Shown one piece after another: positions 1 to 57,670 of a stretch of 57,670 nucleotides of DNA. The notes beneath the pieces were generated by a model. It searched no databases, had not been told where the DNA came from, and saw nothing but the letters and a program-made list of their open reading frames with translations. Made by a program: the position numbers and the translations under genes. The stretch comes from a virus (lineage: Duplodnaviria > Caudoviricetes). The stretch spans positions 1 to 57,670 of IMG/VR virus record IMGVR_UViG_3300030330_001991, one strand, 5' to 3'. Position 1 is the stretch's first letter, and each line of letters starts with the position of its first letter.

Positions 1-1755
1 ATATTTTATATATTCTGGGAAGCTTGTAAAGCTGATAAAAGAAGTTATGGTATGTGTTACCTTAAGAACCGTCGTTCTGGTTTTTCTTTTATGAGTAGCT
101 CTGAAACAGTTAATTTAGCAACTTTAGCAAGTGATAGTAGATATGGTATATTATCTAAAACAGGTGCTGATGCTAAAAAAATGTTTACAGACAAAGTAGT
201 ACCTATTAGTATTAACTATCCTTTTTTCTTTAAACCAGTTCAAGATGGTATGGACAGGCCAAAATCAGAATTAGCCTATAGAGTACCAGCTAGTAAGTTT
301 ACAAGAAAGAAAATTACAGCTAACGAACAGTTAGAGGATATACAAGGTTTAGACACAACTATAGACTGGAAAAATACAGGCGATAATAGTTATGATGGTG
401 AAAAGCTAAATCTATTAGTACACGATGAAAGTGGTAAATGGGAAAGACCCGATAATATTTTAAATAACTGGAGAGTTACAAAAACATGCTTAAGACTAGG
501 TAGTAGAATAGTTGGTAAATGTATGATGGGCTCGACTTCAAACGCATTAGATAAAGGTGGAGACAATTTTAAAAAATTATACAATGCATCAGATGTCACT
601 AAAAGAAATAGAAACGGTCAAACAAAATCTGGTTTATATTCTTTGTTTATCCCAATGGAATGGAACTACGAAGGATTTATTGACGAGTACGGAGTTCCAG
701 TGTTCACTACTCCTGACAGCGATGTGCTTGCCCCAGATGGAGAGCTAATAGATGTAGGTGTAATAGATAGTTGGCAAAACGAGGTTGACGGTTTAAAAGA
801 CGATCAAGATGCTTTAAATGAGTTTTATCGTCAGTTTCCAAGAACTACAGAACATGCATTTAGAGATGAATCAAAAGGTAGTATATTTAATTTAATAAAA
901 ATATACGAGCAGATAGATTATAACGAAGAAATGGGTAGAACCCTTGGTATTACAACTGGTAATTTTCAATGGGTTAACGGTGTTAAAGATACACAAGTTA
1001 TATTTTACCCTGATCAAAAAGGTAGATTTAAAGTTAGTTGGGTCCCAGCACAACACCTACAAAATAGAGTTATATTAAAAAATGGTGTGAGATATCCTGG
1101 TAATGAACACATGGGAGCGTTTGGTTGCGACTCTTATGATATATCAGGAACCGTAGATGGAGAAGGTTCTAAAGGAGCACTACACGGCTTAACCAGGTTT
1201 AGTATGGAGGACGCTCCTGCGAATAGCTTCTTTTTAGAATATTTATCAAGACCACCTACGGCTGAAATATTTTTTGAAGACGTGTTAATGGCATTAGTTT
1301 TTTATGGTATGCCAATATTAGCAGAGAATAATAAACCTAGACTTTTATATTATTTAAGACGTAGAGGATATAGAGGTTTTAGTATGAATCGTCCTGATAA
1401 AGTGTGGAACAAACTTTCAGCTGCAGAAAAAGAAGTTGGTGGAATACCAAACTCAAGTGAAGATATAAAACAAGCGCACGCTGCAGCTATTGAGATGTAC
1501 ATACAAGATCATGTTGGTATGAAACAAGATGGTAGTCATGGCAACGTTTACTTTAATGATTTATTAAATGATTGGACTAGATTTGATATAAATAAAAGAA
1601 CAAAGTTTGATGCAACAATAAGTAGTGGTTTGGCTATAATGGCTAACAATAGACATCTTTACGCACCAAATGCGAAAATAGAAAGAGAACCTTTAAATAT
1701 ACACATTGCTAAATATTCAAATAAAGGAGGTTTATCTAAAATAATTAAAAATTAA
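1..1755 (+). CDS. terL: Terminase large subunit (5'-truncated)
   Basis: Frame is open from base 1. Walker A variant KNRRSGFS, Walker B LLVHDESGKW, motif III MGSTSN, C-terminal nuclease-type GCDSYD...KFDATI. Lies directly upstream of the portal. Confidence 0.9.
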   Translation: MFYIFWEACKADKRSYGMCYLKNRRSGFSFMSSSETVNLATLASDSRYGILSKTGADAKKMFTDKVVPISINYPFFFKPVQDGMDRPKSELAYRVPASKFTRKKITANEQLEDIQGLDTTIDWKNTGDNSYDGEKLNLLVHDESGKWERPDNILNNWRVTKTCLRLGSRIVGKCMMGSTSNALDKGGDNFKKLYNASDVTKRNRNGQTKSGLYSLFIPMEWNYEGFIDEYGVPVFTTPDSDVLAPDGELIDVGVIDSWQNEVDGLKDDQDALNEFYRQFPRTTEHAFRDESKGSIFNLIKIYEQIDYNEEMGRTLGITTGNFQWVNGVKDTQVIFYPDQKGRFKVSWVPAQHLQNRVILKNGVRYPGNEHMGAFGCDSYDISGTVDGEGSKGALHGLTRFSMEDAPANSFFLEYLSRPPTAEIFFEDVLMALVFYGMPILAENNKPRLLYYLRRRGYRGFSMNRPDKVWNKLSAAEKEVGGIPNSSEDIKQAHAAAIEMYIQDHVGMKQDGSHGNVYFNDLLNDWTRFDINKRTKFDATISSGLAIMANNRHLYAPNAKIEREPLNIHIAKYSNKGGLSKIIKN

Positions 1756-1756
1756 T

Positions 1757-4198
1757 ATGAGTATACGTAGAAACAGTTATTTTCCTAGTCAGGTTGTTAG
1801 CGATGCTGAAAAAATAAGTTATGATTATGGCTTAAAAGTAGCAAAAGCTATAGAGCAAGAGTGGTTTGATGGTGGTTACAATGGTAGGTATAATAATGGT
1901 GTAAATAATTTTCATAACTTAAGATTATACGCTAGAGGCGAGCAATCAATACAAAAATATAAAGATGAATTATCTATAAACGGTGATTTATCTTATCTTA
2001 ATTTAGACTGGAAACCAGTACCAATAATACCTAAATTTGTAGACATAGTTGTTAATGGTATAGCTGAAAGATTATTTAGTGTAAAAGCATATTCACAAGA
2101 TCCAGCTGGTGTTAGTAAAAGAACAGAGTATATGGAGACTTTGTTAAAGGATATGAAGATGAGAGAGTTTGATGCAGCAACTAAGGAGTCTTTAAATATA
2201 GATTTAGCATCGACACCACCAGAGCAATTACCAGACTCAGAAGATGAGCTACAACTACACATGCAGTTAAGTTACAAACAAGCTGTAGAACTAGCTGAAG
2301 AAGCAGCAATAACAACTTTGCTAGATGGTAGTAACTACGATTTAATAAAAAGAAGAGTTTTTTACGATTTAACAGTTATAGGTATTGGTGCAACAAAAAC
2401 AACATTTAATACATCTGAAGGAGCAAAGGTTGAATATGTAGACCCAGCAAATTTAGTTTATTCTTATACTGATTCTCCATATTTTGAAGATGTATACTAC
2501 GTTGGTGAAGTGAAGCAGATACCAGTTAATGAGCTTGTTAAAGAGTTTCCTTTTTTAACACCAGAAGATTTACAAGAAATAACAAAAAACAATAAACAAT
2601 ACTCTCATATAAATAGAACTTTATCTGATAATGATTCTAATAAAATTAGTGTCTTATATTTTAATTACAAAACCTATATGAACGAGGTTTATAAAATGAA
2701 AGAAACTGGCAGTGGTTCTATGAAGATATTGCCAAAAGACGATACTTTTAATCCTCCTATAGAGGCAGAGGTTAATTTTACAAAATTACAAAGATCTATA
2801 GAGTGTTTGTACGAAGGAGCTTTAGTACTAGGTACTAATAAGCTTTTAAAATGGGAGATGGCTAAAAACATGATGAGATCGAAGAGCGATTATACTAAAG
2901 TTAAAATGAACTATAGTATCGTTGCTCCTAGAATGTATGAAGGACGTATAGAATCACTTGTAAGTAGAGTAACTGGTTTTGCTGACATGATACAGCTAAC
3001 ACATTTAAAACTACAACAGGTGTTATCTAGAATGGTTCCAGATGGTGTTTATCTTGATGCTGATGGTTTAGCTGAAATAGATTTAGGTAACGGTACAAAC
3101 TATAATCCGCAAGAAGCATTAAACATGTTTTTCCAAACAGGTAGTATTATAGGTAGATCAATGACTATTGATGGTGATCCAAACGCCGGTAGAACACCTA
3201 TACAAGAAATATCTAATGGATCAGGTGCACAAGCAAAAATGCAAAGTTTAATAGGTACTTATAACTATTATTTGCAAATGATAAGAGATACTACTGGTTT
3301 AAACGAAGCTAGAGATGCTTCTACGCCAGATGAAAGATCTTTAGTTGGTGTTCAAAAAATGGCAGCTGCTAACTCTAATACCGCTACAAGACATATATTA
3401 AATGGAGGTATGTTTTTAACAGCAGAAGTGTGCGAGCAATTATCATTGAGAATATCTGATATATTAGAGTATTCACCAACAGCTGATGCTTTTATACAAG
3501 CTATTGGTGTTCACAATGTGGCGACTTTAAAAGAAATGTCGGAATTACATTTATACGATTTTGGTATATTTTTAGAATTAGCACCAGATGAAGAACAAAA
3601 ACAATTGTTAGAAAATAATATACAAACTTCAATACAGCAAGGTGCTATAGATTTAGAAGATGCTATAGACTTAAGAAATATAAAAAATCTTAAGTTAGCT
3701 AATCAAATGTTAAAGATTACTAGAAAGAAAAAAGCAGAACAAAAGCAAGCTCAAGAGTTAGAGATGACAAAAGCTCAAGGCGAATCACAGGCTCAAGCTA
3801 CACAAGCAGCGGCACAAGCTGAAATGCAAAAAGCTCAACAAAATCATCAAATGCAGGTAGAACTTATACAAGCTCAAGCACAAGCAAAGTCACAACATAT
3901 AGCTGAACAAGGTCAAGCAAAGTCAGCTCAAATGCAAGAAGAAGCTGCTATTAAAAAAGAACTAATGCAAATGGAGTTTGAAATAAACATGAAACTTCAA
4001 GAGATGAACATGCAGCAAGTTGATATGAAAGAGACAATGAAGGAAGATAGAAAAGACAACAGAACAAAAATGCAAGCCTCACAACAAAGTGAGCTTATAG
4101 ACCAAAGATTAAACAAAAAACCACCTAAAAAGTTTGAGTCCTCAGGTAATGATATAATGAGTGGCGAATTAGGTTTAGGTGAGTTTGGTCCTAAGTAA
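1757..4198 (+). CDS. Portal protein
   Basis: 813 aa directly after the terminase. PIIPKFVDIVVNG motif and long Q/A-rich C-terminal coiled coil typical of podovirus portals. Confidence 0.85.
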   Translation: MSIRRNSYFPSQVVSDAEKISYDYGLKVAKAIEQEWFDGGYNGRYNNGVNNFHNLRLYARGEQSIQKYKDELSINGDLSYLNLDWKPVPIIPKFVDIVVNGIAERLFSVKAYSQDPAGVSKRTEYMETLLKDMKMREFDAATKESLNIDLASTPPEQLPDSEDELQLHMQLSYKQAVELAEEAAITTLLDGSNYDLIKRRVFYDLTVIGIGATKTTFNTSEGAKVEYVDPANLVYSYTDSPYFEDVYYVGEVKQIPVNELVKEFPFLTPEDLQEITKNNKQYSHINRTLSDNDSNKISVLYFNYKTYMNEVYKMKETGSGSMKILPKDDTFNPPIEAEVNFTKLQRSIECLYEGALVLGTNKLLKWEMAKNMMRSKSDYTKVKMNYSIVAPRMYEGRIESLVSRVTGFADMIQLTHLKLQQVLSRMVPDGVYLDADGLAEIDLGNGTNYNPQEALNMFFQTGSIIGRSMTIDGDPNAGRTPIQEISNGSGAQAKMQSLIGTYNYYLQMIRDTTGLNEARDASTPDERSLVGVQKMAAANSNTATRHILNGGMFLTAEVCEQLSLRISDILEYSPTADAFIQAIGVHNVATLKEMSELHLYDFGIFLELAPDEEQKQLLENNIQTSIQQGAIDLEDAIDLRNIKNLKLANQMLKITRKKKAEQKQAQELEMTKAQGESQAQATQAAAQAEMQKAQQNHQMQVELIQAQAQAKSQHIAEQGQAKSAQMQEEAAIKKELMQMEFEINMKLQEMNMQQVDMKETMKEDRKDNRTKMQASQQSELIDQRLNKKPPKKFESSGNDIMSGELGLGEFGPK

Positions 4199-4225
4199 AA
4201 TTATTAACTATTATTATATTATATT

Positions 4226-5458
4226 ATGGCAAAAAAAGAAACAAAAGAAAAACCAGAGGTGGACAACACTGTTGAAAAGCAGAAAATAAAAAAGAAACCT
4301 AAAATAAAAAAAATGACAACCGATGCTGACGGTGTTACTAAAGTTGATTTATCAAAACTAAAAGAAGCAGCGGAAACAGTTACTAAGGTTGATTTAAAAG
4401 AAAAACCAAATAAAGATGAAACCAAAGAAACTACAAACGATAACGCTGACGACAGCGGAGTGGTTGAACTCGTTGAAAACACCGAGTCCACACAAGAACA
4501 AAAAGAAATACAACCGGAAAGTAAAACACAAGAAGAACCAGTTTTAGAAGAGGTAACAAATGAAGAGGTTGAAAAGTTAGAAAAAGAAGCAACAGATGCT
4601 ATTATTGAGTCTAGCGAAACTGGCAAACCTTTACCGGAAAACGTAGAAAAACTAGTTAATTTTATGGAAGAAACTGGTGGTGATATAAACGACTACGTTA
4701 AACTAAATACAGATTATTCAAAAATGGATAATCATACTTTATTAAAAGAATATTATAAACAAACAAAGTCACATTTAAATGACGAAGAAATAGAGTTTAT
4801 GATGGAGGATCAGTTTTCTTATGATGAAGAAGAAGATGATGCTAAACAAATAAAGTTAAAAAAAATAGCGTTAAAAGAGCAAGTTGCCGACGCTAGAGAG
4901 CACTTGGACGGCTTAAAGTCCCAATACTATGAAGATATTAAAGCTGGAAGTAAATTAACTGAAGAACAACAGAAGGCAATTGATTTCTTTAATAGATACA
5001 ATAAAGATGAAGCTAATAACAAAAAAATAGCAGACAAACAAAAATCTGACTTTTTAAATAAAACTAAAAATGTTTTTAACGATAAATTCAAAGGTTTTGA
5101 GTATAATGTCGGGGATAAAAATTACAGGGTTAATGTTAAAAATGCTGATGAGGTAAGTAACACTCAAAGTGATATAAACAATTTTATCAAGAGGTTCTTG
5201 AATGAAAATGGTGAAGTATCAGACGCTAAGGGCTATCACAAATCTCTATATACAGCAATGAACGCGGATGCTATAGCTAGACACTTTTACGAACAAGGTA
5301 AAGCTGATGCTATGAATGATAGTATTAAAAATGCTAAAAACATAGATATGAGCCCTAGACAATCACACAGCGGCGAAGTAAACGTTGGTGGTATAAAAGT
5401 AAAAGCGCTTGGCGATGATGCTAGTAGTTTCAAATTTAAAATTAGAAAAAACAAATAA
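4226..5458 (+). CDS. Capsid scaffolding protein (putative)
   Basis: Acidic low-complexity N-terminus, helical C-terminus, positioned between portal and capsid genes. Confidence 0.7.
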   Translation: MAKKETKEKPEVDNTVEKQKIKKKPKIKKMTTDADGVTKVDLSKLKEAAETVTKVDLKEKPNKDETKETTNDNADDSGVVELVENTESTQEQKEIQPESKTQEEPVLEEVTNEEVEKLEKEATDAIIESSETGKPLPENVEKLVNFMEETGGDINDYVKLNTDYSKMDNHTLLKEYYKQTKSHLNDEEIEFMMEDQFSYDEEEDDAKQIKLKKIALKEQVADAREHLDGLKSQYYEDIKAGSKLTEEQQKAIDFFNRYNKDEANNKKIADKQKSDFLNKTKNVFNDKFKGFEYNVGDKNYRVNVKNADEVSNTQSDINNFIKRFLNENGEVSDAKGYHKSLYTAMNADAIARHFYEQGKADAMNDSIKNAKNIDMSPRQSHSGEVNVGGIKVKALGDDASSFKFKIRKNK

Positions 5459-5478
5459 CAATTTAAAATTTAAAAATT

Positions 5479-6963
5479 ATGGCAATTAATCCTGGAGATA
5501 ATTTGAACAGTGTTGCTCTTCCACAGAAGAAAACATTGGCATCAAATTATATTGATTTTACTGCTGAAGCAACTAAAGGTTGGGCTCAGCAATATTTACC
5601 AGATCTTATGGAGAAAGAAGCTGAGGTGTTCGGTAACAGAACTATCGCAGGTTTTCTTGAAAAAGTAGGAGCTGAAGAATCTATGACTGCTGACCAAGTT
5701 ATTTGGTCTGAGCAAGGTAGATTACACTTAGCGTACACAGGTACAGTTAATAATACTGACGGTGTTTTTACAATTACTCATGATATCGATGGTCAAGCAA
5801 TAACTGCTTCAGCTGCTGCTGAGCACGGTGTTAGATTAAACGATATGGTTATTGTAGCAACTGCTGAAGGTACTGTTAAATGTATGGTTACTGATATAGG
5901 TGACGGTGCTAATGCACACAAGGTTACTGTTAAACCTTACGAAAATGATAACATTGAAGATTTATCTGCGTTTGGAAATGGTGCTTCTGAAGCTGCAACT
6001 ATATTAGTTATAGGTTCTGAGTACGGTAAAGGTACTAACGGTCAAAGCGCTAATGCTGAAGGACCTAAAACTGTAAATCCTGTATTTAAATCATTCACTA
6101 ACAAACCAATCATTATTAAAGATTACTACGAGATCAACGGGTCTGATGTTTCTCAAATTGGTTGGGTTGAAATATCTGGTGAAGACGGACAATCAGGTTA
6201 CTTATGGTATTTAAAAGCTGAAGGTGACACTAGACAAAGATTTACTGATTACTTAGAGATGACTATGCTAGAGGCTGTAAAAGGTGCTCCTGCTACATCT
6301 GTTGTTGATTCACAAATCGGAACTGCTGGTGATTCATTTGGTACTGAAGGTTTATTCGCTGCTATTGAAGATAGAGGTAATATAACTACTGGTGTTACTG
6401 GTGTTAATGCTGCTACTGATTTAGCTGAGTTTGATGCAATACTTGCTGAGTTTGATAAGCAAGGTGCTATTGAAGAAAACATGATGTTTGTAAACAGAGC
6501 TACTAGTTTAGCTATGGATGACATGTTAGCTTCTATGAACTCTTACGGTGCTGGTGGTACTTCTTACGGGGTATTTGACAACGAAGAAGATATGGCTTTA
6601 AACTTAGGTTTCTCTGGATTCCGTAGAGGTTCTTATGACTTTTACAAGTCTGACTTTAGATACTTAAACGACAAAGGTACTAGAGGAAGTATTAACGATA
6701 GAGATGCTGTTGCGCCAATTAGAGGTGTCATCATCCCTGCTGGTGTATCTACGGTTTATGACCAAAACTTAGGTAAAAACCTTAAGCGTCCTTTCTTACA
6801 TGTAAGGTACAGAGCTTCGCAAACTGATAACAGAAGAATGAAAACTTGGACTACTGGTTCAGTTGGTGCTGAGACTTCTGACTTAGATGCGATGCAAGTA
6901 CACTACTTATCTGAAAGATGTTTAGTTGTACAAGGTGCTAACAACTTTATGTTAATGAAGTAA
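5479..6963 (+). CDS. Major capsid protein
   Basis: 494 aa after the scaffold, strongly biased codon use (GCT/GGT/ACT), TEGLFAAI motif, followed by a strong terminator. Confidence 0.85.
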   Translation: MAINPGDNLNSVALPQKKTLASNYIDFTAEATKGWAQQYLPDLMEKEAEVFGNRTIAGFLEKVGAEESMTADQVIWSEQGRLHLAYTGTVNNTDGVFTITHDIDGQAITASAAAEHGVRLNDMVIVATAEGTVKCMVTDIGDGANAHKVTVKPYENDNIEDLSAFGNGASEAATILVIGSEYGKGTNGQSANAEGPKTVNPVFKSFTNKPIIIKDYYEINGSDVSQIGWVEISGEDGQSGYLWYLKAEGDTRQRFTDYLEMTMLEAVKGAPATSVVDSQIGTAGDSFGTEGLFAAIEDRGNITTGVTGVNAATDLAEFDAILAEFDKQGAIEENMMFVNRATSLAMDDMLASMNSYGAGGTSYGVFDNEEDMALNLGFSGFRRGSYDFYKSDFRYLNDKGTRGSINDRDAVAPIRGVIIPAGVSTVYDQNLGKNLKRPFLHVRYRASQTDNRRMKTWTTGSVGAETSDLDAMQVHYLSERCLVVQGANNFMLMK

Positions 6964-6976
6964 GCATTTATATTTT

Positions 6977-7012
6977 AAAAGACCGGGGCTTCGGCCTCGG
7001 CCTTTTATTTTT
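6977..7012 (+). terminator. Rho-independent terminator
   Basis: CCGGGGC-TTCG-GCCTCGG hairpin (cUUCGg loop) followed by a T tract, just after the capsid stop codon. Confidence 0.85.
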
Positions 7013-7036
7013 ATTAATTTTATTATATATTATATT

Positions 7037-7882
7037 ATGGCAAAGAAAACAAAAAAAGACTTTTACCAGGGTGATCCTGGTGATGAGCATGTAGAAAAAG
7101 TGGTTGTTGAAACACCAGTTGTTGAAGCACCAAAAACAAAAAAGAAAAAAAGCGTAGAAGATGGTTGGCAGATAAAAGATAGACTTTATCATCTTAAAAT
7201 GCAAAAAAAACCTTTAACATACATTATTAGATCTTCAAACATATATTATTTTGATGAAGAAAAAGGATACGAAAGAGAATTAAAACACACGTTAAATCAA
7301 AGAACTTGTTTTGTTGATGAAATGGTAGGAGATCAAAGATTAGACCATATTGTATTTAGATCTGGTAGTTTATATGTACCAAAAGAAAAAACAGTTTTAC
7401 AAAAACTATTATCTTTATATCATCCTCATAGGGATAAACTATACTACGAGCATAAACCACAAGAAATAGCAGAAGATCAGTTAGGATGGTTAGAATTTGA
7501 AGCAGAAGCCTTAATGGCAGCTAAAAACCTAGATATTGATTTAGCAGAAGCTGTTATGCGTGTAGAATTAGGTTCTAGAGTTACAGAGATGAGTTCTAAA
7601 GAACTTAAACGTGACTTGTTACTATTTGCTAGAAGAGATCCTAAATTGTTCTTAGATTTAGTTACTGATGATAATATTCAACTAAGGAATTTTGGTATAA
7701 AAGCCACTGAAGCTGGAATATTAAAATTATCAGGTGACCAAAGAACATTTATATGGGCTTCTACTGGTAGAAAACTTATGAACGTTCCATTTGAAGAACA
7801 CCCTTACTCAGCTTTAGCTGCTTGGTTTAAAACTGACGAAGGTATGGAAGTATACAAAAGTATAGAAAAAAGATTCAAGTAA
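7037..7882 (+). CDS. Conserved virion-module protein of unknown function
   Basis: 281-aa ORF flanked by two terminators, directly after the capsid gene. Confidence 0.6.
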   Translation: MAKKTKKDFYQGDPGDEHVEKVVVETPVVEAPKTKKKKSVEDGWQIKDRLYHLKMQKKPLTYIIRSSNIYYFDEEKGYERELKHTLNQRTCFVDEMVGDQRLDHIVFRSGSLYVPKEKTVLQKLLSLYHPHRDKLYYEHKPQEIAEDQLGWLEFEAEALMAAKNLDIDLAEAVMRVELGSRVTEMSSKELKRDLLLFARRDPKLFLDLVTDDNIQLRNFGIKATEAGILKLSGDQRTFIWASTGRKLMNVPFEEHPYSALAAWFKTDEGMEVYKSIEKRFK

Positions 7883-7891
7883 TAACAATAT

Positions 7892-7920
7892 ATGGTTGCC
7901 CTTCGGGGCGACCATTTATT
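7892..7920 (+). terminator. Rho-independent terminator
   Basis: ATGGTTGCCC-TTCG-GGGCGACCAT hairpin followed by TTATT. Confidence 0.8.
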
Positions 7921-7932
7921 AAAATTTAATTT

Positions 7933-8100
7933 ATGAAAAAAAATAAATCTAAAGGTTTAGGAGATACTGTTGAAAAATTTACAAAAGCTACTGGTATAAA
8001 AAGTATAGTAGACGCTGTAAACAAAGCAAGAGGTGTTAAAGACTGCGGTTGTGGCAAAAGAAGAGACGCTTTAAACAAAATGTTCCCTTACAAAAAATAA
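7933..8100 (+). CDS. Small phage protein (55 aa, GLGDTV...CGC..RR..LN type), missing from the ORF track
   Basis: Translates to MKKNKSKGLGDTVEKFTKATGIKSIVDAVNKARGVKDCGCGKRRDALNKMFPYKK and fills the gap exactly. Confidence 0.8.
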   Translation: MKKNKSKGLGDTVEKFTKATGIKSIVDAVNKARGVKDCGCGKRRDALNKMFPYKK

Positions 8101-8104
8101 ATAA

Positions 8105-8797
8105 ATGGCAATAAGTGTAGATACAGTATACCAAAGAGTTTTAGCTCTTGCTAATAAAGAGCAAAGAGGTTATATAACTCCTCAAGAGTTTAACTTAATA
8201 GCTCAACAAGCTCAAATGGAAATATTTGAACAATATTTTTATGACGCTAAATCAGAGGATAAAAATCTTAAAAACTCTACAGAATTTTCTAATATTGACG
8301 AAATATTAGATGAAAAAATATCTATATTTAAAGCTACCGCGCCAATAGCTACAAACGGTTCTATTGGTGATCTACCAAGCGATCTTTATAGATTAGGTAT
8401 GGTTTTTCAAAGTGGATCCATGATAGAGGTAGAACAAGTAAATGAAGAAGAAGTTTCTTATCTTTTACAATCACCACTAGCAAAACCCACTAATTCATTC
8501 CCGGCTTTTCACAGATTATCACAATCACAAATAAAACTTCACCCAATACAACTTAATGTATCATGTAATTATATTAGAACACCTAAAATACCAAAATGGA
8601 GTTATGTAGTGGTAAATGAAAAAGCACTTTATAATGCTTCAGCTCCTGATAAGCAAGACTTTGAAATACACGTATCTGATTCTGCAGAGTTAGTTTACAA
8701 AATATTATCACTAGCAGGAATTGTAATAGCAAAACCAGGCTTAGGTAGTTACGCTGATGCACAAATAAACGCACAAAAACAACAAGAAAAACAATAA
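8105..8797 (+). CDS. Tail ring/adaptor (tubular) protein, putative
   Basis: NKEQRGYITPQEFN N-terminus and YIRTP motif; position in the head-tail module. Confidence 0.6.
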   Translation: MAISVDTVYQRVLALANKEQRGYITPQEFNLIAQQAQMEIFEQYFYDAKSEDKNLKNSTEFSNIDEILDEKISIFKATAPIATNGSIGDLPSDLYRLGMVFQSGSMIEVEQVNEEEVSYLLQSPLAKPTNSFPAFHRLSQSQIKLHPIQLNVSCNYIRTPKIPKWSYVVVNEKALYNASAPDKQDFEIHVSDSAELVYKILSLAGIVIAKPGLGSYADAQINAQKQQEKQ

Positions 8798-8800
8798 AAC

Positions 8801-9715
8801 ATGGGATTATACAACGGTAATTTATTTAATTATTACGCAACACCAAGCTTAGAAACTTTAGGTGGTTATCAATTTATATCTATAACCGATGTTATAAACA
8901 ACTTTATGGTTGCTTACGTTGGAGAAGATAAAATACTACCTAAAATATCTAGAGCAGACGTTAGATTTCACGCTAGTAGAGCAATACAAGAATTAACTTA
9001 TGATACTTTTAGATCTTGTAAAAATTTAGAGTTAGAGGTTCCTAATAGTTTAACACTACCTATACCTCATGATTATGTTGATTATGTAAAAATATCTAGA
9101 GTTGATGAAAACGGTAGATGTCACACTATAAACTGTTGTAAAGCATGTCCAAAAGATCCTTTGTCTTATGAGCAAAATGAAGATGGAACTATTAATGTTG
9201 GAGGAAAAACTACAGGTCATGAATTACCAGGTGGTCCTCATAATCCTATTGTAGAGCCCTCTAACACTTGGGAAAATTACAAATCAAGTGATTCTTCAGA
9301 AAATCAAGAACAAGAGTATAATCACGATAGACATATGTTTGAGGCTAACTTAGGTAGGAGGTATGGTTTAAATACAGCTGATGCTAATACAAATGGTTGT
9401 TTTTATGTTAATTGCAGAAATGGATTAATATATTTTGATTCAAGTTTGGTTGGTAAAACAGTTATAATACAGTACATAAGTGATGGTGTTGCTACTGATG
9501 GAGAGATGTTGGTACATAAGTTTGCTGAAGAGGCAATGTACAAATGGATAATATATGCTATAGTAAGCACTAGAGCTGTTCCCGATCCAAGAGCAGGTAT
9601 GTTTAAAAAAGAAAGATTTGCGGCTATTAGAAACGCAAAATTAAGACTATCAAAAATAAAACCTGAAGAACTTACTAAAGTTTTAAGAGGTAAATCTAAA
9701 TGGATTAAACACTAA
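8801..9715 (+). CDS. Tail ring/adaptor protein, putative
   Basis: IPHDYVDYVKIS and IQYISDG motifs resemble podovirus tail tubular proteins; synteny. Confidence 0.55.
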   Translation: MGLYNGNLFNYYATPSLETLGGYQFISITDVINNFMVAYVGEDKILPKISRADVRFHASRAIQELTYDTFRSCKNLELEVPNSLTLPIPHDYVDYVKISRVDENGRCHTINCCKACPKDPLSYEQNEDGTINVGGKTTGHELPGGPHNPIVEPSNTWENYKSSDSSENQEQEYNHDRHMFEANLGRRYGLNTADANTNGCFYVNCRNGLIYFDSSLVGKTVIIQYISDGVATDGEMLVHKFAEEAMYKWIIYAIVSTRAVPDPRAGMFKKERFAAIRNAKLRLSKIKPEELTKVLRGKSKWIKH

Positions 9716-9718
9716 AAT

Positions 9719-12700
9719 ATGCCACAGATAAATAAAGGTTTCGCTCCTACACCAAAAATGAACAAAGACATGGATGAGCGTGTTGTTCGTAGTGGCGAAT
9801 ATAGAGATGCTTTAAATATACAAGTTACTTCCTCAGACGGATCTGATGTTGGTTCTGCTCAATCATTATTGGGTAATACTTTAATATCAACCGGTATAGT
9901 TCCTTTAGGTAGCACGTGTGTTGGTAGTATAGCTCATAATAAAGAAGATAAAATATACTACTTTGTAGCTGGACCTTCTTACGAAGAAAAAGACAGCTTA
10001 AACACTGGTTGTTGGAAAGATTATATTATAGAGTATGATATAAAAACAGAAGTTTTTAAATATGTTTTTGTAGATATATATAGAGCTCATTTTAAAACAT
10101 CTGCCGTGAATAACGGTGGAGATATTCAATTAAATCTTTCTTCACCTATAAGTAGTATTAGAAGAGATATGCAGGTTAATGGTTATGACATAGCAAATAA
10201 TCATGTTATAAAAACTAATGAAACTCAATTAACAGAAGTTGTATCTGCTCAAAATAACATTGTAAAAATTTACAACTCTAAAGTTGATTTTACAACCTCA
10301 CCGCCTATAAATCCAGGCACATTATTACAGTTTACATCTCAACCTATTTTAAAATTTCACCATCATGCTAATACTAAGAATTTAATAACAGGTATTAACA
10401 TAATAGATGGTATGCTGTTTTGGACTGATAATTTTTCAGAACCAAAGAAAATAAATATTGAAAGATCAATAGCTGGTACAGGTGGTACAACTGATTTACC
10501 AGGACCAAATAATATTGTTTTTAATGGTGATAATCCAAATTATCACACTAGGCTTTGTATAACTCCAGATAATAATAGTGAGTTAACAGTAAAAACTAGA
10601 AAAGGTACTTATCCTACTGGTACACCATGGTATACTAAAGAGGAAAATGCCACTGTTATAAAGAAAGGACCTCTTAAGCCACCAAGATTAGTTATGTCTC
10701 AAAATGAAGACGATAGAGATGGTGCGCCTACTTACGCTGAAACCGACGGTACTATAAACAATATAGCCGGACCACCTTCAACAACGGGAAATTCATTTGC
10801 TTATATTGTGCCTAATACAAGTCCAGCTACCTCTGCTATAAAAAATGAAGGTGGAGAATTAACAAATGTTTATGTAGCAACAGCTGTAGATTGGAGAGTT
10901 GATGATCTTATTATATTTAGTCAAGATGAAAATGCTAATAGCGCTGAGGGTTTTACAGATCACGATGTAAGGGCTGTTGTTACAAGCGCTCCATCAGGTG
11001 CTGCTACAGGCCCTTTTGATTTTAGGATAGAATCTATAAATATTGAAAAAATAGATGAAGAACAAAAAGTTTGGAAATTAAGATTAGAACAAAGAAGACC
11101 TTTATTTGAATATAAGTTTGTTAGGTTTGCTTATAGGTATAAATACGAAGACGGAGAGTTTTCTACATTTTCACCTTTTTCAGAGCCAGCTTTTTTAGCT
11201 GGAGAATTTGATTATTTACCTGTTAAAGGGTATAACTTAGGTATGACAAATAGATTAAGACAATTAATCATAAAAGATTATATACCAGAAGACATGCCAA
11301 AAGATGTTATACAGGTTGATATATTATACAAAGATGAATCCAGCCCTAACATTTATACCGTTGAATCTATATTAAGTACAGATGGTTGGACAGTTAAAGA
11401 TGAGTTAATATGGCCTGATAAAATAGGTTTTGAGGCAAACAATCCAGGTTTAACTTCTAGTACTATAGTGTCAGGTCCAGACGCTAGTAGAGGTGAGTAT
11501 AAAATTACATCAGAGTTAATACACAAAACGTTACCTTCTAATCAACTATTAAGACAATGGGATAATGTACCTAGAAAAGCCTTAGCACAAGAGATTAGTG
11601 GTAATAGACTTGTTTTCGGTAACTATGTACAGAACTTTAATATGACACATAGTTCGTTATCACAAGAAATAAAACCTGAAATAGGTGTTAGTTTATCAGC
11701 TAAAGACGCTCCACTTAATGCGCCAGAAGGAACTAGCGATGAGCCTTTAAACGGTGAAGACACCACTACAGGAAATGTTTTACCAGGTAAAACCTGTAGA
11801 TCTTTACGTACATATCAAGTTGGTGTTGTATATGGAGATGAGTACGGTAGAGAAACACCTGTTATAGCTGGTAAAAGTGGTACTGGTAGTATAACAATAC
11901 CTATAGATAATTCTAGTACAATAAATAAATTAAGAGTTGATATTGGTACAAGAGCGCCAGACTTTGCTAAGTATTACAAGTTTTTTGTAAAAGAAACTTC
12001 TAACGAGTACTACAACTTAGCTATGGACAGATGGTATGATGCTGAAGATGGTAATATATGGCTGTCTTTTGCTAGTGCAGATAGAAATAAAGTTGATGAA
12101 GAAACTCATATAATATTAAAAAAGAAACACAACGCTCACATACCTGTTACAGATCCAGCTAGATATAAGATATTAGCAATTGAAAACTCAGCGCCTGATT
12201 TTATAAAAACAAATATAAAATCTTTAGGTAACGGTAACAATGATGGTAACAATAGTATAGGTACTTCTGGTATGGGCTTTCCTTTAGTTGATTACGATCA
12301 AATGTGGATAGCAGCTGGTGCTGGTGGTGTTGACCAGTGGTATAACCAAAGCCCAACTGAATTACTACCAAAGATTAACGATGGAGAGCTTTATATGCGT
12401 GTTCGTTCTAACACTATAAAATCTAACTGGTACCAAATAACTAAACTGAAAATACAAAATAGTTATTTAAAGTTTAAATCAGACAAAGCTTTTGGCGAAG
12501 ATGTTTCTTTTACAAGTAGCGATGGTACTTTTAATAGTAGAATTAATGGTTTAAAAATAGAGTTAGCTGTATTTCATGTTGAAAACAAAAAAGAATTTGA
12601 AGGTAGATTTTTTGTAAAAATATATAAAGATTTAGTTTTATTACAAAACTTAATTAGAACAGAGGCTAGTGATTACAAAGTTTTACAAGCAACAAGGTTA

Positions 12701-15700
12701 GGTTATTTTAATTTACCTAAATATGGTTTTAAAGAAATAAATGTTGGTAACGAAACTGTTGATTGGGAAAGAACAGCTGTATTAAACTGGGGAGAGCTTG
12801 ATGTAGGTAGTGGAAGTTGTAATAGCACTAGTCGTTCTGGTGACTGGGCAGGATTTGAAGGTGGTAGTGGTAAGGCTTCAGAGCATTTTTTCAAAACAAT
12901 TTCTGGTTGGGTTAATAATTGTGGTAATGATACTTGTGCCGCTAGAGACCACACTCAATCTTGGATGCAAAGATCTGAAGGTTTATTTTTTATAGATGCT
13001 ATGTGGACTAGAGGTACAAGATCTAATTGTTCTACTGGTAATTGTTGTCTTAGAAACAAATCTTGTTTTAATCATTCTAGAGGTAACGGTATATCTAACA
13101 ATAACTTAAGAATGGATCTTGGTTATTTACACAAAGGTGATTGGGAATGGAAAAGAGAAGAGGATGAAGAGTTTATTGCAAAGTTTCGATCCGCAGGTAC
13201 CACGTTTAGATTTAGAGAAGATCCAGATAAAATAGTTTACGTTATTACTGGTAGTTATTATAATCCTGATAATAGTTTTTATGGTCAGCATCATACTTGG
13301 CATAGAAGCTCAAACAAAGGTAATGGTAATAACTTAAGTAGATGGAGAATAGATTTTGAAAGAGCTGACATGCCTGGTGTAGGTTTAGGTTCTGGCCCTT
13401 CAGGTTACCATCCTATAGGTCCTAAGTCAACAACTGATGATCCTAGTGTTGCTGAGCTTGGGTTCTACGGTGGTAGAAGAGGTTCTACTACTTGGAAAGT
13501 TGGTCATAACGATGGTGATGATACTAGTTTAAAAGTACCAGCTCCAGACGGAATGACAGATGCTGCTGGTAATCCTGTATCTTCTATGACCTCGGGTTCT
13601 ACATCATACATAGATTCAGAAGGTAATACTGTTTCAGGTTTAACGCAGGCTAAATACTATAGAGTGCACACGGCTAAATATCACCATATAGAAATAGTTG
13701 AACCTATGGAAGATGAGGATGGTGATTGGAGTTCTAAAAATCCTGCTGTATGGGAAACAGAACCAAAAGAAGATGTTGGTATGGATATATACTACGAGGC
13801 ATCACCAGCTCTACCTATAAACATAAACGCAATGACCAACGAGCTGTTTGCTCCTTATGGTTCTATCGTACAAAGAGATTATGATCCTAAATTTCCACCT
13901 GGGGTAAAAGTTCATAGCTGGAGTGACAATAAAGTTACATTAACAAGTGACGACCCTGCTTTTACAGGTGTTCAGCTTGTTCAAGGTGATAGAATAAGGT
14001 TTACTAGACCAGATGGTTTTACAAGCATGGCTACTTGTGATTCACCGGCTGCTTGGCCAGCTTTTTCTTCGCCGGTAATTTCTTTTACAATTAGAGCTTT
14101 TGACCAAGCTCCACACCCATTGTCTAATCATTATTCTGACGCTCCTCATAATCAACCAGCTATACTTTCTTTTTATAATGCTTTTACTTGGGGTAACGGT
14201 ATAGAGTCAGATAGAATAAGAGATGACTTTAATCAAGTAACATTAACAAATGGTGTTAAAGCCTCGACAGTAATGGCAACGCCTTATAAAGAAGAAAGAA
14301 GAAAAACAGGTTTAATACACTCTGGTATATATAACTCTACAAGTGGTGTTAATTCTTTAAACCAATTTTTAACTGCAGAAAAAATAACTAAAGACATGAA
14401 TCCTACTTATGGTAGTATTCAAAAGCTTTACACTAGAGATGGAGATATAGTTTGTTTTCATGAAGACAAAGTAATGAAAGTGTTAGCTAATAAAGATGCT
14501 TTATTTAACGCTGACGGTAATAAAAACGTAGCTATATCATCTAACTTTTTAGGCACAGATACTCCTTTTGCTACTAGATATGGTATATCAACAAATCCAG
14601 AATCTTTTGCTACTGATCTAACCGGTAGAGTTTATTTCTCAGATAGGTCAAGAAGTGCTATATGTAGGCTTTCTGCTAGTGGTATTGATAACATATCTGA
14701 TTACGGTATGAAAGATTGGTTTGACGACCATTTAAATTCACATACAACAAAAATATTAGGTTCGTTTGATGAAAAGAAAGGATTGTACAATATAACTATA
14801 CATGGTAAAGTTCAAGATGCTATTTCTGATAAAGATGAGCAACCAAAAGAATTAGATTCAGGTCCATGTGTTTGTGATCCAAAAGAAGGAAGAGATGGTT
14901 CTAATTTAAACGATTTTAAATTAACATTAAGTTTTAGTGAGAACAGTAAAGGTTGGACATCTTTTAAATCTTTTCTACCTGAAGATGGATTAAGTATAAA
15001 TAATGAATATTATACTTTTAAAAATGGTAACTTATATAAACATCATTCGAATAAAACAAGAAATAATTTCTACGGAGAACAGTTTGACTCTAGCATGACT
15101 GTTGTTTTTAACGACGATCCTGCCGCTGTTAAAAGTTTTACAACTTTAAATTATGAAGGTTCTCAAGCTAGAATAACAAAATCATTAAATGATAGGTTAT
15201 ATTCAAACTTAAATGACAAAAACGGTTGGTATGTAGAAAGTATGAAAACTGATTTACAAGACTGTGCAGAAATAGAGTTTACAAATAAAGAAGGTAAATG
15301 GTTTAGTTATTTAAAAGGAACGTCTACTACTTTAGAAAATTTAGATGAAACAGAGTTTTCTGTACAAGGTATTGGTATTGTTAAGAAAGTTGATGGCGAA
15401 GGAGTGTCAAATACACATTGTTTAACAATAGAACCTAATATACTTTGTAATCAAATACTAGGTTGTACAGACCCATCTGCTTTAAATTACGATCCAAACG
15501 CAAATATTGATGATGGAACATGTGTGTTTCCACCTCCTATAGTTGAAGGTTGTACAGATCCTAAAGCTAGTAACTATAATCCTAATGCTAACGCTGACGA
15601 TGGCTCGTGTATTTTCCCGGGTTGTACTGATCCACAAGCATTAAACTATGATCCAGGTGCAAATCAAGATGATGGTTCTTGTGTTTACGAGGTTGTTATA

Positions 15701-16882
15701 GATGGTTGTATGGATCCAAACGCAACTAATTACGATCCTAACGCTGGAAATGATGATGGTTCTTGTACTTACGCTGGTTGTACAGATCCAAACGCCCTTA
15801 ATTACGTTGGCACAACGACACACTCTATAACTGGTCAAGTTTACAATATAACTATTGATGACGGCAGTTGTAATTTAGAACCTCCTACTTATGGTGAGTT
15901 TTGTGATTCTATAGATGCAAATTTACCTACTGGTACTATTCCAATTGTAGCTGACGCTAGCGGTGTTAATGGAGAACCTTGGAATGGAGCTTATCCTTGT
16001 GTCTCAAACCCAGGTAACGCAGATTATACACACTGGGTTTATCCAGCTGAGATACTATCATCGCATCCAGATTTTGGATATCAAACGGAGAAAAATTGGT
16101 TTACTACGACTTTTTATACTAACACAAACCCTAATATCACTGTAAATCCTGGGTTTGCTGTTAAAACAAATGTAATGACCTCCGCTTTTAGTAATCATTA
16201 TGACGATTGGAATAATGTTTGTAATGGAAATGATGGTCAAGATTCTTCTCAAAAAGTAGATTATTGGTATTTAGAGGTAAGATCCAATGAATCAATGTAT
16301 CCACACAACAACACTTATACAGAATCTTTCTTAGAGGCAATAGCAAATCAATCTGGTTTTACTAACCAAGGTGTAACACCTAAATTAGCAGGTATTAGTT
16401 GGGGCTATTCGCACTCTTCGTGGACTACCCATCACGCTAACTTATCTTGGAACTCATCTAACTCTCAATACGTATCCCTAGACAGAGGATGGGCGTTACT
16501 TCAATTTGATACTTATGAAAATTTAATTAATTTTCTAAATGCAATGAGAGACGATAGTAACAACCCAGTTTTTAACACTAGTTTTAATTTAAACACAAGT
16601 ATTGTAGATGTTTATAATGCGTCTTCTCAAGTAGTTGGACCTTACAACGATATTTTGTCTATAGGAAATGGTAGAAGATGGTTGTGGCCACAGTTAAGAA
16701 CCTGCTCAACAACGCAAGGTTTGTTGATGAGTGGACAGACTGGTCACTCGTGGCAAGACCCTCTTACTGCTTGGTCTGCTAATGGTTTTGGTGGGACACC
16801 TTTTAACGGGTCTGGAAATGGAAACCATCCAACAAACTTCCATCCATATAATAAAAACTCTAGTGGAACTAGTTTACCTTAA
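9719..16882 (+). CDS. Large tail stabilisation/nozzle-like protein with C-terminal GCTD repeats
   Basis: 2387 aa. N-terminal MNKDMDER..GEYRDALN, beta-rich body, FAYRYKYEDGE motif; five GCxDP..NY..DDGSC repeats precede a distinct C-terminal domain. Confidence 0.65.
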   Translation: MPQINKGFAPTPKMNKDMDERVVRSGEYRDALNIQVTSSDGSDVGSAQSLLGNTLISTGIVPLGSTCVGSIAHNKEDKIYYFVAGPSYEEKDSLNTGCWKDYIIEYDIKTEVFKYVFVDIYRAHFKTSAVNNGGDIQLNLSSPISSIRRDMQVNGYDIANNHVIKTNETQLTEVVSAQNNIVKIYNSKVDFTTSPPINPGTLLQFTSQPILKFHHHANTKNLITGINIIDGMLFWTDNFSEPKKINIERSIAGTGGTTDLPGPNNIVFNGDNPNYHTRLCITPDNNSELTVKTRKGTYPTGTPWYTKEENATVIKKGPLKPPRLVMSQNEDDRDGAPTYAETDGTINNIAGPPSTTGNSFAYIVPNTSPATSAIKNEGGELTNVYVATAVDWRVDDLIIFSQDENANSAEGFTDHDVRAVVTSAPSGAATGPFDFRIESINIEKIDEEQKVWKLRLEQRRPLFEYKFVRFAYRYKYEDGEFSTFSPFSEPAFLAGEFDYLPVKGYNLGMTNRLRQLIIKDYIPEDMPKDVIQVDILYKDESSPNIYTVESILSTDGWTVKDELIWPDKIGFEANNPGLTSSTIVSGPDASRGEYKITSELIHKTLPSNQLLRQWDNVPRKALAQEISGNRLVFGNYVQNFNMTHSSLSQEIKPEIGVSLSAKDAPLNAPEGTSDEPLNGEDTTTGNVLPGKTCRSLRTYQVGVVYGDEYGRETPVIAGKSGTGSITIPIDNSSTINKLRVDIGTRAPDFAKYYKFFVKETSNEYYNLAMDRWYDAEDGNIWLSFASADRNKVDEETHIILKKKHNAHIPVTDPARYKILAIENSAPDFIKTNIKSLGNGNNDGNNSIGTSGMGFPLVDYDQMWIAAGAGGVDQWYNQSPTELLPKINDGELYMRVRSNTIKSNWYQITKLKIQNSYLKFKSDKAFGEDVSFTSSDGTFNSRINGLKIELAVFHVENKKEFEGRFFVKIYKDLVLLQNLIRTEASDYKVLQATRLGYFNLPKYGFKEINVGNETVDWERTAVLNWGELDVGSGSCNSTSRSGDWAGFEGGSGKASEHFFKTISGWVNNCGNDTCAARDHTQSWMQRSEGLFFIDAMWTRGTRSNCSTGNCCLRNKSCFNHSRGNGISNNNLRMDLGYLHKGDWEWKREEDEEFIAKFRSAGTTFRFREDPDKIVYVITGSYYNPDNSFYGQHHTWHRSSNKGNGNNLSRWRIDFERADMPGVGLGSGPSGYHPIGPKSTTDDPSVAELGFYGGRRGSTTWKVGHNDGDDTSLKVPAPDGMTDAAGNPVSSMTSGSTSYIDSEGNTVSGLTQAKYYRVHTAKYHHIEIVEPMEDEDGDWSSKNPAVWETEPKEDVGMDIYYEASPALPININAMTNELFAPYGSIVQRDYDPKFPPGVKVHSWSDNKVTLTSDDPAFTGVQLVQGDRIRFTRPDGFTSMATCDSPAAWPAFSSPVISFTIRAFDQAPHPLSNHYSDAPHNQPAILSFYNAFTWGNGIESDRIRDDFNQVTLTNGVKASTVMATPYKEERRKTGLIHSGIYNSTSGVNSLNQFLTAEKITKDMNPTYGSIQKLYTRDGDIVCFHEDKVMKVLANKDALFNADGNKNVAISSNFLGTDTPFATRYGISTNPESFATDLTGRVYFSDRSRSAICRLSASGIDNISDYGMKDWFDDHLNSHTTKILGSFDEKKGLYNITIHGKVQDAISDKDEQPKELDSGPCVCDPKEGRDGSNLNDFKLTLSFSENSKGWTSFKSFLPEDGLSINNEYYTFKNGNLYKHHSNKTRNNFYGEQFDSSMTVVFNDDPAAVKSFTTLNYEGSQARITKSLNDRLYSNLNDKNGWYVESMKTDLQDCAEIEFTNKEGKWFSYLKGTSTTLENLDETEFSVQGIGIVKKVDGEGVSNTHCLTIEPNILCNQILGCTDPSALNYDPNANIDDGTCVFPPPIVEGCTDPKASNYNPNANADDGSCIFPGCTDPQALNYDPGANQDDGSCVYEVVIDGCMDPNATNYDPNAGNDDGSCTYAGCTDPNALNYVGTTTHSITGQVYNITIDDGSCNLEPPTYGEFCDSIDANLPTGTIPIVADASGVNGEPWNGAYPCVSNPGNADYTHWVYPAEILSSHPDFGYQTEKNWFTTTFYTNTNPNITVNPGFAVKTNVMTSAFSNHYDDWNNVCNGNDGQDSSQKVDYWYLEVRSNESMYPHNNTYTESFLEAIANQSGFTNQGVTPKLAGISWGYSHSSWTTHHANLSWNSSNSQYVSLDRGWALLQFDTYENLINFLNAMRDDSNNPVFNTSFNLNTSIVDVYNASSQVVGPYNDILSIGNGRRWLWPQLRTCSTTQGLLMSGQTGHSWQDPLTAWSANGFGGTPFNGSGNGNHPTNFHPYNKNSSGTSLP
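15461..15871 (+). repeat. Five coding GC(T/M)DPxAxNYxPxAxxDDG(S/T)C repeats
   Basis: Read directly from the translation; the fifth copy has an insertion. Confidence 0.9.
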
Positions 16883-16892
16883 ATAAATAAAC

Positions 16893-17723
16893 ATGGCATA
16901 TTTTTTTACAATAAACAGGAAGTTAGAAGACACAGACGACTATGGTTGTACTTGTTTTTCTACAAATCAATTAACAGGACAAGTTGCCTCTTCAGGCGGT
17001 TTGTTAGATGGTGATATAATTTGGTATTTAGACGCAGACCCAGGTTACACTGTTAGCGTTTCTGATTTTAGTATACCAAACACAACACCAACAAATGTTC
17101 CACAACCAGTTGGTTATAAAACTTTTGAAGGTGCCGGTGTACCAAGCCCTATATTAGGGGTTGTTTTTGAACAAGATACTCCAACTAGAATAATTATAAG
17201 AATATTTTTATATCCTAACTCTACACATGGTATAACTGGGAACGCTTTTGTTATGCCAGATAATAGTGTTACGGCTTCTTTAGATATTGATGGGTGTGCT
17301 TTCCCTGCTGGTGATGAACATTCAATAACAGTTGTTCACAATATTAGCGGTGATCAAAAAGATCTTTGTAATGTCAATTGTGTTATAGAAAATGATTTTG
17401 CTAGTATATTAACTAAACAAACTATAAATCATGAAACAACAGTTAGCGGTATGCTAGATGATTCACATAATGACGCGAAGCTATTTAATTATATTTTAAC
17501 AGCACCTGCTGGTCAAAAATTTAGAGTAGAACCAACTATAGTGTTAGACACTAATAAGTATTACTATACTTCTACTTTTAACTCTGAAATGACAGAAGCT
17601 ACTTTTTGTGTGTACAAAGGTACTCAACAACAAGTATCTACAGGTGCTGGTAGTACACCTTTAAGGCAACCACCTACAACTTCAATAGCTCAAACAAGTG
17701 TTAGTAGAACTTCTTCATATTAA
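16893..17723 (+). CDS. Putative tail-associated protein
   Basis: 276 aa, beta-rich, in the tail module. Confidence 0.45.
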   Translation: MAYFFTINRKLEDTDDYGCTCFSTNQLTGQVASSGGLLDGDIIWYLDADPGYTVSVSDFSIPNTTPTNVPQPVGYKTFEGAGVPSPILGVVFEQDTPTRIIIRIFLYPNSTHGITGNAFVMPDNSVTASLDIDGCAFPAGDEHSITVVHNISGDQKDLCNVNCVIENDFASILTKQTINHETTVSGMLDDSHNDAKLFNYILTAPAGQKFRVEPTIVLDTNKYYYTSTFNSEMTEATFCVYKGTQQQVSTGAGSTPLRQPPTTSIAQTSVSRTSSY

Positions 17724-17738
17724 TTTAAATATATAAAA

Positions 17739-19526
17739 ATGATTTGCGAAAGATGTAATAATAACCAGGTACAAACTATAAACTACTCTTCATGTGCTCA
17801 GGCTAATGCTGATAATGCAGGTGGGTATAACGATTGGATACCAGAGCAGTATATACCGTCTATGTCTTGGCAGACAGCTGGAGATGGTACGATATGTACT
17901 CCTTATGGTCAAAATTTAAAAAATAGCTGGCTAAACAGCTCGATGAATACAGTTAATTTAGTTGTAAATACTAGCGGTGGTGATGATCCAGGTGGCGGTG
18001 ATCCTAGTGGTGGAGATCCAGTTGGCGACCCAGTTGGTGATCCAGTTGGTGGTTATAACTTTGGCGATGTTAATACACTTCCTTGTGGGACGTCATTTTT
18101 TATAGATAATTCAAATGGACAAACATTTAACGCTAGCGTAGTAAACAATGATGGTGTGTTTAGAGGTTATTTATGTATGAGATGTGAAGGTATTGACCAC
18201 TCATATACTCTTAATCCACGTGTTTATGGGTCAGATGCTAGTGCGCTAGGTGTTCCTAGTGGAACGTGGATAACCTGTGATCAAGCAAACACTATTAACA
18301 TGAGTGGTCATAATGATTGGGCTCCTCAGCATACGTATTATTTAGAAGAGCCATGCGGTTGTAATCAAAGCTCTGGAGTGTCAAACGATCCTATTGTTAC
18401 TGCAGATCCAAGAGATCCTATAATAACATTAGATGATAGAGGTAATCAAGTTGTAATAACAAGTAATGAAATCAACGAGTGCTATGTTAACACACCACCG
18501 GTACAAATTACAACAGCTAAAGAAGAAACAACCGCTACGGTCACATGTGAGTTAGAGACTATACCTATACCTAGAGTAAACAATATAACAGATCTTATTT
18601 GTATAACAAAGTCAGATATATTTAATAAACCAACAACTGTTGGTGGTGATGCTGGTAGTGACTCAAGTGAAGAAGATGATAATAATGAAACAACACAATA
18701 TCCTGTAGATGAGTTTGGCAATACATTAATAGAAACAGGTCTTGTTAATTATTTAAGCGCTGCGGGTGGAACTCATAAGTTTAGAGTACTTGGAGATCAT
18801 ATGGCTAATTTTGATTTAGTTGTTTACAACGAGACAACTGGTAAGTATTATAATTGGGCTATGGATGGAGGATTAGGAACTTTTTCTAATGGACACCATG
18901 TTATGAACGGAAATGCTAATGCCGTTGCTCTTGGTCACCCAGATACTTTTGATGTTGTATTTCCTACTGTGTCAACAGCAACTACATATAAAGTATATTT
19001 TGTAGAAAGCGCGCCTACTATATACAAACCGTTTACAACGCCTACAAACTTAACAGCAAAATGGACTATAAATCAATTAGTAAACATTACAACAACTGTT
19101 AATTGGGGTTCAACTATTTCATCTCTTAGCACTGTTACTGATGGTAGTAACGGTAGTACGGTTGCGTATACTTTTAGTACATCTGCTGGTTCTAATTTAA
19201 GTTCTAATCCAAATGTTAGTGGAGAAAAAGCATTTACAATAACATTTTTTGTATCAGGTAGTAAAACTATGGACTGGACTGTTGCAAGAAAAGATTTTTA
19301 TGGTACAGGTGTTCACAATGATGTTGTTACAATAGATGATATCGATACTCCAGATACTGGTGATTTATCTTCTATATTATCTATAAACGCTACAGCGTCA
19401 TTTGTTAACAATGGCGAAGGTGCTGGATGTACAGGTACTATAACTGGTAGTATGACTTTTGGTCAAATGCCACTTATTAATCAGTCAATAATATTTAACC
19501 CAGATTCATTTTTTACAATAGCATAA
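17739..19526 (+). CDS. Putative tail/receptor-binding-associated protein
   Basis: 595 aa, Thr/Gly/Cys-rich. GGDP/GDPV low-complexity linker and an internally duplicated CxQAN...GxNDWxP motif. Confidence 0.45.
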   Translation: MICERCNNNQVQTINYSSCAQANADNAGGYNDWIPEQYIPSMSWQTAGDGTICTPYGQNLKNSWLNSSMNTVNLVVNTSGGDDPGGGDPSGGDPVGDPVGDPVGGYNFGDVNTLPCGTSFFIDNSNGQTFNASVVNNDGVFRGYLCMRCEGIDHSYTLNPRVYGSDASALGVPSGTWITCDQANTINMSGHNDWAPQHTYYLEEPCGCNQSSGVSNDPIVTADPRDPIITLDDRGNQVVITSNEINECYVNTPPVQITTAKEETTATVTCELETIPIPRVNNITDLICITKSDIFNKPTTVGGDAGSDSSEEDDNNETTQYPVDEFGNTLIETGLVNYLSAAGGTHKFRVLGDHMANFDLVVYNETTGKYYNWAMDGGLGTFSNGHHVMNGNANAVALGHPDTFDVVFPTVSTATTYKVYFVESAPTIYKPFTTPTNLTAKWTINQLVNITTTVNWGSTISSLSTVTDGSNGSTVAYTFSTSAGSNLSSNPNVSGEKAFTITFFVSGSKTMDWTVARKDFYGTGVHNDVVTIDDIDTPDTGDLSSILSINATASFVNNGEGAGCTGTITGSMTFGQMPLINQSIIFNPDSFFTIA

Positions 19527-19527
19527 T

Positions 19528-19869
19528 ATGATAACACTTACTTTTGATTTTCCTTTAAATGTTTCAGTACAAGTTGGAGACTGCGCTTATTTTGTACCTA
19601 CAACAACTAGCTCTAACTTTAACGTTAACAGTTCTTCTGTACAAAAAATAGGTATAATAACATCTATTATACATGCTTCTAATACTATAGTTACTGATGG
19701 TAGTGGCGCCGCTCCTTCTAATGGGGATTTTATACTTTTTTCTAAAGACAATAAAGTTAACATGACAAGTTTACTTGGTTATTATGCTAGTACAACTATA
19801 AGAAACAACTCTACAGATAAATCAGAGTTGTTCAATATAAGCGCTGATTATATTGAAAGTAGTAAATAA
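19528..19869 (+). CDS. Small virion protein, putative
   Basis: 113 aa with NVSVQVGD motif, at the end of the tail module. Confidence 0.45.
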   Translation: MITLTFDFPLNVSVQVGDCAYFVPTTTSSNFNVNSSSVQKIGIITSIIHASNTIVTDGSGAAPSNGDFILFSKDNKVNMTSLLGYYASTTIRNNSTDKSELFNISADYIESSK

Positions 19870-19890
19870 GTGGCAAAAACTGTGACTATA
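19862..19890 (+). promoter_or_regulatory. Class II phage promoter candidate GTAAA-N15-GTGACTATA
   Basis: Same motif and exact 15-nt spacing at 33131 (+) and 49005 (-); each copy lies just upstream of a start codon. Confidence 0.6.
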
Positions 19891-19914
19891 TACTAAATTT
19901 AATCAAGTGTAATT

Positions 19915-20517
19915 ATGGACGAAAAAATAAACAAACAAGTTGAAGAAGAACCTTTAACAAAAGAGGAAAGTAGAGCTCAATTTGTAAAGATTACTAATGA
20001 ATTAGGTATAAAACACTCTTTTAATTTTGATGAAGCATGGGAAATAGGTGAAGAAATTAGAAGAAGAAATACTTTTAGAGAAAAAATAAACGATGTAGAG
20101 CAAGCTATAATAAATTCTACAGAAGGTGTTAGTGGTAAGGATTTGCAAAAAACAAACCCTGTTAAACACACTTTTGCTGGTGGTTGTTATATAAGAGAAA
20201 TATACAATCCAGCTAACGAACTTATTATAACAAAGATACACAAGAAAGAACATCCGTTTTTTTTAATGAAAGGAGAAATGTCAATACTAACAGAGGAAGG
20301 TATACAACATATAAAAGCACCTTATCAAGGTGTTACAAAACCAGGAACAAAAAGAGCAATATACACACATGAAGAGTGTGTTTTTATAACAGTGCACGCT
20401 ACAGAACATACAACTATAAAAGACGTTGAAAATGAGGTTGTGTGTACAGAATATAAAGATTTACCAGAAGGTAGTGATGCTTTAGAAATACTAAAAAAAA
20501 TTAATTTAAAAGAATAA
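19915..20517 (+). CDS. Cupin-like protein
   Basis: HTFAGGCYIREI...KIHKKEHPFFLMKGEMSI...ITVH pattern typical of double-stranded beta-helix folds. Confidence 0.55.
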   Translation: MDEKINKQVEEEPLTKEESRAQFVKITNELGIKHSFNFDEAWEIGEEIRRRNTFREKINDVEQAIINSTEGVSGKDLQKTNPVKHTFAGGCYIREIYNPANELIITKIHKKEHPFFLMKGEMSILTEEGIQHIKAPYQGVTKPGTKRAIYTHEECVFITVHATEHTTIKDVENEVVCTEYKDLPEGSDALEILKKINLKE

Positions 20518-20521
20518 CAAT

Positions 20522-21325
20522 ATGAGTTTTGCAGTAGCAGCAGTAGGTTTAGTTTCAAGTGGTGTAAAGCTTTGGGGTGCTAGTAAAGCAAAAAAAGCAG
20601 CTAAAGAGAAACAAAAAAAAGCAAAAGCAGCTTTAGAGGCTAAGAAAAAAGAATACGCGGCGCTAGACACTTCTAACTTAAACAAAAACCTAGAAAATAA
20701 AATGGAAGACCTTACTATAAATCAAAAAGGTATGGAGCTTCAAAATCAACAAGGACAACAACAAAGAGCCAATATAATGGACCAAATGAAAGGTGCTGCT
20801 GGTGGTAGTGGTATAGCTGCATTAGCACAGCAAATGGCAAACTCAGGTCAGTTGGCAGCACAACAATCAGCAGCTGAAATTGGTAAACAAGAAGCAGAAA
20901 ATCAAGCTAAACAAGCTGCTGAAGCTTCAAAGTTGCAAACAATGGAAAGACAAGGTGAAGCTGCTTCTAGAGCGCTTAAATATAACAAAACAAAAGCTAT
21001 GATGGATATGGCTGCTGGAGAAATGAGTGCTGCTAGTGGAGAGCTTGCAGCGGCTAAACAACAACAAAGTAGCGCTGTTGGCGGTATAGTTTCTTCTGTA
21101 ATAGGCGGTATTTCAGATAGAAGAGCTAAAAAGAATATAAACAAAATAGGTGTATCACCTAGTGGACTAAATATATATAGTTTTGAATATAAGAATCCTA
21201 TTTTTGGTGAAGGCTTATTCCAAGGTGTTATGTCTGATGAGGTTCCAACTGAAGCTGTTTTCAGTGTTGGTAATTATGAGGCTGTTAACTACAGTATGTT
21301 AGACGTAGAATTTAAACAATTATAG
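20522..21325 (+). CDS. Ejection/pilot-like protein with C-terminal peptidase S74-like (intramolecular chaperone) domain
   Basis: A/Q/G-rich helical N-terminus, then SDRRAKKNI...IYSFEYK...GVMSDEV...VNYS. Confidence 0.65.
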   Translation: MSFAVAAVGLVSSGVKLWGASKAKKAAKEKQKKAKAALEAKKKEYAALDTSNLNKNLENKMEDLTINQKGMELQNQQGQQQRANIMDQMKGAAGGSGIAALAQQMANSGQLAAQQSAAEIGKQEAENQAKQAAEASKLQTMERQGEAASRALKYNKTKAMMDMAAGEMSAASGELAAAKQQQSSAVGGIVSSVIGGISDRRAKKNINKIGVSPSGLNIYSFEYKNPIFGEGLFQGVMSDEVPTEAVFSVGNYEAVNYSMLDVEFKQL

Positions 21326-21327
21326 AT

Positions 21328-22782
21328 ATGGCAGAAGACACAAGCGCTGGTACTGGCGGAAACAATAGTTTTTATAATATCGGTTACCAAACAACTAAAT
21401 CAGAATTACAAGCTGATAAAACTAATTTTAGTGGCCTAGATATTGCTTATCAAGCATTACAAAATAGACAAAACGCTATTTTAGCTGAAATAAAAGAAGA
21501 AGAAAAAATAAAAACAGATGGTAGAGTTGCGAAAGGAAAAGAACTAGAAGCTGTTATATCAGAACTAGATGCTACCATGACTAGCTTAGGTCCTGAATCT
21601 TTTGCCCAAGCACAAAGAGAAGTTGAGGATTTAAGAAATAGAATGTATGAAGCTATAGATAATGACGATCAAAAAACTATAGCAGAGCTAAATATAGAAT
21701 TAAAAAATATAAAACAAAGACACTCAGCTGATGCTGAAAATCTTACAATGACTATAGACAACTGGAATAATGGTTTAGTAAGTACATCAGCTATGACTGA
21801 CGATGCTATTGATACATACACTAGTTTTGCACATGCTAAAAAGAGCGGAACAGCTAAAGAAATATATGAAGGAAACCCACCAGTGTTACATTATCAATTT
21901 CCAAAAGTAGATGAAAGCAACCAACCTATACCTCAATTAGATCCGTTTGGAGAGCCAATGATTGGTGAGGACGGAAACCCTGTTTATGAGATGCATAAGT
22001 ATACATTAGAAGATTTGGAAGATTTAGCAGTGCCTATTGACACTGAAGGTGGCGAGGCTTATGTTGATTATGTAGAGGCTCAATCTAAAGTTTTTAACGA
22101 ATCAGGTAATCCACCTACAGACTACGCTATAAAACAGCAAATAGAAAAAATAATACCTAAAGACGAAAAGAAAATAAGAGACTGGTTATGGGGTGATCCT
22201 GCTCAAACAGGTAAACTAGATGTTCAAGGTTATTTATTTGATATATTAGATGGTACACATAAGATATCTCCAGAAAACGAGTATGACTTATATAAAAAGT
22301 TAGGTGTGCCTGAAATAGGTGAGCCAGATGGTGTTTACGACGAAACTGAACTTCAAGCTATGGACAAAGCGGCAATAGTTAAGTCTATAATGGAAGTCGA
22401 TGACTTAAACACTTCTTATCAAGTAATTACAGAAATATACACTGATATAGCTAAAAATAATATTAGTGGTAATGAAGATTTAAACAAAGACTACAATAAA
22501 GAAAAAACAACATCTTTAACTAACAATGTAAATCTTGAAGAAACAGAGCAGTTAAAAAGAGATAGAATTTTAGCCTTGTATAAGGATTTAGAAGCAAATC
22601 CAGATAAATATCGTGGTTATACTAAGAAAAAACTTGCTCAAGAGTTTGATTTAACAGAAGCTGATCTAGCTGGTGTTACAACTGGAGAAGGTAATATGAT
22701 AAATCTTGATTCTATATTATCTAATCCTATAGAAAAGAAAACTCAGATGACTAATCAGGAATTTTATAATATGATAGAATAA
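21328..22782 (+). CDS. Internal virion/ejection protein, putative
   Basis: 484 aa, acidic and helical, between the pilot-like gene and the giant gene. Confidence 0.5.
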   Translation: MAEDTSAGTGGNNSFYNIGYQTTKSELQADKTNFSGLDIAYQALQNRQNAILAEIKEEEKIKTDGRVAKGKELEAVISELDATMTSLGPESFAQAQREVEDLRNRMYEAIDNDDQKTIAELNIELKNIKQRHSADAENLTMTIDNWNNGLVSTSAMTDDAIDTYTSFAHAKKSGTAKEIYEGNPPVLHYQFPKVDESNQPIPQLDPFGEPMIGEDGNPVYEMHKYTLEDLEDLAVPIDTEGGEAYVDYVEAQSKVFNESGNPPTDYAIKQQIEKIIPKDEKKIRDWLWGDPAQTGKLDVQGYLFDILDGTHKISPENEYDLYKKLGVPEIGEPDGVYDETELQAMDKAAIVKSIMEVDDLNTSYQVITEIYTDIAKNNISGNEDLNKDYNKEKTTSLTNNVNLEETEQLKRDRILALYKDLEANPDKYRGYTKKKLAQEFDLTEADLAGVTTGEGNMINLDSILSNPIEKKTQMTNQEFYNMIE

Positions 22783-22783
22783 T

Positions 22784-25700
22784 ATGCCAGATATTAAAGA
22801 GGTTATAGATATGATGGTAGCAGCTGGTAAAACAGATGCTGATATTATATCTGTTATAGAAAAATATAATGCTAAGCAAGCAAAAGCTAGAGCCGTAGAG
22901 CAAGCCAAGTTAGCTGAACAACAAAGGTTAAGAGAAGAAGGTACAGATGATCCTAGCGCTCCTAACGCTGGTGGTAGCTGGGGTAGAGCAAATCAAGAAA
23001 CTGGAGAGGTTGTAAGTAACATAGATATTAACGATCCTGATTTACCTCCTGGATATTATTTTTATGATGACGGTGAGGAGAGGTTTGCTGAAGATGGTAG
23101 CATGATACGTTTTGATTTTCAATATGACGGTGAAGATAGATCTGGATTTGATTTAATATACAACAAAGAAAGTGTTACTAAAGAAAAAGAAAGAATTAGA
23201 AAACAAGAAATATTTGAAGAAGAAAAGTACGATGCTATGGTTGCAGCCGGTGATAATTGGACTGAAAACGCTGAGCAAAAATGGTTGAGAGAAAACTATC
23301 CTGAAAAAGCTGAAAAAACTAATTCTGAAATAGTATCACAAACACGTAATAATGCTGATGGTTATCATTTTAGATCTGGAGAAGCTGAAACAATAAAATT
23401 TCTTAAACAAGACTTTGGTAAAAACTCTAAGTTTTATAAAGAAACAGGTTTAGAGTTTTCTTTTTCACATGGTTTTACTGGTGGTAGTGGTAAGTTTTCT
23501 TATGATGATGATTATATAATTGTTACAGCACCTAATGGTAAAGAAAAAAAGTTTGAAACTGATTTTGATAGAGAAAGTGGTAAAGGTTTAAAGCAATGGA
23601 ATGACTTTAAAAAATGGGCAGCTGAAAATGCTTATAAGGACGAAGGTATGACTACAAAGACTGGTAATAAAGTCAACATAAGTGATGCTACAAAAATGAA
23701 TGAAGAAGATTTTATAAAAGAGTTTAATCACTCTGGAGCAATTATAACCTCTAGTGAAGATGCTGTCCCAGGTTTTAGTGCTGTTACAGTAAAATTACCA
23801 GGTGCTGGTCCAAATGGTACTACAAAAGAATTAAAAATATCATTACAACCTTGGACTCATAGCGGTGAAATGGAAGCTAGAGATCAAATATTAGAGTTGC
23901 AAGCGTATCAAAATAAAACTAAAAAAAATAAAAACGCCCCTCTATTAGAAGCTTTAACAACTGATGATGAGGCTCTTTATTATACAACTGGTGACTTTGG
24001 ACAATTATCTAACGAGCAGATAAATGCAATGAAGTCAGCTAACATAACGGTTTCTAAAACAGGCAAAACACAAGGTGTAGATGTAGATAGTTTTTGGAAT
24101 ATAAGTTTTGATGGAAAAAGAGACGCTGTTGAATATACATTTAAACAAAATGGTAAAAATGTATATACCGGTACAGTTTATGGTTTTAGAGATTTTGTAG
24201 CATCTGGAAATATTAGTTTAAAACCAGAAGAGATAGACGCTTTAAAAACAAAAATACTTGGTTATGAAAATGAAGTTAAAAAAAGCGCTAAAAATATATC
24301 AGATAAAAAAATAGCAGCATTAACAAAAGATGATGTACTTGATAATTATTATGACAAAAAATTAATTACAGACATTGTTGCTAATTCTAATATTCCTGAA
24401 GACGATTTAAACAACGCTCTTCAAGATTATTTTATGCAAATTACTAAAGCTGGAAAAAGACCTACTATTAGTGATAAAAAAAAGAGAATAGCAGACTTTA
24501 GCGCTATAGATTTTTTAGAATATTATCATGGTTGGTTAACAGTTAGAGCTACCTCAACAGGAGGTACAGGTGAATACGCAATTAGCGGGGACATGTATGA
24601 GGCACCAACAGAAACAAAAGAAGAGTTTGTTAGAAAATACAATGCAGATATAGAAAAAGCTTGGTCTAGCATATATAAAGAACCAGTAGTTAACGAAGAA
24701 GGTGATATTATATCCCAAGGTTTAGATGTTACTTTGGCTAATCACAGACTTACTATGAATGATAATATTCGTAAGTCAGATATAAGAGCTGAGTTAGAAA
24801 ATGATACTGGTTTAAGAACTATTGTTTCTTCTAGCCGACTCATGCAAAGACAAGATTTAGAAGAAAAAACAAAACAGCAAGAGGAGTTAGTTAAAAGTTA
24901 CACAAGAAAATTAGAGAACGAAAAATTTAAAATTGAATACGAGCTTAATTCTATAGTGGATTCAGCTCAAAAAGAAGGAGTTACAAGTGTTAAGTATATT
25001 GATAATGGTAACGGTGTAGATGGCTATTATCTTGTTGAAGCTCAAGACGAAAATATTAGAAAAAAATATCAAGCTAAGTTTGACAACGCTTTGAAAAGAA
25101 GTAGAGCTATAAGCTCACAATGGGAGGAAGAAAGAAAAGATTTAGTGTTAGAAAGTGATGAGTTAGATGCGTTATTAAACGAGTTTCAAGGAGATGAGTA
25201 CGTAACAAAAGCGTCTTCAATGGAGTATAACCTAAGAGAGGTGTTAGCACAAGATGTTATGCATAGTTTTGAAAACTTATTCTTGGATGTGCCTGTGTTG
25301 TTTGGTAGTGATTCAGCTCTTAGAAGAAAAAATAATAACATACAAAGTAGTCAACTTTACCTACCTGATAAAGGAACTTATAGTGATGCTTGGGATGAAG
25401 GTAATTTTGGTACATACGCATTAAGAACTGTTGCTCAGCAATCAGCACCTGTTGTTACAGCTATAGCTGGTTCATATGGGGCCACAGCTATTTTAGGTGC
25501 AACTAGAGGTGCTACTATAGCAACCAACGCTATACCTGCTTTTTACGGTGTTACAGCCGCTGGTGGTAAACGTGGTGAAATAGAAACGGCTAATGAAAGA
25601 GCTATACAAGCTACGAAAGATATCGAGATATTAGAAAAAAATAAAGATTTAATTGATCCAGATGTTTACAAAGAGTCAATGGCTGCTTTGCGAGCGGTTG

Positions 25701-28700
25701 AAGCAGATGGTAATATTAACGGCTGGAAGAAATGGTTAACTATAGTTGGTAGCGGTATTATAGAAGGCACGGTAACTAGATACCTTGGTACTTTACCAAA
25801 CTCTTTAAAATTAGTAAAAGATTTTACCTCGCCGTTAGATGATATTATAATGGCAGGCGCTAGAAACGGCTGGCAAAATGCTGGTCACGCTGCTCTAAGA
25901 TTAGGAGGGAGAACTCTTAGTGAGGTAGCTGAAGAAGTTACAATAGCAGGTGGAACAATGGGGTTAGAAGCGTTAACACTAGGTAAAGACTTTGAGTGGG
26001 ACACATTAGATGATGTAGCTATAGATGCTATAATGGTTGCTGGACCTATGAACGGAACAGGTGTTATGTACTCTTCTGTTTTACAGCACTACGCTAGTAG
26101 ACCTATGTTTGAAAAAAACATGTCTATCAAAAGAGAGCTTCAAAGAAACAAAGATGAACTTGGCAAGACAAATGACAAAAGAAAACGTGCCATGTTAATG
26201 GAAGAACGAGAAGGTTTGATAAACCAAATGTATGCTCTTAGTAGTGAAATGGAGTTAATGGCAATGCAAAATGGCGGTAAAAGAAATGCTGATTTAATGC
26301 GTGTTGGAAACGAGCTAAGAGAACTAGATAAACAAGCTGGTGTAGACCCTACACTAAGCCCTGATTCAAAAGAAAAAATGTTAGCGGATTATATAACAAA
26401 ACTAGAGTCAGAAAACCCATCTAAAGCTAAAAAGTTTAAAGAGCAATACGACTCAGCTTTAAAATTTAAAGAGAAACTTTTAAGCAACATTGACTTTGAC
26501 ACTGTTATAGAAGAGGTATATGGGCCTGAAGGTGCTCGTATAAAAGCTAGGTTAATAAAACAAAACCCAAGTTTAAGAAAGCTAGACAACAAGGAAATGG
26601 CTATTGCAGTTCATGAAGAATTTAAAAGACAAAACCAACAAAAAATAGTACAAGCTACTAGAACTGCTTATGATGGTAAAATACTAGAAGCTGTTGAAAA
26701 GCAAGTTTATAATGGTAAAACTTTCAAAGAGTCTGGTAGAAAAAATAGAAACAGAAAAGCAGAAGATGAAATACTGGCTGTTTATGGTCAACAACTAGGA
26801 ATACAAAGCACTAACACTGGTATAATAATAAACAGAGATCAAAGTATAAATGCTAGAAGCGTACTAAGTGATAAGCGTTTACAAGACATACAGTCTGTTC
26901 AAGCAACTACAGACGAACAACTACAAGAAACATTATTACAGTTTCAAGATAATATACTAGCTCAGGAAATAGAAAGAATAAATAGAAGTAAACTTACAGA
27001 GAATCAAAAGAGAGATGAAATAGATAAAATACAGGCTGATATAAACCAAGAGTCAGAAATGCTCTTAGATGAGCTTAGAATGGGTGAGACAAACGCTGTA
27101 ATATTGCGTAACGGAAAATATATTGTAAGAGACAAAAAAGCAGCTGACGCAGCACTAAAAGATGGTAATTTACTAGCAGGTACAGCATTGTCACACGAGA
27201 TAATGCATGCTATTGATCAAAAGGTTTTTGATGGTCTTGGAGATATGACTAGTTACGCTGTAAATCTTTTTGATTACATGCAAAAAAATATTCCTGAAGT
27301 TCACCAAAACGCTTTAAATTTACAAAGAGCTATAGGTAATTTTAATCCAGATGTTTCTATGGCAGAGCAATCGTCTTTGTTTTGGGACGAGTACACCAAG
27401 TCTGTACAGGATTTTCTTAGTAGACCTAAGTACTCTGCGGATGTAAGACGTATATTACAAAGAGGACAAAGCACTAGAAATAAGCTTAGAGCTATGTTTG
27501 GTGGAGATTATAAAATAAACAACAGTACAGACGCTGCTGTTTATTTAGCTGGATATATAGATGCTTTCAAACGTGGTGAGCTTGGTAGTTTTCAAAAAAG
27601 AAAAATAGATGCTTTAGCTAAAAAAGAAAAGAAAGCTAAATTAAAAGAAGCTAGAAAATCAGCTAATATAAAATCACCTATATTATATAAACAAGCAAAT
27701 GCTCTTGGTAAAAAAGTAAACGATTTATACGCTACAAAAGATTCTAATCCTGATTTTGCTTTTGATATAGCTAAGTTATACGAACCTATGCTAGGTAGAT
27801 ATTTAACTAGAATAGAAGATAAAGGAGCTATATTAGGAAAACAAGATGAAACAGGTAGAGTAAGCCAAGATGAAAGATCAAAAAACATAACCGATTTTAA
27901 AATGAACGGTATGTATGGTGAAAGAGGTATTGTAGATCTTATAGATAAGTTTAATCCAGATGAAATGGTAGATGTTGTTGATCCTTCTACAGGTGAAACA
28001 GTACAAGAGGCAAACACATTGTCTAGATATTTAAACGGTACTTTTCCACAAAGAATATCTGAGTTTACAAAAAATACAACTATAGATTTTCAAGGATTTA
28101 AAGTAGATATGTCTAAAGCAGAAAATGTTTTAACAACAGAAACTGAAGACAGTACAAACGACATATTAACACCTGAAGTACAAGATCAACTTAATACTCC
28201 TTTTTTAAATAACATCGAGTTAACTAAAGAACAAGTTAAAGCTGCTAGAGAAATTATAACAAGTGTAGTTGGTAGAAAATTACCAGCTTTAGATGCTAAT
28301 GTTTCTAAAAATAAATCAGTGTCTCCTTTAATAGCTGCGTTGAAAAAAGAATTTGGAATAAAAAATGGGCCATTACATAGAATGATACAAAGTGTTATTG
28401 GTTCTAGTAAAGCTGAGGTTGAAGCTTATTTAAAATCACCAAGAAATAAAAACGCAATACTACAAACTTTAACAACAACTTGGTTGTCTAGAAACTTACC
28501 TATGGCTGTTGAGAAGTATGTTAATGGAATTGGTTATACAACAGATCATGTAGGTAGAAAGAAAGGTACTAAGGATGGTGATATACAAGCGTGGAAAGCA
28601 AGCGAAGAAGGTCCTTACAAAGGTATGACCGATGGTAAACAAAAAATTAGAAGAAACCCTAACGCAAATAAAGATGTTTCTAATGCAATGTTATTAAGTA

Positions 28701-31700
28701 ACTTTGCTAAAGGAGACAAAATGACAGACATAAGAAGAGCTGGTTTAGAAAAACTAGAACTAGCATTAGCTCAAGAGTTTGGTATGGAGATATTTAAAGC
28801 TGACATGATAAATGATGGTCCGCTAAAAGAGTTATTTGTAGGTAGACAGGATCTGTTTAATAGAGTATTAGCTGATAATTTTGTAGAAGAGTTTGTAAGA
28901 CAAACAGAAAGAGGTGTTACTAAGAGAAGTAAAAACCCTAGTTTTTTTACACCTATAAATGCTGATGATAAAAATGCTTTAGCTGTAGTTGAAGCAGAGG
29001 GTTATTCTTTAATAGCTGATATAATAAAAAACTTTGATAAAAAAAGAGAGTTTGGTGGTGCTGATGCTGTTTTAGGTTTGTATCCTATTGAAACTATAGA
29101 GTGGTTTTTAGATGCTGGTGGTTTTGATTTGTTTGATAGCAATGTAGAAAACGGTTTTGTTGTGCCAACTAAAAGTATGAACTGGGGTATATTTGATAAA
29201 CAAAAACAAGTATACTTAAATAACGGTACACAGAGTAAAGTTATGAAAGATGCTATGAGAGATGTAGGTTCTTCTATGATAGATATTTTACCTCCTCAAG
29301 TATTAAAAGGTTTATCAAAAGAATTTTTTGGTCTAGTTAGTTCTAGACTTTTAGATGGAGCAGTAAAAGAAGATGGCAGCGTTGGCCCTTATTACGATTT
29401 ACGTGTTAAGTTTGAACAAGCGCAAGCAAAGCCAAATACAAAAGTTAAACTACCATTTGATCCTACAAAGTTAGAATTATTAAATTCTAGCAGTGGTTTG
29501 ATGAAGTCTATAAGTAATATATTAAACAAAGATATATCAAGAGCAGAAAAACTAGAACAGTTAAAAAAATTACAACCTAGAATAGATGCGGCTAATGCTA
29601 ATAACAAACTTTTCTTAAAATACTTTTTTAGCGAAGCAGCTAAAATGCTAGTTAAAAATCCTCAAAACGCAGTTGGTTTAGCATCATTATTACAAGGCGC
29701 AACTAACAATGTTAAAGGTTTTAGAGCGTTTACAGATCTTGGTATGATAAAAGTTTTAGATGGTTCTCAGGCTCCTTTTGTAAAACCAAACGGAACGTAC
29801 ACAACAGTTAAGCCAAATGAAACAAACGGTCATAAAGTAAATAAAAAGCATCCTGATTATAAAAGAGCTATGAAGGAGGCTAATAACAACGAAAAAGTTG
29901 CTGGTGATATATTAGGTTACAAAGGAGAACATATAGACCCTAGCGCTAATGTAATGCAAAAACTTCTTAGGTCTACATTTGAATTAGCTGAGTTAATAAA
30001 TAACAATCCTACTAAAGCTGAAAAAGCTATAATGGAGCATCAAAAAAAGTTTGATGATATACTTTTAAATTTTGATCAATCTTTAGGTACAAAAGTAGAC
30101 TCTGACTTACAAGATGCTAGATTAACATCTACAAGTAACATTGGTTATTTTAGAAACATTGTTATAGAGTCAGAGTTAAAAAACTATATAAATGCTAAAA
30201 ACGGAGAAACTGTTCAAAGCCTTGTAAAAGAAAAAGGTATGGCTATGTTAAACATGGCACCAATAGAAGAGGTTTTAAAAGCGGAAAGAATAGATGATGC
30301 TGTTACTATGGCAAGAAGATCTGCAAACCCTAGTAAAGGTATAACTATTTTAGATTTTGACGACACGTTAGCCACTAGTAAATCTGAGGTTATATCCACA
30401 TCACCAGATGGTGTTGTTAGAAAACTAACAGCAGAAGAGTTTGCTAATGAAGGTGCTGAATTATTAGAGCAAGGCTGGAAACATGACTTCTCAGAGTTTA
30501 ATAAGGTTATAGGTGGTAAAGTAGCTAGACTTTTTAATAAAGCATTAAAATTACAAAGTAAGTTTGGCCCTGAAAATATGTTCGTTTTAACAGCTAGACC
30601 TCCTGCTTCTCAAAACTCTATATTTGAGTTTTTAAAAGCTAATGGCTTAAATATACCTTTAAAAAATATTACTGGCTTAGGTAATAGTACTAGTGAAGCT
30701 AAAGCGTTGTGGGTTGCTGATAAAGTGGCTGAGGGATATAACGACTTTTATTTTGCTGACGATGCTTTACAAAACGTACAAGCTGTACAAAACATGCTTG
30801 ATCAATTTGATGTTAAGTCTAAAGTACAACAAGCAAAAAGATCTGTAGACCCTAGTAAAGTGTTTAACGATATAATAGAAATGACTACAGGTATTGAATC
30901 TGAAAAACAATTTTCTGATGCACAAGCTAAAATTAGAGGTCATAAAACTAAATACAAATCTATAATACCAGCGTCAGCACAAGATTTTATGGGGCTGTTA
31001 TACAACTTTATAGGTAAAGGTAAAGTAGGAGAAACCCAAATGCAGTTTTTAAAAGAAAAGCTAGTAGATCCTTTTGCTAGAGGTATAAATGATTTAAACT
31101 CTTCTAAACAAACATCTGCTAACGATTATAAAAATTTATTAAAGCAGTTTCCTGATGTTAAAAAGAAATTAAATAAAAAAATAGAAGGTACAGAGTTTAA
31201 TAACGATCAAGCTGTTAGGGTTTATTTATGGAATAGAGCTGGTTTTGAAGTACCAGGTCTGTCTAAAAGAGATTTAAATATGTTAACTAGTGTTGTTAAC
31301 AATGACTCTCAATTAAAAAGTTTCGCAGAAGGTGTTGGTGCTATATCTAAAAAAGAAAACGGTTATTCTCAACCAGGTGATTTTTGGTTAGCAGAAAATA
31401 TAACTTCTGATTTACTTAGTGATGGTGCTATAGGTGATGCTAGATCTGAGCATTTAGCAGAGTGGATAGAAAATAAAAACATTATATTTAGCCCAGAAAA
31501 CATGAACAAAATAGAGGCTATATATGGTTCTAAGTTTAGAGAAGCTTTAGAGGATATGCTTTACCGTATGGAAACTGGTAGAAATAGACCAATGGGTGGT
31601 GGTAGGTTAATGAATATGTATATGAACTGGGTTAACAACTCTGTTGGTGCTATCATGTTCTTTAATATGAGATCTGCTTTACTTCAAACTATATCCGCTA

Positions 31701-33130
31701 TAAACTTTGTTAATTGGTCTGACAATAACCCAGCTAAGGCAGCTGCTGCGTTTGCTAATCAACCACAGTATTGGAAGGATTTTGCATTTTTATTTAACTC
31801 TGATTATTTAAAACAAAGACGTTCTGGTAATCAAAGAGGTATAAACGAAGCTGAACTTTCAGCTGCTGTTGCTGGAGCTGAAAACAAGGCTAAAGCAGCT
31901 ATAGCTTGGTTGCTTAAAAAAGGTTTTTTACCTACTCAATTAGCAGATAGTTTTGCTATTGCAGCTGGTGGTGCTACTTTTTATAGAAACAGAATTAAAA
32001 AGTATTTAAAAGAAGGCATGACGCAAGAACAAGCTGAAAAACAAGCTTTTTTAGATTTCCAAGAAACATCAGAAGTAGCTCAGCAGTCAGCTAGACCTGA
32101 CATGATATCTCAACAACAAGCATCTCCATTAGGTAGGTTAATATTATCTTTCCAAAACACACCTATGCAGTACGCTAGAATAATAAATAAGGCAGCTAGA
32201 GACTTAGCAAATGGTAGAGGTGATTTTAAAACACATGTCTCTAAGATAGTTTATTATGGTGTTGCTCAAGGAATATTATTTGGAGCTTTACAGTCAGCAT
32301 TGTTCGCGGTGATAGGAGACGAAGAAGAAGAAGAATACGATAAAAAGAAAGAAAGAATATTAAATCAAATGCTTGATTCTTTGTTGTCAGGTATAGGTTA
32401 TGGTGGTAAAGCTATAAGTACAGTTAAGAACACTATACAAGAGTATATGAAACAACAAAGTAAAGAGTGGGGAGCTGATCACACTTATACAATACTATCT
32501 TTGCTTGGTTTTTCTCCACCTATTGGTTCTAAGTTACGTAAGATATACTCTTCAATACAAACACAAAAATACAACAAAGGTGTAAGTGAAAAACGAGGTT
32601 TTACATTAGACAATCCAACGTGGAATGTTATAGGTAATGTTATAGAAGGCTTTACAAACATACCTCTTGGAAGGCTTGCTAACAAAATGCTTAACATAGA
32701 TAACGCTTTAGACTCTAATCATGAATGGTGGCAAAGAGCGGCTTTACTTTTAGGTTGGAACACTTGGGATTTAGGCATTAAAGATCCAGATATAATACAA
32801 GCAAAAGAAGAGGTAAAAGAAGAGAAGAGAGAAAAGAAAAAGCAAGAAAATAAAATAAAAAAAGAAAAGAAAAAACAAGAAGAAGAAAGAAAAAACCAAG
32901 CTGAGATAAATAAAAACAAAAGTAAAAATGATGGTAGATGCGCGGCTATAAATAGACATGGTGAAAGATGTAAAAATAAAGCTATTAACGGAGGTTTTTG
33001 TACTATTCACGAGAAAAAGGAAAAAAGAAGTGATGGTGTAAAACTTCAATGTAAAAAAATTAAATCAGATGGTAAACGTTGTAAAATGAAAACATCAAAC
33101 AAATCTGGTTTATGTTACTACCATGATTAG
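22784..33130 (+). CDS. Giant polyvalent internal-virion protein (HExxH protease, sigma region-2-like module, HAD phosphatase, CCCH fingers)
   Basis: 3448 aa. HEIMH at 27194-27208; DFDDT (30353-30367)...TARP...FADD HAD motifs; two C-x9-C-x9/10-C-x2-H units at the C-terminus; third and largest gene of the ejection-type cluster. Confidence 0.7.
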   Translation: MPDIKEVIDMMVAAGKTDADIISVIEKYNAKQAKARAVEQAKLAEQQRLREEGTDDPSAPNAGGSWGRANQETGEVVSNIDINDPDLPPGYYFYDDGEERFAEDGSMIRFDFQYDGEDRSGFDLIYNKESVTKEKERIRKQEIFEEEKYDAMVAAGDNWTENAEQKWLRENYPEKAEKTNSEIVSQTRNNADGYHFRSGEAETIKFLKQDFGKNSKFYKETGLEFSFSHGFTGGSGKFSYDDDYIIVTAPNGKEKKFETDFDRESGKGLKQWNDFKKWAAENAYKDEGMTTKTGNKVNISDATKMNEEDFIKEFNHSGAIITSSEDAVPGFSAVTVKLPGAGPNGTTKELKISLQPWTHSGEMEARDQILELQAYQNKTKKNKNAPLLEALTTDDEALYYTTGDFGQLSNEQINAMKSANITVSKTGKTQGVDVDSFWNISFDGKRDAVEYTFKQNGKNVYTGTVYGFRDFVASGNISLKPEEIDALKTKILGYENEVKKSAKNISDKKIAALTKDDVLDNYYDKKLITDIVANSNIPEDDLNNALQDYFMQITKAGKRPTISDKKKRIADFSAIDFLEYYHGWLTVRATSTGGTGEYAISGDMYEAPTETKEEFVRKYNADIEKAWSSIYKEPVVNEEGDIISQGLDVTLANHRLTMNDNIRKSDIRAELENDTGLRTIVSSSRLMQRQDLEEKTKQQEELVKSYTRKLENEKFKIEYELNSIVDSAQKEGVTSVKYIDNGNGVDGYYLVEAQDENIRKKYQAKFDNALKRSRAISSQWEEERKDLVLESDELDALLNEFQGDEYVTKASSMEYNLREVLAQDVMHSFENLFLDVPVLFGSDSALRRKNNNIQSSQLYLPDKGTYSDAWDEGNFGTYALRTVAQQSAPVVTAIAGSYGATAILGATRGATIATNAIPAFYGVTAAGGKRGEIETANERAIQATKDIEILEKNKDLIDPDVYKESMAALRAVEADGNINGWKKWLTIVGSGIIEGTVTRYLGTLPNSLKLVKDFTSPLDDIIMAGARNGWQNAGHAALRLGGRTLSEVAEEVTIAGGTMGLEALTLGKDFEWDTLDDVAIDAIMVAGPMNGTGVMYSSVLQHYASRPMFEKNMSIKRELQRNKDELGKTNDKRKRAMLMEEREGLINQMYALSSEMELMAMQNGGKRNADLMRVGNELRELDKQAGVDPTLSPDSKEKMLADYITKLESENPSKAKKFKEQYDSALKFKEKLLSNIDFDTVIEEVYGPEGARIKARLIKQNPSLRKLDNKEMAIAVHEEFKRQNQQKIVQATRTAYDGKILEAVEKQVYNGKTFKESGRKNRNRKAEDEILAVYGQQLGIQSTNTGIIINRDQSINARSVLSDKRLQDIQSVQATTDEQLQETLLQFQDNILAQEIERINRSKLTENQKRDEIDKIQADINQESEMLLDELRMGETNAVILRNGKYIVRDKKAADAALKDGNLLAGTALSHEIMHAIDQKVFDGLGDMTSYAVNLFDYMQKNIPEVHQNALNLQRAIGNFNPDVSMAEQSSLFWDEYTKSVQDFLSRPKYSADVRRILQRGQSTRNKLRAMFGGDYKINNSTDAAVYLAGYIDAFKRGELGSFQKRKIDALAKKEKKAKLKEARKSANIKSPILYKQANALGKKVNDLYATKDSNPDFAFDIAKLYEPMLGRYLTRIEDKGAILGKQDETGRVSQDERSKNITDFKMNGMYGERGIVDLIDKFNPDEMVDVVDPSTGETVQEANTLSRYLNGTFPQRISEFTKNTTIDFQGFKVDMSKAENVLTTETEDSTNDILTPEVQDQLNTPFLNNIELTKEQVKAAREIITSVVGRKLPALDANVSKNKSVSPLIAALKKEFGIKNGPLHRMIQSVIGSSKAEVEAYLKSPRNKNAILQTLTTTWLSRNLPMAVEKYVNGIGYTTDHVGRKKGTKDGDIQAWKASEEGPYKGMTDGKQKIRRNPNANKDVSNAMLLSNFAKGDKMTDIRRAGLEKLELALAQEFGMEIFKADMINDGPLKELFVGRQDLFNRVLADNFVEEFVRQTERGVTKRSKNPSFFTPINADDKNALAVVEAEGYSLIADIIKNFDKKREFGGADAVLGLYPIETIEWFLDAGGFDLFDSNVENGFVVPTKSMNWGIFDKQKQVYLNNGTQSKVMKDAMRDVGSSMIDILPPQVLKGLSKEFFGLVSSRLLDGAVKEDGSVGPYYDLRVKFEQAQAKPNTKVKLPFDPTKLELLNSSSGLMKSISNILNKDISRAEKLEQLKKLQPRIDAANANNKLFLKYFFSEAAKMLVKNPQNAVGLASLLQGATNNVKGFRAFTDLGMIKVLDGSQAPFVKPNGTYTTVKPNETNGHKVNKKHPDYKRAMKEANNNEKVAGDILGYKGEHIDPSANVMQKLLRSTFELAELINNNPTKAEKAIMEHQKKFDDILLNFDQSLGTKVDSDLQDARLTSTSNIGYFRNIVIESELKNYINAKNGETVQSLVKEKGMAMLNMAPIEEVLKAERIDDAVTMARRSANPSKGITILDFDDTLATSKSEVISTSPDGVVRKLTAEEFANEGAELLEQGWKHDFSEFNKVIGGKVARLFNKALKLQSKFGPENMFVLTARPPASQNSIFEFLKANGLNIPLKNITGLGNSTSEAKALWVADKVAEGYNDFYFADDALQNVQAVQNMLDQFDVKSKVQQAKRSVDPSKVFNDIIEMTTGIESEKQFSDAQAKIRGHKTKYKSIIPASAQDFMGLLYNFIGKGKVGETQMQFLKEKLVDPFARGINDLNSSKQTSANDYKNLLKQFPDVKKKLNKKIEGTEFNNDQAVRVYLWNRAGFEVPGLSKRDLNMLTSVVNNDSQLKSFAEGVGAISKKENGYSQPGDFWLAENITSDLLSDGAIGDARSEHLAEWIENKNIIFSPENMNKIEAIYGSKFREALEDMLYRMETGRNRPMGGGRLMNMYMNWVNNSVGAIMFFNMRSALLQTISAINFVNWSDNNPAKAAAAFANQPQYWKDFAFLFNSDYLKQRRSGNQRGINEAELSAAVAGAENKAKAAIAWLLKKGFLPTQLADSFAIAAGGATFYRNRIKKYLKEGMTQEQAEKQAFLDFQETSEVAQQSARPDMISQQQASPLGRLILSFQNTPMQYARIINKAARDLANGRGDFKTHVSKIVYYGVAQGILFGALQSALFAVIGDEEEEEYDKKKERILNQMLDSLLSGIGYGGKAISTVKNTIQEYMKQQSKEWGADHTYTILSLLGFSPPIGSKLRKIYSSIQTQKYNKGVSEKRGFTLDNPTWNVIGNVIEGFTNIPLGRLANKMLNIDNALDSNHEWWQRAALLLGWNTWDLGIKDPDIIQAKEEVKEEKREKKKQENKIKKEKKKQEEERKNQAEINKNKSKNDGRCAAINRHGERCKNKAINGGFCTIHEKKEKRSDGVKLQCKKIKSDGKRCKMKTSNKSGLCYYHD

Positions 33131-33159
33131 GTAAAGAATTAAAAAAATAAGTGATAATA
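33131..33159 (+). promoter_or_regulatory. Class II phage promoter candidate GTAAA-N15-GTGATAATA
   Basis: Matches the copies at 19862 and 49005 with identical spacing; ends 5 nt before the ATG at 33165. Confidence 0.6.
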
Positions 33160-33164
33160 ACAAA

Positions 33165-34262
33165 ATGGTGAGAAAAATATTATTTATATTATTAGCAATA
33201 ACTTTATTAGCTTGTGCAGCTCCAAAAAAATGTTGTGCTCAAGAAGGTAAAATAGACGTTAAAAGACTTTTAAAGTTCTCTACGTTTTATGCTGCTGTAA
33301 ATGGCGGTACTTCATTATCTGATGTTAAGGTATTTTCTGTAGACAACGGTTTATCTACTCAAACTATCTCAACTCCTTACGATTATAATTTTACCATTGG
33401 ACTTCGTAAAATAGCAAGATTTGGGTATGAGAATAAAGCGCAGACTTTTTACGATGGTACTGAGTCTAATTACAGTGACGCGGCAACTGTTGGTAAAGTT
33501 AGAGGGGTTGAGTATTTATTTGAAGTAGATTATAAAAGACAGGAAGGTGTTAACTACATGGATCAACATCATTTTATTAGATTTAGCTCTGATGATGGTT
33601 GTCCAGACGAATTATGTGTAAACTTTTTTGCTTTAAAATTTGAATATCTAGAAGATGGTTTTGCAGATATAAAATATTTTGAAGCATCAGAGAGATACAG
33701 ACATCGTAAAAATGCCAACTTATCTTGGAATATAGGACTAACACATAGGCTTGCAGAACCATACGGTTACAATGCTTTAGATGAATGGATGTTATCTAAT
33801 GGTAATATACATTATACTTATTTAGCTTTACAAGAGGGTTACAACGTAGATGTTGCTAACAGTGAGTACAAAGACCCTAGCGGAAATATAGTTGCAACTA
33901 GCGCAGAAGTTTGGGAAGCCGTAGTAATACCACAAGTTTTATCTGACTACACTCAGAAAAAAAGAAATGAATTAGACAAAATTATACAACACTCTTTAGT
34001 TGTTGGTTTTGATTACTACAAATACAGTAAGTCTAATTGGTTGCACGCTTGGGGGAGTTTGATGCCATATCATTATGATGACGGTAGTGAATTTAGTTAT
34101 CACAATTACGTAGACGGTCAATGGTATGATTATTCTTTTGGCTTAATATATGGTATAAAGCAAAATAAAAACTTAGGATATTTTGTAGAGGGTAAATATA
34201 ATAAATACTGGAATCGTGAGTGGTACGATTTTAAAATAGGAATGAATTACACAATTTTTTAA
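33165..34262 (+). CDS. Secreted outer-membrane beta-barrel-like protein
   Basis: N-terminal signal peptide (possible LLAC lipobox), Tyr/Trp-rich alternating strands, C-terminal beta-signal-like FKIGMNYTIF. Confidence 0.6.
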   Translation: MVRKILFILLAITLLACAAPKKCCAQEGKIDVKRLLKFSTFYAAVNGGTSLSDVKVFSVDNGLSTQTISTPYDYNFTIGLRKIARFGYENKAQTFYDGTESNYSDAATVGKVRGVEYLFEVDYKRQEGVNYMDQHHFIRFSSDDGCPDELCVNFFALKFEYLEDGFADIKYFEASERYRHRKNANLSWNIGLTHRLAEPYGYNALDEWMLSNGNIHYTYLALQEGYNVDVANSEYKDPSGNIVATSAEVWEAVVIPQVLSDYTQKKRNELDKIIQHSLVVGFDYYKYSKSNWLHAWGSLMPYHYDDGSEFSYHNYVDGQWYDYSFGLIYGIKQNKNLGYFVEGKYNKYWNREWYDFKIGMNYTIF

Positions 34263-34263
34263 A

Positions 34264-34545
34264 ATGGCAAAAGAATTAAATGAAGATACAAGTTTTAAAA
34301 TAAGTATTAAAACTTTAATTGGTATAGGTTTTGGTATAGCTACAATTGTTGGTATGTGGTTTGCTTTACAAGCAGATATTGCTGAAGCAAAAGAATTACC
34401 AGCACCACCAGATCCAGAAGTAACACGCATGGAGTTTGATATGAAAGATCAAATGATACGTAATACTATTATGGACACACAAAAAGATGTAGAAGAAATA
34501 AAAGTTACATTGGAAAAAATAGAAGACAAACTATACAATAGATAA
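34264..34545 (+). CDS. Single-pass membrane protein with C-terminal coiled coil
   Basis: Hydrophobic LIGIGFGIATIVGMWFAL segment followed by a heptad-like tail. Confidence 0.6.
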   Translation: MAKELNEDTSFKISIKTLIGIGFGIATIVGMWFALQADIAEAKELPAPPDPEVTRMEFDMKDQMIRNTIMDTQKDVEEIKVTLEKIEDKLYNR

Positions 34546-34551
34546 AATTAA

Positions 34552-34917
34552 ATGGAAAACGAGTATAATGTTGATTGGAGAGTTTATATTATGTATGTGC
34601 TTATTATGGTTTTTGTATTTATCAGTAGCACAGCATTCGGACAAATAACAGCAACACACTTTAACGCAGGATGGAACAACGCTAATGGATGCAAGTGGTT
34701 TATGGAGTTAAAAGACTGTAAAACACTTGGCACTGTTGATGTTGCTAAAAATCCTAAAGAAGCAAAAAAACACAAAATAGCAGTTGTACCAACTATAATA
34801 ATATTTAAAGACGGAGAAGAAGTTGCTAGGTTTCAAGCAGATCTTAGTTTTAAAATGGTAGCAACTAAAGAGGAGGTACAAGAAGAGATTAATAATATAA
34901 TAATGAGTGATTTTTAA
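34552..34917 (+). CDS. Thioredoxin-fold protein lacking CxxC, with signal/TM segment
   Basis: FNAGWN...DVAKNPKEAKKHKIAVVPTIIIFKDGEEVARF resembles the thioredoxin C-terminal half with the cis-Pro motif. Confidence 0.65.
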   Translation: MENEYNVDWRVYIMYVLIMVFVFISSTAFGQITATHFNAGWNNANGCKWFMELKDCKTLGTVDVAKNPKEAKKHKIAVVPTIIIFKDGEEVARFQADLSFKMVATKEEVQEEINNIIMSDF

Positions 34918-34919
34918 TT

Positions 34920-35189
34920 ATGACATATCAAGTAGACAAATCAAGTCCATTTACAAAAACGGCACCGGGTAAAAAGTTTTCTATTAAATCAGGAAATAGA
35001 ACTATTAGTTATGGAGAAAAAGGATACACTATAGGTAAATGCGGAACTCCTAAAGCACATAGTTATTGTGCTAGATCATCTGGTATTAAGAAATGTAAAA
35101 ACCCACCTTGTGCAAACACGTTATCAAGAAGAAAATGGTGTTGCCAAGGTAAAAGAAGTGTGTGTAGCGCTTGTAGCAAAAAAAGTTAA
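34920..35189 (+). CDS. Small basic Cys-rich phage protein
   Basis: 89 aa with SYCARS...SRRKWCC motif. Confidence 0.6.
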   Translation: MTYQVDKSSPFTKTAPGKKFSIKSGNRTISYGEKGYTIGKCGTPKAHSYCARSSGIKKCKNPPCANTLSRRKWCCQGKRSVCSACSKKS

Positions 35190-35191
35190 AT

Positions 35192-35425
35192 ATGTGGAAA
35201 ATATTTAAAGATAAAAATGATATAAACGAAAAAAATGTAGTTGGTTTTATATCTTTTGCCATTATGGTTTTGTTTGCTATTATAGACCTAGGCACAGCTG
35301 TTATATACATGGGCTACGTTGGAGGTGGTGAGTTAGAAATTAACGATACTATATATAACTCTTTTGTTATGGTAACATTAGGTTGTTTTGGTATCAGTGC
35401 ATTTGAAAAAGTTAAAAAACAATGA
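35192..35425 (+). CDS. Small two-TM membrane protein (holin-like)
   Basis: 77 aa, two hydrophobic segments, basic C-terminus. Confidence 0.5.
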   Translation: MWKIFKDKNDINEKNVVGFISFAIMVLFAIIDLGTAVIYMGYVGGGELEINDTIYNSFVMVTLGCFGISAFEKVKKQ

Positions 35426-37725
35426 AAAAAATATTATTTATTTTATTATTACCAATATTAACATTTGGGCAAAACTGTATACCAAGTTTAACAGTTAAAG
35501 ACACATGTATGTATGGTTATGCTAGGACGTGGTTAGAGTGGAACTCGCTAGATAGTGGTTGTGCAATAACCAAAATACACAGAGGCACACCTTATAATAA
35601 TTACGTTTGGAATTGGAATAGTTCAGATACTAATTACATGTTTATTAATAATTATAGTCCTGGTGATCCTTTTGCTAGTTCTGACGGCTTTTGGGTAATG
35701 TTTGAAATGTCTGACAGTACTTTTACTGATACCATTTTTGCAAATAACTTTGTTTGTATTGAAGGTTGCATGGATCCAGCTTATGATAATTACAACCCAT
35801 TAGCTAATATACCTGACGTTTGCTTGGCAATACCTCCACCGCAAGATGATTGTTTAGATACTACAAAAACATCTATAACTTTAGAAATAACACCTGATAC
35901 TTACGAAGGAGAAACATCTATTGATATTATAAATCAAGATGATAGTGTTTTATTTAATTTACCTCAAGGGTTTTTTAACAGTGTTGGTACTGGTAATGTT
36001 TATACTAACACTATATGTGTACCTATAAATGACACAATAAGATTTATTATATATGACTCGTATGGCGATGGAATATGTGGTAGTTGTTTTGGTGGCGTAG
36101 ATGGTAAAGTATTAATAACTGACGAGTGTGGTGATACTATATATGGTTTATTACCAGGTGATAACTTAAACTTTGGGCACAGTGACACTTCAGATACATT
36201 TTTAATGAAAGACTGTAGTTGGATACCTGTTGTTGGTTGTCCTAACCCAGGTTATTTAGAATTTAATCCAGCTGCCGATATAATGGATGCTTCTACATGT
36301 TTAACACCAAGAGTTGTTGGTTGTATGGATAGTACTATGTTTGATTTTGATCCTAGTGCTAACACGCCATTAATGGAAGATACTTGTGGTTATGTGTTAG
36401 AACTTACAGATGGTGGTGGTGACGGTTGGTTAGGTGCTTACGTTGTGGTAAATCAACTGGGTAATTCATATGGTCCTTACACTAATATAAGTTCTTTTGT
36501 TGAAACTATAAACTTAGAACTAAAATCAAACCACCCTGTTACAATTAGAGCTTACTCACAAACAAGCTCTGATGCTACAATAGATCAAATAGGTTTTAAA
36601 TTAATAAATCCAGAAGGTGAAATTATAGCTTCAGGTGGTACAAACCCTTGGAGCGATAGAATAATGTTATTTCCAGACAAATATATAGCTTTACCAAACT
36701 GTCCTACTATATGTACACCTTATGTTTACGGTTGCATGGACATTACAGCTTACAACTACAATAATAATGCAAATACTAGTGATGGTAGTTGTTATTACGC
36801 TCCTGGTTGTACAGATCCACAATTTTTACAATATTATACACAAGGTTTTACCGCTGATTATAATGACGGTTCTTGTGTGACAGAAGCAATATGGGGTTGT
36901 ACAGACTCACTAGCTTTTAATTATGATTCTACGGCTAATTTAGATAACGGTGGTTGTGTACCTGTTATATATGGTTGTATGCAACCATTAGCATTTAATT
37001 ATAATGCTAGCGCAAACGTTGATGATGGTAGTTGTGTTCCATTTATTTATGGCTGTACTGATCCTACTATGTTTAATTTCGACGCTAACGCAAACACAGA
37101 TGACGGTAGTTGTATTCCTTACGTTTTCGGGTGTACAGACTCAACAATGTTTAATTATAATCCTTTAGCAAATAGTGACAATAATTCTTGTATACCTTAC
37201 ATATATGGCTGCACGGATCCTTCTATGCTTAACTATAACCCACAAGCAAATACGGAGGATTTTAGTTGTATTGCTTTTGTTTATGGGTGTATGGATAGTT
37301 TGGCCCTTAATTACGATCCACTTGCTAACACGGATAACGGTTCGTGTATCGAAATCATTATGGGTTGCATGGATCCAAACGCGTATAACTACGAATCAAC
37401 TGCTAATGTTAACGATACTTTATCTTGTTTATATGATGCTGGTTGTATTACTGGTCCAGGAAGTCCTTACTGGCTCAACGACCCTTGTTATGCTTGGGTC
37501 ATAGAGGTAGATGAATATTGTTGTGAAAATGAATGGGATACAATATGTCAAGCAACATATGATTATTGTTTAAATGGATGGAGCGGTCCTTTACAAAGCA
37601 GATATGTAGAGAAAAAATTAATAGCGGTAACAGATTTATTGGGAAGACCTTCTAAAATAGTTAAAAACCAAGTTTTAATTTATATATATAGTGACGGTAC
37701 AGTTCATAGAAAATTAATAAAATAA
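35422..37725 (+). CDS. Secreted GCTD-repeat protein with T9SS-like C-terminal domain
   Basis: Signal peptide MKKILFILLLPILTFGQ, about 12 GC(T/M)D repeats, DSYGDG and DGGGDGW motifs, C-terminus KLIAVTDLLGR...YIYSDGTVHRKLIK. Confidence 0.7.
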   Translation: MKKILFILLLPILTFGQNCIPSLTVKDTCMYGYARTWLEWNSLDSGCAITKIHRGTPYNNYVWNWNSSDTNYMFINNYSPGDPFASSDGFWVMFEMSDSTFTDTIFANNFVCIEGCMDPAYDNYNPLANIPDVCLAIPPPQDDCLDTTKTSITLEITPDTYEGETSIDIINQDDSVLFNLPQGFFNSVGTGNVYTNTICVPINDTIRFIIYDSYGDGICGSCFGGVDGKVLITDECGDTIYGLLPGDNLNFGHSDTSDTFLMKDCSWIPVVGCPNPGYLEFNPAADIMDASTCLTPRVVGCMDSTMFDFDPSANTPLMEDTCGYVLELTDGGGDGWLGAYVVVNQLGNSYGPYTNISSFVETINLELKSNHPVTIRAYSQTSSDATIDQIGFKLINPEGEIIASGGTNPWSDRIMLFPDKYIALPNCPTICTPYVYGCMDITAYNYNNNANTSDGSCYYAPGCTDPQFLQYYTQGFTADYNDGSCVTEAIWGCTDSLAFNYDSTANLDNGGCVPVIYGCMQPLAFNYNASANVDDGSCVPFIYGCTDPTMFNFDANANTDDGSCIPYVFGCTDSTMFNYNPLANSDNNSCIPYIYGCTDPSMLNYNPQANTEDFSCIAFVYGCMDSLALNYDPLANTDNGSCIEIIMGCMDPNAYNYESTANVNDTLSCLYDAGCITGPGSPYWLNDPCYAWVIEVDEYCCENEWDTICQATYDYCLNGWSGPLQSRYVEKKLIAVTDLLGRPSKIVKNQVLIYIYSDGTVHRKLIK
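36730..37428 (+). repeat. Nine tandem coding GC(T/M)D..NY..AN.D.GSC repeats (~26 aa)
   Basis: Read directly from the translation. Confidence 0.9.
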
Positions 37726-39050
37726 TGAAGTGGTTTGGTAATCATATATGGGACTTTATTTCTAGATTTAGAAATGATGTGTATTTAGAAGATGTTGATA
37801 CTGGCACAATCGCTAGTGGTGGTAATCTTGGTTTAGATTCAAACAACAAGATTGTAAAAAATACAGTAAGCGGTGGGGGTGACTTTACATTAACAGCTGA
37901 TAGTGGTAGTAACCAAAGTATATCTACGGGTAATACTATGGATATAGCAGGTGGTAATGCTATTAGTACTGTTGTTGGTGCTACTGATACAGTTACTATT
38001 AACCACGACGATACATCATCCCAAGAAAGTGTAAACAACTCTGGTTCTGCTGTTATTCAAGATATAACACTAGATACTTATGGTCACGTAACAGGATTAG
38101 GTTCAAAAACTATAGGTAAATCAGATGTTGGATTAGGTAATGTTACTGATATAAGTCAAGAAGATTTAACTTCAGCCATACTTACTGCTGTAGCTAAATC
38201 AGACGTAGGTTTAACATCCGTTGAAGATAAATCATCGGCTGATATTAGAAGTGAGATTGTAGAATCAGATATACCTGCTTTAGCTACAAGTAAAATTACT
38301 AGTGGTACTTTTGATGACGCGCGAATACCTAACTTAAATGCGAGTAAAATAACAGCTGGAACTTTATCAGTAAGTAGAGGTGGAACAGGAGCAACTAGTG
38401 CAGCTGATTCGTTTAATGCTTTAAAACAAAGCGCAACTGAAGGTGCTACTGGAGTTGTTGAGTTAGCTACTACGGATGAGGCTGACACAGGCACGGATAC
38501 AGCTAGAGCGGTAACACCTGCTGGTTTAAAATCTCATGTTAACGCTAGGTTTACATATCAATATATTTCTTTTACTGGTAACGCTCAAATAGACACAAAC
38601 TGGGCAACACCTGGTACAAATGGTCCTTTTACTCATAATTACAACACCGACACAGGTGTTAACGGTACTTCAGTTGGTTCAACTACCCATAATTTTGCTA
38701 GATCAAAACAAAACGGTTTTATTGTACCATATGACAACGCTGTTTTAGTAGGTTTTTATGGTATGATTAGAAACAATACCGCTAATAATCAAGGAGCTTT
38801 AGGTTTGTTTCATTCTACATACGCAACATTTGGTGCTAGACAAAATACATCAACGTTTACGCTTCAAGCTTATGCCGCTGCAGACACAACAGGTGGTGCT
38901 GGTTCAAGTTATCAAGGTCAATGTAAAGCTATTGATTTAGCTAGAAGTTTAGATTTAACAGCTGGTGATATAATAATACCAGCTATAATGCAAGCGAGTG
39001 AAAAAGCTTACGCTCAATTTACTATAGTAATTAAAACACCAATAATATAA
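37725..39050 (+). CDS. Tail fibre-like protein
   Basis: KSDVGLGNV repeats, ASKITSGT/AGT repeats, RGGTGATSA and GVVELAT..E...G....RAVTP fibre motifs. Confidence 0.75.
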   Translation: MKWFGNHIWDFISRFRNDVYLEDVDTGTIASGGNLGLDSNNKIVKNTVSGGGDFTLTADSGSNQSISTGNTMDIAGGNAISTVVGATDTVTINHDDTSSQESVNNSGSAVIQDITLDTYGHVTGLGSKTIGKSDVGLGNVTDISQEDLTSAILTAVAKSDVGLTSVEDKSSADIRSEIVESDIPALATSKITSGTFDDARIPNLNASKITAGTLSVSRGGTGATSAADSFNALKQSATEGATGVVELATTDEADTGTDTARAVTPAGLKSHVNARFTYQYISFTGNAQIDTNWATPGTNGPFTHNYNTDTGVNGTSVGSTTHNFARSKQNGFIVPYDNAVLVGFYGMIRNNTANNQGALGLFHSTYATFGARQNTSTFTLQAYAAADTTGGAGSSYQGQCKAIDLARSLDLTAGDIIIPAIMQASEKAYAQFTIVIKTPII

Positions 39051-39232
39051 TGTCTGATATAAAAACTATAACACAAGAATTGTCCGATGCTAGCTTAGAT
39101 TTAACTAATGCTATTAATCATATTAATGAAAATTTAGACGGTATAGCTGACTATGATAGCCATGATGAAATAAAGGCAATATTAGTAAAAATATTAGAAA
39201 AATTAGATGAGGTTATAAATAAAATAAATTAA
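39050..39232 (+). CDS. Small coiled-coil hypothetical protein
   Basis: 60-aa ORF translationally coupled to the fibre gene. Confidence 0.55.
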   Translation: MSDIKTITQELSDASLDLTNAINHINENLDGIADYDSHDEIKAILVKILEKLDEVINKIN

Positions 39233-39242
39233 CCAAAATAAA

Positions 39243-39533
39243 ATGGCAAACTTTACAAATGTAACATCAGCAACAACAACTACTTTAAATGCTATTGGAG
39301 TTGGTAATGGTAGCTATAAGCTAAAAATTACTAACAATCTAGCAGCTAACCAAACGGTTACAGTACAGCTTGTTGACTCTGATTCTAACATATTTTATGT
39401 TATTAAAAATTTAGTAATGCCAGAAGCAACTTCTGTTGTTATAGATGATATGATGTACGACGCTACGTTTTATTCAGCACAGGTAGTAACAACAGGCACA
39501 ACAAATATAACAATAACACAAATATATATATGA
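39243..39533 (+). CDS. Hypothetical beta-rich (possibly virion) protein
   Basis: 96 aa, Thr-rich. Confidence 0.5.
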   Translation: MANFTNVTSATTTTLNAIGVGNGSYKLKITNNLAANQTVTVQLVDSDSNIFYVIKNLVMPEATSVVIDDMMYDATFYSAQVVTTGTTNITITQIYI

Positions 39534-39985
39534 TAAGTAAACACGTAAGTTACAAGGAAGGTGTGTATAGCATAACGGCAACTCGCCTAGGAATTGATAA
39601 TACACCTGGAGATGATCAATTACATAACATGGAATTAATAGCAGAAAAAATATTTGAACCACTAAGAAAGTTTGTAGGAGGTCCAATAAAAATAAACAGC
39701 TTTTATAGATGTCCAGATTTAAATAAAGCTATAGGAGGTAGCACAACATCACAACATTGTAAAGGTCAAGCTATGGATATTGACGATACATTTGGTAAGG
39801 CTACAAACGCCGAAATGTATTACTGGATAAAAGATAATTTAAACTTTGATCAAATGATATGGGAGTTTGGTGATGATGATAATCCTAACTGGGTACATGT
39901 AAGTTATGTATCTGAAGAAAAAAATAGAAACAGATGTTTAAAAGCTTACAAAGAAGATGGTAAAACTAAATACAAAGTAATATGA
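39530..39985 (+). CDS. Endolysin, peptidase M15 family
   Basis: SFYRC..LN.AIGG...SQHCKGQAMDI...WVHVS Zn-peptidase motifs. Confidence 0.85.
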   Translation: MISKHVSYKEGVYSITATRLGIDNTPGDDQLHNMELIAEKIFEPLRKFVGGPIKINSFYRCPDLNKAIGGSTTSQHCKGQAMDIDDTFGKATNAEMYYWIKDNLNFDQMIWEFGDDDNPNWVHVSYVSEEKNRNRCLKAYKEDGKTKYKVI

Positions 39986-40317
39986 AAAAATGTAAAAGAT
40001 ACAGAAACGCGCCTTTACAAGGTTTGATGAGAAAAAAACCAGGGCCTACAGATATTAAACTACCAACAATAGATGATATAAACCAATCTACATCTGACTC
40101 TACTGTTAGAGGTCAAACAAATGTTAATCCTGTGACTATTATACCAAATAAAACAAATTTACAAAAAGAGTACGAGGCAAAAGCCAAAGCATCAAGAATA
40201 GCTGCTGAGAATCAAAAAAAATCTATAGTTTATGATAAAAATAAAAAGAACTTAGAAAAAATAATGCAAAGTAATTCGTTAGCAAGATTATTTACTGGTA
40301 TAAGACCAAAAGGATAA
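39982..40317 (+). CDS. Hypothetical basic protein
   Basis: 111-aa ORF overlapping the endolysin stop and ending at the terminator. Confidence 0.5.
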   Translation: MKKCKRYRNAPLQGLMRKKPGPTDIKLPTIDDINQSTSDSTVRGQTNVNPVTIIPNKTNLQKEYEAKAKASRIAAENQKKSIVYDKNKKNLEKIMQSNSLARLFTGIRPKG

Positions 40318-40321
40318 ATAT

Positions 40322-40350
40322 AAAAAAGGGAGCCGTTAAGCTCCCTTTGT
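40322..40350. terminator. Bidirectional terminator between the converging arms
   Basis: AAAAAAGGGAGC-CGTTAA-GCTCCCTTTGT with A/T tracts on both sides. Confidence 0.85.
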
Positions 40351-40354
40351 TATT

Positions 40355-40549
40355 TTAGAATTGTTTGTTCTTTTGATCTTGAACCTCAACCCTGACTTCT
40401 TGAGCTAGAGACTTTACAGTCTGCATAGCTTTTCTAACCCGCGTTCCTGCGGAATTATTCCCTTCAACAAATTTAGTAACATCAGTTTGACAATCGTTAA
40501 CCGCGTTTTGTAAACTGTCGAATAAAGAATCTAATTTATTAAAACTCAT
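40355..40549 (-). CDS. Histone H1-like (Hc1-type) small protein
   Basis: GNNSAGTRVRKAMQ resembles the GNK.AGTR.RK motif of Bacteroidota Hc1-like proteins. Confidence 0.75.
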   Translation of the reverse strand: MSFNKLDSLFDSLQNAVNDCQTDVTKFVEGNNSAGTRVRKAMQTVKSLAQEVRVEVQDQKNKQF

Positions 40550-40574
40550 ATTTAATTTAATTTAATTGTTAAAC

Positions 40575-40973
40575 TTAAAATCTGTAAGATACACCTAATT
40601 TAAACTCTCCTTCTGAATCATCTTCCATTGATAACATATAGCTTGGATCAAAATATAAATTTGTCCAAAGCATAAAAGAATATCCAATACCAAAGTTTAT
40701 ATTATCTGTAGTTTCTTCAGTTGCAGCTTGTACGACAGCGTAGCAATTACTAAAGTAATATCTACCCCACATATCATACTCTTCACCGTTTTTAACTAAA
40801 CCTACTGTTATATTGTCTTTTACCATATAACCAACACCTATATTATCGGTGATGTTTGACATTTCCATCTTCTCGTCACCTTCAGGTAAGTTTACGCTTG
40901 TTATAGCTACAAACTGAGCTGAACATAAAGTTGTGGCAAAAATCAAACTTGCCATTAAAAACATTTTTTTCAT
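40575..40973 (-). CDS. Small outer-membrane beta-barrel-like protein
   Basis: Signal peptide, alternating strands, terminal FKLGVSYRF. Confidence 0.65.
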   Translation of the reverse strand: MKKMFLMASLIFATTLCSAQFVAITSVNLPEGDEKMEMSNITDNIGVGYMVKDNITVGLVKNGEEYDMWGRYYFSNCYAVVQAATEETTDNINFGIGYSFMLWTNLYFDPSYMLSMEDDSEGEFKLGVSYRF

Positions 40974-40987
40974 AATAATTGTTTTAG

Positions 40988-42862
40988 TTATAAGCCTGTT
41001 ATTTCACAAGACCCACCAGCACAGGCTAGTTCACCAGATAGATCTGTTTCGTCAGTTGTTTCTACTATATTAGATAAATTAATATAATTTAAACTTTTGA
41101 CTCTTTTATTAAACTCTGTTTTAGTTATATCTTCAAACGGAGCTTGTGTATATGTACCACCGTCATAAGGTAATACAGAAAGACCATTGTAACAATCTCT
41201 ATTTTTCCACATCCACTCACCAGCTTTTTCCCATTCATCTGCTTTTAAACTAACCGTTGCAGATACATTATGAGTGTTTGATCCAGCTCTATGGCCAGGC
41301 TTAACCCACTCTGTAGCTACTTTTTTAATTCTATTTAACAAATCAAAAGCAGACTCAGTTCTTAATATAGAACCTTTTGGTGCTGACTGTGGTATTTCAA
41401 TAACAGCAGTATCGTGAGGTCTAAAATACTCATCTTGCACTAAATCAGGATTGTGTATTTTTAAATAATTATATATAGGTTCGTTTTTACCTACACGAAG
41501 TCTACGTATATAATAATCATTATGCCAAGCATGTATACCAGAAGATGTACCAAGCACAAGAGATGTTGTACCAGCAGGTTTAATACATGTTGTCCTTGCT
41601 GCTTTGTTTATCCCTATTAGCTTTGCTACTCTTGTGTTCTCTCTTTTTACGATACTTGCAGCGGCCGTCATATCCAGCTGGAGCACAGCGGCACTCCCTA
41701 TTCCTGTCATTGACACACCTATAAGAGCGTCTTTCTCTGTTGTTTCTTGCCATATTTCTCTTAGATAGTGGAATTCCGTATAACCTGCTTGAAGCGTACC
41801 AATGAATGCGGCGGCTTTAACGCGTGCGTTAAGCTCTTCTTGGCTCGTGACGTCACTTACATTAACTTCACACAGATTACAGAACTGGTACGGGCGTAAG
41901 GCTATTTCGCAACAAGGGTTTGTACCCCAGTCCTTATCATGATTAAAATATATACCTGGCTCGCCAGCTCCGGATAATTCAATACGTTTCCACAAATCTA
42001 AGAAAAATTCCTTTGTTATTTTATGTCTTATTAATACTGCAGAGTTGTTAGCTCTACCTCTTTGTGGGTCTGTTTCCCACCATTGACCTGACTTACAGGC
42101 AATCATTTCCTCATCATACGCGCTAAATAACGATATAAGCGCGGCTCTTCTGATTCCTCCAGCAAGAACAGCATCTGCAATATGACAGACAATATCATGG
42201 ACTTCAAGCGTTGTAAGTTGTGTACCATCTTTTTTCGCATCTAATATTCCTTTAATTTTTATTATACACTCTTTTAAAGGCTGTGGACCTGGTGCTTTAC
42301 CGCCTGAGGTCACAAGCCTAGCTCCCTTTGGCCTAATATCAGAATAATCAAATTTTATCTTAGATGATCTCTTATTGCCCAAATAAGACTTAATTAAAAC
42401 CTTAATTGCATCTGACCAACCTTCAATACTATCACCAATAACAAATCTTCTTGTTCTTACTTCAAAAGGTTTTGCTATACACGGTAATTGTTTTACGTGA
42501 TGTTTTTGAACTGAGTAACCAACTCCGCAGCCAGATAATAGCAAAAACATGCATTCGCTAAAGCTATCGACATGATCAATAGGTAGGTAGCTACAATTAT
42601 ATAATCTATTCGGACTAATTTCAATTGGCTTACCGCCAAACTGAAGCGAGCGCATGCTCGGTAAAACTTTTTTATCATAGACATATTTATATGTTAATTG
42701 TATTTGATCTGCTAACTCAGGGTATCTTTTTTGATGCATCTCTTTGTTTCTTGTGACTAGTTCTTCCCAAGATTCTCTACGATTTTCCTCAGGAAGATAC
42801 TTAGCATACTTCATATGTACCGTTAGGTCTGAAAGTATTTTTTTATTTAAGTCTTTAGTCAT
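40988..42862 (-). CDS. nrdJ: Class II (B12-dependent) ribonucleotide reductase
   Basis: PSMRSLQFGG, NCSY, GGIRRAALI, TNPCCEI active site, KPAGTTS, C-terminal CAGGSC; no small subunit gene nearby. Confidence 0.92.
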   Translation of the reverse strand: MTKDLNKKILSDLTVHMKYAKYLPEENRRESWEELVTRNKEMHQKRYPELADQIQLTYKYVYDKKVLPSMRSLQFGGKPIEISPNRLYNCSYLPIDHVDSFSECMFLLLSGCGVGYSVQKHHVKQLPCIAKPFEVRTRRFVIGDSIEGWSDAIKVLIKSYLGNKRSSKIKFDYSDIRPKGARLVTSGGKAPGPQPLKECIIKIKGILDAKKDGTQLTTLEVHDIVCHIADAVLAGGIRRAALISLFSAYDEEMIACKSGQWWETDPQRGRANNSAVLIRHKITKEFFLDLWKRIELSGAGEPGIYFNHDKDWGTNPCCEIALRPYQFCNLCEVNVSDVTSQEELNARVKAAAFIGTLQAGYTEFHYLREIWQETTEKDALIGVSMTGIGSAAVLQLDMTAAASIVKRENTRVAKLIGINKAARTTCIKPAGTTSLVLGTSSGIHAWHNDYYIRRLRVGKNEPIYNYLKIHNPDLVQDEYFRPHDTAVIEIPQSAPKGSILRTESAFDLLNRIKKVATEWVKPGHRAGSNTHNVSATVSLKADEWEKAGEWMWKNRDCYNGLSVLPYDGGTYTQAPFEDITKTEFNKRVKSLNYINLSNIVETTDETDLSGELACAGGSCEITGL

Positions 42863-42995
42863 TGTGAATAGTAAAACAAATGTCCATTAAAGGAATATAC
42901 AAAACATGATTACTTTTACTTTTTTCATTGTAGGTTCTAAAACCTAATAATATACCTGGGTAAAACCCAAAACTTATCTCCCATTCTCTAAACAT
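42855..42995 (-). CDS. Small hypothetical protein (46 aa), missing from the ORF track
   Basis: MFREWEISFGFYPGILLGFRTY...; fills the gap and overlaps the nrdJ start. Confidence 0.6.
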   Translation of the reverse strand: MFREWEISFGFYPGILLGFRTYNEKSKSNHVLYIPLMDICFTIHND

Positions 42996-42996
42996 A

Positions 42997-43440
42997 TTAT
43001 TTATTTTTAGTTATTAATTCTATTACTTTGTCACATTCCTTTTGGTTCTGAGGTTTATATAAAGTTACATGTTTCATCTTATGATTTACATATTTTTTAA
43101 ACATTTTCCATCTTAATGGGAAGCTTTCGTTAGCTCTACCTTTACATTCAATTATAAATGAACTACTTACAAAATCAGGTGTGTATTTTATTGGTAATAT
43201 TTTTTTCTCTCCTCTATTAACCATTTCACCTTTACCATTGCTTTGTCTTTCATAACTTTTATTTTCTAATGTAAAACCTTCTTGTAAAACAAACGTACAC
43301 CCTTCATAATCAGCGTGTATTTTAGCTTTTTTTAATGCTTGATACATATAACGTTCTAAACTAGAAGCAAACTTGATCCCGTCGAATGTGACTTTCTTTG
43401 CTCTAACAGGACCACGTTTACGTTTATATTTCCTCTTCAT
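42997..43440 (-). CDS. PD-(D/E)XK endonuclease, T7 endonuclease I/resolvase-like
   Basis: FASSLE...YTPDF....IIECKG motif. Confidence 0.8.
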   Translation of the reverse strand: MKRKYKRKRGPVRAKKVTFDGIKFASSLERYMYQALKKAKIHADYEGCTFVLQEGFTLENKSYERQSNGKGEMVNRGEKKILPIKYTPDFVSSSFIIECKGRANESFPLRWKMFKKYVNHKMKHVTLYKPQNQKECDKVIELITKNK

Positions 43441-43759
43441 CGTATTTAAACTTATCGATCATAGCTTCTTCAGATAAATCACGAAGCTCTTCACGTGCTG
43501 TTTGTATATACAATATAGCATCCATAAGCTCTTCTTGTATATCATTTAAATAACCTTGAAGATCTTTCATTTTAAATCTACGTTCATCATCTAAAGTGTT
43601 GTTGTATTTTTCATAACCAACATCAGATCGTGACACAAATTTATCAACTACGTTTTTAACTACAGGATCACGAAAGCCATACGACTGTCTACACATGATA
43701 CCGTTTTTACCATCCATTATTTCTCTATCGCTCATATTAATCTTTTTTAAATGTTCCAT
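43424..43759 (-). CDS. All-alpha NTP-pyrophosphatase-like protein
   Basis: GYEKYNNTLD...IQEELMDAILY EExxD pattern. Confidence 0.5.
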   Translation of the reverse strand: MEHLKKINMSDREIMDGKNGIMCRQSYGFRDPVVKNVVDKFVSRSDVGYEKYNNTLDDERRFKMKDLQGYLNDIQEELMDAILYIQTAREELRDLSEEAMIDKFKYDEEEI

Positions 43760-44549
43760 TACTCATTTTACCTGTTCTATCTTTTATCTCATTATATGCA
43801 GCATCAATACATTCTTCAATGCTAGTTCCTGCAAGATGGGCTAGATTGGTTAATACAACAACACAATCACCAATACCATCAATAATTTGTTTTTCATCTT
43901 TTTTAAGCACAGCTCTACATATTTCACCAGCTTCCTCCATTAACTTTAATGTTTGTGTTTTAGGATCGCCTTTGTGATATAGCCCTCTGTCTTCTGCCCA
44001 TAATCTTATTTTATCAAACCTACATATTGTGGTACAGCTTTTGTTTTTATAATCAGACATAATACCGCCAGATCTTGGATAAGCGTTATTGTTATCAAAC
44101 CATCTAGCAAAAGCTTTGTTATATACATAACATCTTTGATCGTTGTATTTAGATACTAATACATTATCCATTATCCATTCTATAGATTTTTCTGTTATTA
44201 AACATTCTCCGTGTTCTGTTTCCCATTTCATACCCTTGTTATCCATAAGTTGGCCTTTTAACTTATTAACAGGACAGGGGAATGTTGTTGTTTGTTCTGT
44301 TACGTTTATATTCATATTCAAATCTTTATTTTTATTAATCATTAATTCACTATATAACACGTCATCTACTCTATACTTGTAGAACTTCTGCATTATTCTT
44401 TCACCTTCAGATATAAAATCTATATCGTCAGATTGTTCTATTATTTCGTATTCACCAGGATAATATCCTTGTTGTTGATGAACACGTTTTTCAAGGTTAG
44501 TTGTTACACCAACCTTTTTACCTGGTATGTGATATAAATAGTATGTCAT
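43737..44549 (-). CDS. MazG-like pyrophosphohydrolase with GIY-YIG-like N-terminus
   Basis: C-terminal KLMEEAGE...DGIGDCVVVL; N-terminal YYLYHIPGKKVGVTTNLEKR. Confidence 0.75.
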   Translation of the reverse strand: MTYYLYHIPGKKVGVTTNLEKRVHQQQGYYPGEYEIIEQSDDIDFISEGERIMQKFYKYRVDDVLYSELMINKNKDLNMNINVTEQTTTFPCPVNKLKGQLMDNKGMKWETEHGECLITEKSIEWIMDNVLVSKYNDQRCYVYNKAFARWFDNNNAYPRSGGIMSDYKNKSCTTICRFDKIRLWAEDRGLYHKGDPKTQTLKLMEEAGEICRAVLKKDEKQIIDGIGDCVVVLTNLAHLAGTSIEECIDAAYNEIKDRTGKMSNGTFKKD

Positions 44550-45217
44550 ATTTTATCGTTATATAGATGCATATTATGTGCAAAATGATAATATACACCC
44601 GGTTCAATATTTAGTTCATTAGATATCATCTTTTGTAGCTTAGAAAAACAATATTGATCGTTACAAAAACCATACCAAAGGTCATTACTACGCATTGTTA
44701 CACACATATCAAGTCTATTGTGTATTATTGTAAACTGTATTGCATAAGTACAAGGTGTATCTTTTTCATATCGCTCGTGTTCTTTGCCATCATATATAGA
44801 TATTGTAGCTTGTCTAGTTTTATTATTACTTTTTAATTTTTTTACAATATAATCTATTTGTGATAACTCAGCATAATCTCTACGTTGCCATTGCCAACCA
44901 TAGTTAGAGTTAACTTTACCAGCGTCATTAGCCATACGTTTCCATATCTCAGGTACTTTACCATATATCTTGCCAAGTTCAAAAACGTATGGAACACCAG
45001 ACAAATACCACTGCCATTCAGCTTCAGCATAATCAAGTTTCCAATTACGCTCTTTATTTATTATCTTGTTGTCTTGTGAGTCTGTAATATAAAACCCAAC
45101 ATTAAACAAGGCTTTAGTATCTGCAAAATCTACACCGTCTTGCAATATACGATCGTGTAAATATTCATACGCTTCATTTGCATTTCTAAAGACTTTATTA
45201 TTTATTGTATTTATCAT
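44546..45217 (-). CDS. Thymidylate synthase superfamily, dCMP hydroxymethylase-like
   Basis: VNSNYGW, TRQA, PCT catalytic Cys, MRSNDLWYGFCND, HNMHLY. Confidence 0.8.
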   Translation of the reverse strand: MINTINNKVFRNANEAYEYLHDRILQDGVDFADTKALFNVGFYITDSQDNKIINKERNWKLDYAEAEWQWYLSGVPYVFELGKIYGKVPEIWKRMANDAGKVNSNYGWQWQRRDYAELSQIDYIVKKLKSNNKTRQATISIYDGKEHERYEKDTPCTYAIQFTIIHNRLDMCVTMRSNDLWYGFCNDQYCFSKLQKMISNELNIEPGVYYHFAHNMHLYNDKI

Positions 45218-45220
45218 GTT

Positions 45221-45255
45221 TATATTATCTGTTATCGTTCGTATTTGGTTTGTAA
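45221..45255 (-). promoter_or_regulatory. Class I phage promoter candidate
   Basis: Minus strand TTACAAACC-AAATACGA-N8-AGATAATATA, ending 3 nt before the ATG at 45217. Confidence 0.7.
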
Positions 45256-45512
45256 TAATATTTATAATATTCTAAAAGTTTATCATAAACATTTTCGTCT
45301 GTGTACCTGTTAGGATCTGTATGTGTTTTACCATTAATATGTACATCTATTTGCCATCTAGATAAAGTATCTTTCCAATCTGGCATTATACTAACACTTA
45401 CACCTCTTTCCATACACCACCCAATTATTTTCATTTCCTCCGGTTGCCAGCTCCTTGTTGGTACTTTTTTACTTGGAGATCTTTGCCATTTTTTAAATGC
45501 CATTATTCCCAA
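45225..45512 (-). CDS. Hypothetical protein
   Basis: 95-aa ORF coupled to the primase-helicase gene. Confidence 0.55.
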   Translation of the reverse strand: MGIMAFKKWQRSPSKKVPTRSWQPEEMKIIGWCMERGVSVSIMPDWKDTLSRWQIDVHINGKTHTDPNRYTDENVYDKLLEYYKYYYKPNTNDNR

Positions 45513-47215
45513 GGCATTGGCTCACCGTCTTCCACAATGGCTTCGTGTGGAACGAAAGAGCCAGAACGTGGTTCCCAGGTAAAGTGAGACTCAGCGCCGT
45601 TTTCACCGAGGTTTTGGAACTTAACCTTGAGTACTTTAACCTTAGTAGTTTTAGCATCGTAATCTCTATGTACCAAAAGTCCATGGTATGAAGCGTCGTA
45701 CCATTCGCCACCACCTTTAATATTGTACATAGTTGGTTCTTCAATTTTTCCATCTTGTCCTTTATACATTTTAGTTGGGTGCGCAACAATAAACGTGAGC
45801 ACATCGTATTTTTTACAAAAAGCTTCGATCTTAGCTAGATAATCCATAGTATATCTATTAACATCATCCGACTTAGCATCTACATCTCTAATTTTATTAA
45901 ATGGATCAAGAACTAAACATTTAATACCTTTACGTTTTACAAGTTCAGCGCCTTTACGTAATACAGCTTCTAAACTGTATTTATCCATATCAATAAAGAA
46001 ATAGTTATCATTAACGTGATTTGTAACTTGCTGCCATTTATCATTACCAATATCACCAACACTAGGCATGTCTTGCCAGTGCTTACGCATTAACTTGTGT
46101 GCGTGGAGATATACTGGTTGGTTTTCTGGACTAGCATAAGCAGTTTTCCAGCCATACAGGTTATTGTATCCCACAACCATTTGGTCAACAAAGTCAGATT
46201 TACCACTACTAGGAATACCAGTAACAGTAATAAATTGGCCAGTGTAAGTGCTAAATATTTTATCAAAATTATTAAGACCAATTTGATAACCTGGCTTAAA
46301 TCCGTTTTTAACAAAGTCTTTAAGTTCATCTTCAACATCTTTTAAAGTTGATACATTTTCTAGTGGTACTGGTCGCGAGTTGTGTATAGCATTACGCAGC
46401 GCATCAGCACCATGTTCTAGTAAAAAGTCGTTAGCATCTTTATTACCATTAAAATCTATAAGGTAACATACTTCTGCTCCAAGACGTCTAACAAGCTCTC
46501 GTTGTAACATTTGACCAGGCTCGTCCTGATCTACAGCTAATATAATTCTAGTTTTGTCGTCAAAATAATCAATACAATTATCTAAATAATCTAAATTGTT
46601 ATTATTTAACGTGGCTCCATTTGGTACTGAAATAGCATTTGGTATACCAGCTTCGTGTAGTGCAAGCACATCCATTTCGCCTTCAACAATAACACAGGTA
46701 TCATAACCTACAATACTATTGATATTATAAAATACTTTTTCAGCACCTTTATAAAGCTTAAAGTTTTTTCTACCGTCACGGTACTTAACATTAATAAGCT
46801 GATCACCCATAAAGTAATTAAACTGTATTGTGTTTTCTTGCTTACCAGTTTGAGGCATAAACTCAAAGCCTTCAGTAACTTGAAGATCTCTGAGTGTTTG
46901 TTTTGATATGCCTCTTGTACCAAACCATGTTTCAACATTCGTACTTACCTCGTTAAAGTTGGCCGGCGTTTCCGGTCTAACATAGACACGTTCGCTACTG
47001 CCCTTGCGTTGATAAGTATGAAGTTGAAACGTAGTGTTGCAATTGTGACACGTACCGAGACCACGTTCCCAATCATAGCTAGCACATTGTAACTTTTGAT
47101 TTTTAGGTTTCCTAGTATGAGAGCATAAAGGACATATTCCTTGTTTTGCACCCTCTTTTAGGCCATGTTGATTAAACTTATCAACAACAAATCCATTGAT
47201 CTCTTCTCTATTCAT
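45503..47215 (-). CDS. Primase-helicase (T7 gp4/Twinkle-like)
   Basis: Zn finger CPLC...CHNC, TOPRIM EGEMD...DQDEPG, Walker A GIPSSGKS, SF4 helicase motifs. Confidence 0.92.
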   Translation of the reverse strand: MNREEINGFVVDKFNQHGLKEGAKQGICPLCSHTRKPKNQKLQCASYDWERGLGTCHNCNTTFQLHTYQRKGSSERVYVRPETPANFNEVSTNVETWFGTRGISKQTLRDLQVTEGFEFMPQTGKQENTIQFNYFMGDQLINVKYRDGRKNFKLYKGAEKVFYNINSIVGYDTCVIVEGEMDVLALHEAGIPNAISVPNGATLNNNNLDYLDNCIDYFDDKTRIILAVDQDEPGQMLQRELVRRLGAEVCYLIDFNGNKDANDFLLEHGADALRNAIHNSRPVPLENVSTLKDVEDELKDFVKNGFKPGYQIGLNNFDKIFSTYTGQFITVTGIPSSGKSDFVDQMVVGYNNLYGWKTAYASPENQPVYLHAHKLMRKHWQDMPSVGDIGNDKWQQVTNHVNDNYFFIDMDKYSLEAVLRKGAELVKRKGIKCLVLDPFNKIRDVDAKSDDVNRYTMDYLAKIEAFCKKYDVLTFIVAHPTKMYKGQDGKIEEPTMYNIKGGGEWYDASYHGLLVHRDYDAKTTKVKVLKVKFQNLGENGAESHFTWEPRSGSFVPHEAIVEDGEPMPWE

Positions 47216-47523
47216 TAAAACGGTAGGTCGTCTTCAGCAGCAGCAGGAGCAGGTGCTGGTGCTGATTGATTATCTCTTGGAGCTGTGTCAACATTTTGAC
47301 CATTAGTCCAAACTACTTTTACATTACCAAGATAAGTCTTAGCTGCTTTTGCATCTCTTTCTTCCTTAGTTTGTTCTACAACTACAGGACCTTGATTACC
47401 AAACTGATCTGGTTCATCATTTAATGTAATTGTAATTGGTAAGTATTTACCTTTTTTACCTTCAAATATTTTATCCTTAGGTATGTTATTAAGATTAATA
47501 CTTGTTTTAATAATACTTGCCAT
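47215..47523 (-). CDS. Single-stranded DNA-binding protein (putative)
   Basis: 102 aa with acidic DDLPF C-terminus; adjacent to the helicase gene. Confidence 0.75.
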   Translation of the reverse strand: MASIIKTSINLNNIPKDKIFEGKKGKYLPITITLNDEPDQFGNQGPVVVEQTKEERDAKAAKTYLGNVKVVWTNGQNVDTAPRDNQSAPAPAPAAAEDDLPF

Positions 47524-47525
47524 AA

Positions 47526-47681
47526 TTAATAATTATTTATTTGGTTAAACATTCTCTTTAATTGTTCTTTAGTAACATTAGTATTTCTTCTAATATTATC
47601 TACAGCTTTCAAATGACTTTGATTTTTATAGAAATTACTAGCTTTTGTTTTAATACCTGTTACATCACATATCTTTTGCAT
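47526..47681 (-). CDS. Small hypothetical protein (51 aa), missing from the ORF track
   Basis: MQKICDVTGIKTKASNFYKNQSHLKAVDN...; fills the gap. Confidence 0.55.
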   Translation of the reverse strand: MQKICDVTGIKTKASNFYKNQSHLKAVDNIRRNTNVTKEQLKRMFNQINNY

Positions 47682-47691
47682 AATATTTGGT

Positions 47692-48423
47692 TTAAAGGGT
47701 TTTACTTATGAAGTATTGTTTAGGATCAAAGTCCTTGGTCTTGTAAAACAAGTCATAAGCCTCACTTGCTTTACGTACCTTTTCTTCGCCCCGTTCGTAG
47801 AACTGTGGGGAACAGTCGAACATACCAATTTGATGGGTGCTCTTATCGATAACTATAAATAAAAACTCATATCCAAACAGTTTACTGTATATATAGGCTT
47901 GTGAGTCATAGTTATACTTTGACGCTGACCATTGAAACTTATCAATGTCTGCGGTTGTTTTTAAATCAATGATTAACTTTTCATCATGATTAACAATATC
48001 TGCTTTTCCTTTCCACTTGTTATTAAACAACTTAGTTACACCAGGTACTTCATATTCTACATTTCCTAGTGTAATAAGATCTTTGCATATATCATTAGCC
48101 ATAACTTTTTCTCTCATTAATTCAATTGCATCTACCTCGTGTTGTAATAAACATAGCTCGCCACCAGCAACATCTTTGTAGGCTTTAGTATTTCTTGTTG
48201 TTGATTTAACAACTTTGTATTTTTCAATTTTATCAGGTTCTAAAATACAAGTATGAAAATACCCGCCAACTAAAAATGCTGGTGATGGTTTGCTGGGGTT
48301 AAACGCATTTAATGGGTCTTTTAATAATTTACCAACGTGAGAGTTGGATAAAAACTGATTACCAAATTCACCATAATAGTCTTCATCATTTTTTAACTTC
48401 TGTAAGATTTTTTCTTTGTTCAT
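47692..48423 (-). CDS. RecE-like PD-(D/E)XK exonuclease
   Basis: LSNS...G..FH..ILEP...KGKADI...IIDLKTT...YDSQAYIY. Confidence 0.8.
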   Translation of the reverse strand: MNKEKILQKLKNDEDYYGEFGNQFLSNSHVGKLLKDPLNAFNPSKPSPAFLVGGYFHTCILEPDKIEKYKVVKSTTRNTKAYKDVAGGELCLLQHEVDAIELMREKVMANDICKDLITLGNVEYEVPGVTKLFNNKWKGKADIVNHDEKLIIDLKTTADIDKFQWSASKYNYDSQAYIYSKLFGYEFLFIVIDKSTHQIGMFDCSPQFYERGEEKVRKASEAYDLFYKTKDFDPKQYFISKTL

Positions 48424-48952
48424 CTGTTAATTTATATTTAGTTTCAATAGCTTCAATATTACCACCCGCGGCTATATATTCTTTAGCTTTTTTCATTTGC
48501 TCCGCAGTTATAGGTGTTGCTGCTGCTTTTTTAATCTTATTAACCACGTTAGATTTTTTACCGTGATCATTAGTAGCATCTGCATCTTCAGTATCATCAA
48601 TTAAGAATAAGTTACCTAACGCATACTTCTTACCATAAGAAGATGCCGCACCAAATTGTTGAGCGGTTTGCATGCCTTTTTGATTAAGGTCTACACCTAC
48701 TACTGCTGTTGTTTTTATTTGATTTTTGCCATCGGAAATGATAGCTGTTGACTTTAGCATAGGAACTGGATCAGAGCTTACAATGTCTTCTTCAATAGTT
48801 ACTGATACATCGTGCTCGAGTAAAAAGGGTTTTACCGCCTCCAATATGTCTTCTGCTTTTCGGAAATAGTATTTTCCAAACGAGTTATAACTCGATTTTT
48901 TAGCTTTTAGCTTAGTCTGTATGACTGCTAGTTTTTGGTTTAATTCTTTCAT
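48386..48952 (-). CDS. erf: ERF-family ssDNA-annealing recombinase
   Basis: YNSFGKY..AEDI...AQQFGAASSYGKKYAL..LFLID...DAD ERF signature. Confidence 0.85.
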   Translation of the reverse strand: MKELNQKLAVIQTKLKAKKSSYNSFGKYYFRKAEDILEAVKPFLLEHDVSVTIEEDIVSSDPVPMLKSTAIISDGKNQIKTTAVVGVDLNQKGMQTAQQFGAASSYGKKYALGNLFLIDDTEDADATNDHGKKSNVVNKIKKAAATPITAEQMKKAKEYIAAGGNIEAIETKYKLTDEQRKNLTEVKK

Positions 48953-48976
48953 AATATTGGTCTTTTGGTGTATATA

Positions 48977-49005
48977 TATAATTACATGTTTTTGTTTATA
49001 TTTAC
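48977..49005 (-). promoter_or_regulatory. Class II phage promoter candidate GTAAA-N15-GTAATTATA
   Basis: Sits in the intergenic gap between the sigma and erf genes; same spacing as the copies at 19862 and 33131. Confidence 0.6.
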
Positions 49006-49014
49006 ATTAGTAAC

Positions 49015-49776
49015 CTACAGATAATCAATTACTTGTGAGTGATCCACGTTATCTATTAATTTATCTACAGCTTGCTTTTTTAACTGTGAAACACGTACGT
49101 AAGCACCACTGCCTTCGATACCTAGATATTTAGCTATTTCTTTAGCGGAGTGTTTATCACAATCAAGCCCATAACTTAATCTCAACACATGAAACTCTTT
49201 ATCATTTAAGTGTTGTTTAAGTAACGAGGTTAAATACATATTTAAAAATTCTTGATTATATGGTTCTGACTTGTCTTCAATTTGTAAAAACAAATCATCA
49301 TCATCTCTAGTACCTGCATCAATACTTAAAAATATACTGTTAAAAAACATAGCTACAGCCATTTTATCTTTACCAAAGTTTTTACGTATTTCATTTGTTA
49401 CATGTTCAGGTAAACGCATTTGACCTCTATTTTTATCTATAGCTCTACGTATACCTCCTTTTATTCTTTTAGATAAAAACGATTTCATAGTTTTTTCTTG
49501 GTCTTCAGAATCTTCTATTGTTTTCCAATCTATACGATCAACTGCTTTGATTAAATTTAAATGACCTTCTTGTATCATATCTGTGATAGCCATAACACCT
49601 GAAGCTTGTTGTGATGTAGCAAATTTTCTAGCTAAATTTTCTACAAGTGGCATAAATAGTGTTATCAACGTATTTCTATCATATAAAGAATAATGTTCTT
49701 TTCTTTTTATTCTTTTTATAGTTTGTTCTAAATCGTTCTTATATCTAATATAGTTTTGAATATTATAATGTTTCAT
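49015..49776 (-). CDS. RNA polymerase sigma-70 family factor
   Basis: Region 2 LVENLARKF...DMIQEGHLNLIKAVDRID...IRRAI...RLPEH; region 4 HTH EIAKYLGI...VRVSQLKKQAVDKL. Confidence 0.9.
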   Translation of the reverse strand: MKHYNIQNYIRYKNDLEQTIKRIKRKEHYSLYDRNTLITLFMPLVENLARKFATSQQASGVMAITDMIQEGHLNLIKAVDRIDWKTIEDSEDQEKTMKSFLSKRIKGGIRRAIDKNRGQMRLPEHVTNEIRKNFGKDKMAVAMFFNSIFLSIDAGTRDDDDLFLQIEDKSEPYNQEFLNMYLTSLLKQHLNDKEFHVLRLSYGLDCDKHSAKEIAKYLGIEGSGAYVRVSQLKKQAVDKLIDNVDHSQVIDYL

Positions 49777-50390
49777 AGTTGTTTGTTTAATAATTCTTTT
49801 TCTCGTTTTAATTGTTCACACATATTTCTATGTATTGTCCTACTCGAGCAGTCTAACAAACCTGCTATCCTTCCTATTGTTATCTTCTTACCCATATCAT
49901 TCATATCTATCATACACTGATAAATATCATCAGCATGTATACGTTTACTTCTACCTATCAACTCACCTACAATACGTAATTTTTCTTCTTTAGACATACG
50001 ATTGTTTGGTTTAAATATAACTTTACGTAGTTTATTTTTAGGTGGTTCTTCTAAATCTAACATGCTAACCTCATATACTATTTTACGTAGCAAGTCGGCG
50101 TGTATAGCAAAACTTACAAAACCATTAGGTTTATGGCATATAACTTCAGCTAATCGCATAAACTCATCTTGGTCCATGTTAGGATTTAAATACCACAATA
50201 CTAACAAATGCCACTTAAGAGATTTGTATGTAGTTATCTTTGCTGATGATCTAAATAGTTCATAACATTCATGTGTACCATTTAAATAAAACATATACAC
50301 TTCATTCTCTTGATCTGGTTTATCTGTTATCGGGTGTCTACGATATACAATCCTTTTATCATTTAAATATTTAAGATTTCTTTGTGACAT
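49773..50390 (-). CDS. Hypothetical protein with C-terminal HTH
   Basis: ITIGRIAGLLDCSSRTIHRNM HTH-like motif. Confidence 0.6.
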   Translation of the reverse strand: MSQRNLKYLNDKRIVYRRHPITDKPDQENEVYMFYLNGTHECYELFRSSAKITTYKSLKWHLLVLWYLNPNMDQDEFMRLAEVICHKPNGFVSFAIHADLLRKIVYEVSMLDLEEPPKNKLRKVIFKPNNRMSKEEKLRIVGELIGRSKRIHADDIYQCMIDMNDMGKKITIGRIAGLLDCSSRTIHRNMCEQLKREKELLNKQL

Positions 50391-50515
50391 TAGCCTATTA
50401 CTCTTTATCTTTAGGGGCTGTTGTCACAGTCCCCTTTGGTTTTAATGTAACAAAAACAATTCTTGTTTCATTATCATTGTTACCATATTTAATTTCATTA
50501 AATTGTTTTATTCTT

Positions 50516-51001
50516 TCAATTAGGTCTTTGTTCATATATCTTTTCGGTTTTAAGGTTTGCTATTGTATGTTTTTCTCCTATATAATAATTCCAATAAGCT
50601 TTTATACTACATGGATCTTTATACTCGTCAGGCATTGCTTGTGGTGGTTGTTCCCACTCTTCATGTGGTATATTATATGGTTGATTAGCTAATGGTGTTT
50701 TACATTTTATTATTGATAAATGTTTTTTACCATAACGCTTTGTATATTCATTACCTAAAGCTAACATGTGTTCATACAGCCAATCATAATGTAAAGAGTT
50801 TTCTCTTACCCATTTAGTTGATGGATGATTTATGTGAGCTATTTTGTAAGGTATATCATCTAATAATCTAACTCTATTATCTAATACATGATGGGCAGTA
50901 CATAACATTTGTGCTGATTCAAGTATCATTTTAACCACATGTTTATTGTACTGGTATTGTGCTGATTTAATAGGGCATTTATCTAAGTAAAATATATTCA
51001 T
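50516..51001 (-). CDS. Pyrimidine-dimer DNA glycosylase-like protein
   Basis: MNIFYLD...KHVVKMILESAQMLCTAH...HINHP..KW...EY..RYGKKH family pattern. Confidence 0.7.
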   Translation of the reverse strand: MNIFYLDKCPIKSAQYQYNKHVVKMILESAQMLCTAHHVLDNRVRLLDDIPYKIAHINHPSTKWVRENSLHYDWLYEHMLALGNEYTKRYGKKHLSIIKCKTPLANQPYNIPHEEWEQPPQAMPDEYKDPCSIKAYWNYYIGEKHTIANLKTEKIYEQRPN

Positions 51002-51094
51002 AATTGTTGTTTAGCCATTTTTTCTAATATCTTTACTAACTTAGTTAAAGCTTTAGTTAAGTCGCTAATGTCCTTATACATTTGTTGTTCATTT

Positions 51095-51967
51095 CTATTC
51101 ATAATCTCTAATACATTTAAATAATGGATGTCTGTAGCTATTAGCTTTAGTACGTTCGAAATAAGTAAATGTAGCTGTCTTACCTACAAAGCCTTGCATT
51201 TTTTTGAAGTTATCTTGTAAGAACTTAAACTTATCCATAACAGGCATACCAAACTCTATACCGTTAGCATCGATAGCTAGAAATTTACCGATAGTACCTT
51301 TACGTTTGCCCTTGCCTTCAACCCAACCTGTTATAGTAGCTTCTGTATCGTGAAAGTCTTTAAACTTTCTAAGGTTGTGAGATCGCTTACAAGCATACAC
51401 ATCATTAGTACGTAATATAGAACCTTCGTAGCCATTATCTAAGTTTCTTCTGTGATATACTTTAGCATCGTCATCTCTAAATACTAGATTAGTTGGTACG
51501 TGTTTAATACAGTGGTTACGTGGTACAACTTGCTCGATAAAAGTATTACGCTCTTCAAATGTTTTAGTTTCATCAATTATATCATAACAATGAAACTGTA
51601 CGTTCTCAGCTGATTCTGCACGTGCCTCGTCAGTTGGTTTTGTTTTTCTGACCATAGATATGATTTGTTCGAAGTTGTCTTTATAATCGTGATTATATAG
51701 CTCGCCGTCGAGTATAACGTCAGGGTTAAGAGCAAACCACGGTGCAAGGTTAAATAGTATGTGGTCAATGTTTTTCCACTCTTTACCTGTACGTGAATAA
51801 GCTTTAACTTCTATTTCATTAAGATCTGGAGTTAATATATGTCTTTTTACTTTAGCTTGTATTACACATCTAACGCCATCAAGCTTTGGTTGTATGAATA
51901 CTGGTTCATTGTAATTAATTGGTTTGTCGCTTACTGGATAAGCTAGCATTGGTTTTTTTCTCATCAT
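51095..51967 (-). CDS. ATP-dependent DNA ligase
   Basis: KLDGVR, LDGELY, EGSILR, KFK motifs and OB domain. Confidence 0.92.
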   Translation of the reverse strand: MMRKKPMLAYPVSDKPINYNEPVFIQPKLDGVRCVIQAKVKRHILTPDLNEIEVKAYSRTGKEWKNIDHILFNLAPWFALNPDVILDGELYNHDYKDNFEQIISMVRKTKPTDEARAESAENVQFHCYDIIDETKTFEERNTFIEQVVPRNHCIKHVPTNLVFRDDDAKVYHRRNLDNGYEGSILRTNDVYACKRSHNLRKFKDFHDTEATITGWVEGKGKRKGTIGKFLAIDANGIEFGMPVMDKFKFLQDNFKKMQGFVGKTATFTYFERTKANSYRHPLFKCIRDYE

Positions 51968-52308
51968 TTGTTATACTTTTTTAATATTTTATTTACTTCG
52001 TCCATTCTGTTTTTAATGATAGCACACTTTTCGTACTCTTCATCGTCTTGGTATATATTTAATAGTGTCATAAGCTTTGCAGCTTCACCAAGAGCGTTAT
52101 ATTCTTCTGACACTTCTAGATCTTCGTAAGCTACAGACCAAGATAAATTTGATTTGCTTACATGGTGAAACCAATCTTCCATAGATTTAAGCTTAACCAT
52201 GCGGCTTACAATTTTGATAGCCAACGCGTTAAGCTCAGCATCATTTGGTTTTAATTCTTTCAATACCTCTAGTATTTGTTTATTTGTTACACGTTTATTA
52301 TCCGTCAT
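51964..52308 (-). CDS. Hypothetical protein with UVR-like C-terminal helix
   Basis: EEYEKCAIIKNRM motif. Confidence 0.55.
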   Translation of the reverse strand: MTDNKRVTNKQILEVLKELKPNDAELNALAIKIVSRMVKLKSMEDWFHHVSKSNLSWSVAYEDLEVSEEYNALGEAAKLMTLLNIYQDDEEYEKCAIIKNRMDEVNKILKKYNK

Positions 52309-52328
52309 AGTTCGTATTTGTTTTGTAT
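52294..52328 (-). promoter_or_regulatory. Class I phage promoter candidate
   Basis: Minus strand ATACAAAAC-AAATACGA-N8-GGATAATAAA at a gene junction. Confidence 0.6.
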
Positions 52329-52669
52329 TTATCTAATAATTTTTGTGGTGTACCTACAAATATACATTCGTCACCTTTGTCTGACCAAGGGTTTAGTTCA
52401 AATATACTTATCCACGTAGTTTTTAACGGTGCTTGCCATATATAATACATATACTCTGTGTCATATCTTCTTGTATCTAAGCTATCTATTTCTAGTGGTA
52501 CACCATTCCAACTACCACTATCTAATAGTGTTTTAGCTAGATCTACGCCTAGACCTTCAGGATAACCGTCGTGATGTTTGTAAAATTGTGCGTGAAATGT
52601 TTCTGGGTGTTCGCTAAAAGTTACGCCAGCTTCTCTTGTTGCAAATCTAACTTGTGCTCTAGTGCTCAT
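52298..52669 (-). CDS. Conserved phage hypothetical protein (HxDGYP motif)
   Basis: MSTRA...YKHHDGYPEGLG...EYMY pattern. Confidence 0.65.
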   Translation of the reverse strand: MSTRAQVRFATREAGVTFSEHPETFHAQFYKHHDGYPEGLGVDLAKTLLDSGSWNGVPLEIDSLDTRRYDTEYMYYIWQAPLKTTWISIFELNPWSDKGDECIFVGTPQKLLDKYKTNTNYDG

Positions 52670-53084
52670 CTTGTTTATCTTTAATTGTTAATACATATTC
52701 TCTGTTTTCTATTTTCTGTAAAGTCTCCACAATATATTCTAAAGCCTGTTGTGTATTAGATTCAAAAGTTTTAAGTCTTTGAAGTGTAACAAAAGTATCA
52801 TTAAAGCTTAAGTTATCATACACATCTAATGTAAATGGTACTTCGTTTGCATTGTAAAAATCTCTACCAGAAACTAATATATGACTACCATATACTAGAG
52901 TAGGCGTAGCCCACACTCCTATAATAGCAGCCAAATTATCAAATTCTTTTTCATATTCTTCTCCTGCATCTTTCTCTATAAAAGTTATATTATTTTTATT
53001 TAATACATCTTTTATATCTTTACAAGCGGGACAGCCGCTTTGTGTATATACTGTTAGTGTTTTATTTGTTTTTTTCGTGCTCAT
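52659..53084 (-). CDS. Glutaredoxin-like protein
   Basis: VYTQSGCPACK and ATPTL motifs. Confidence 0.8.
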   Translation of the reverse strand: MSTKKTNKTLTVYTQSGCPACKDIKDVLNKNNITFIEKDAGEEYEKEFDNLAAIIGVWATPTLVYGSHILVSGRDFYNANEVPFTLDVYDNLSFNDTFVTLQRLKTFESNTQQALEYIVETLQKIENREYVLTIKDKQDEH

Positions 53085-53349
53085 AATATTTCATTTTTAG
53101 TGATTCAATAATTGCTCTACCCGTTGCCGTATTAAAACCATAGCTATGCGTAAATAAACCTGGTATAGGGTCGTTAAAGAATAATAATTTCATAAAATCT
53201 TCAGCTTTTAACTTTGGAGTTGTAAATTCATTACTAAACTTTATTAACATTTCATTACAAGCAGCAGCTATACAATCAGGACAATGTCTTATATCCTCAT
53301 CTGTTCTCCATGCAAAATATTCTTTTACTTTTTTACTAGTTAACTTCAT
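53062..53349 (-). CDS. Hypothetical protein
   Basis: 95-aa ORF containing CPDC. Confidence 0.55.
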   Translation of the reverse strand: MKLTSKKVKEYFAWRTDEDIRHCPDCIAAACNEMLIKFSNEFTTPKLKAEDFMKLLFFNDPIPGLFTHSYGFNTATGRAIIESLKMKYYEHEKNK

Positions 53350-53350
53350 A

Positions 53351-53749
53351 TTATTGTGCTTTATTTAATTCATCACTTAATTCTTCAGCTTCTTTATCTT
53401 CAGGGCAATCAGCTTCTTTAAACAAGCTACATACTTTAGCAACTATTATTTCAACTAGTTCATATGTATCTTGTAAATCTATACTTTCTAGTTGTACTCT
53501 ACCGTCATAGTCAAGGCTAAACTCTGTTTCATAGTTATCACAGTCACTGAAACTATAGTTTTCAACAGCTTTTTCTACAGCTCCATGAATATCATCAAGT
53601 TGTTTTGGTGTTAATTCTGGTTTGTTATAGTCATCTAGTTGTTTTTTAGTTTCTGTTAGTGTATTACTATACGTGTTAACAAAATCTTGATGTTCTTTGA
53701 TCGCTTTTTCTAGACCTTCGATCTTGGTCTTTAAATCTAGTTCATTCAT
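53351..53749 (-). CDS. Hypothetical acidic coiled-coil protein
   Basis: 132-aa ORF downstream of a class I motif. Confidence 0.6.
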   Translation of the reverse strand: MNELDLKTKIEGLEKAIKEHQDFVNTYSNTLTETKKQLDDYNKPELTPKQLDDIHGAVEKAVENYSFSDCDNYETEFSLDYDGRVQLESIDLQDTYELVEIIVAKVCSLFKEADCPEDKEAEELSDELNKAQ

Positions 53750-53774
53750 ATTATTTAATTTTATTGTTTATATT

Positions 53775-53809
53775 TATATTATCCTACTTTATTCGTATTT
53801 AGTTTGTAA
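53775..53809 (-). promoter_or_regulatory. Class I phage promoter candidate
   Basis: Minus strand TTACAAACT-AAATACGA-N8-GGATAATATA. Confidence 0.75.
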
Positions 53810-54045
53810 AACGAGGGTTAGTGCCGTTCAGAGCGTGTCTAGAAGACTCTTACTAGTACACTACCTGTCGTTTATATTACGAGGTCGGGCAGGTGTGGTT
53901 CTTATAGCTCGATATAGCTCCACGCTTATCATCTATATTTTGCTTTATCCTGCCGTTCTGCCAAGTGAGTAAGATACCGATTTTTAGATTTATTTCAGCT
54001 AACTTTCGGTTACACGTCTCACGCGCTACCACCCTCACCTCGTTT
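53809..54045. ncRNA. Candidate structured ncRNA or cis element
   Basis: GC-richer intergenic segment with several nested complementary stems (detailed in findings). Confidence 0.5.
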
Positions 54046-54541
54046 ATATTACATTATATCTATGTCCATCTACTATCACTTGTACGCTTTGTGTTTTTTC
54101 AGGAAACACTACATCAGCAATAGCATCTCTACTTTTTAACTCATGCTCATGCTTCCATTTAGGTATAAACTCACCACTTGACAGTTTGTTTGCTTGACCT
54201 ATGTAATAGTTTTTGAGACAAAAGCTTATTAAGTATTTTAATCTGTCTTGCTCGTTAGGTATTAGTTTGCAAGTTCTTGTAGTATATTTTCTGTACATAC
54301 CATTTTCAAATGGACCATAGTATTGTGGTTCGCTTTCAACTCTTTTGTTTAGTTGCCAACTCGGGCAATAGCCACCAGCTTTAGTACGTCTTACATAACC
54401 ACTAGAAAAACTAGCGACATGTATCTCACCACCATACTGGTCTTTAACTGGCAACTTAAATTCACGTGTACCATTTTTCTTTTGTCTTGATGTTGTAACT
54501 TCTTGAATATCAAGTAGTTGTAATGTTTCTTTTATATTCAT
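54044..54541 (-). CDS. Hypothetical early protein
   Basis: 165-aa ORF downstream of a class I motif. Confidence 0.6.
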   Translation of the reverse strand: MNIKETLQLLDIQEVTTSRQKKNGTREFKLPVKDQYGGEIHVASFSSGYVRRTKAGGYCPSWQLNKRVESEPQYYGPFENGMYRKYTTRTCKLIPNEQDRLKYLISFCLKNYYIGQANKLSSGEFIPKWKHEHELKSRDAIADVVFPEKTQSVQVIVDGHRYNVI

Positions 54542-54553
54542 ATTATTATTTAT

Positions 54554-54588
54554 TATATTATCCTTTAGTGTTCGTATTTATTTTGCAA
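54554..54588 (-). promoter_or_regulatory. Class I phage promoter candidate
   Basis: Minus strand TTGCAAAAT-AAATACGA-N8-GGATAATATA. Confidence 0.75.
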
Positions 54589-54784
54589 ATCTTGTCCATT
54601 GTGCTTTTCTGCTAACTATTTCAGAATCACTATGTACCATCCACTCACAGTTTGCTAAGTTGTGACCAACACTACTTAAAAACTGTTCTATACTTTCAGA
54701 GTCAGGATTCCAACCTTCTTGTCTCATTACTTCATATTGATGTACTCTACCTGTTTCAAAATCTAATACTGTTATACATTTCAT
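54578..54784 (-). CDS. Hypothetical early protein
   Basis: 68-aa ORF. Confidence 0.6.
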   Translation of the reverse strand: MKCITVLDFETGRVHQYEVMRQEGWNPDSESIEQFLSSVGHNLANCEWMVHSDSEIVSRKAQWTRFAK

Positions 54785-54799
54785 AGTTATTATTTTTTA

Positions 54800-54949
54800 T
54801 TATTTTCTTTTATAATGCACACAGAAGTCGTTACCAAACGCCATTTGATACTCTTTAGCTAATCTTCTTGCTTCAAACAAACCTTCGGCAGTGTCTATTA
54901 CTTCTATACCGTATCTCGACGTGCTTATTATATTAAATATTACTTTCAT
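54800..54949 (-). CDS. Small hypothetical protein (49 aa), missing from the ORF track
   Basis: MKVIFNIISTSRYGIEVIDTAEGLFEARRLAKEYQMAFGNDFCVHYKRK. Confidence 0.6.
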   Translation of the reverse strand: MKVIFNIISTSRYGIEVIDTAEGLFEARRLAKEYQMAFGNDFCVHYKRK

Positions 54950-54960
54950 ATTTTATTATT

Positions 54961-55176
54961 TTATCCTAACATTGTACCGTAACCTCTTCGGCGAGTCAAC
55001 TTAGATATACGTGCAGCGTCACTGCTTGACATAATCTGTATGGAATTACCGGTCTTGTGGTTGATTAGTGGTGCGCAACCGTATCGCTCGGTCGTGGAGC
55101 AGTCAACGCACACTTTGTAACCTAAGTCGGCTCTGCCTTGAGGTATTATATTTTTACAACTCTTACACTGCAACAT
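54961..55176 (-). CDS. DksA/TraR-type C4 zinc-finger protein (start reassigned to 55176)
   Basis: MLQCKSCKNIIPQGRADLGYKVCVDC fits CxxCxxxIPxxR...CxxC. Confidence 0.65.
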   Translation of the reverse strand: MLQCKSCKNIIPQGRADLGYKVCVDCSTTERYGCAPLINHKTGNSIQIMSSSDAARISKLTRRRGYGTMLG

Positions 55177-55333
55177 AAGTAAGACCTTTATAGTTAAACC
55201 ATGTAGTAATTTTGTCTGTGCCAAAGTCAGTTGGCAAATCACAGATTGTGTAAGGCTTGTAAGTCAAACCATTTAGTTGAATTTTTTGCAAGCCAGTAGT
55301 TATGTTTGGCTTTAAGAATTTAATTGTGTTCAT
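55163..55333 (-). CDS. Small hypothetical protein (56 aa), missing from the ORF track
   Basis: MNTIKFLKPNITTGLQKIQLNGLTYKPYTICDLP...; directly downstream of a class I motif. Confidence 0.6.
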   Translation of the reverse strand: MNTIKFLKPNITTGLQKIQLNGLTYKPYTICDLPTDFGTDKITTWFNYKGLTYVAV

Positions 55334-55359
55334 AGTATATAATTTAATTGTTTTACATG

Positions 55360-55394
55360 TATATTATCCAAATAGTATCGTATTTAGTTTGTAA
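55360..55394 (-). promoter_or_regulatory. Class I phage promoter candidate
   Basis: Minus strand TTACAAACT-AAATACGA-N8-GGATAATATA. Confidence 0.75.
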
Positions 55395-55398
55395 TTTA

Positions 55399-55740
55399 TC
55401 ATAATCTTACAAATCTTTTAGCTCTACCTACTATAATTTTAGCTCTTCCTTTAAAAAAGAACTCATTATCTTTACTATCTACAGTTTTATATACCACTTC
55501 TCCATTAGAATAAGTGATTGCTATTGTTCTTAATCTATTCTTCATATCAAACAAGTGAAGATTTAACACATCACCTGAGTCTACAAACAAGTGAAATGTT
55601 TCTATATTTTGATATGTTTTACCTCCTCCTACTTTAAATTCTGTTAAAGAATTTTTAGATATTAAATATTGTAGAGTATCTTGTGCATTACTTGTCATTA
55701 TTCCTGCAAGCAAACCTACACTTAATGTTAATTTTTTCAT
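55399..55740 (-). CDS. Small secreted protein
   Basis: Signal peptide MKKLTLSVGLLAGIMTSNA-Q. Confidence 0.65.
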   Translation of the reverse strand: MKKLTLSVGLLAGIMTSNAQDTLQYLISKNSLTEFKVGGGKTYQNIETFHLFVDSGDVLNLHLFDMKNRLRTIAITYSNGEVVYKTVDSKDNEFFFKGRAKIIVGRAKRFVRL

Positions 55741-55745
55741 ATATT

Positions 55746-56087
55746 TTAGTCTATTTCGTCACAGTTTTCACAGTTAACAAAGTCTTCTTCGTATAAATAG
55801 TCGTTAACTTGACCGTGAGCTGTTATTTTTTTAGCTAATTCATTTCTTATTATTGTTAACCAATAGTTACTTCCCCATCCTTCGTGGAAAGAACCATGAT
55901 TACAACACTTACATTCTGCCGCATCTTCGCTGTTCCAAAAAAGAATTTCGTCTATAGTATTAATCATTTCTATAACATCAATCTTTTTGTAAGATACTTG
56001 TGTAAATAATTCGTCTGAACCTTTAGTTTGTGCACTCATATTTAATGATAGCGCAATAGCTGCTACGCTAAGTGTTAATTTTTTCAT
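55746..56087 (-). CDS. Small secreted protein
   Basis: Signal peptide MKKLTLSVAAIALSLNMSA-Q; C-terminal CENCDEID. Confidence 0.65.
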   Translation of the reverse strand: MKKLTLSVAAIALSLNMSAQTKGSDELFTQVSYKKIDVIEMINTIDEILFWNSEDAAECKCCNHGSFHEGWGSNYWLTIIRNELAKKITAHGQVNDYLYEEDFVNCENCDEID

Positions 56088-56110
56088 AGTATTTAATTTT
56101 TATTGTTAGT

Positions 56111-56151
56111 AAATAGGTGAGGAATCGAACCTCACTACAACCATTCTATCT
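56111..56151 (-). ncRNA. Mini tRNA-like element (closing stem + AATGG + T-arm, no anticodon arm)
   Basis: Minus strand AGATAG-AATGGTTGTA-GTGAGG-TTCGATT-CCTCAC-CTATTT. Confidence 0.6.
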
Positions 56152-56265
56152 GTAAGCTGGACAAAGATTACTTGTTCGCTTGTTTTTTGCTGCATAAGGA
56201 CAGTAACTTGTCGCGCAGCTTGATAGTAATATTACTACCGCTAATAATCCGATTAGTTTTTTCAT
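56146..56265 (-). CDS. Tiny lipoprotein (39 aa), missing from the ORF track
   Basis: MKKLIGLLAVVILLSSCATSYCPYAAKNKRTSNLCPAYR; LSSC lipobox. Confidence 0.7.
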   Translation of the reverse strand: MKKLIGLLAVVILLSSCATSYCPYAAKNKRTSNLCPAYR

Positions 56266-56276
56266 AGTTTTAATTT

Positions 56277-56396
56277 TTAAAGGTGGTTAAATGCTACGAT
56301 TAATGAGTATATTATTAATCCTGCGGTACTTGCGCCGAATGAGTATAATATTGTTAAAAATGCGTAGTGTTGAAATTTTCTAATTTTTTTCTTCAT
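56277..56396 (-). CDS. Tiny membrane protein (39 aa), missing from the ORF track
   Basis: MKKKIRKFQHYAFLTILYSFGASTAGLIIYSLIVAFNHL. Confidence 0.5.
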   Translation of the reverse strand: MKKKIRKFQHYAFLTILYSFGASTAGLIIYSLIVAFNHL

Positions 56397-56413
56397 AATA
56401 TATAATTTAATTG

Positions 56414-56695
56414 TTAGTCTAATCCATCTCTGTGATTACCTCTGCTATCTGTGAAGTATAATCCACTGTTTTTATCTAATTCTACGCAAGCAGCGATTGC
56501 TTTATCCATGCTACTTGGCTCGTATTTTACTTCATTTTGCCATAACATTTCTGCGTCTGCTTCTATTTCTGATAATATTTCAGGTGATAAATCATTATAG
56601 TAACCTAAATGATGTTCTTGATTGTAACTATCTTCAACAGTAACAGAGTAATGAGTGTTACCTTGGTATTTATTTATGTGTATTTTTCTAGGCAT
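56414..56695 (-). CDS. Hypothetical early protein
   Basis: 93-aa ORF. Confidence 0.6.
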   Translation of the reverse strand: MPRKIHINKYQGNTHYSVTVEDSYNQEHHLGYYNDLSPEILSEIEADAEMLWQNEVKYEPSSMDKAIAACVELDKNSGLYFTDSRGNHRDGLD

Positions 56696-56819
56696 AGTGA
56701 ACGTGTTTAAAGATAAATTCGTAGCATTCTGATTTGCTTTTGTGACTAAATAGTATTTGTTGACCGTATTTAGTCATAACAATATACATTTTGCCGTTTT
56801 TTAAGTATTTAATTTGCAT
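56688..56819 (-). CDS. Small hypothetical protein (43 aa), missing from the ORF track
   Basis: MQIKYLKNGKMYIVMTKYGQQILFSHKSK...; directly after a class I motif. Confidence 0.55.
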   Translation of the reverse strand: MQIKYLKNGKMYIVMTKYGQQILFSHKSKSECYEFIFKHVHYA

Positions 56820-56838
56820 AATTTTATTGTTTTACGTT

Positions 56839-56873
56839 AATATTATCCGACTATTGTCGTATTTAGTTTGTAA
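56839..56873 (-). promoter_or_regulatory. Class I phage promoter candidate
   Basis: Minus strand TTACAAACT-AAATACGA-N8-GGATAATATT. Confidence 0.75.
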
Positions 56874-57044
56874 TTATTTAGATTTGTTTTGTACTGTGAA
56901 CTTACAATCAAGAAAGTTACCATCTTTATCTCTGTATGGTGATTTACTTACTATTTTGTAACCACTTTTAATTAAAGATTTTTCAATTGCTTTGATTACT
57001 TTACTAGTCATATCTTTACCAGTTTTTTTACAAGTTACTTTCAT
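56874..57044 (-). CDS. Small basic hypothetical protein (56 aa), missing from the ORF track
   Basis: MKVTCKKTGKDMTSKVIKAIEKSLIKSGYKIVSK... Confidence 0.55.
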   Translation of the reverse strand: MKVTCKKTGKDMTSKVIKAIEKSLIKSGYKIVSKSPYRDKDGNFLDCKFTVQNKSK

Positions 57045-57156
57045 AATTTATTATTTTTTAGTTTTGTTAAAGCTACTACTAGTTTTAATATTCCTAGTGT
57101 TAGCCATAATGTTAGAAATAAGTACATAATTTTACTTTTTATTTGTTAATATTTGT

Positions 57157-57195
57157 TGTAGCGTGAGAATCGAACTCACAAAAACCATTACTACA
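57157..57195 (-). ncRNA. Mini tRNA-like element (second copy)
   Basis: Minus strand TGTAGT-AATGGTTTTT-GTGAG-TTCGATT-CTCAC-GCTACA. Confidence 0.6.
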
Positions 57196-57262
57196 GTGTA
57201 CTCATTCGTATTATTTATAGTCGCTAAACAAGTGGAACTACGACTTTTGGTGCAAAGATTTA

Positions 57263-57499
57263 CTACTTAGTAGTAGATAAATCTCTGCAAAATGCTGGAA
57301 CTGCATTGCTATTTGTGTAACTTTTGTACTTAGCGAAACAATTCATTGACTCGAATCTTTCTTTATGAGTATTATATACTTCATCATGTGAATAAGTTAC
57401 TTTTTCTTGTTTTTTGTTAGTAAAAGTAATTACTGCATTTTTACCGATTAATGATTTTCTGATTACGAATCTTTTTGTAGTTAAATTTAATTTTGACAT
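57263..57499 (-). CDS. Hypothetical early protein
   Basis: 78-aa ORF after the last class I motif. Confidence 0.65.
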   Translation of the reverse strand: MSKLNLTTKRFVIRKSLIGKNAVITFTNKKQEKVTYSHDEVYNTHKERFESMNCFAKYKSYTNSNAVPAFCRDLSTTK

Positions 57500-57551
57500 A
57501 GTTAATTGATTTAAGTTAATATTTATTTTAATTATTTAGTTTGTTTACATT

Positions 57552-57586
57552 TATATTATCCATTGAGTGTCGTATTTACATTGTAA
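57552..57586 (-). promoter_or_regulatory. Class I phage promoter candidate
   Basis: Minus strand TTACAATGT-AAATACGA-N8-GGATAATATA. Confidence 0.75.
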
Positions 57587-57670
57587 AAGTATACTATTTG
57601 TTTATTGAATAAAATTAGTTAAATAGTATTCCGCACTTTCTCTCATTGCGCAATTATGAATATACTTCAA

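Follow-up and report, generated by a model that had tools for sequence, protein, structure and literature searches.

The giant ORF and its domains

The window, that is, the whole stretch of 57,670 nucleotides analysed here, is a 57.7-kb podophage record of the Flavobacteriia type. It contains a giant ORF, listed here with the features located in it.

22784..33130, plus strand: giant ORF P0001 (3448 aa), from ORF calling; it begins 1 nt past the stop of the structural-operon gene 21328-22782
27194..27208, plus strand: HExxH motif (aa 1471-1475), a candidate zincin-type processing peptidase, from the family alignment
27695..28102, plus strand: predicted sigma-70 domain-2-like module (aa ~1638-1773), from AF2 models and fold search
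28208..28855, plus strand: central core domain (aa ~1809-2024), fold not recognised, from the family alignment and AF2
30350..30373, plus strand: DxDxT-type motif, found by eye, opening a HAD-phosphatase-like block that is nearly invariant in the family alignment
32939..33034, plus strand: C-terminal, Cys-rich DUF5763 match (aa 3386-3417; Pfam E 2.5e-5 and 24.1 bits, under the 26.3-bit cut-off)

The same-strand neighbours of the giant are portal, structural, tail-fibre and endolysin genes. Its homologs number 41 (2163-3593 aa, E ≤ 1e-57) and the related IMG/VR loci 54, and at least 95 members of the family were counted in the sets analysed. The H, E and H of the HExxH site, which is situated about 165 aa N-terminal to the sigma2-like module, are each kept in at least 90% of 39 aligned family members, and a Pfam scan of the whole protein gave no peptidase match. 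The same scan found nothing at the DxDxT block, which we take from its motif to be HAD-phosphatase-like, and returned DUF5763 as the sole match (PHROGs gives none); DUF5763 is also precomputed on six giant homologs. Domains of the lysozyme, SLT or kinase type (PF00959, PF01464 and PF06414/PF13671) are present in some relatives, those of the first two types being found on two homologs.

The core domain is the most conserved central part of the giant, with 40 invariant columns in 39 sequences, basic and glycine-rich positions among them. It is modelled with a pLDDT of ~90 in a 541-aa AF2 model and is present in 89 of the 96 giants examined. Its best VIA rows in the fold search are unrelated small domains (Z 4-5.3), and its hhalign score against sigma (18.8) is at control level, indicating no likeness. 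The sigma2-like module and the core domain occur independently of one another among the relatives. For instance, the core domain is missing from G043, which keeps both the module and the promoter motif described below, while in G039 the module is not detected by HMM, though the motif is kept.

The giant hence joins several unrelated domains (sigma2-like, core, HAD-like and DUF5763) with a zincin-type motif, as do the polyvalent proteins, giant multi-domain phage proteins proposed to accompany the DNA, to undergo zincin-type cutting and to 'jump-start transcription' (Iyer et al. 2017, PMC5512222). The near-invariant HExxH and the lysozyme, SLT or kinase cargo of the relatives add to this likeness; however, none of the Pfam LPD or MuF domains described in that paper was found in the giant by the whole-protein scan. 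The word 'sigma' does not occur in the main text of the paper (Iyer, Burroughs, Anand, de Souza, Aravind 2017), where the transcription cargo consists of N4-type polymerase and ADP-ribosyltransferases. Because of its late structural operon, the near-invariant HExxH and the domains of its relatives, the giant resembles a polyvalent protein of the ejected kind. Most likely it is packaged in the particle and ejected along with the DNA; the operon position and two homologs with lysozyme or SLT domains speak for particle delivery, and the protein bears no PHROG or proteomic label.

A predicted sigma domain 2 fold within the giant

In sigma factors, domain 2 grips core RNA polymerase at the clamp helices of its beta-prime subunit and recognises the -10 element. 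Three sigma-like peptides had been quoted by the sequence-only reading from a putative injected protein, and all of them were located in the 3448-aa ORF in a single frame (nt 27755-27811 = aa 1658-1676, nt 27917-27964 = aa 1712-1727 and nt 28016-28057 = aa 1745-1758). They belong to the span 27653-28921 (aa 1624-2046), the rest of which is filled by the core domain. The module itself is a predicted helical bundle which, compared with the ~110-aa module of compact relatives, has two lineage-specific insertions, a loop (aa ~1680-1694) and a beta hairpin (aa ~1728-1743). Modelled on its own it has a pLDDT of 80.9; within the 541-aa model its blocks of 10 residues score 67-87.

These two AF2 models were built on different alignments, and with both of them sigma domain-2 chains rank top among 48,161 PDB representatives, so that the sigma-2 fold expected by the earlier reading is indeed predicted. 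The 541-aa model retrieved sigma32 (8hkc_E; VIA Z 6.1, rmsd 4.0, 96 aligned residues) and SigW (Z 5.9), with sigma factors named in 18 of the best 50 rows. The domain-only model retrieved SigB (8x6g_H; Z 6.2, rmsd 3.1, 89 residues, 17% identity), pro-sigmaK (Z 6.2) and sigma32 (Z 6.1); here 20 of the best 50 rows name a sigma factor and another five come from RNA polymerase initiation complexes. All matches stay below Z 8, the highest being 6.2, a level that helical bundles often attain by chance according to the caution of the fold-search tool, and in the domain-only model an SRI domain and two regulator domains of the TetR type (Z 5.4-5.6) are interspersed with the sigma rows. Foldseek, which had been named as a check on the sigma likeness, gave nothing at E ≤ 0.001 with the module models; its best row is 9a7s_A (E 0.36), an integrative model titled 'RPSD-RPOB' that we read as a sigmaD model. 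The predicted bundle appears to hold the elements of a sigma2 fold (regions 1.2/2.1, 2.2 and 2.3-2.4), with Z below 8 and Foldseek not significant.

At the sequence level the copy in the window matches no sigma model at any threshold tried, NCBIfam included. It has no Pfam match at E ≤ 10, no Sigma70_r2 appeared at its place in a six-frame search of its own genome, phmmer with the window segment found no sigma in PDB, and hhalign of the window-type subfamily against the sigma profile was not significant (P 0.09). The signals come from the family. A profile of 20 modules searched against 177,635 PDB sequences had as its best match a sigma N-terminal domain (8b3z_A, E 0.064; alignment over regions 2.2-2.4), which returned with a 27-module profile (E 0.32). 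Pfam Sigma70_r2 (PF04542) matched one of the 27 modules (E 0.007) and, in six-frame searches, the giant ORF of three of 15 related records (per-record E 7.9e-5, 0.004 and 0.008). The latter three matches all cover model positions 21-67 at the module's place in the giant, and with 11.2, 12.1 and 17.9 bits all are below the curated cut-off of 24 bits, which no module copy reaches. Seven of the 19 NCBIfam families matched by the 27 modules are sigma models (FliA/WhiG in three modules, sigma70-ECF in two, and SigK with the best E overall, 8.2e-4). Moreover, hhalign of the 27 modules with 28 stand-alone phage sigmas gave a score of 34.4 (P 1.2e-4, 71 columns) in region-2 register, compared with 17.9 and 18.2 for reversed controls and at most 12.7 for 30 column shuffles. 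The window-type and compact subfamilies are linked modestly (P 0.0014 and 0.0024).

The sigma likeness hence goes beyond chance in the predicted fold and in the profiles of the whole protein family, and these results support aa ~1638-1773 as a very divergent relative of sigma-70 domain 2. The region-2 likeness claimed by the sequence-only reading accordingly stands for the fold and the family, but for the window copy alone no sequence test is significant.

The module is also the least conserved part of the giant's central region. Identity to the window copy is 10-27% (the close relative L002 excepted), and the alignment has a mean column identity of 18% and zero columns at 90% conservation. 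Its best-kept stretch is a region-2.2-like turn with the majority consensus LIxxYDP, followed by L...IN..L..R. The last helix keeps a loose pattern only (an aromatic residue, I/L, N, then L/F and R), and its surface differs among phages with the same promoter. Searches of the giant for sigma4 gave none, PF08281 and PF04545 matching only the stand-alone sigma gene; the module therefore seems to be sigma2-like and not a complete sigma factor, as the helix-turn-helix of region 4, by which a sigma factor reads the -35 element, was not found.

The early promoter motif and the stand-alone sigma gene

The minus strand carries six exact copies of the motif AAATACGA-N8-GGATAAT, all within 52297-57577, where 100 shuffles gave an expectation of 0.00; a mismatch search added a seventh copy. 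A stand-alone sigma gene lies downstream of the six exact copies on the same strand.

45224..45246, minus strand: promoter-like motif, seventh copy, one mismatch, upstream of the thymidylate synthase gene
49015..49776, minus strand: stand-alone phage sigma factor, 253 aa (Sigma70_r4 E 1e-5, Sigma70_r2 E 1e-4)
52297..52319, minus strand: promoter-like motif, copy 1, exact match
53778..53800, minus strand: promoter-like motif, copy 2, exact match
54557..54579, minus strand: promoter-like motif, copy 3, exact match
55363..55385, minus strand: promoter-like motif, copy 4, exact match
56842..56864, minus strand: promoter-like motif, copy 5, exact match
57555..57577, minus strand: promoter-like motif, copy 6, exact match

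The early promoter-like consensus is TTACAA-N5-ATACGA-N9-GATAAT, which contains a -10-like GATAAT block, and its part ATACGA-N9-GATAAT is nearly invariant across the phage group. The consensus pattern of Bacteroidetes sigmaA occurs twice in the window (3.4 expected), both times inside the giant ORF, and no promoter of this host type was found before the early genes. The early motif is real and unlike that consensus, in agreement with the non-host motif described earlier for these genes. Motif clusters recur in six of seven near-complete relatives, always upstream of the stand-alone sigma gene; the order proposed for the window, with the sigma gene downstream of the motifs, is thus seen wherever both are present (the window and six related records).

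The stand-alone sigma has 762 representatives at E ≤ 0.001 in 1.84e9 proteins and 8000 scored relatives, the best 120 of these 8000 being 87-100% identical. Its copies in the window and in G007 share 61% identity, and its profile reaches E ~1e-100 in seven of 11 records. As this sigma is conserved like the promoter, it could itself be the promoter reader.

A possible role at genome entry

Because the early genes have no host-type promoters, the early motif is enriched and its cluster precedes the sigma gene, a factor acting at entry would be needed. In the model that we prefer, to which we give a probability of about 0.4, the ejected module associates with the host's core RNA polymerase to read the early promoters without a sigma4, after which the stand-alone sigma takes over. 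The giant would be made late, packaged and ejected into the cell with the phage DNA, and its own HExxH peptidase may then free the module. Docking at the sigma-binding site of the host core enzyme would capture it for the entering genome ahead of any phage gene expression. The module would most likely be a minimal sigma without sigma4, in the manner of T4 gp55, acting at the GATAAT block of TTACAA-N5-ATACGA-N9-GATAAT promoters, whose transcripts would include the stand-alone sigma. Against this model, the promoter and the stand-alone sigma are deeply conserved and the module far less so, the giant has no recognisable sigma4-like part, and the motif is kept both in G043 without a core domain and in G039 without an HMM-detectable module. 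The injected sigma factor of the sequence-only reading, a particle-delivered module cut from the giant that makes host core polymerase specific for early promoters before the stand-alone sigma runs the later classes, finds its counterpart in a sigma2-like module within a late-operon, ejected-looking giant. However, in view of the missing sigma4 and of the poor conservation of the module relative to the promoter, we consider it rather unlikely as formulated.

The same contrast in conservation would suit a module that competes with sigma or tethers RNA polymerase, the early promoters being read by another factor. On the beta-prime clamp helices it might displace host sigmaA, causing instant shut-off, or hold the core enzyme at the site of DNA entry, and the reader could be a host factor or the stand-alone sigma following an initial round of expression. 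The best-kept stretch is indeed the region-2.2-like turn, whereas the last-helix surface varies under an invariant promoter; the stand-alone sigma is as conserved as that promoter, and neither sigma4 nor any other DNA-reading partner co-occurs consistently with the module. Yet a pure competitor acting on entry would shut off early transcription of the phage itself as well, unless another reader is present, no such entry-time reader was found for early genes that lack a host-type promoter, and the sigma gene is downstream of the motif cluster in every genome showing both, which makes this explanation unlikely in our view. Only a little less unlikely is a structural or scaffolding helical bundle unlinked to RNA polymerase, either a chance look-alike or a sigma2 relic co-opted for another contact within the particle or the ejection channel. 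The low Z-scores with interleaved unrelated helical domains, the Foldseek result, the sequence-silent window copy and the low conservation of the module all agree with this, as does a protein-language-model search that led to clusters carrying LPD38, a polyvalent-protein domain (score 0.93, low recognition). On the other hand, independent sequence signals agree on sigma in the same register, above reversed and shuffled controls, and LPD38 (PF18857) itself had no match in six records at E ≤ 10, where control sequences were also silent.

An improbable explanation is that the module serves as the promoter-recognition part of a hidden virion RNA polymerase, in the giant or in its 2387-aa neighbour. 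The size and operon position of the giant resemble those of virion polymerases, and the promoter is long, of fixed spacing and invariant throughout the group, as is usual for polymerases of phage origin. The earlier statement that the window holds no RNA polymerase gene agrees with our sequence searches, though a hidden one may lie outside the 541 of the giant's 3448 residues that AF2 covered. No polymerase was found by the Pfam scan of the whole giant, by PDB sequence searches with the 2387-aa neighbour ORF, the module segment and the whole-family profile, or by a six-frame search for PF00940, in which the control genomes likewise gave no match. N4 gp50 is in the Foldseek list only at E 4.7, and the rest of the giant shows HExxH and HAD-like motifs instead of polymerase motifs.

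Phage transcription is known to begin in either of two ways, from promoters of the host holoenzyme or with an injected polymerase of their own (N4, crAss-like and phiKZ-like phages). The module hints at an undescribed way to seize host transcription on entry, and an injected sigma-type module, if true, would be a cheaper third route, common to a widespread group of marine Flavobacteriia phages. It would also explain how this group manages without host-type promoters or a polymerase gene. A module that did no more than dock on RNA polymerase or block it would still be a new type of cargo for polyvalent virion proteins. The group is abundant, as judged by the relatives of its stand-alone sigma and the size of the giant family, and the sigma biology of Bacteroidota is unlike that of model organisms. 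As a small and well-delimited domain, the module can be tested directly against Bacteroidota RNA polymerase.

The virion RNA polymerases (N4 gp50, crAss-like, phiKZ/AR9) are described as transcription machinery carried inside the particle for use at entry, as proposed here, that of N4 being given as ~3500 aa. They differ from the giant, in which no polymerase domain was detected and whose cargo would be a module that gives the host enzyme its specificity or docks on it. Free-standing phage sigmas, such as phiEco32 gp36 and the gene at 49015-49776, probably belong to the same superfamily as the module, which aligns by hhalign with region 2 of the phage's stand-alone sigma family; but they have regions 2 and 4, pass or come near the Pfam cut-offs and are expressed after entry, whereas the module lacks region 4 and scores below significance in Pfam. 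T4 gp55 is, like the predicted module, a sigma2-type bundle without sigma4, and either would act at a -10-like element alone. However, gp55 is free-standing, made after infection and in need of gp33 and the sliding clamp, while the module forms a single domain within the 3448-aa product of a late-operon gene and would act, if at all, at entry. A chain of the T4 gp45-dependent activation complex, 7d7d_F, which is not named by the fold-search tool and which we presume to be gp55, matches the module at Z 5.1-5.5.

The giant protein and its relatives

The window is classed as linear, with a GC content of about 33% and an estimated completeness of 92%, and its genes are laid out as follows:

1 to 40.3 kb, plus strand: structural and lysis operon with terminase (phrog_6681), portal (phrog_6547), several 'virion structural protein' families, a 2387-aa ORF, tail-fibre-like genes and an endolysin
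9719-16882, plus strand: the 2387-aa ORF, a second giant ORF of the same operon, matching phrog_14478 ('virion structural protein') over aa 1469-1894
40.5 to 57.6 kb, minus strand: nucleotide-metabolism and replication genes, the stand-alone sigma gene and small early-type ORFs

The portal has 87 relatives among 50,697 phage records, every one below 60% identity, made up of 68 Flavobacterium, 15 Cellulophaga, two Tenacibaculum, one Maribacter and one unclassified. The Flavobacteriia host guessed by the sequence-only reading is therefore reasonable. Scanned for tRNAs and against Rfam, the window gave no match.

The three peptides quoted in that reading as sigma-like lie exactly where it placed them, in one ORF of 3448 aa (22784-33130, plus strand; hereafter the giant). 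The segment in question (27653-28921, aa 1624-2046) is contained in a single frame, and the start codon of the giant is found one base past the stop of the preceding structural gene. On the whole giant, PHROGs gave no match and Pfam only a sub-threshold, C-terminal DUF5763. Three features stand out beyond the segment:

27194-27208, plus strand: HExxH motif (aa 1471-1475), nearly invariant in the family (39 aligned members), about 165 aa upstream of the sigma-like module
30350-31000, plus strand: HAD-phosphatase-like block (aa ~2520-2740) containing DxDxT, a hydrophobic stretch whose last residue is T, then a K and a DD motif
32939-33034 together with the giant's final 60 residues, plus strand: two Cys-rich DUF5763-type repeats at the very C-terminus, following a Lys/Glu-rich low-complexity run

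Neither the HExxH region nor the HAD-like block of the window's giant has a Pfam match. The block opening with DxDxT is nearly invariant across the giant family and by eye looks like a HAD phosphatase.

Searching a set of 5.8 billion proteins with the central region yielded 41 relatives of 2163-3593 aa (E 1e-57 or better), nearly all from marine metagenomes. Their precomputed Pfam matches are PF19067 (six homologs; presumably DUF5763, the name returned by the Pfam scan of the giant), PF06414/PF13671 (five; which we take to be Zeta_toxin/AAA_33), PF00959 (one; presumably phage lysozyme) and PF01464 (one; presumably SLT). The P-loop kinase domains added in five homologs would form a kinase-phosphatase pair with the HAD-like block. 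No related locus was found in IMG/VR with the single segment as query, while an alignment-driven scan recovered 54 more loci, every one of which encodes a giant ORF (1667-3422 aa). Pieces of the giant had no match in the 50,697 phage records by blastn or tblastn, and no homolog was detectable in the GenBank collection; all known members of the family come from uncultured contigs. Among PDB sequences, neither the segment nor the whole-family profile nor the 2387-aa ORF found anything useful, the ORF having no relative there.

The closest GenBank relative by portal is a freshwater phage (MW202828.1, locus 741-12320), whose 3859-aa giant is annotated 'reticulocyte binding/rhoptry protein' and carries two HExxH motifs. 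This syntenic protein shows no homology to the central modules of the window's giant and possesses neither the module nor the core described below.

A probable remote sigma domain-2 relative beside a conserved core

The AF2 model of aa 1560-2100, built on the whole-protein alignment, contains two confident modules (aa ~1639-1769 and 1809-2024) with a disordered linker between them. We refer to the former as the module and to the latter as the core. In an exhaustive structure search of 48,161 PDB representatives, where no match attained Z 8 and helical bundles commonly score as high as the module's matches, sigma domain-2 chains rank first for this 541-residue model (sigma32, Z 6.1, rmsd 4.0 over 96 residues; SigW, Z 5.9). 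The next rows are pro-sigmaK, a T4 late complex chain, ShbA, SigA domain 2 and CnrH, and then SigC, SigB, sigmaE region 2 and RpoS; a sigma factor is named in 18 of the best 50. Modelling only aa 1630-1775, on a different alignment of 27 sequences (pLDDT 80.9, pTM 0.72), led to the same result: SigB (Z 6.2, rmsd 3.1, 89 residues, 17% identity), pro-sigmaK (Z 6.2) and sigma32 (Z 6.1), with 20 of the best 50 rows naming a sigma factor and five more being initiation-complex chains. TetR-type and SRI domains are interleaved among the sigma rows. Foldseek found no match at E<=0.001, for either model against the PDB or in a search of BFVD; its best row for the shorter model, 9a7s_A (E 0.36), is titled only 'RPSD-RPOB', which we read as a sigmaD model. 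A protein-atlas search with the module led, at low recognition, to LPD38-bearing clusters, and a search of six records for PF18857 (LPD38) at E<=10 was negative, though equally silent on its controls.

The sequence signal resides in the family rather than in the window's copy. Taken by itself, the segment has no Pfam match up to E 10, and its sole match among PDB sequences at that threshold is a glutathione S-transferase (E 1.1). HMMs started from the window's module and iterated over the giants reached compact forms, some 110 aa long, which resemble sigma region 2 far more closely; their consensus runs from a PGF-D/E acidic helix through G-G-I-L-x-L-I-x-x-Y-x-P to L-A-A-Y-I-N-x-x-L-P-x-R. Relative to them, the window's copy carries two insertions, one of which is a beta hairpin of the model. 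For module profiles, the top match among PDB sequences was the N-terminal domain of a sigma factor (E 0.064 and 0.32). Pfam Sigma70_r2 matched one of 27 module members (E 0.007) and none of 20 in a narrower set. Searched in six frames, the same family matched within the giant ORF in three of 15 related records (E 7.9e-5, 0.004 and 0.008), each time at the module's position and over model positions 21-67, and stand-alone sigma genes in two of the 15; in the window it matched only the stand-alone gene. Sigma models made up seven of the 19 NCBIfam families touched, including the best overall (SigK, E 8.2e-4).

Compared by hhalign with 28 diverse relatives of the stand-alone sigma, the module family gave a correctly registered alignment of 71 columns at P 1.2e-4 (score 34.4, against 17.9 and 18.2 for reversed profiles and at most 12.7 for 30 column shuffles); a 73-sequence module alignment gave P 0.0012. 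By subfamily, only the compact type of locus L027 attains such a value against sigma by itself (P 1.5e-4); the window type stays at P 0.09. The window type is linked to the L015 and L027 types (P 0.0014 and 0.0024), and the compact types to one another (P 3.6e-8 to 3.4e-13). The sigma region-2 pattern seen by eye is thus borne out by fold ranking and family-level profiles and not by sequence searches with the window's copy itself. We consider it probable, at roughly 0.8-0.85, that the module family is truly, if very distantly, related to sigma2 and that the window's copy is a derived form with insertions.

Within the giant, the module ranks with the most weakly conserved parts: its mean column identity is 18%, and apart from the closely related L002, other copies are 10-27% identical to the window's. 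Among the 39 aligned members, the strongest conservation within the segment belongs to the core and not to the sigma-like stretch:

28208-28855, plus strand: core domain (aa 1809-2024), following the module; conservation within the central region is highest here

The core has 40 invariant columns in these members, many of them basic or glycine, and was modelled by AF2 with pLDDT ~90. It has no convincing fold or family match and no usable match in the protein atlas, and hhalign against sigma or the module stayed at control level. It is missing in seven of 96 giants, four of which retain the module. In one record (G043) the module is present and the core nowhere in the genome, and in another (G039) the core is present and the module undetectable by HMM. 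Module and core are separable.

An early promoter-like element and the stand-alone sigma

45224-57577, minus strand: early promoter-like element TTACAA-N5-ATACGA-N9-GATAATAT, also in related records G007, G013, G019, G025, G031, G036, G039, G041 and G043
49015-49776, minus strand: stand-alone sigma gene (253 aa) with Pfam Sigma70_r2 and region-4 matches
53750-54043, minus strand: stretch of 294 nt, unusually rich in GC and free of ORFs, just upstream of one promoter copy

The early motif proposed from the sequence holds up: AAATACGA-N8-GGATAAT occurs in six exact copies, all on the minus strand at 52.3-57.6 kb, where none is expected, and a copy with one mismatch precedes the thymidylate synthase gene. 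The longer aligned element ends 25-50 nt ahead of start codons. A search of 50 related records for ATACGA-N9-GATAAT gave matches in 11, of which nine carry one-strand clusters of five to nine and the remaining two have two copies each; the backwards control gave two matches in total. A cluster is present in six of the seven records at least 90% complete. The element, with its fixed spacing, is common to phages with strongly diverged giants, in one case with diverged replication genes as well, and is a hallmark of the whole phage group.

A profile of the stand-alone sigma detects the gene at E ~1e-100 in seven of the 11 motif-bearing records, among them five of the seven near-complete ones, and in all seven it lies downstream of the motif cluster on the same strand. 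The arrangement described for the window therefore recurs in every related record where both are seen. The window's protein is 61% identical to that of G007. Its near-identical relatives in metagenomes are extremely numerous, the best 120 of 8000 candidates scored being 87-100% identical, which suggests a very abundant marine phage lineage. G013 (59,026 b) shares with the window the terminase (85% identity), portal (66%), giant and promoter cluster; homologs of the window's primase-helicase and of its stand-alone sigma are not detectable in it. Either its replication/early module was swapped or the record is cut. We dropped it as a sign that the stand-alone sigma is not the reader of the element, because the cluster is within 2 kb of the contig end and the sigma gene may have been cut off.

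Seven short contigs from one marine metatranscriptome run, at least 99% alike, cover parts of 51901-56588. They were rejected as evidence of promoter use because contigs give no starts and no strand and could come from carried-over DNA. Short contigs of such a run also cover parts of 53750-54043, which has no Rfam or tRNA match and may be a small RNA or structured leader.

A possible role at phage entry

The Bacteroidetes sigmaA pattern has two occurrences in the window, where 3.4 are expected, and both are within the giant ORF. No RNA polymerase was found by Pfam, PDB sequence or six-frame PF00940 searches, of which the PF00940 control was silent, with a minority of the giant folded. The order of the genes, the missing host-type promoters and the failure of these searches to find a polymerase gene all call for an entry-time factor, and the sigma2-like domain of the probably ejected giant is the obvious candidate. 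Such a domain is well supported by the predicted models and profile comparisons. The sequence-only reading had gone further, proposing a virion-delivered sigma that directs host polymerase to the early promoters, with the stand-alone sigma acting later. Its sigma2-like domain stands, but the module's low conservation fits a promoter reader less well: across the group, promoter and stand-alone sigma are conserved in step and the module is not, a pattern that fits docking better than the reading of sequence. No sigma4 was found in the giant, Sigma70_r4_2 and Sigma70_r4 matching only the stand-alone gene. Docking of the module on RNA polymerase after delivery is the best mechanistic reading, though a tentative one put at somewhat under even odds, and the full injected-sigma cascade seems rather unlikely. 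A complex prediction of the module with Flavobacterium johnsoniae beta-prime 180-420, a guessed clamp-helix range run without controls, gave no answer (score 0.00) and carries no weight either way.

Full-text literature searches returned no report of a virion-borne sigma domain. The word 'sigma' is absent from the main text of a survey of polyvalent proteins (PMC5512222), whose supplements may list more domains. The HExxH motif of the window's giant parallels the zincin-type self-processing peptidases proposed there for polyvalent proteins and may, by analogy, mark a candidate peptidase of this kind.
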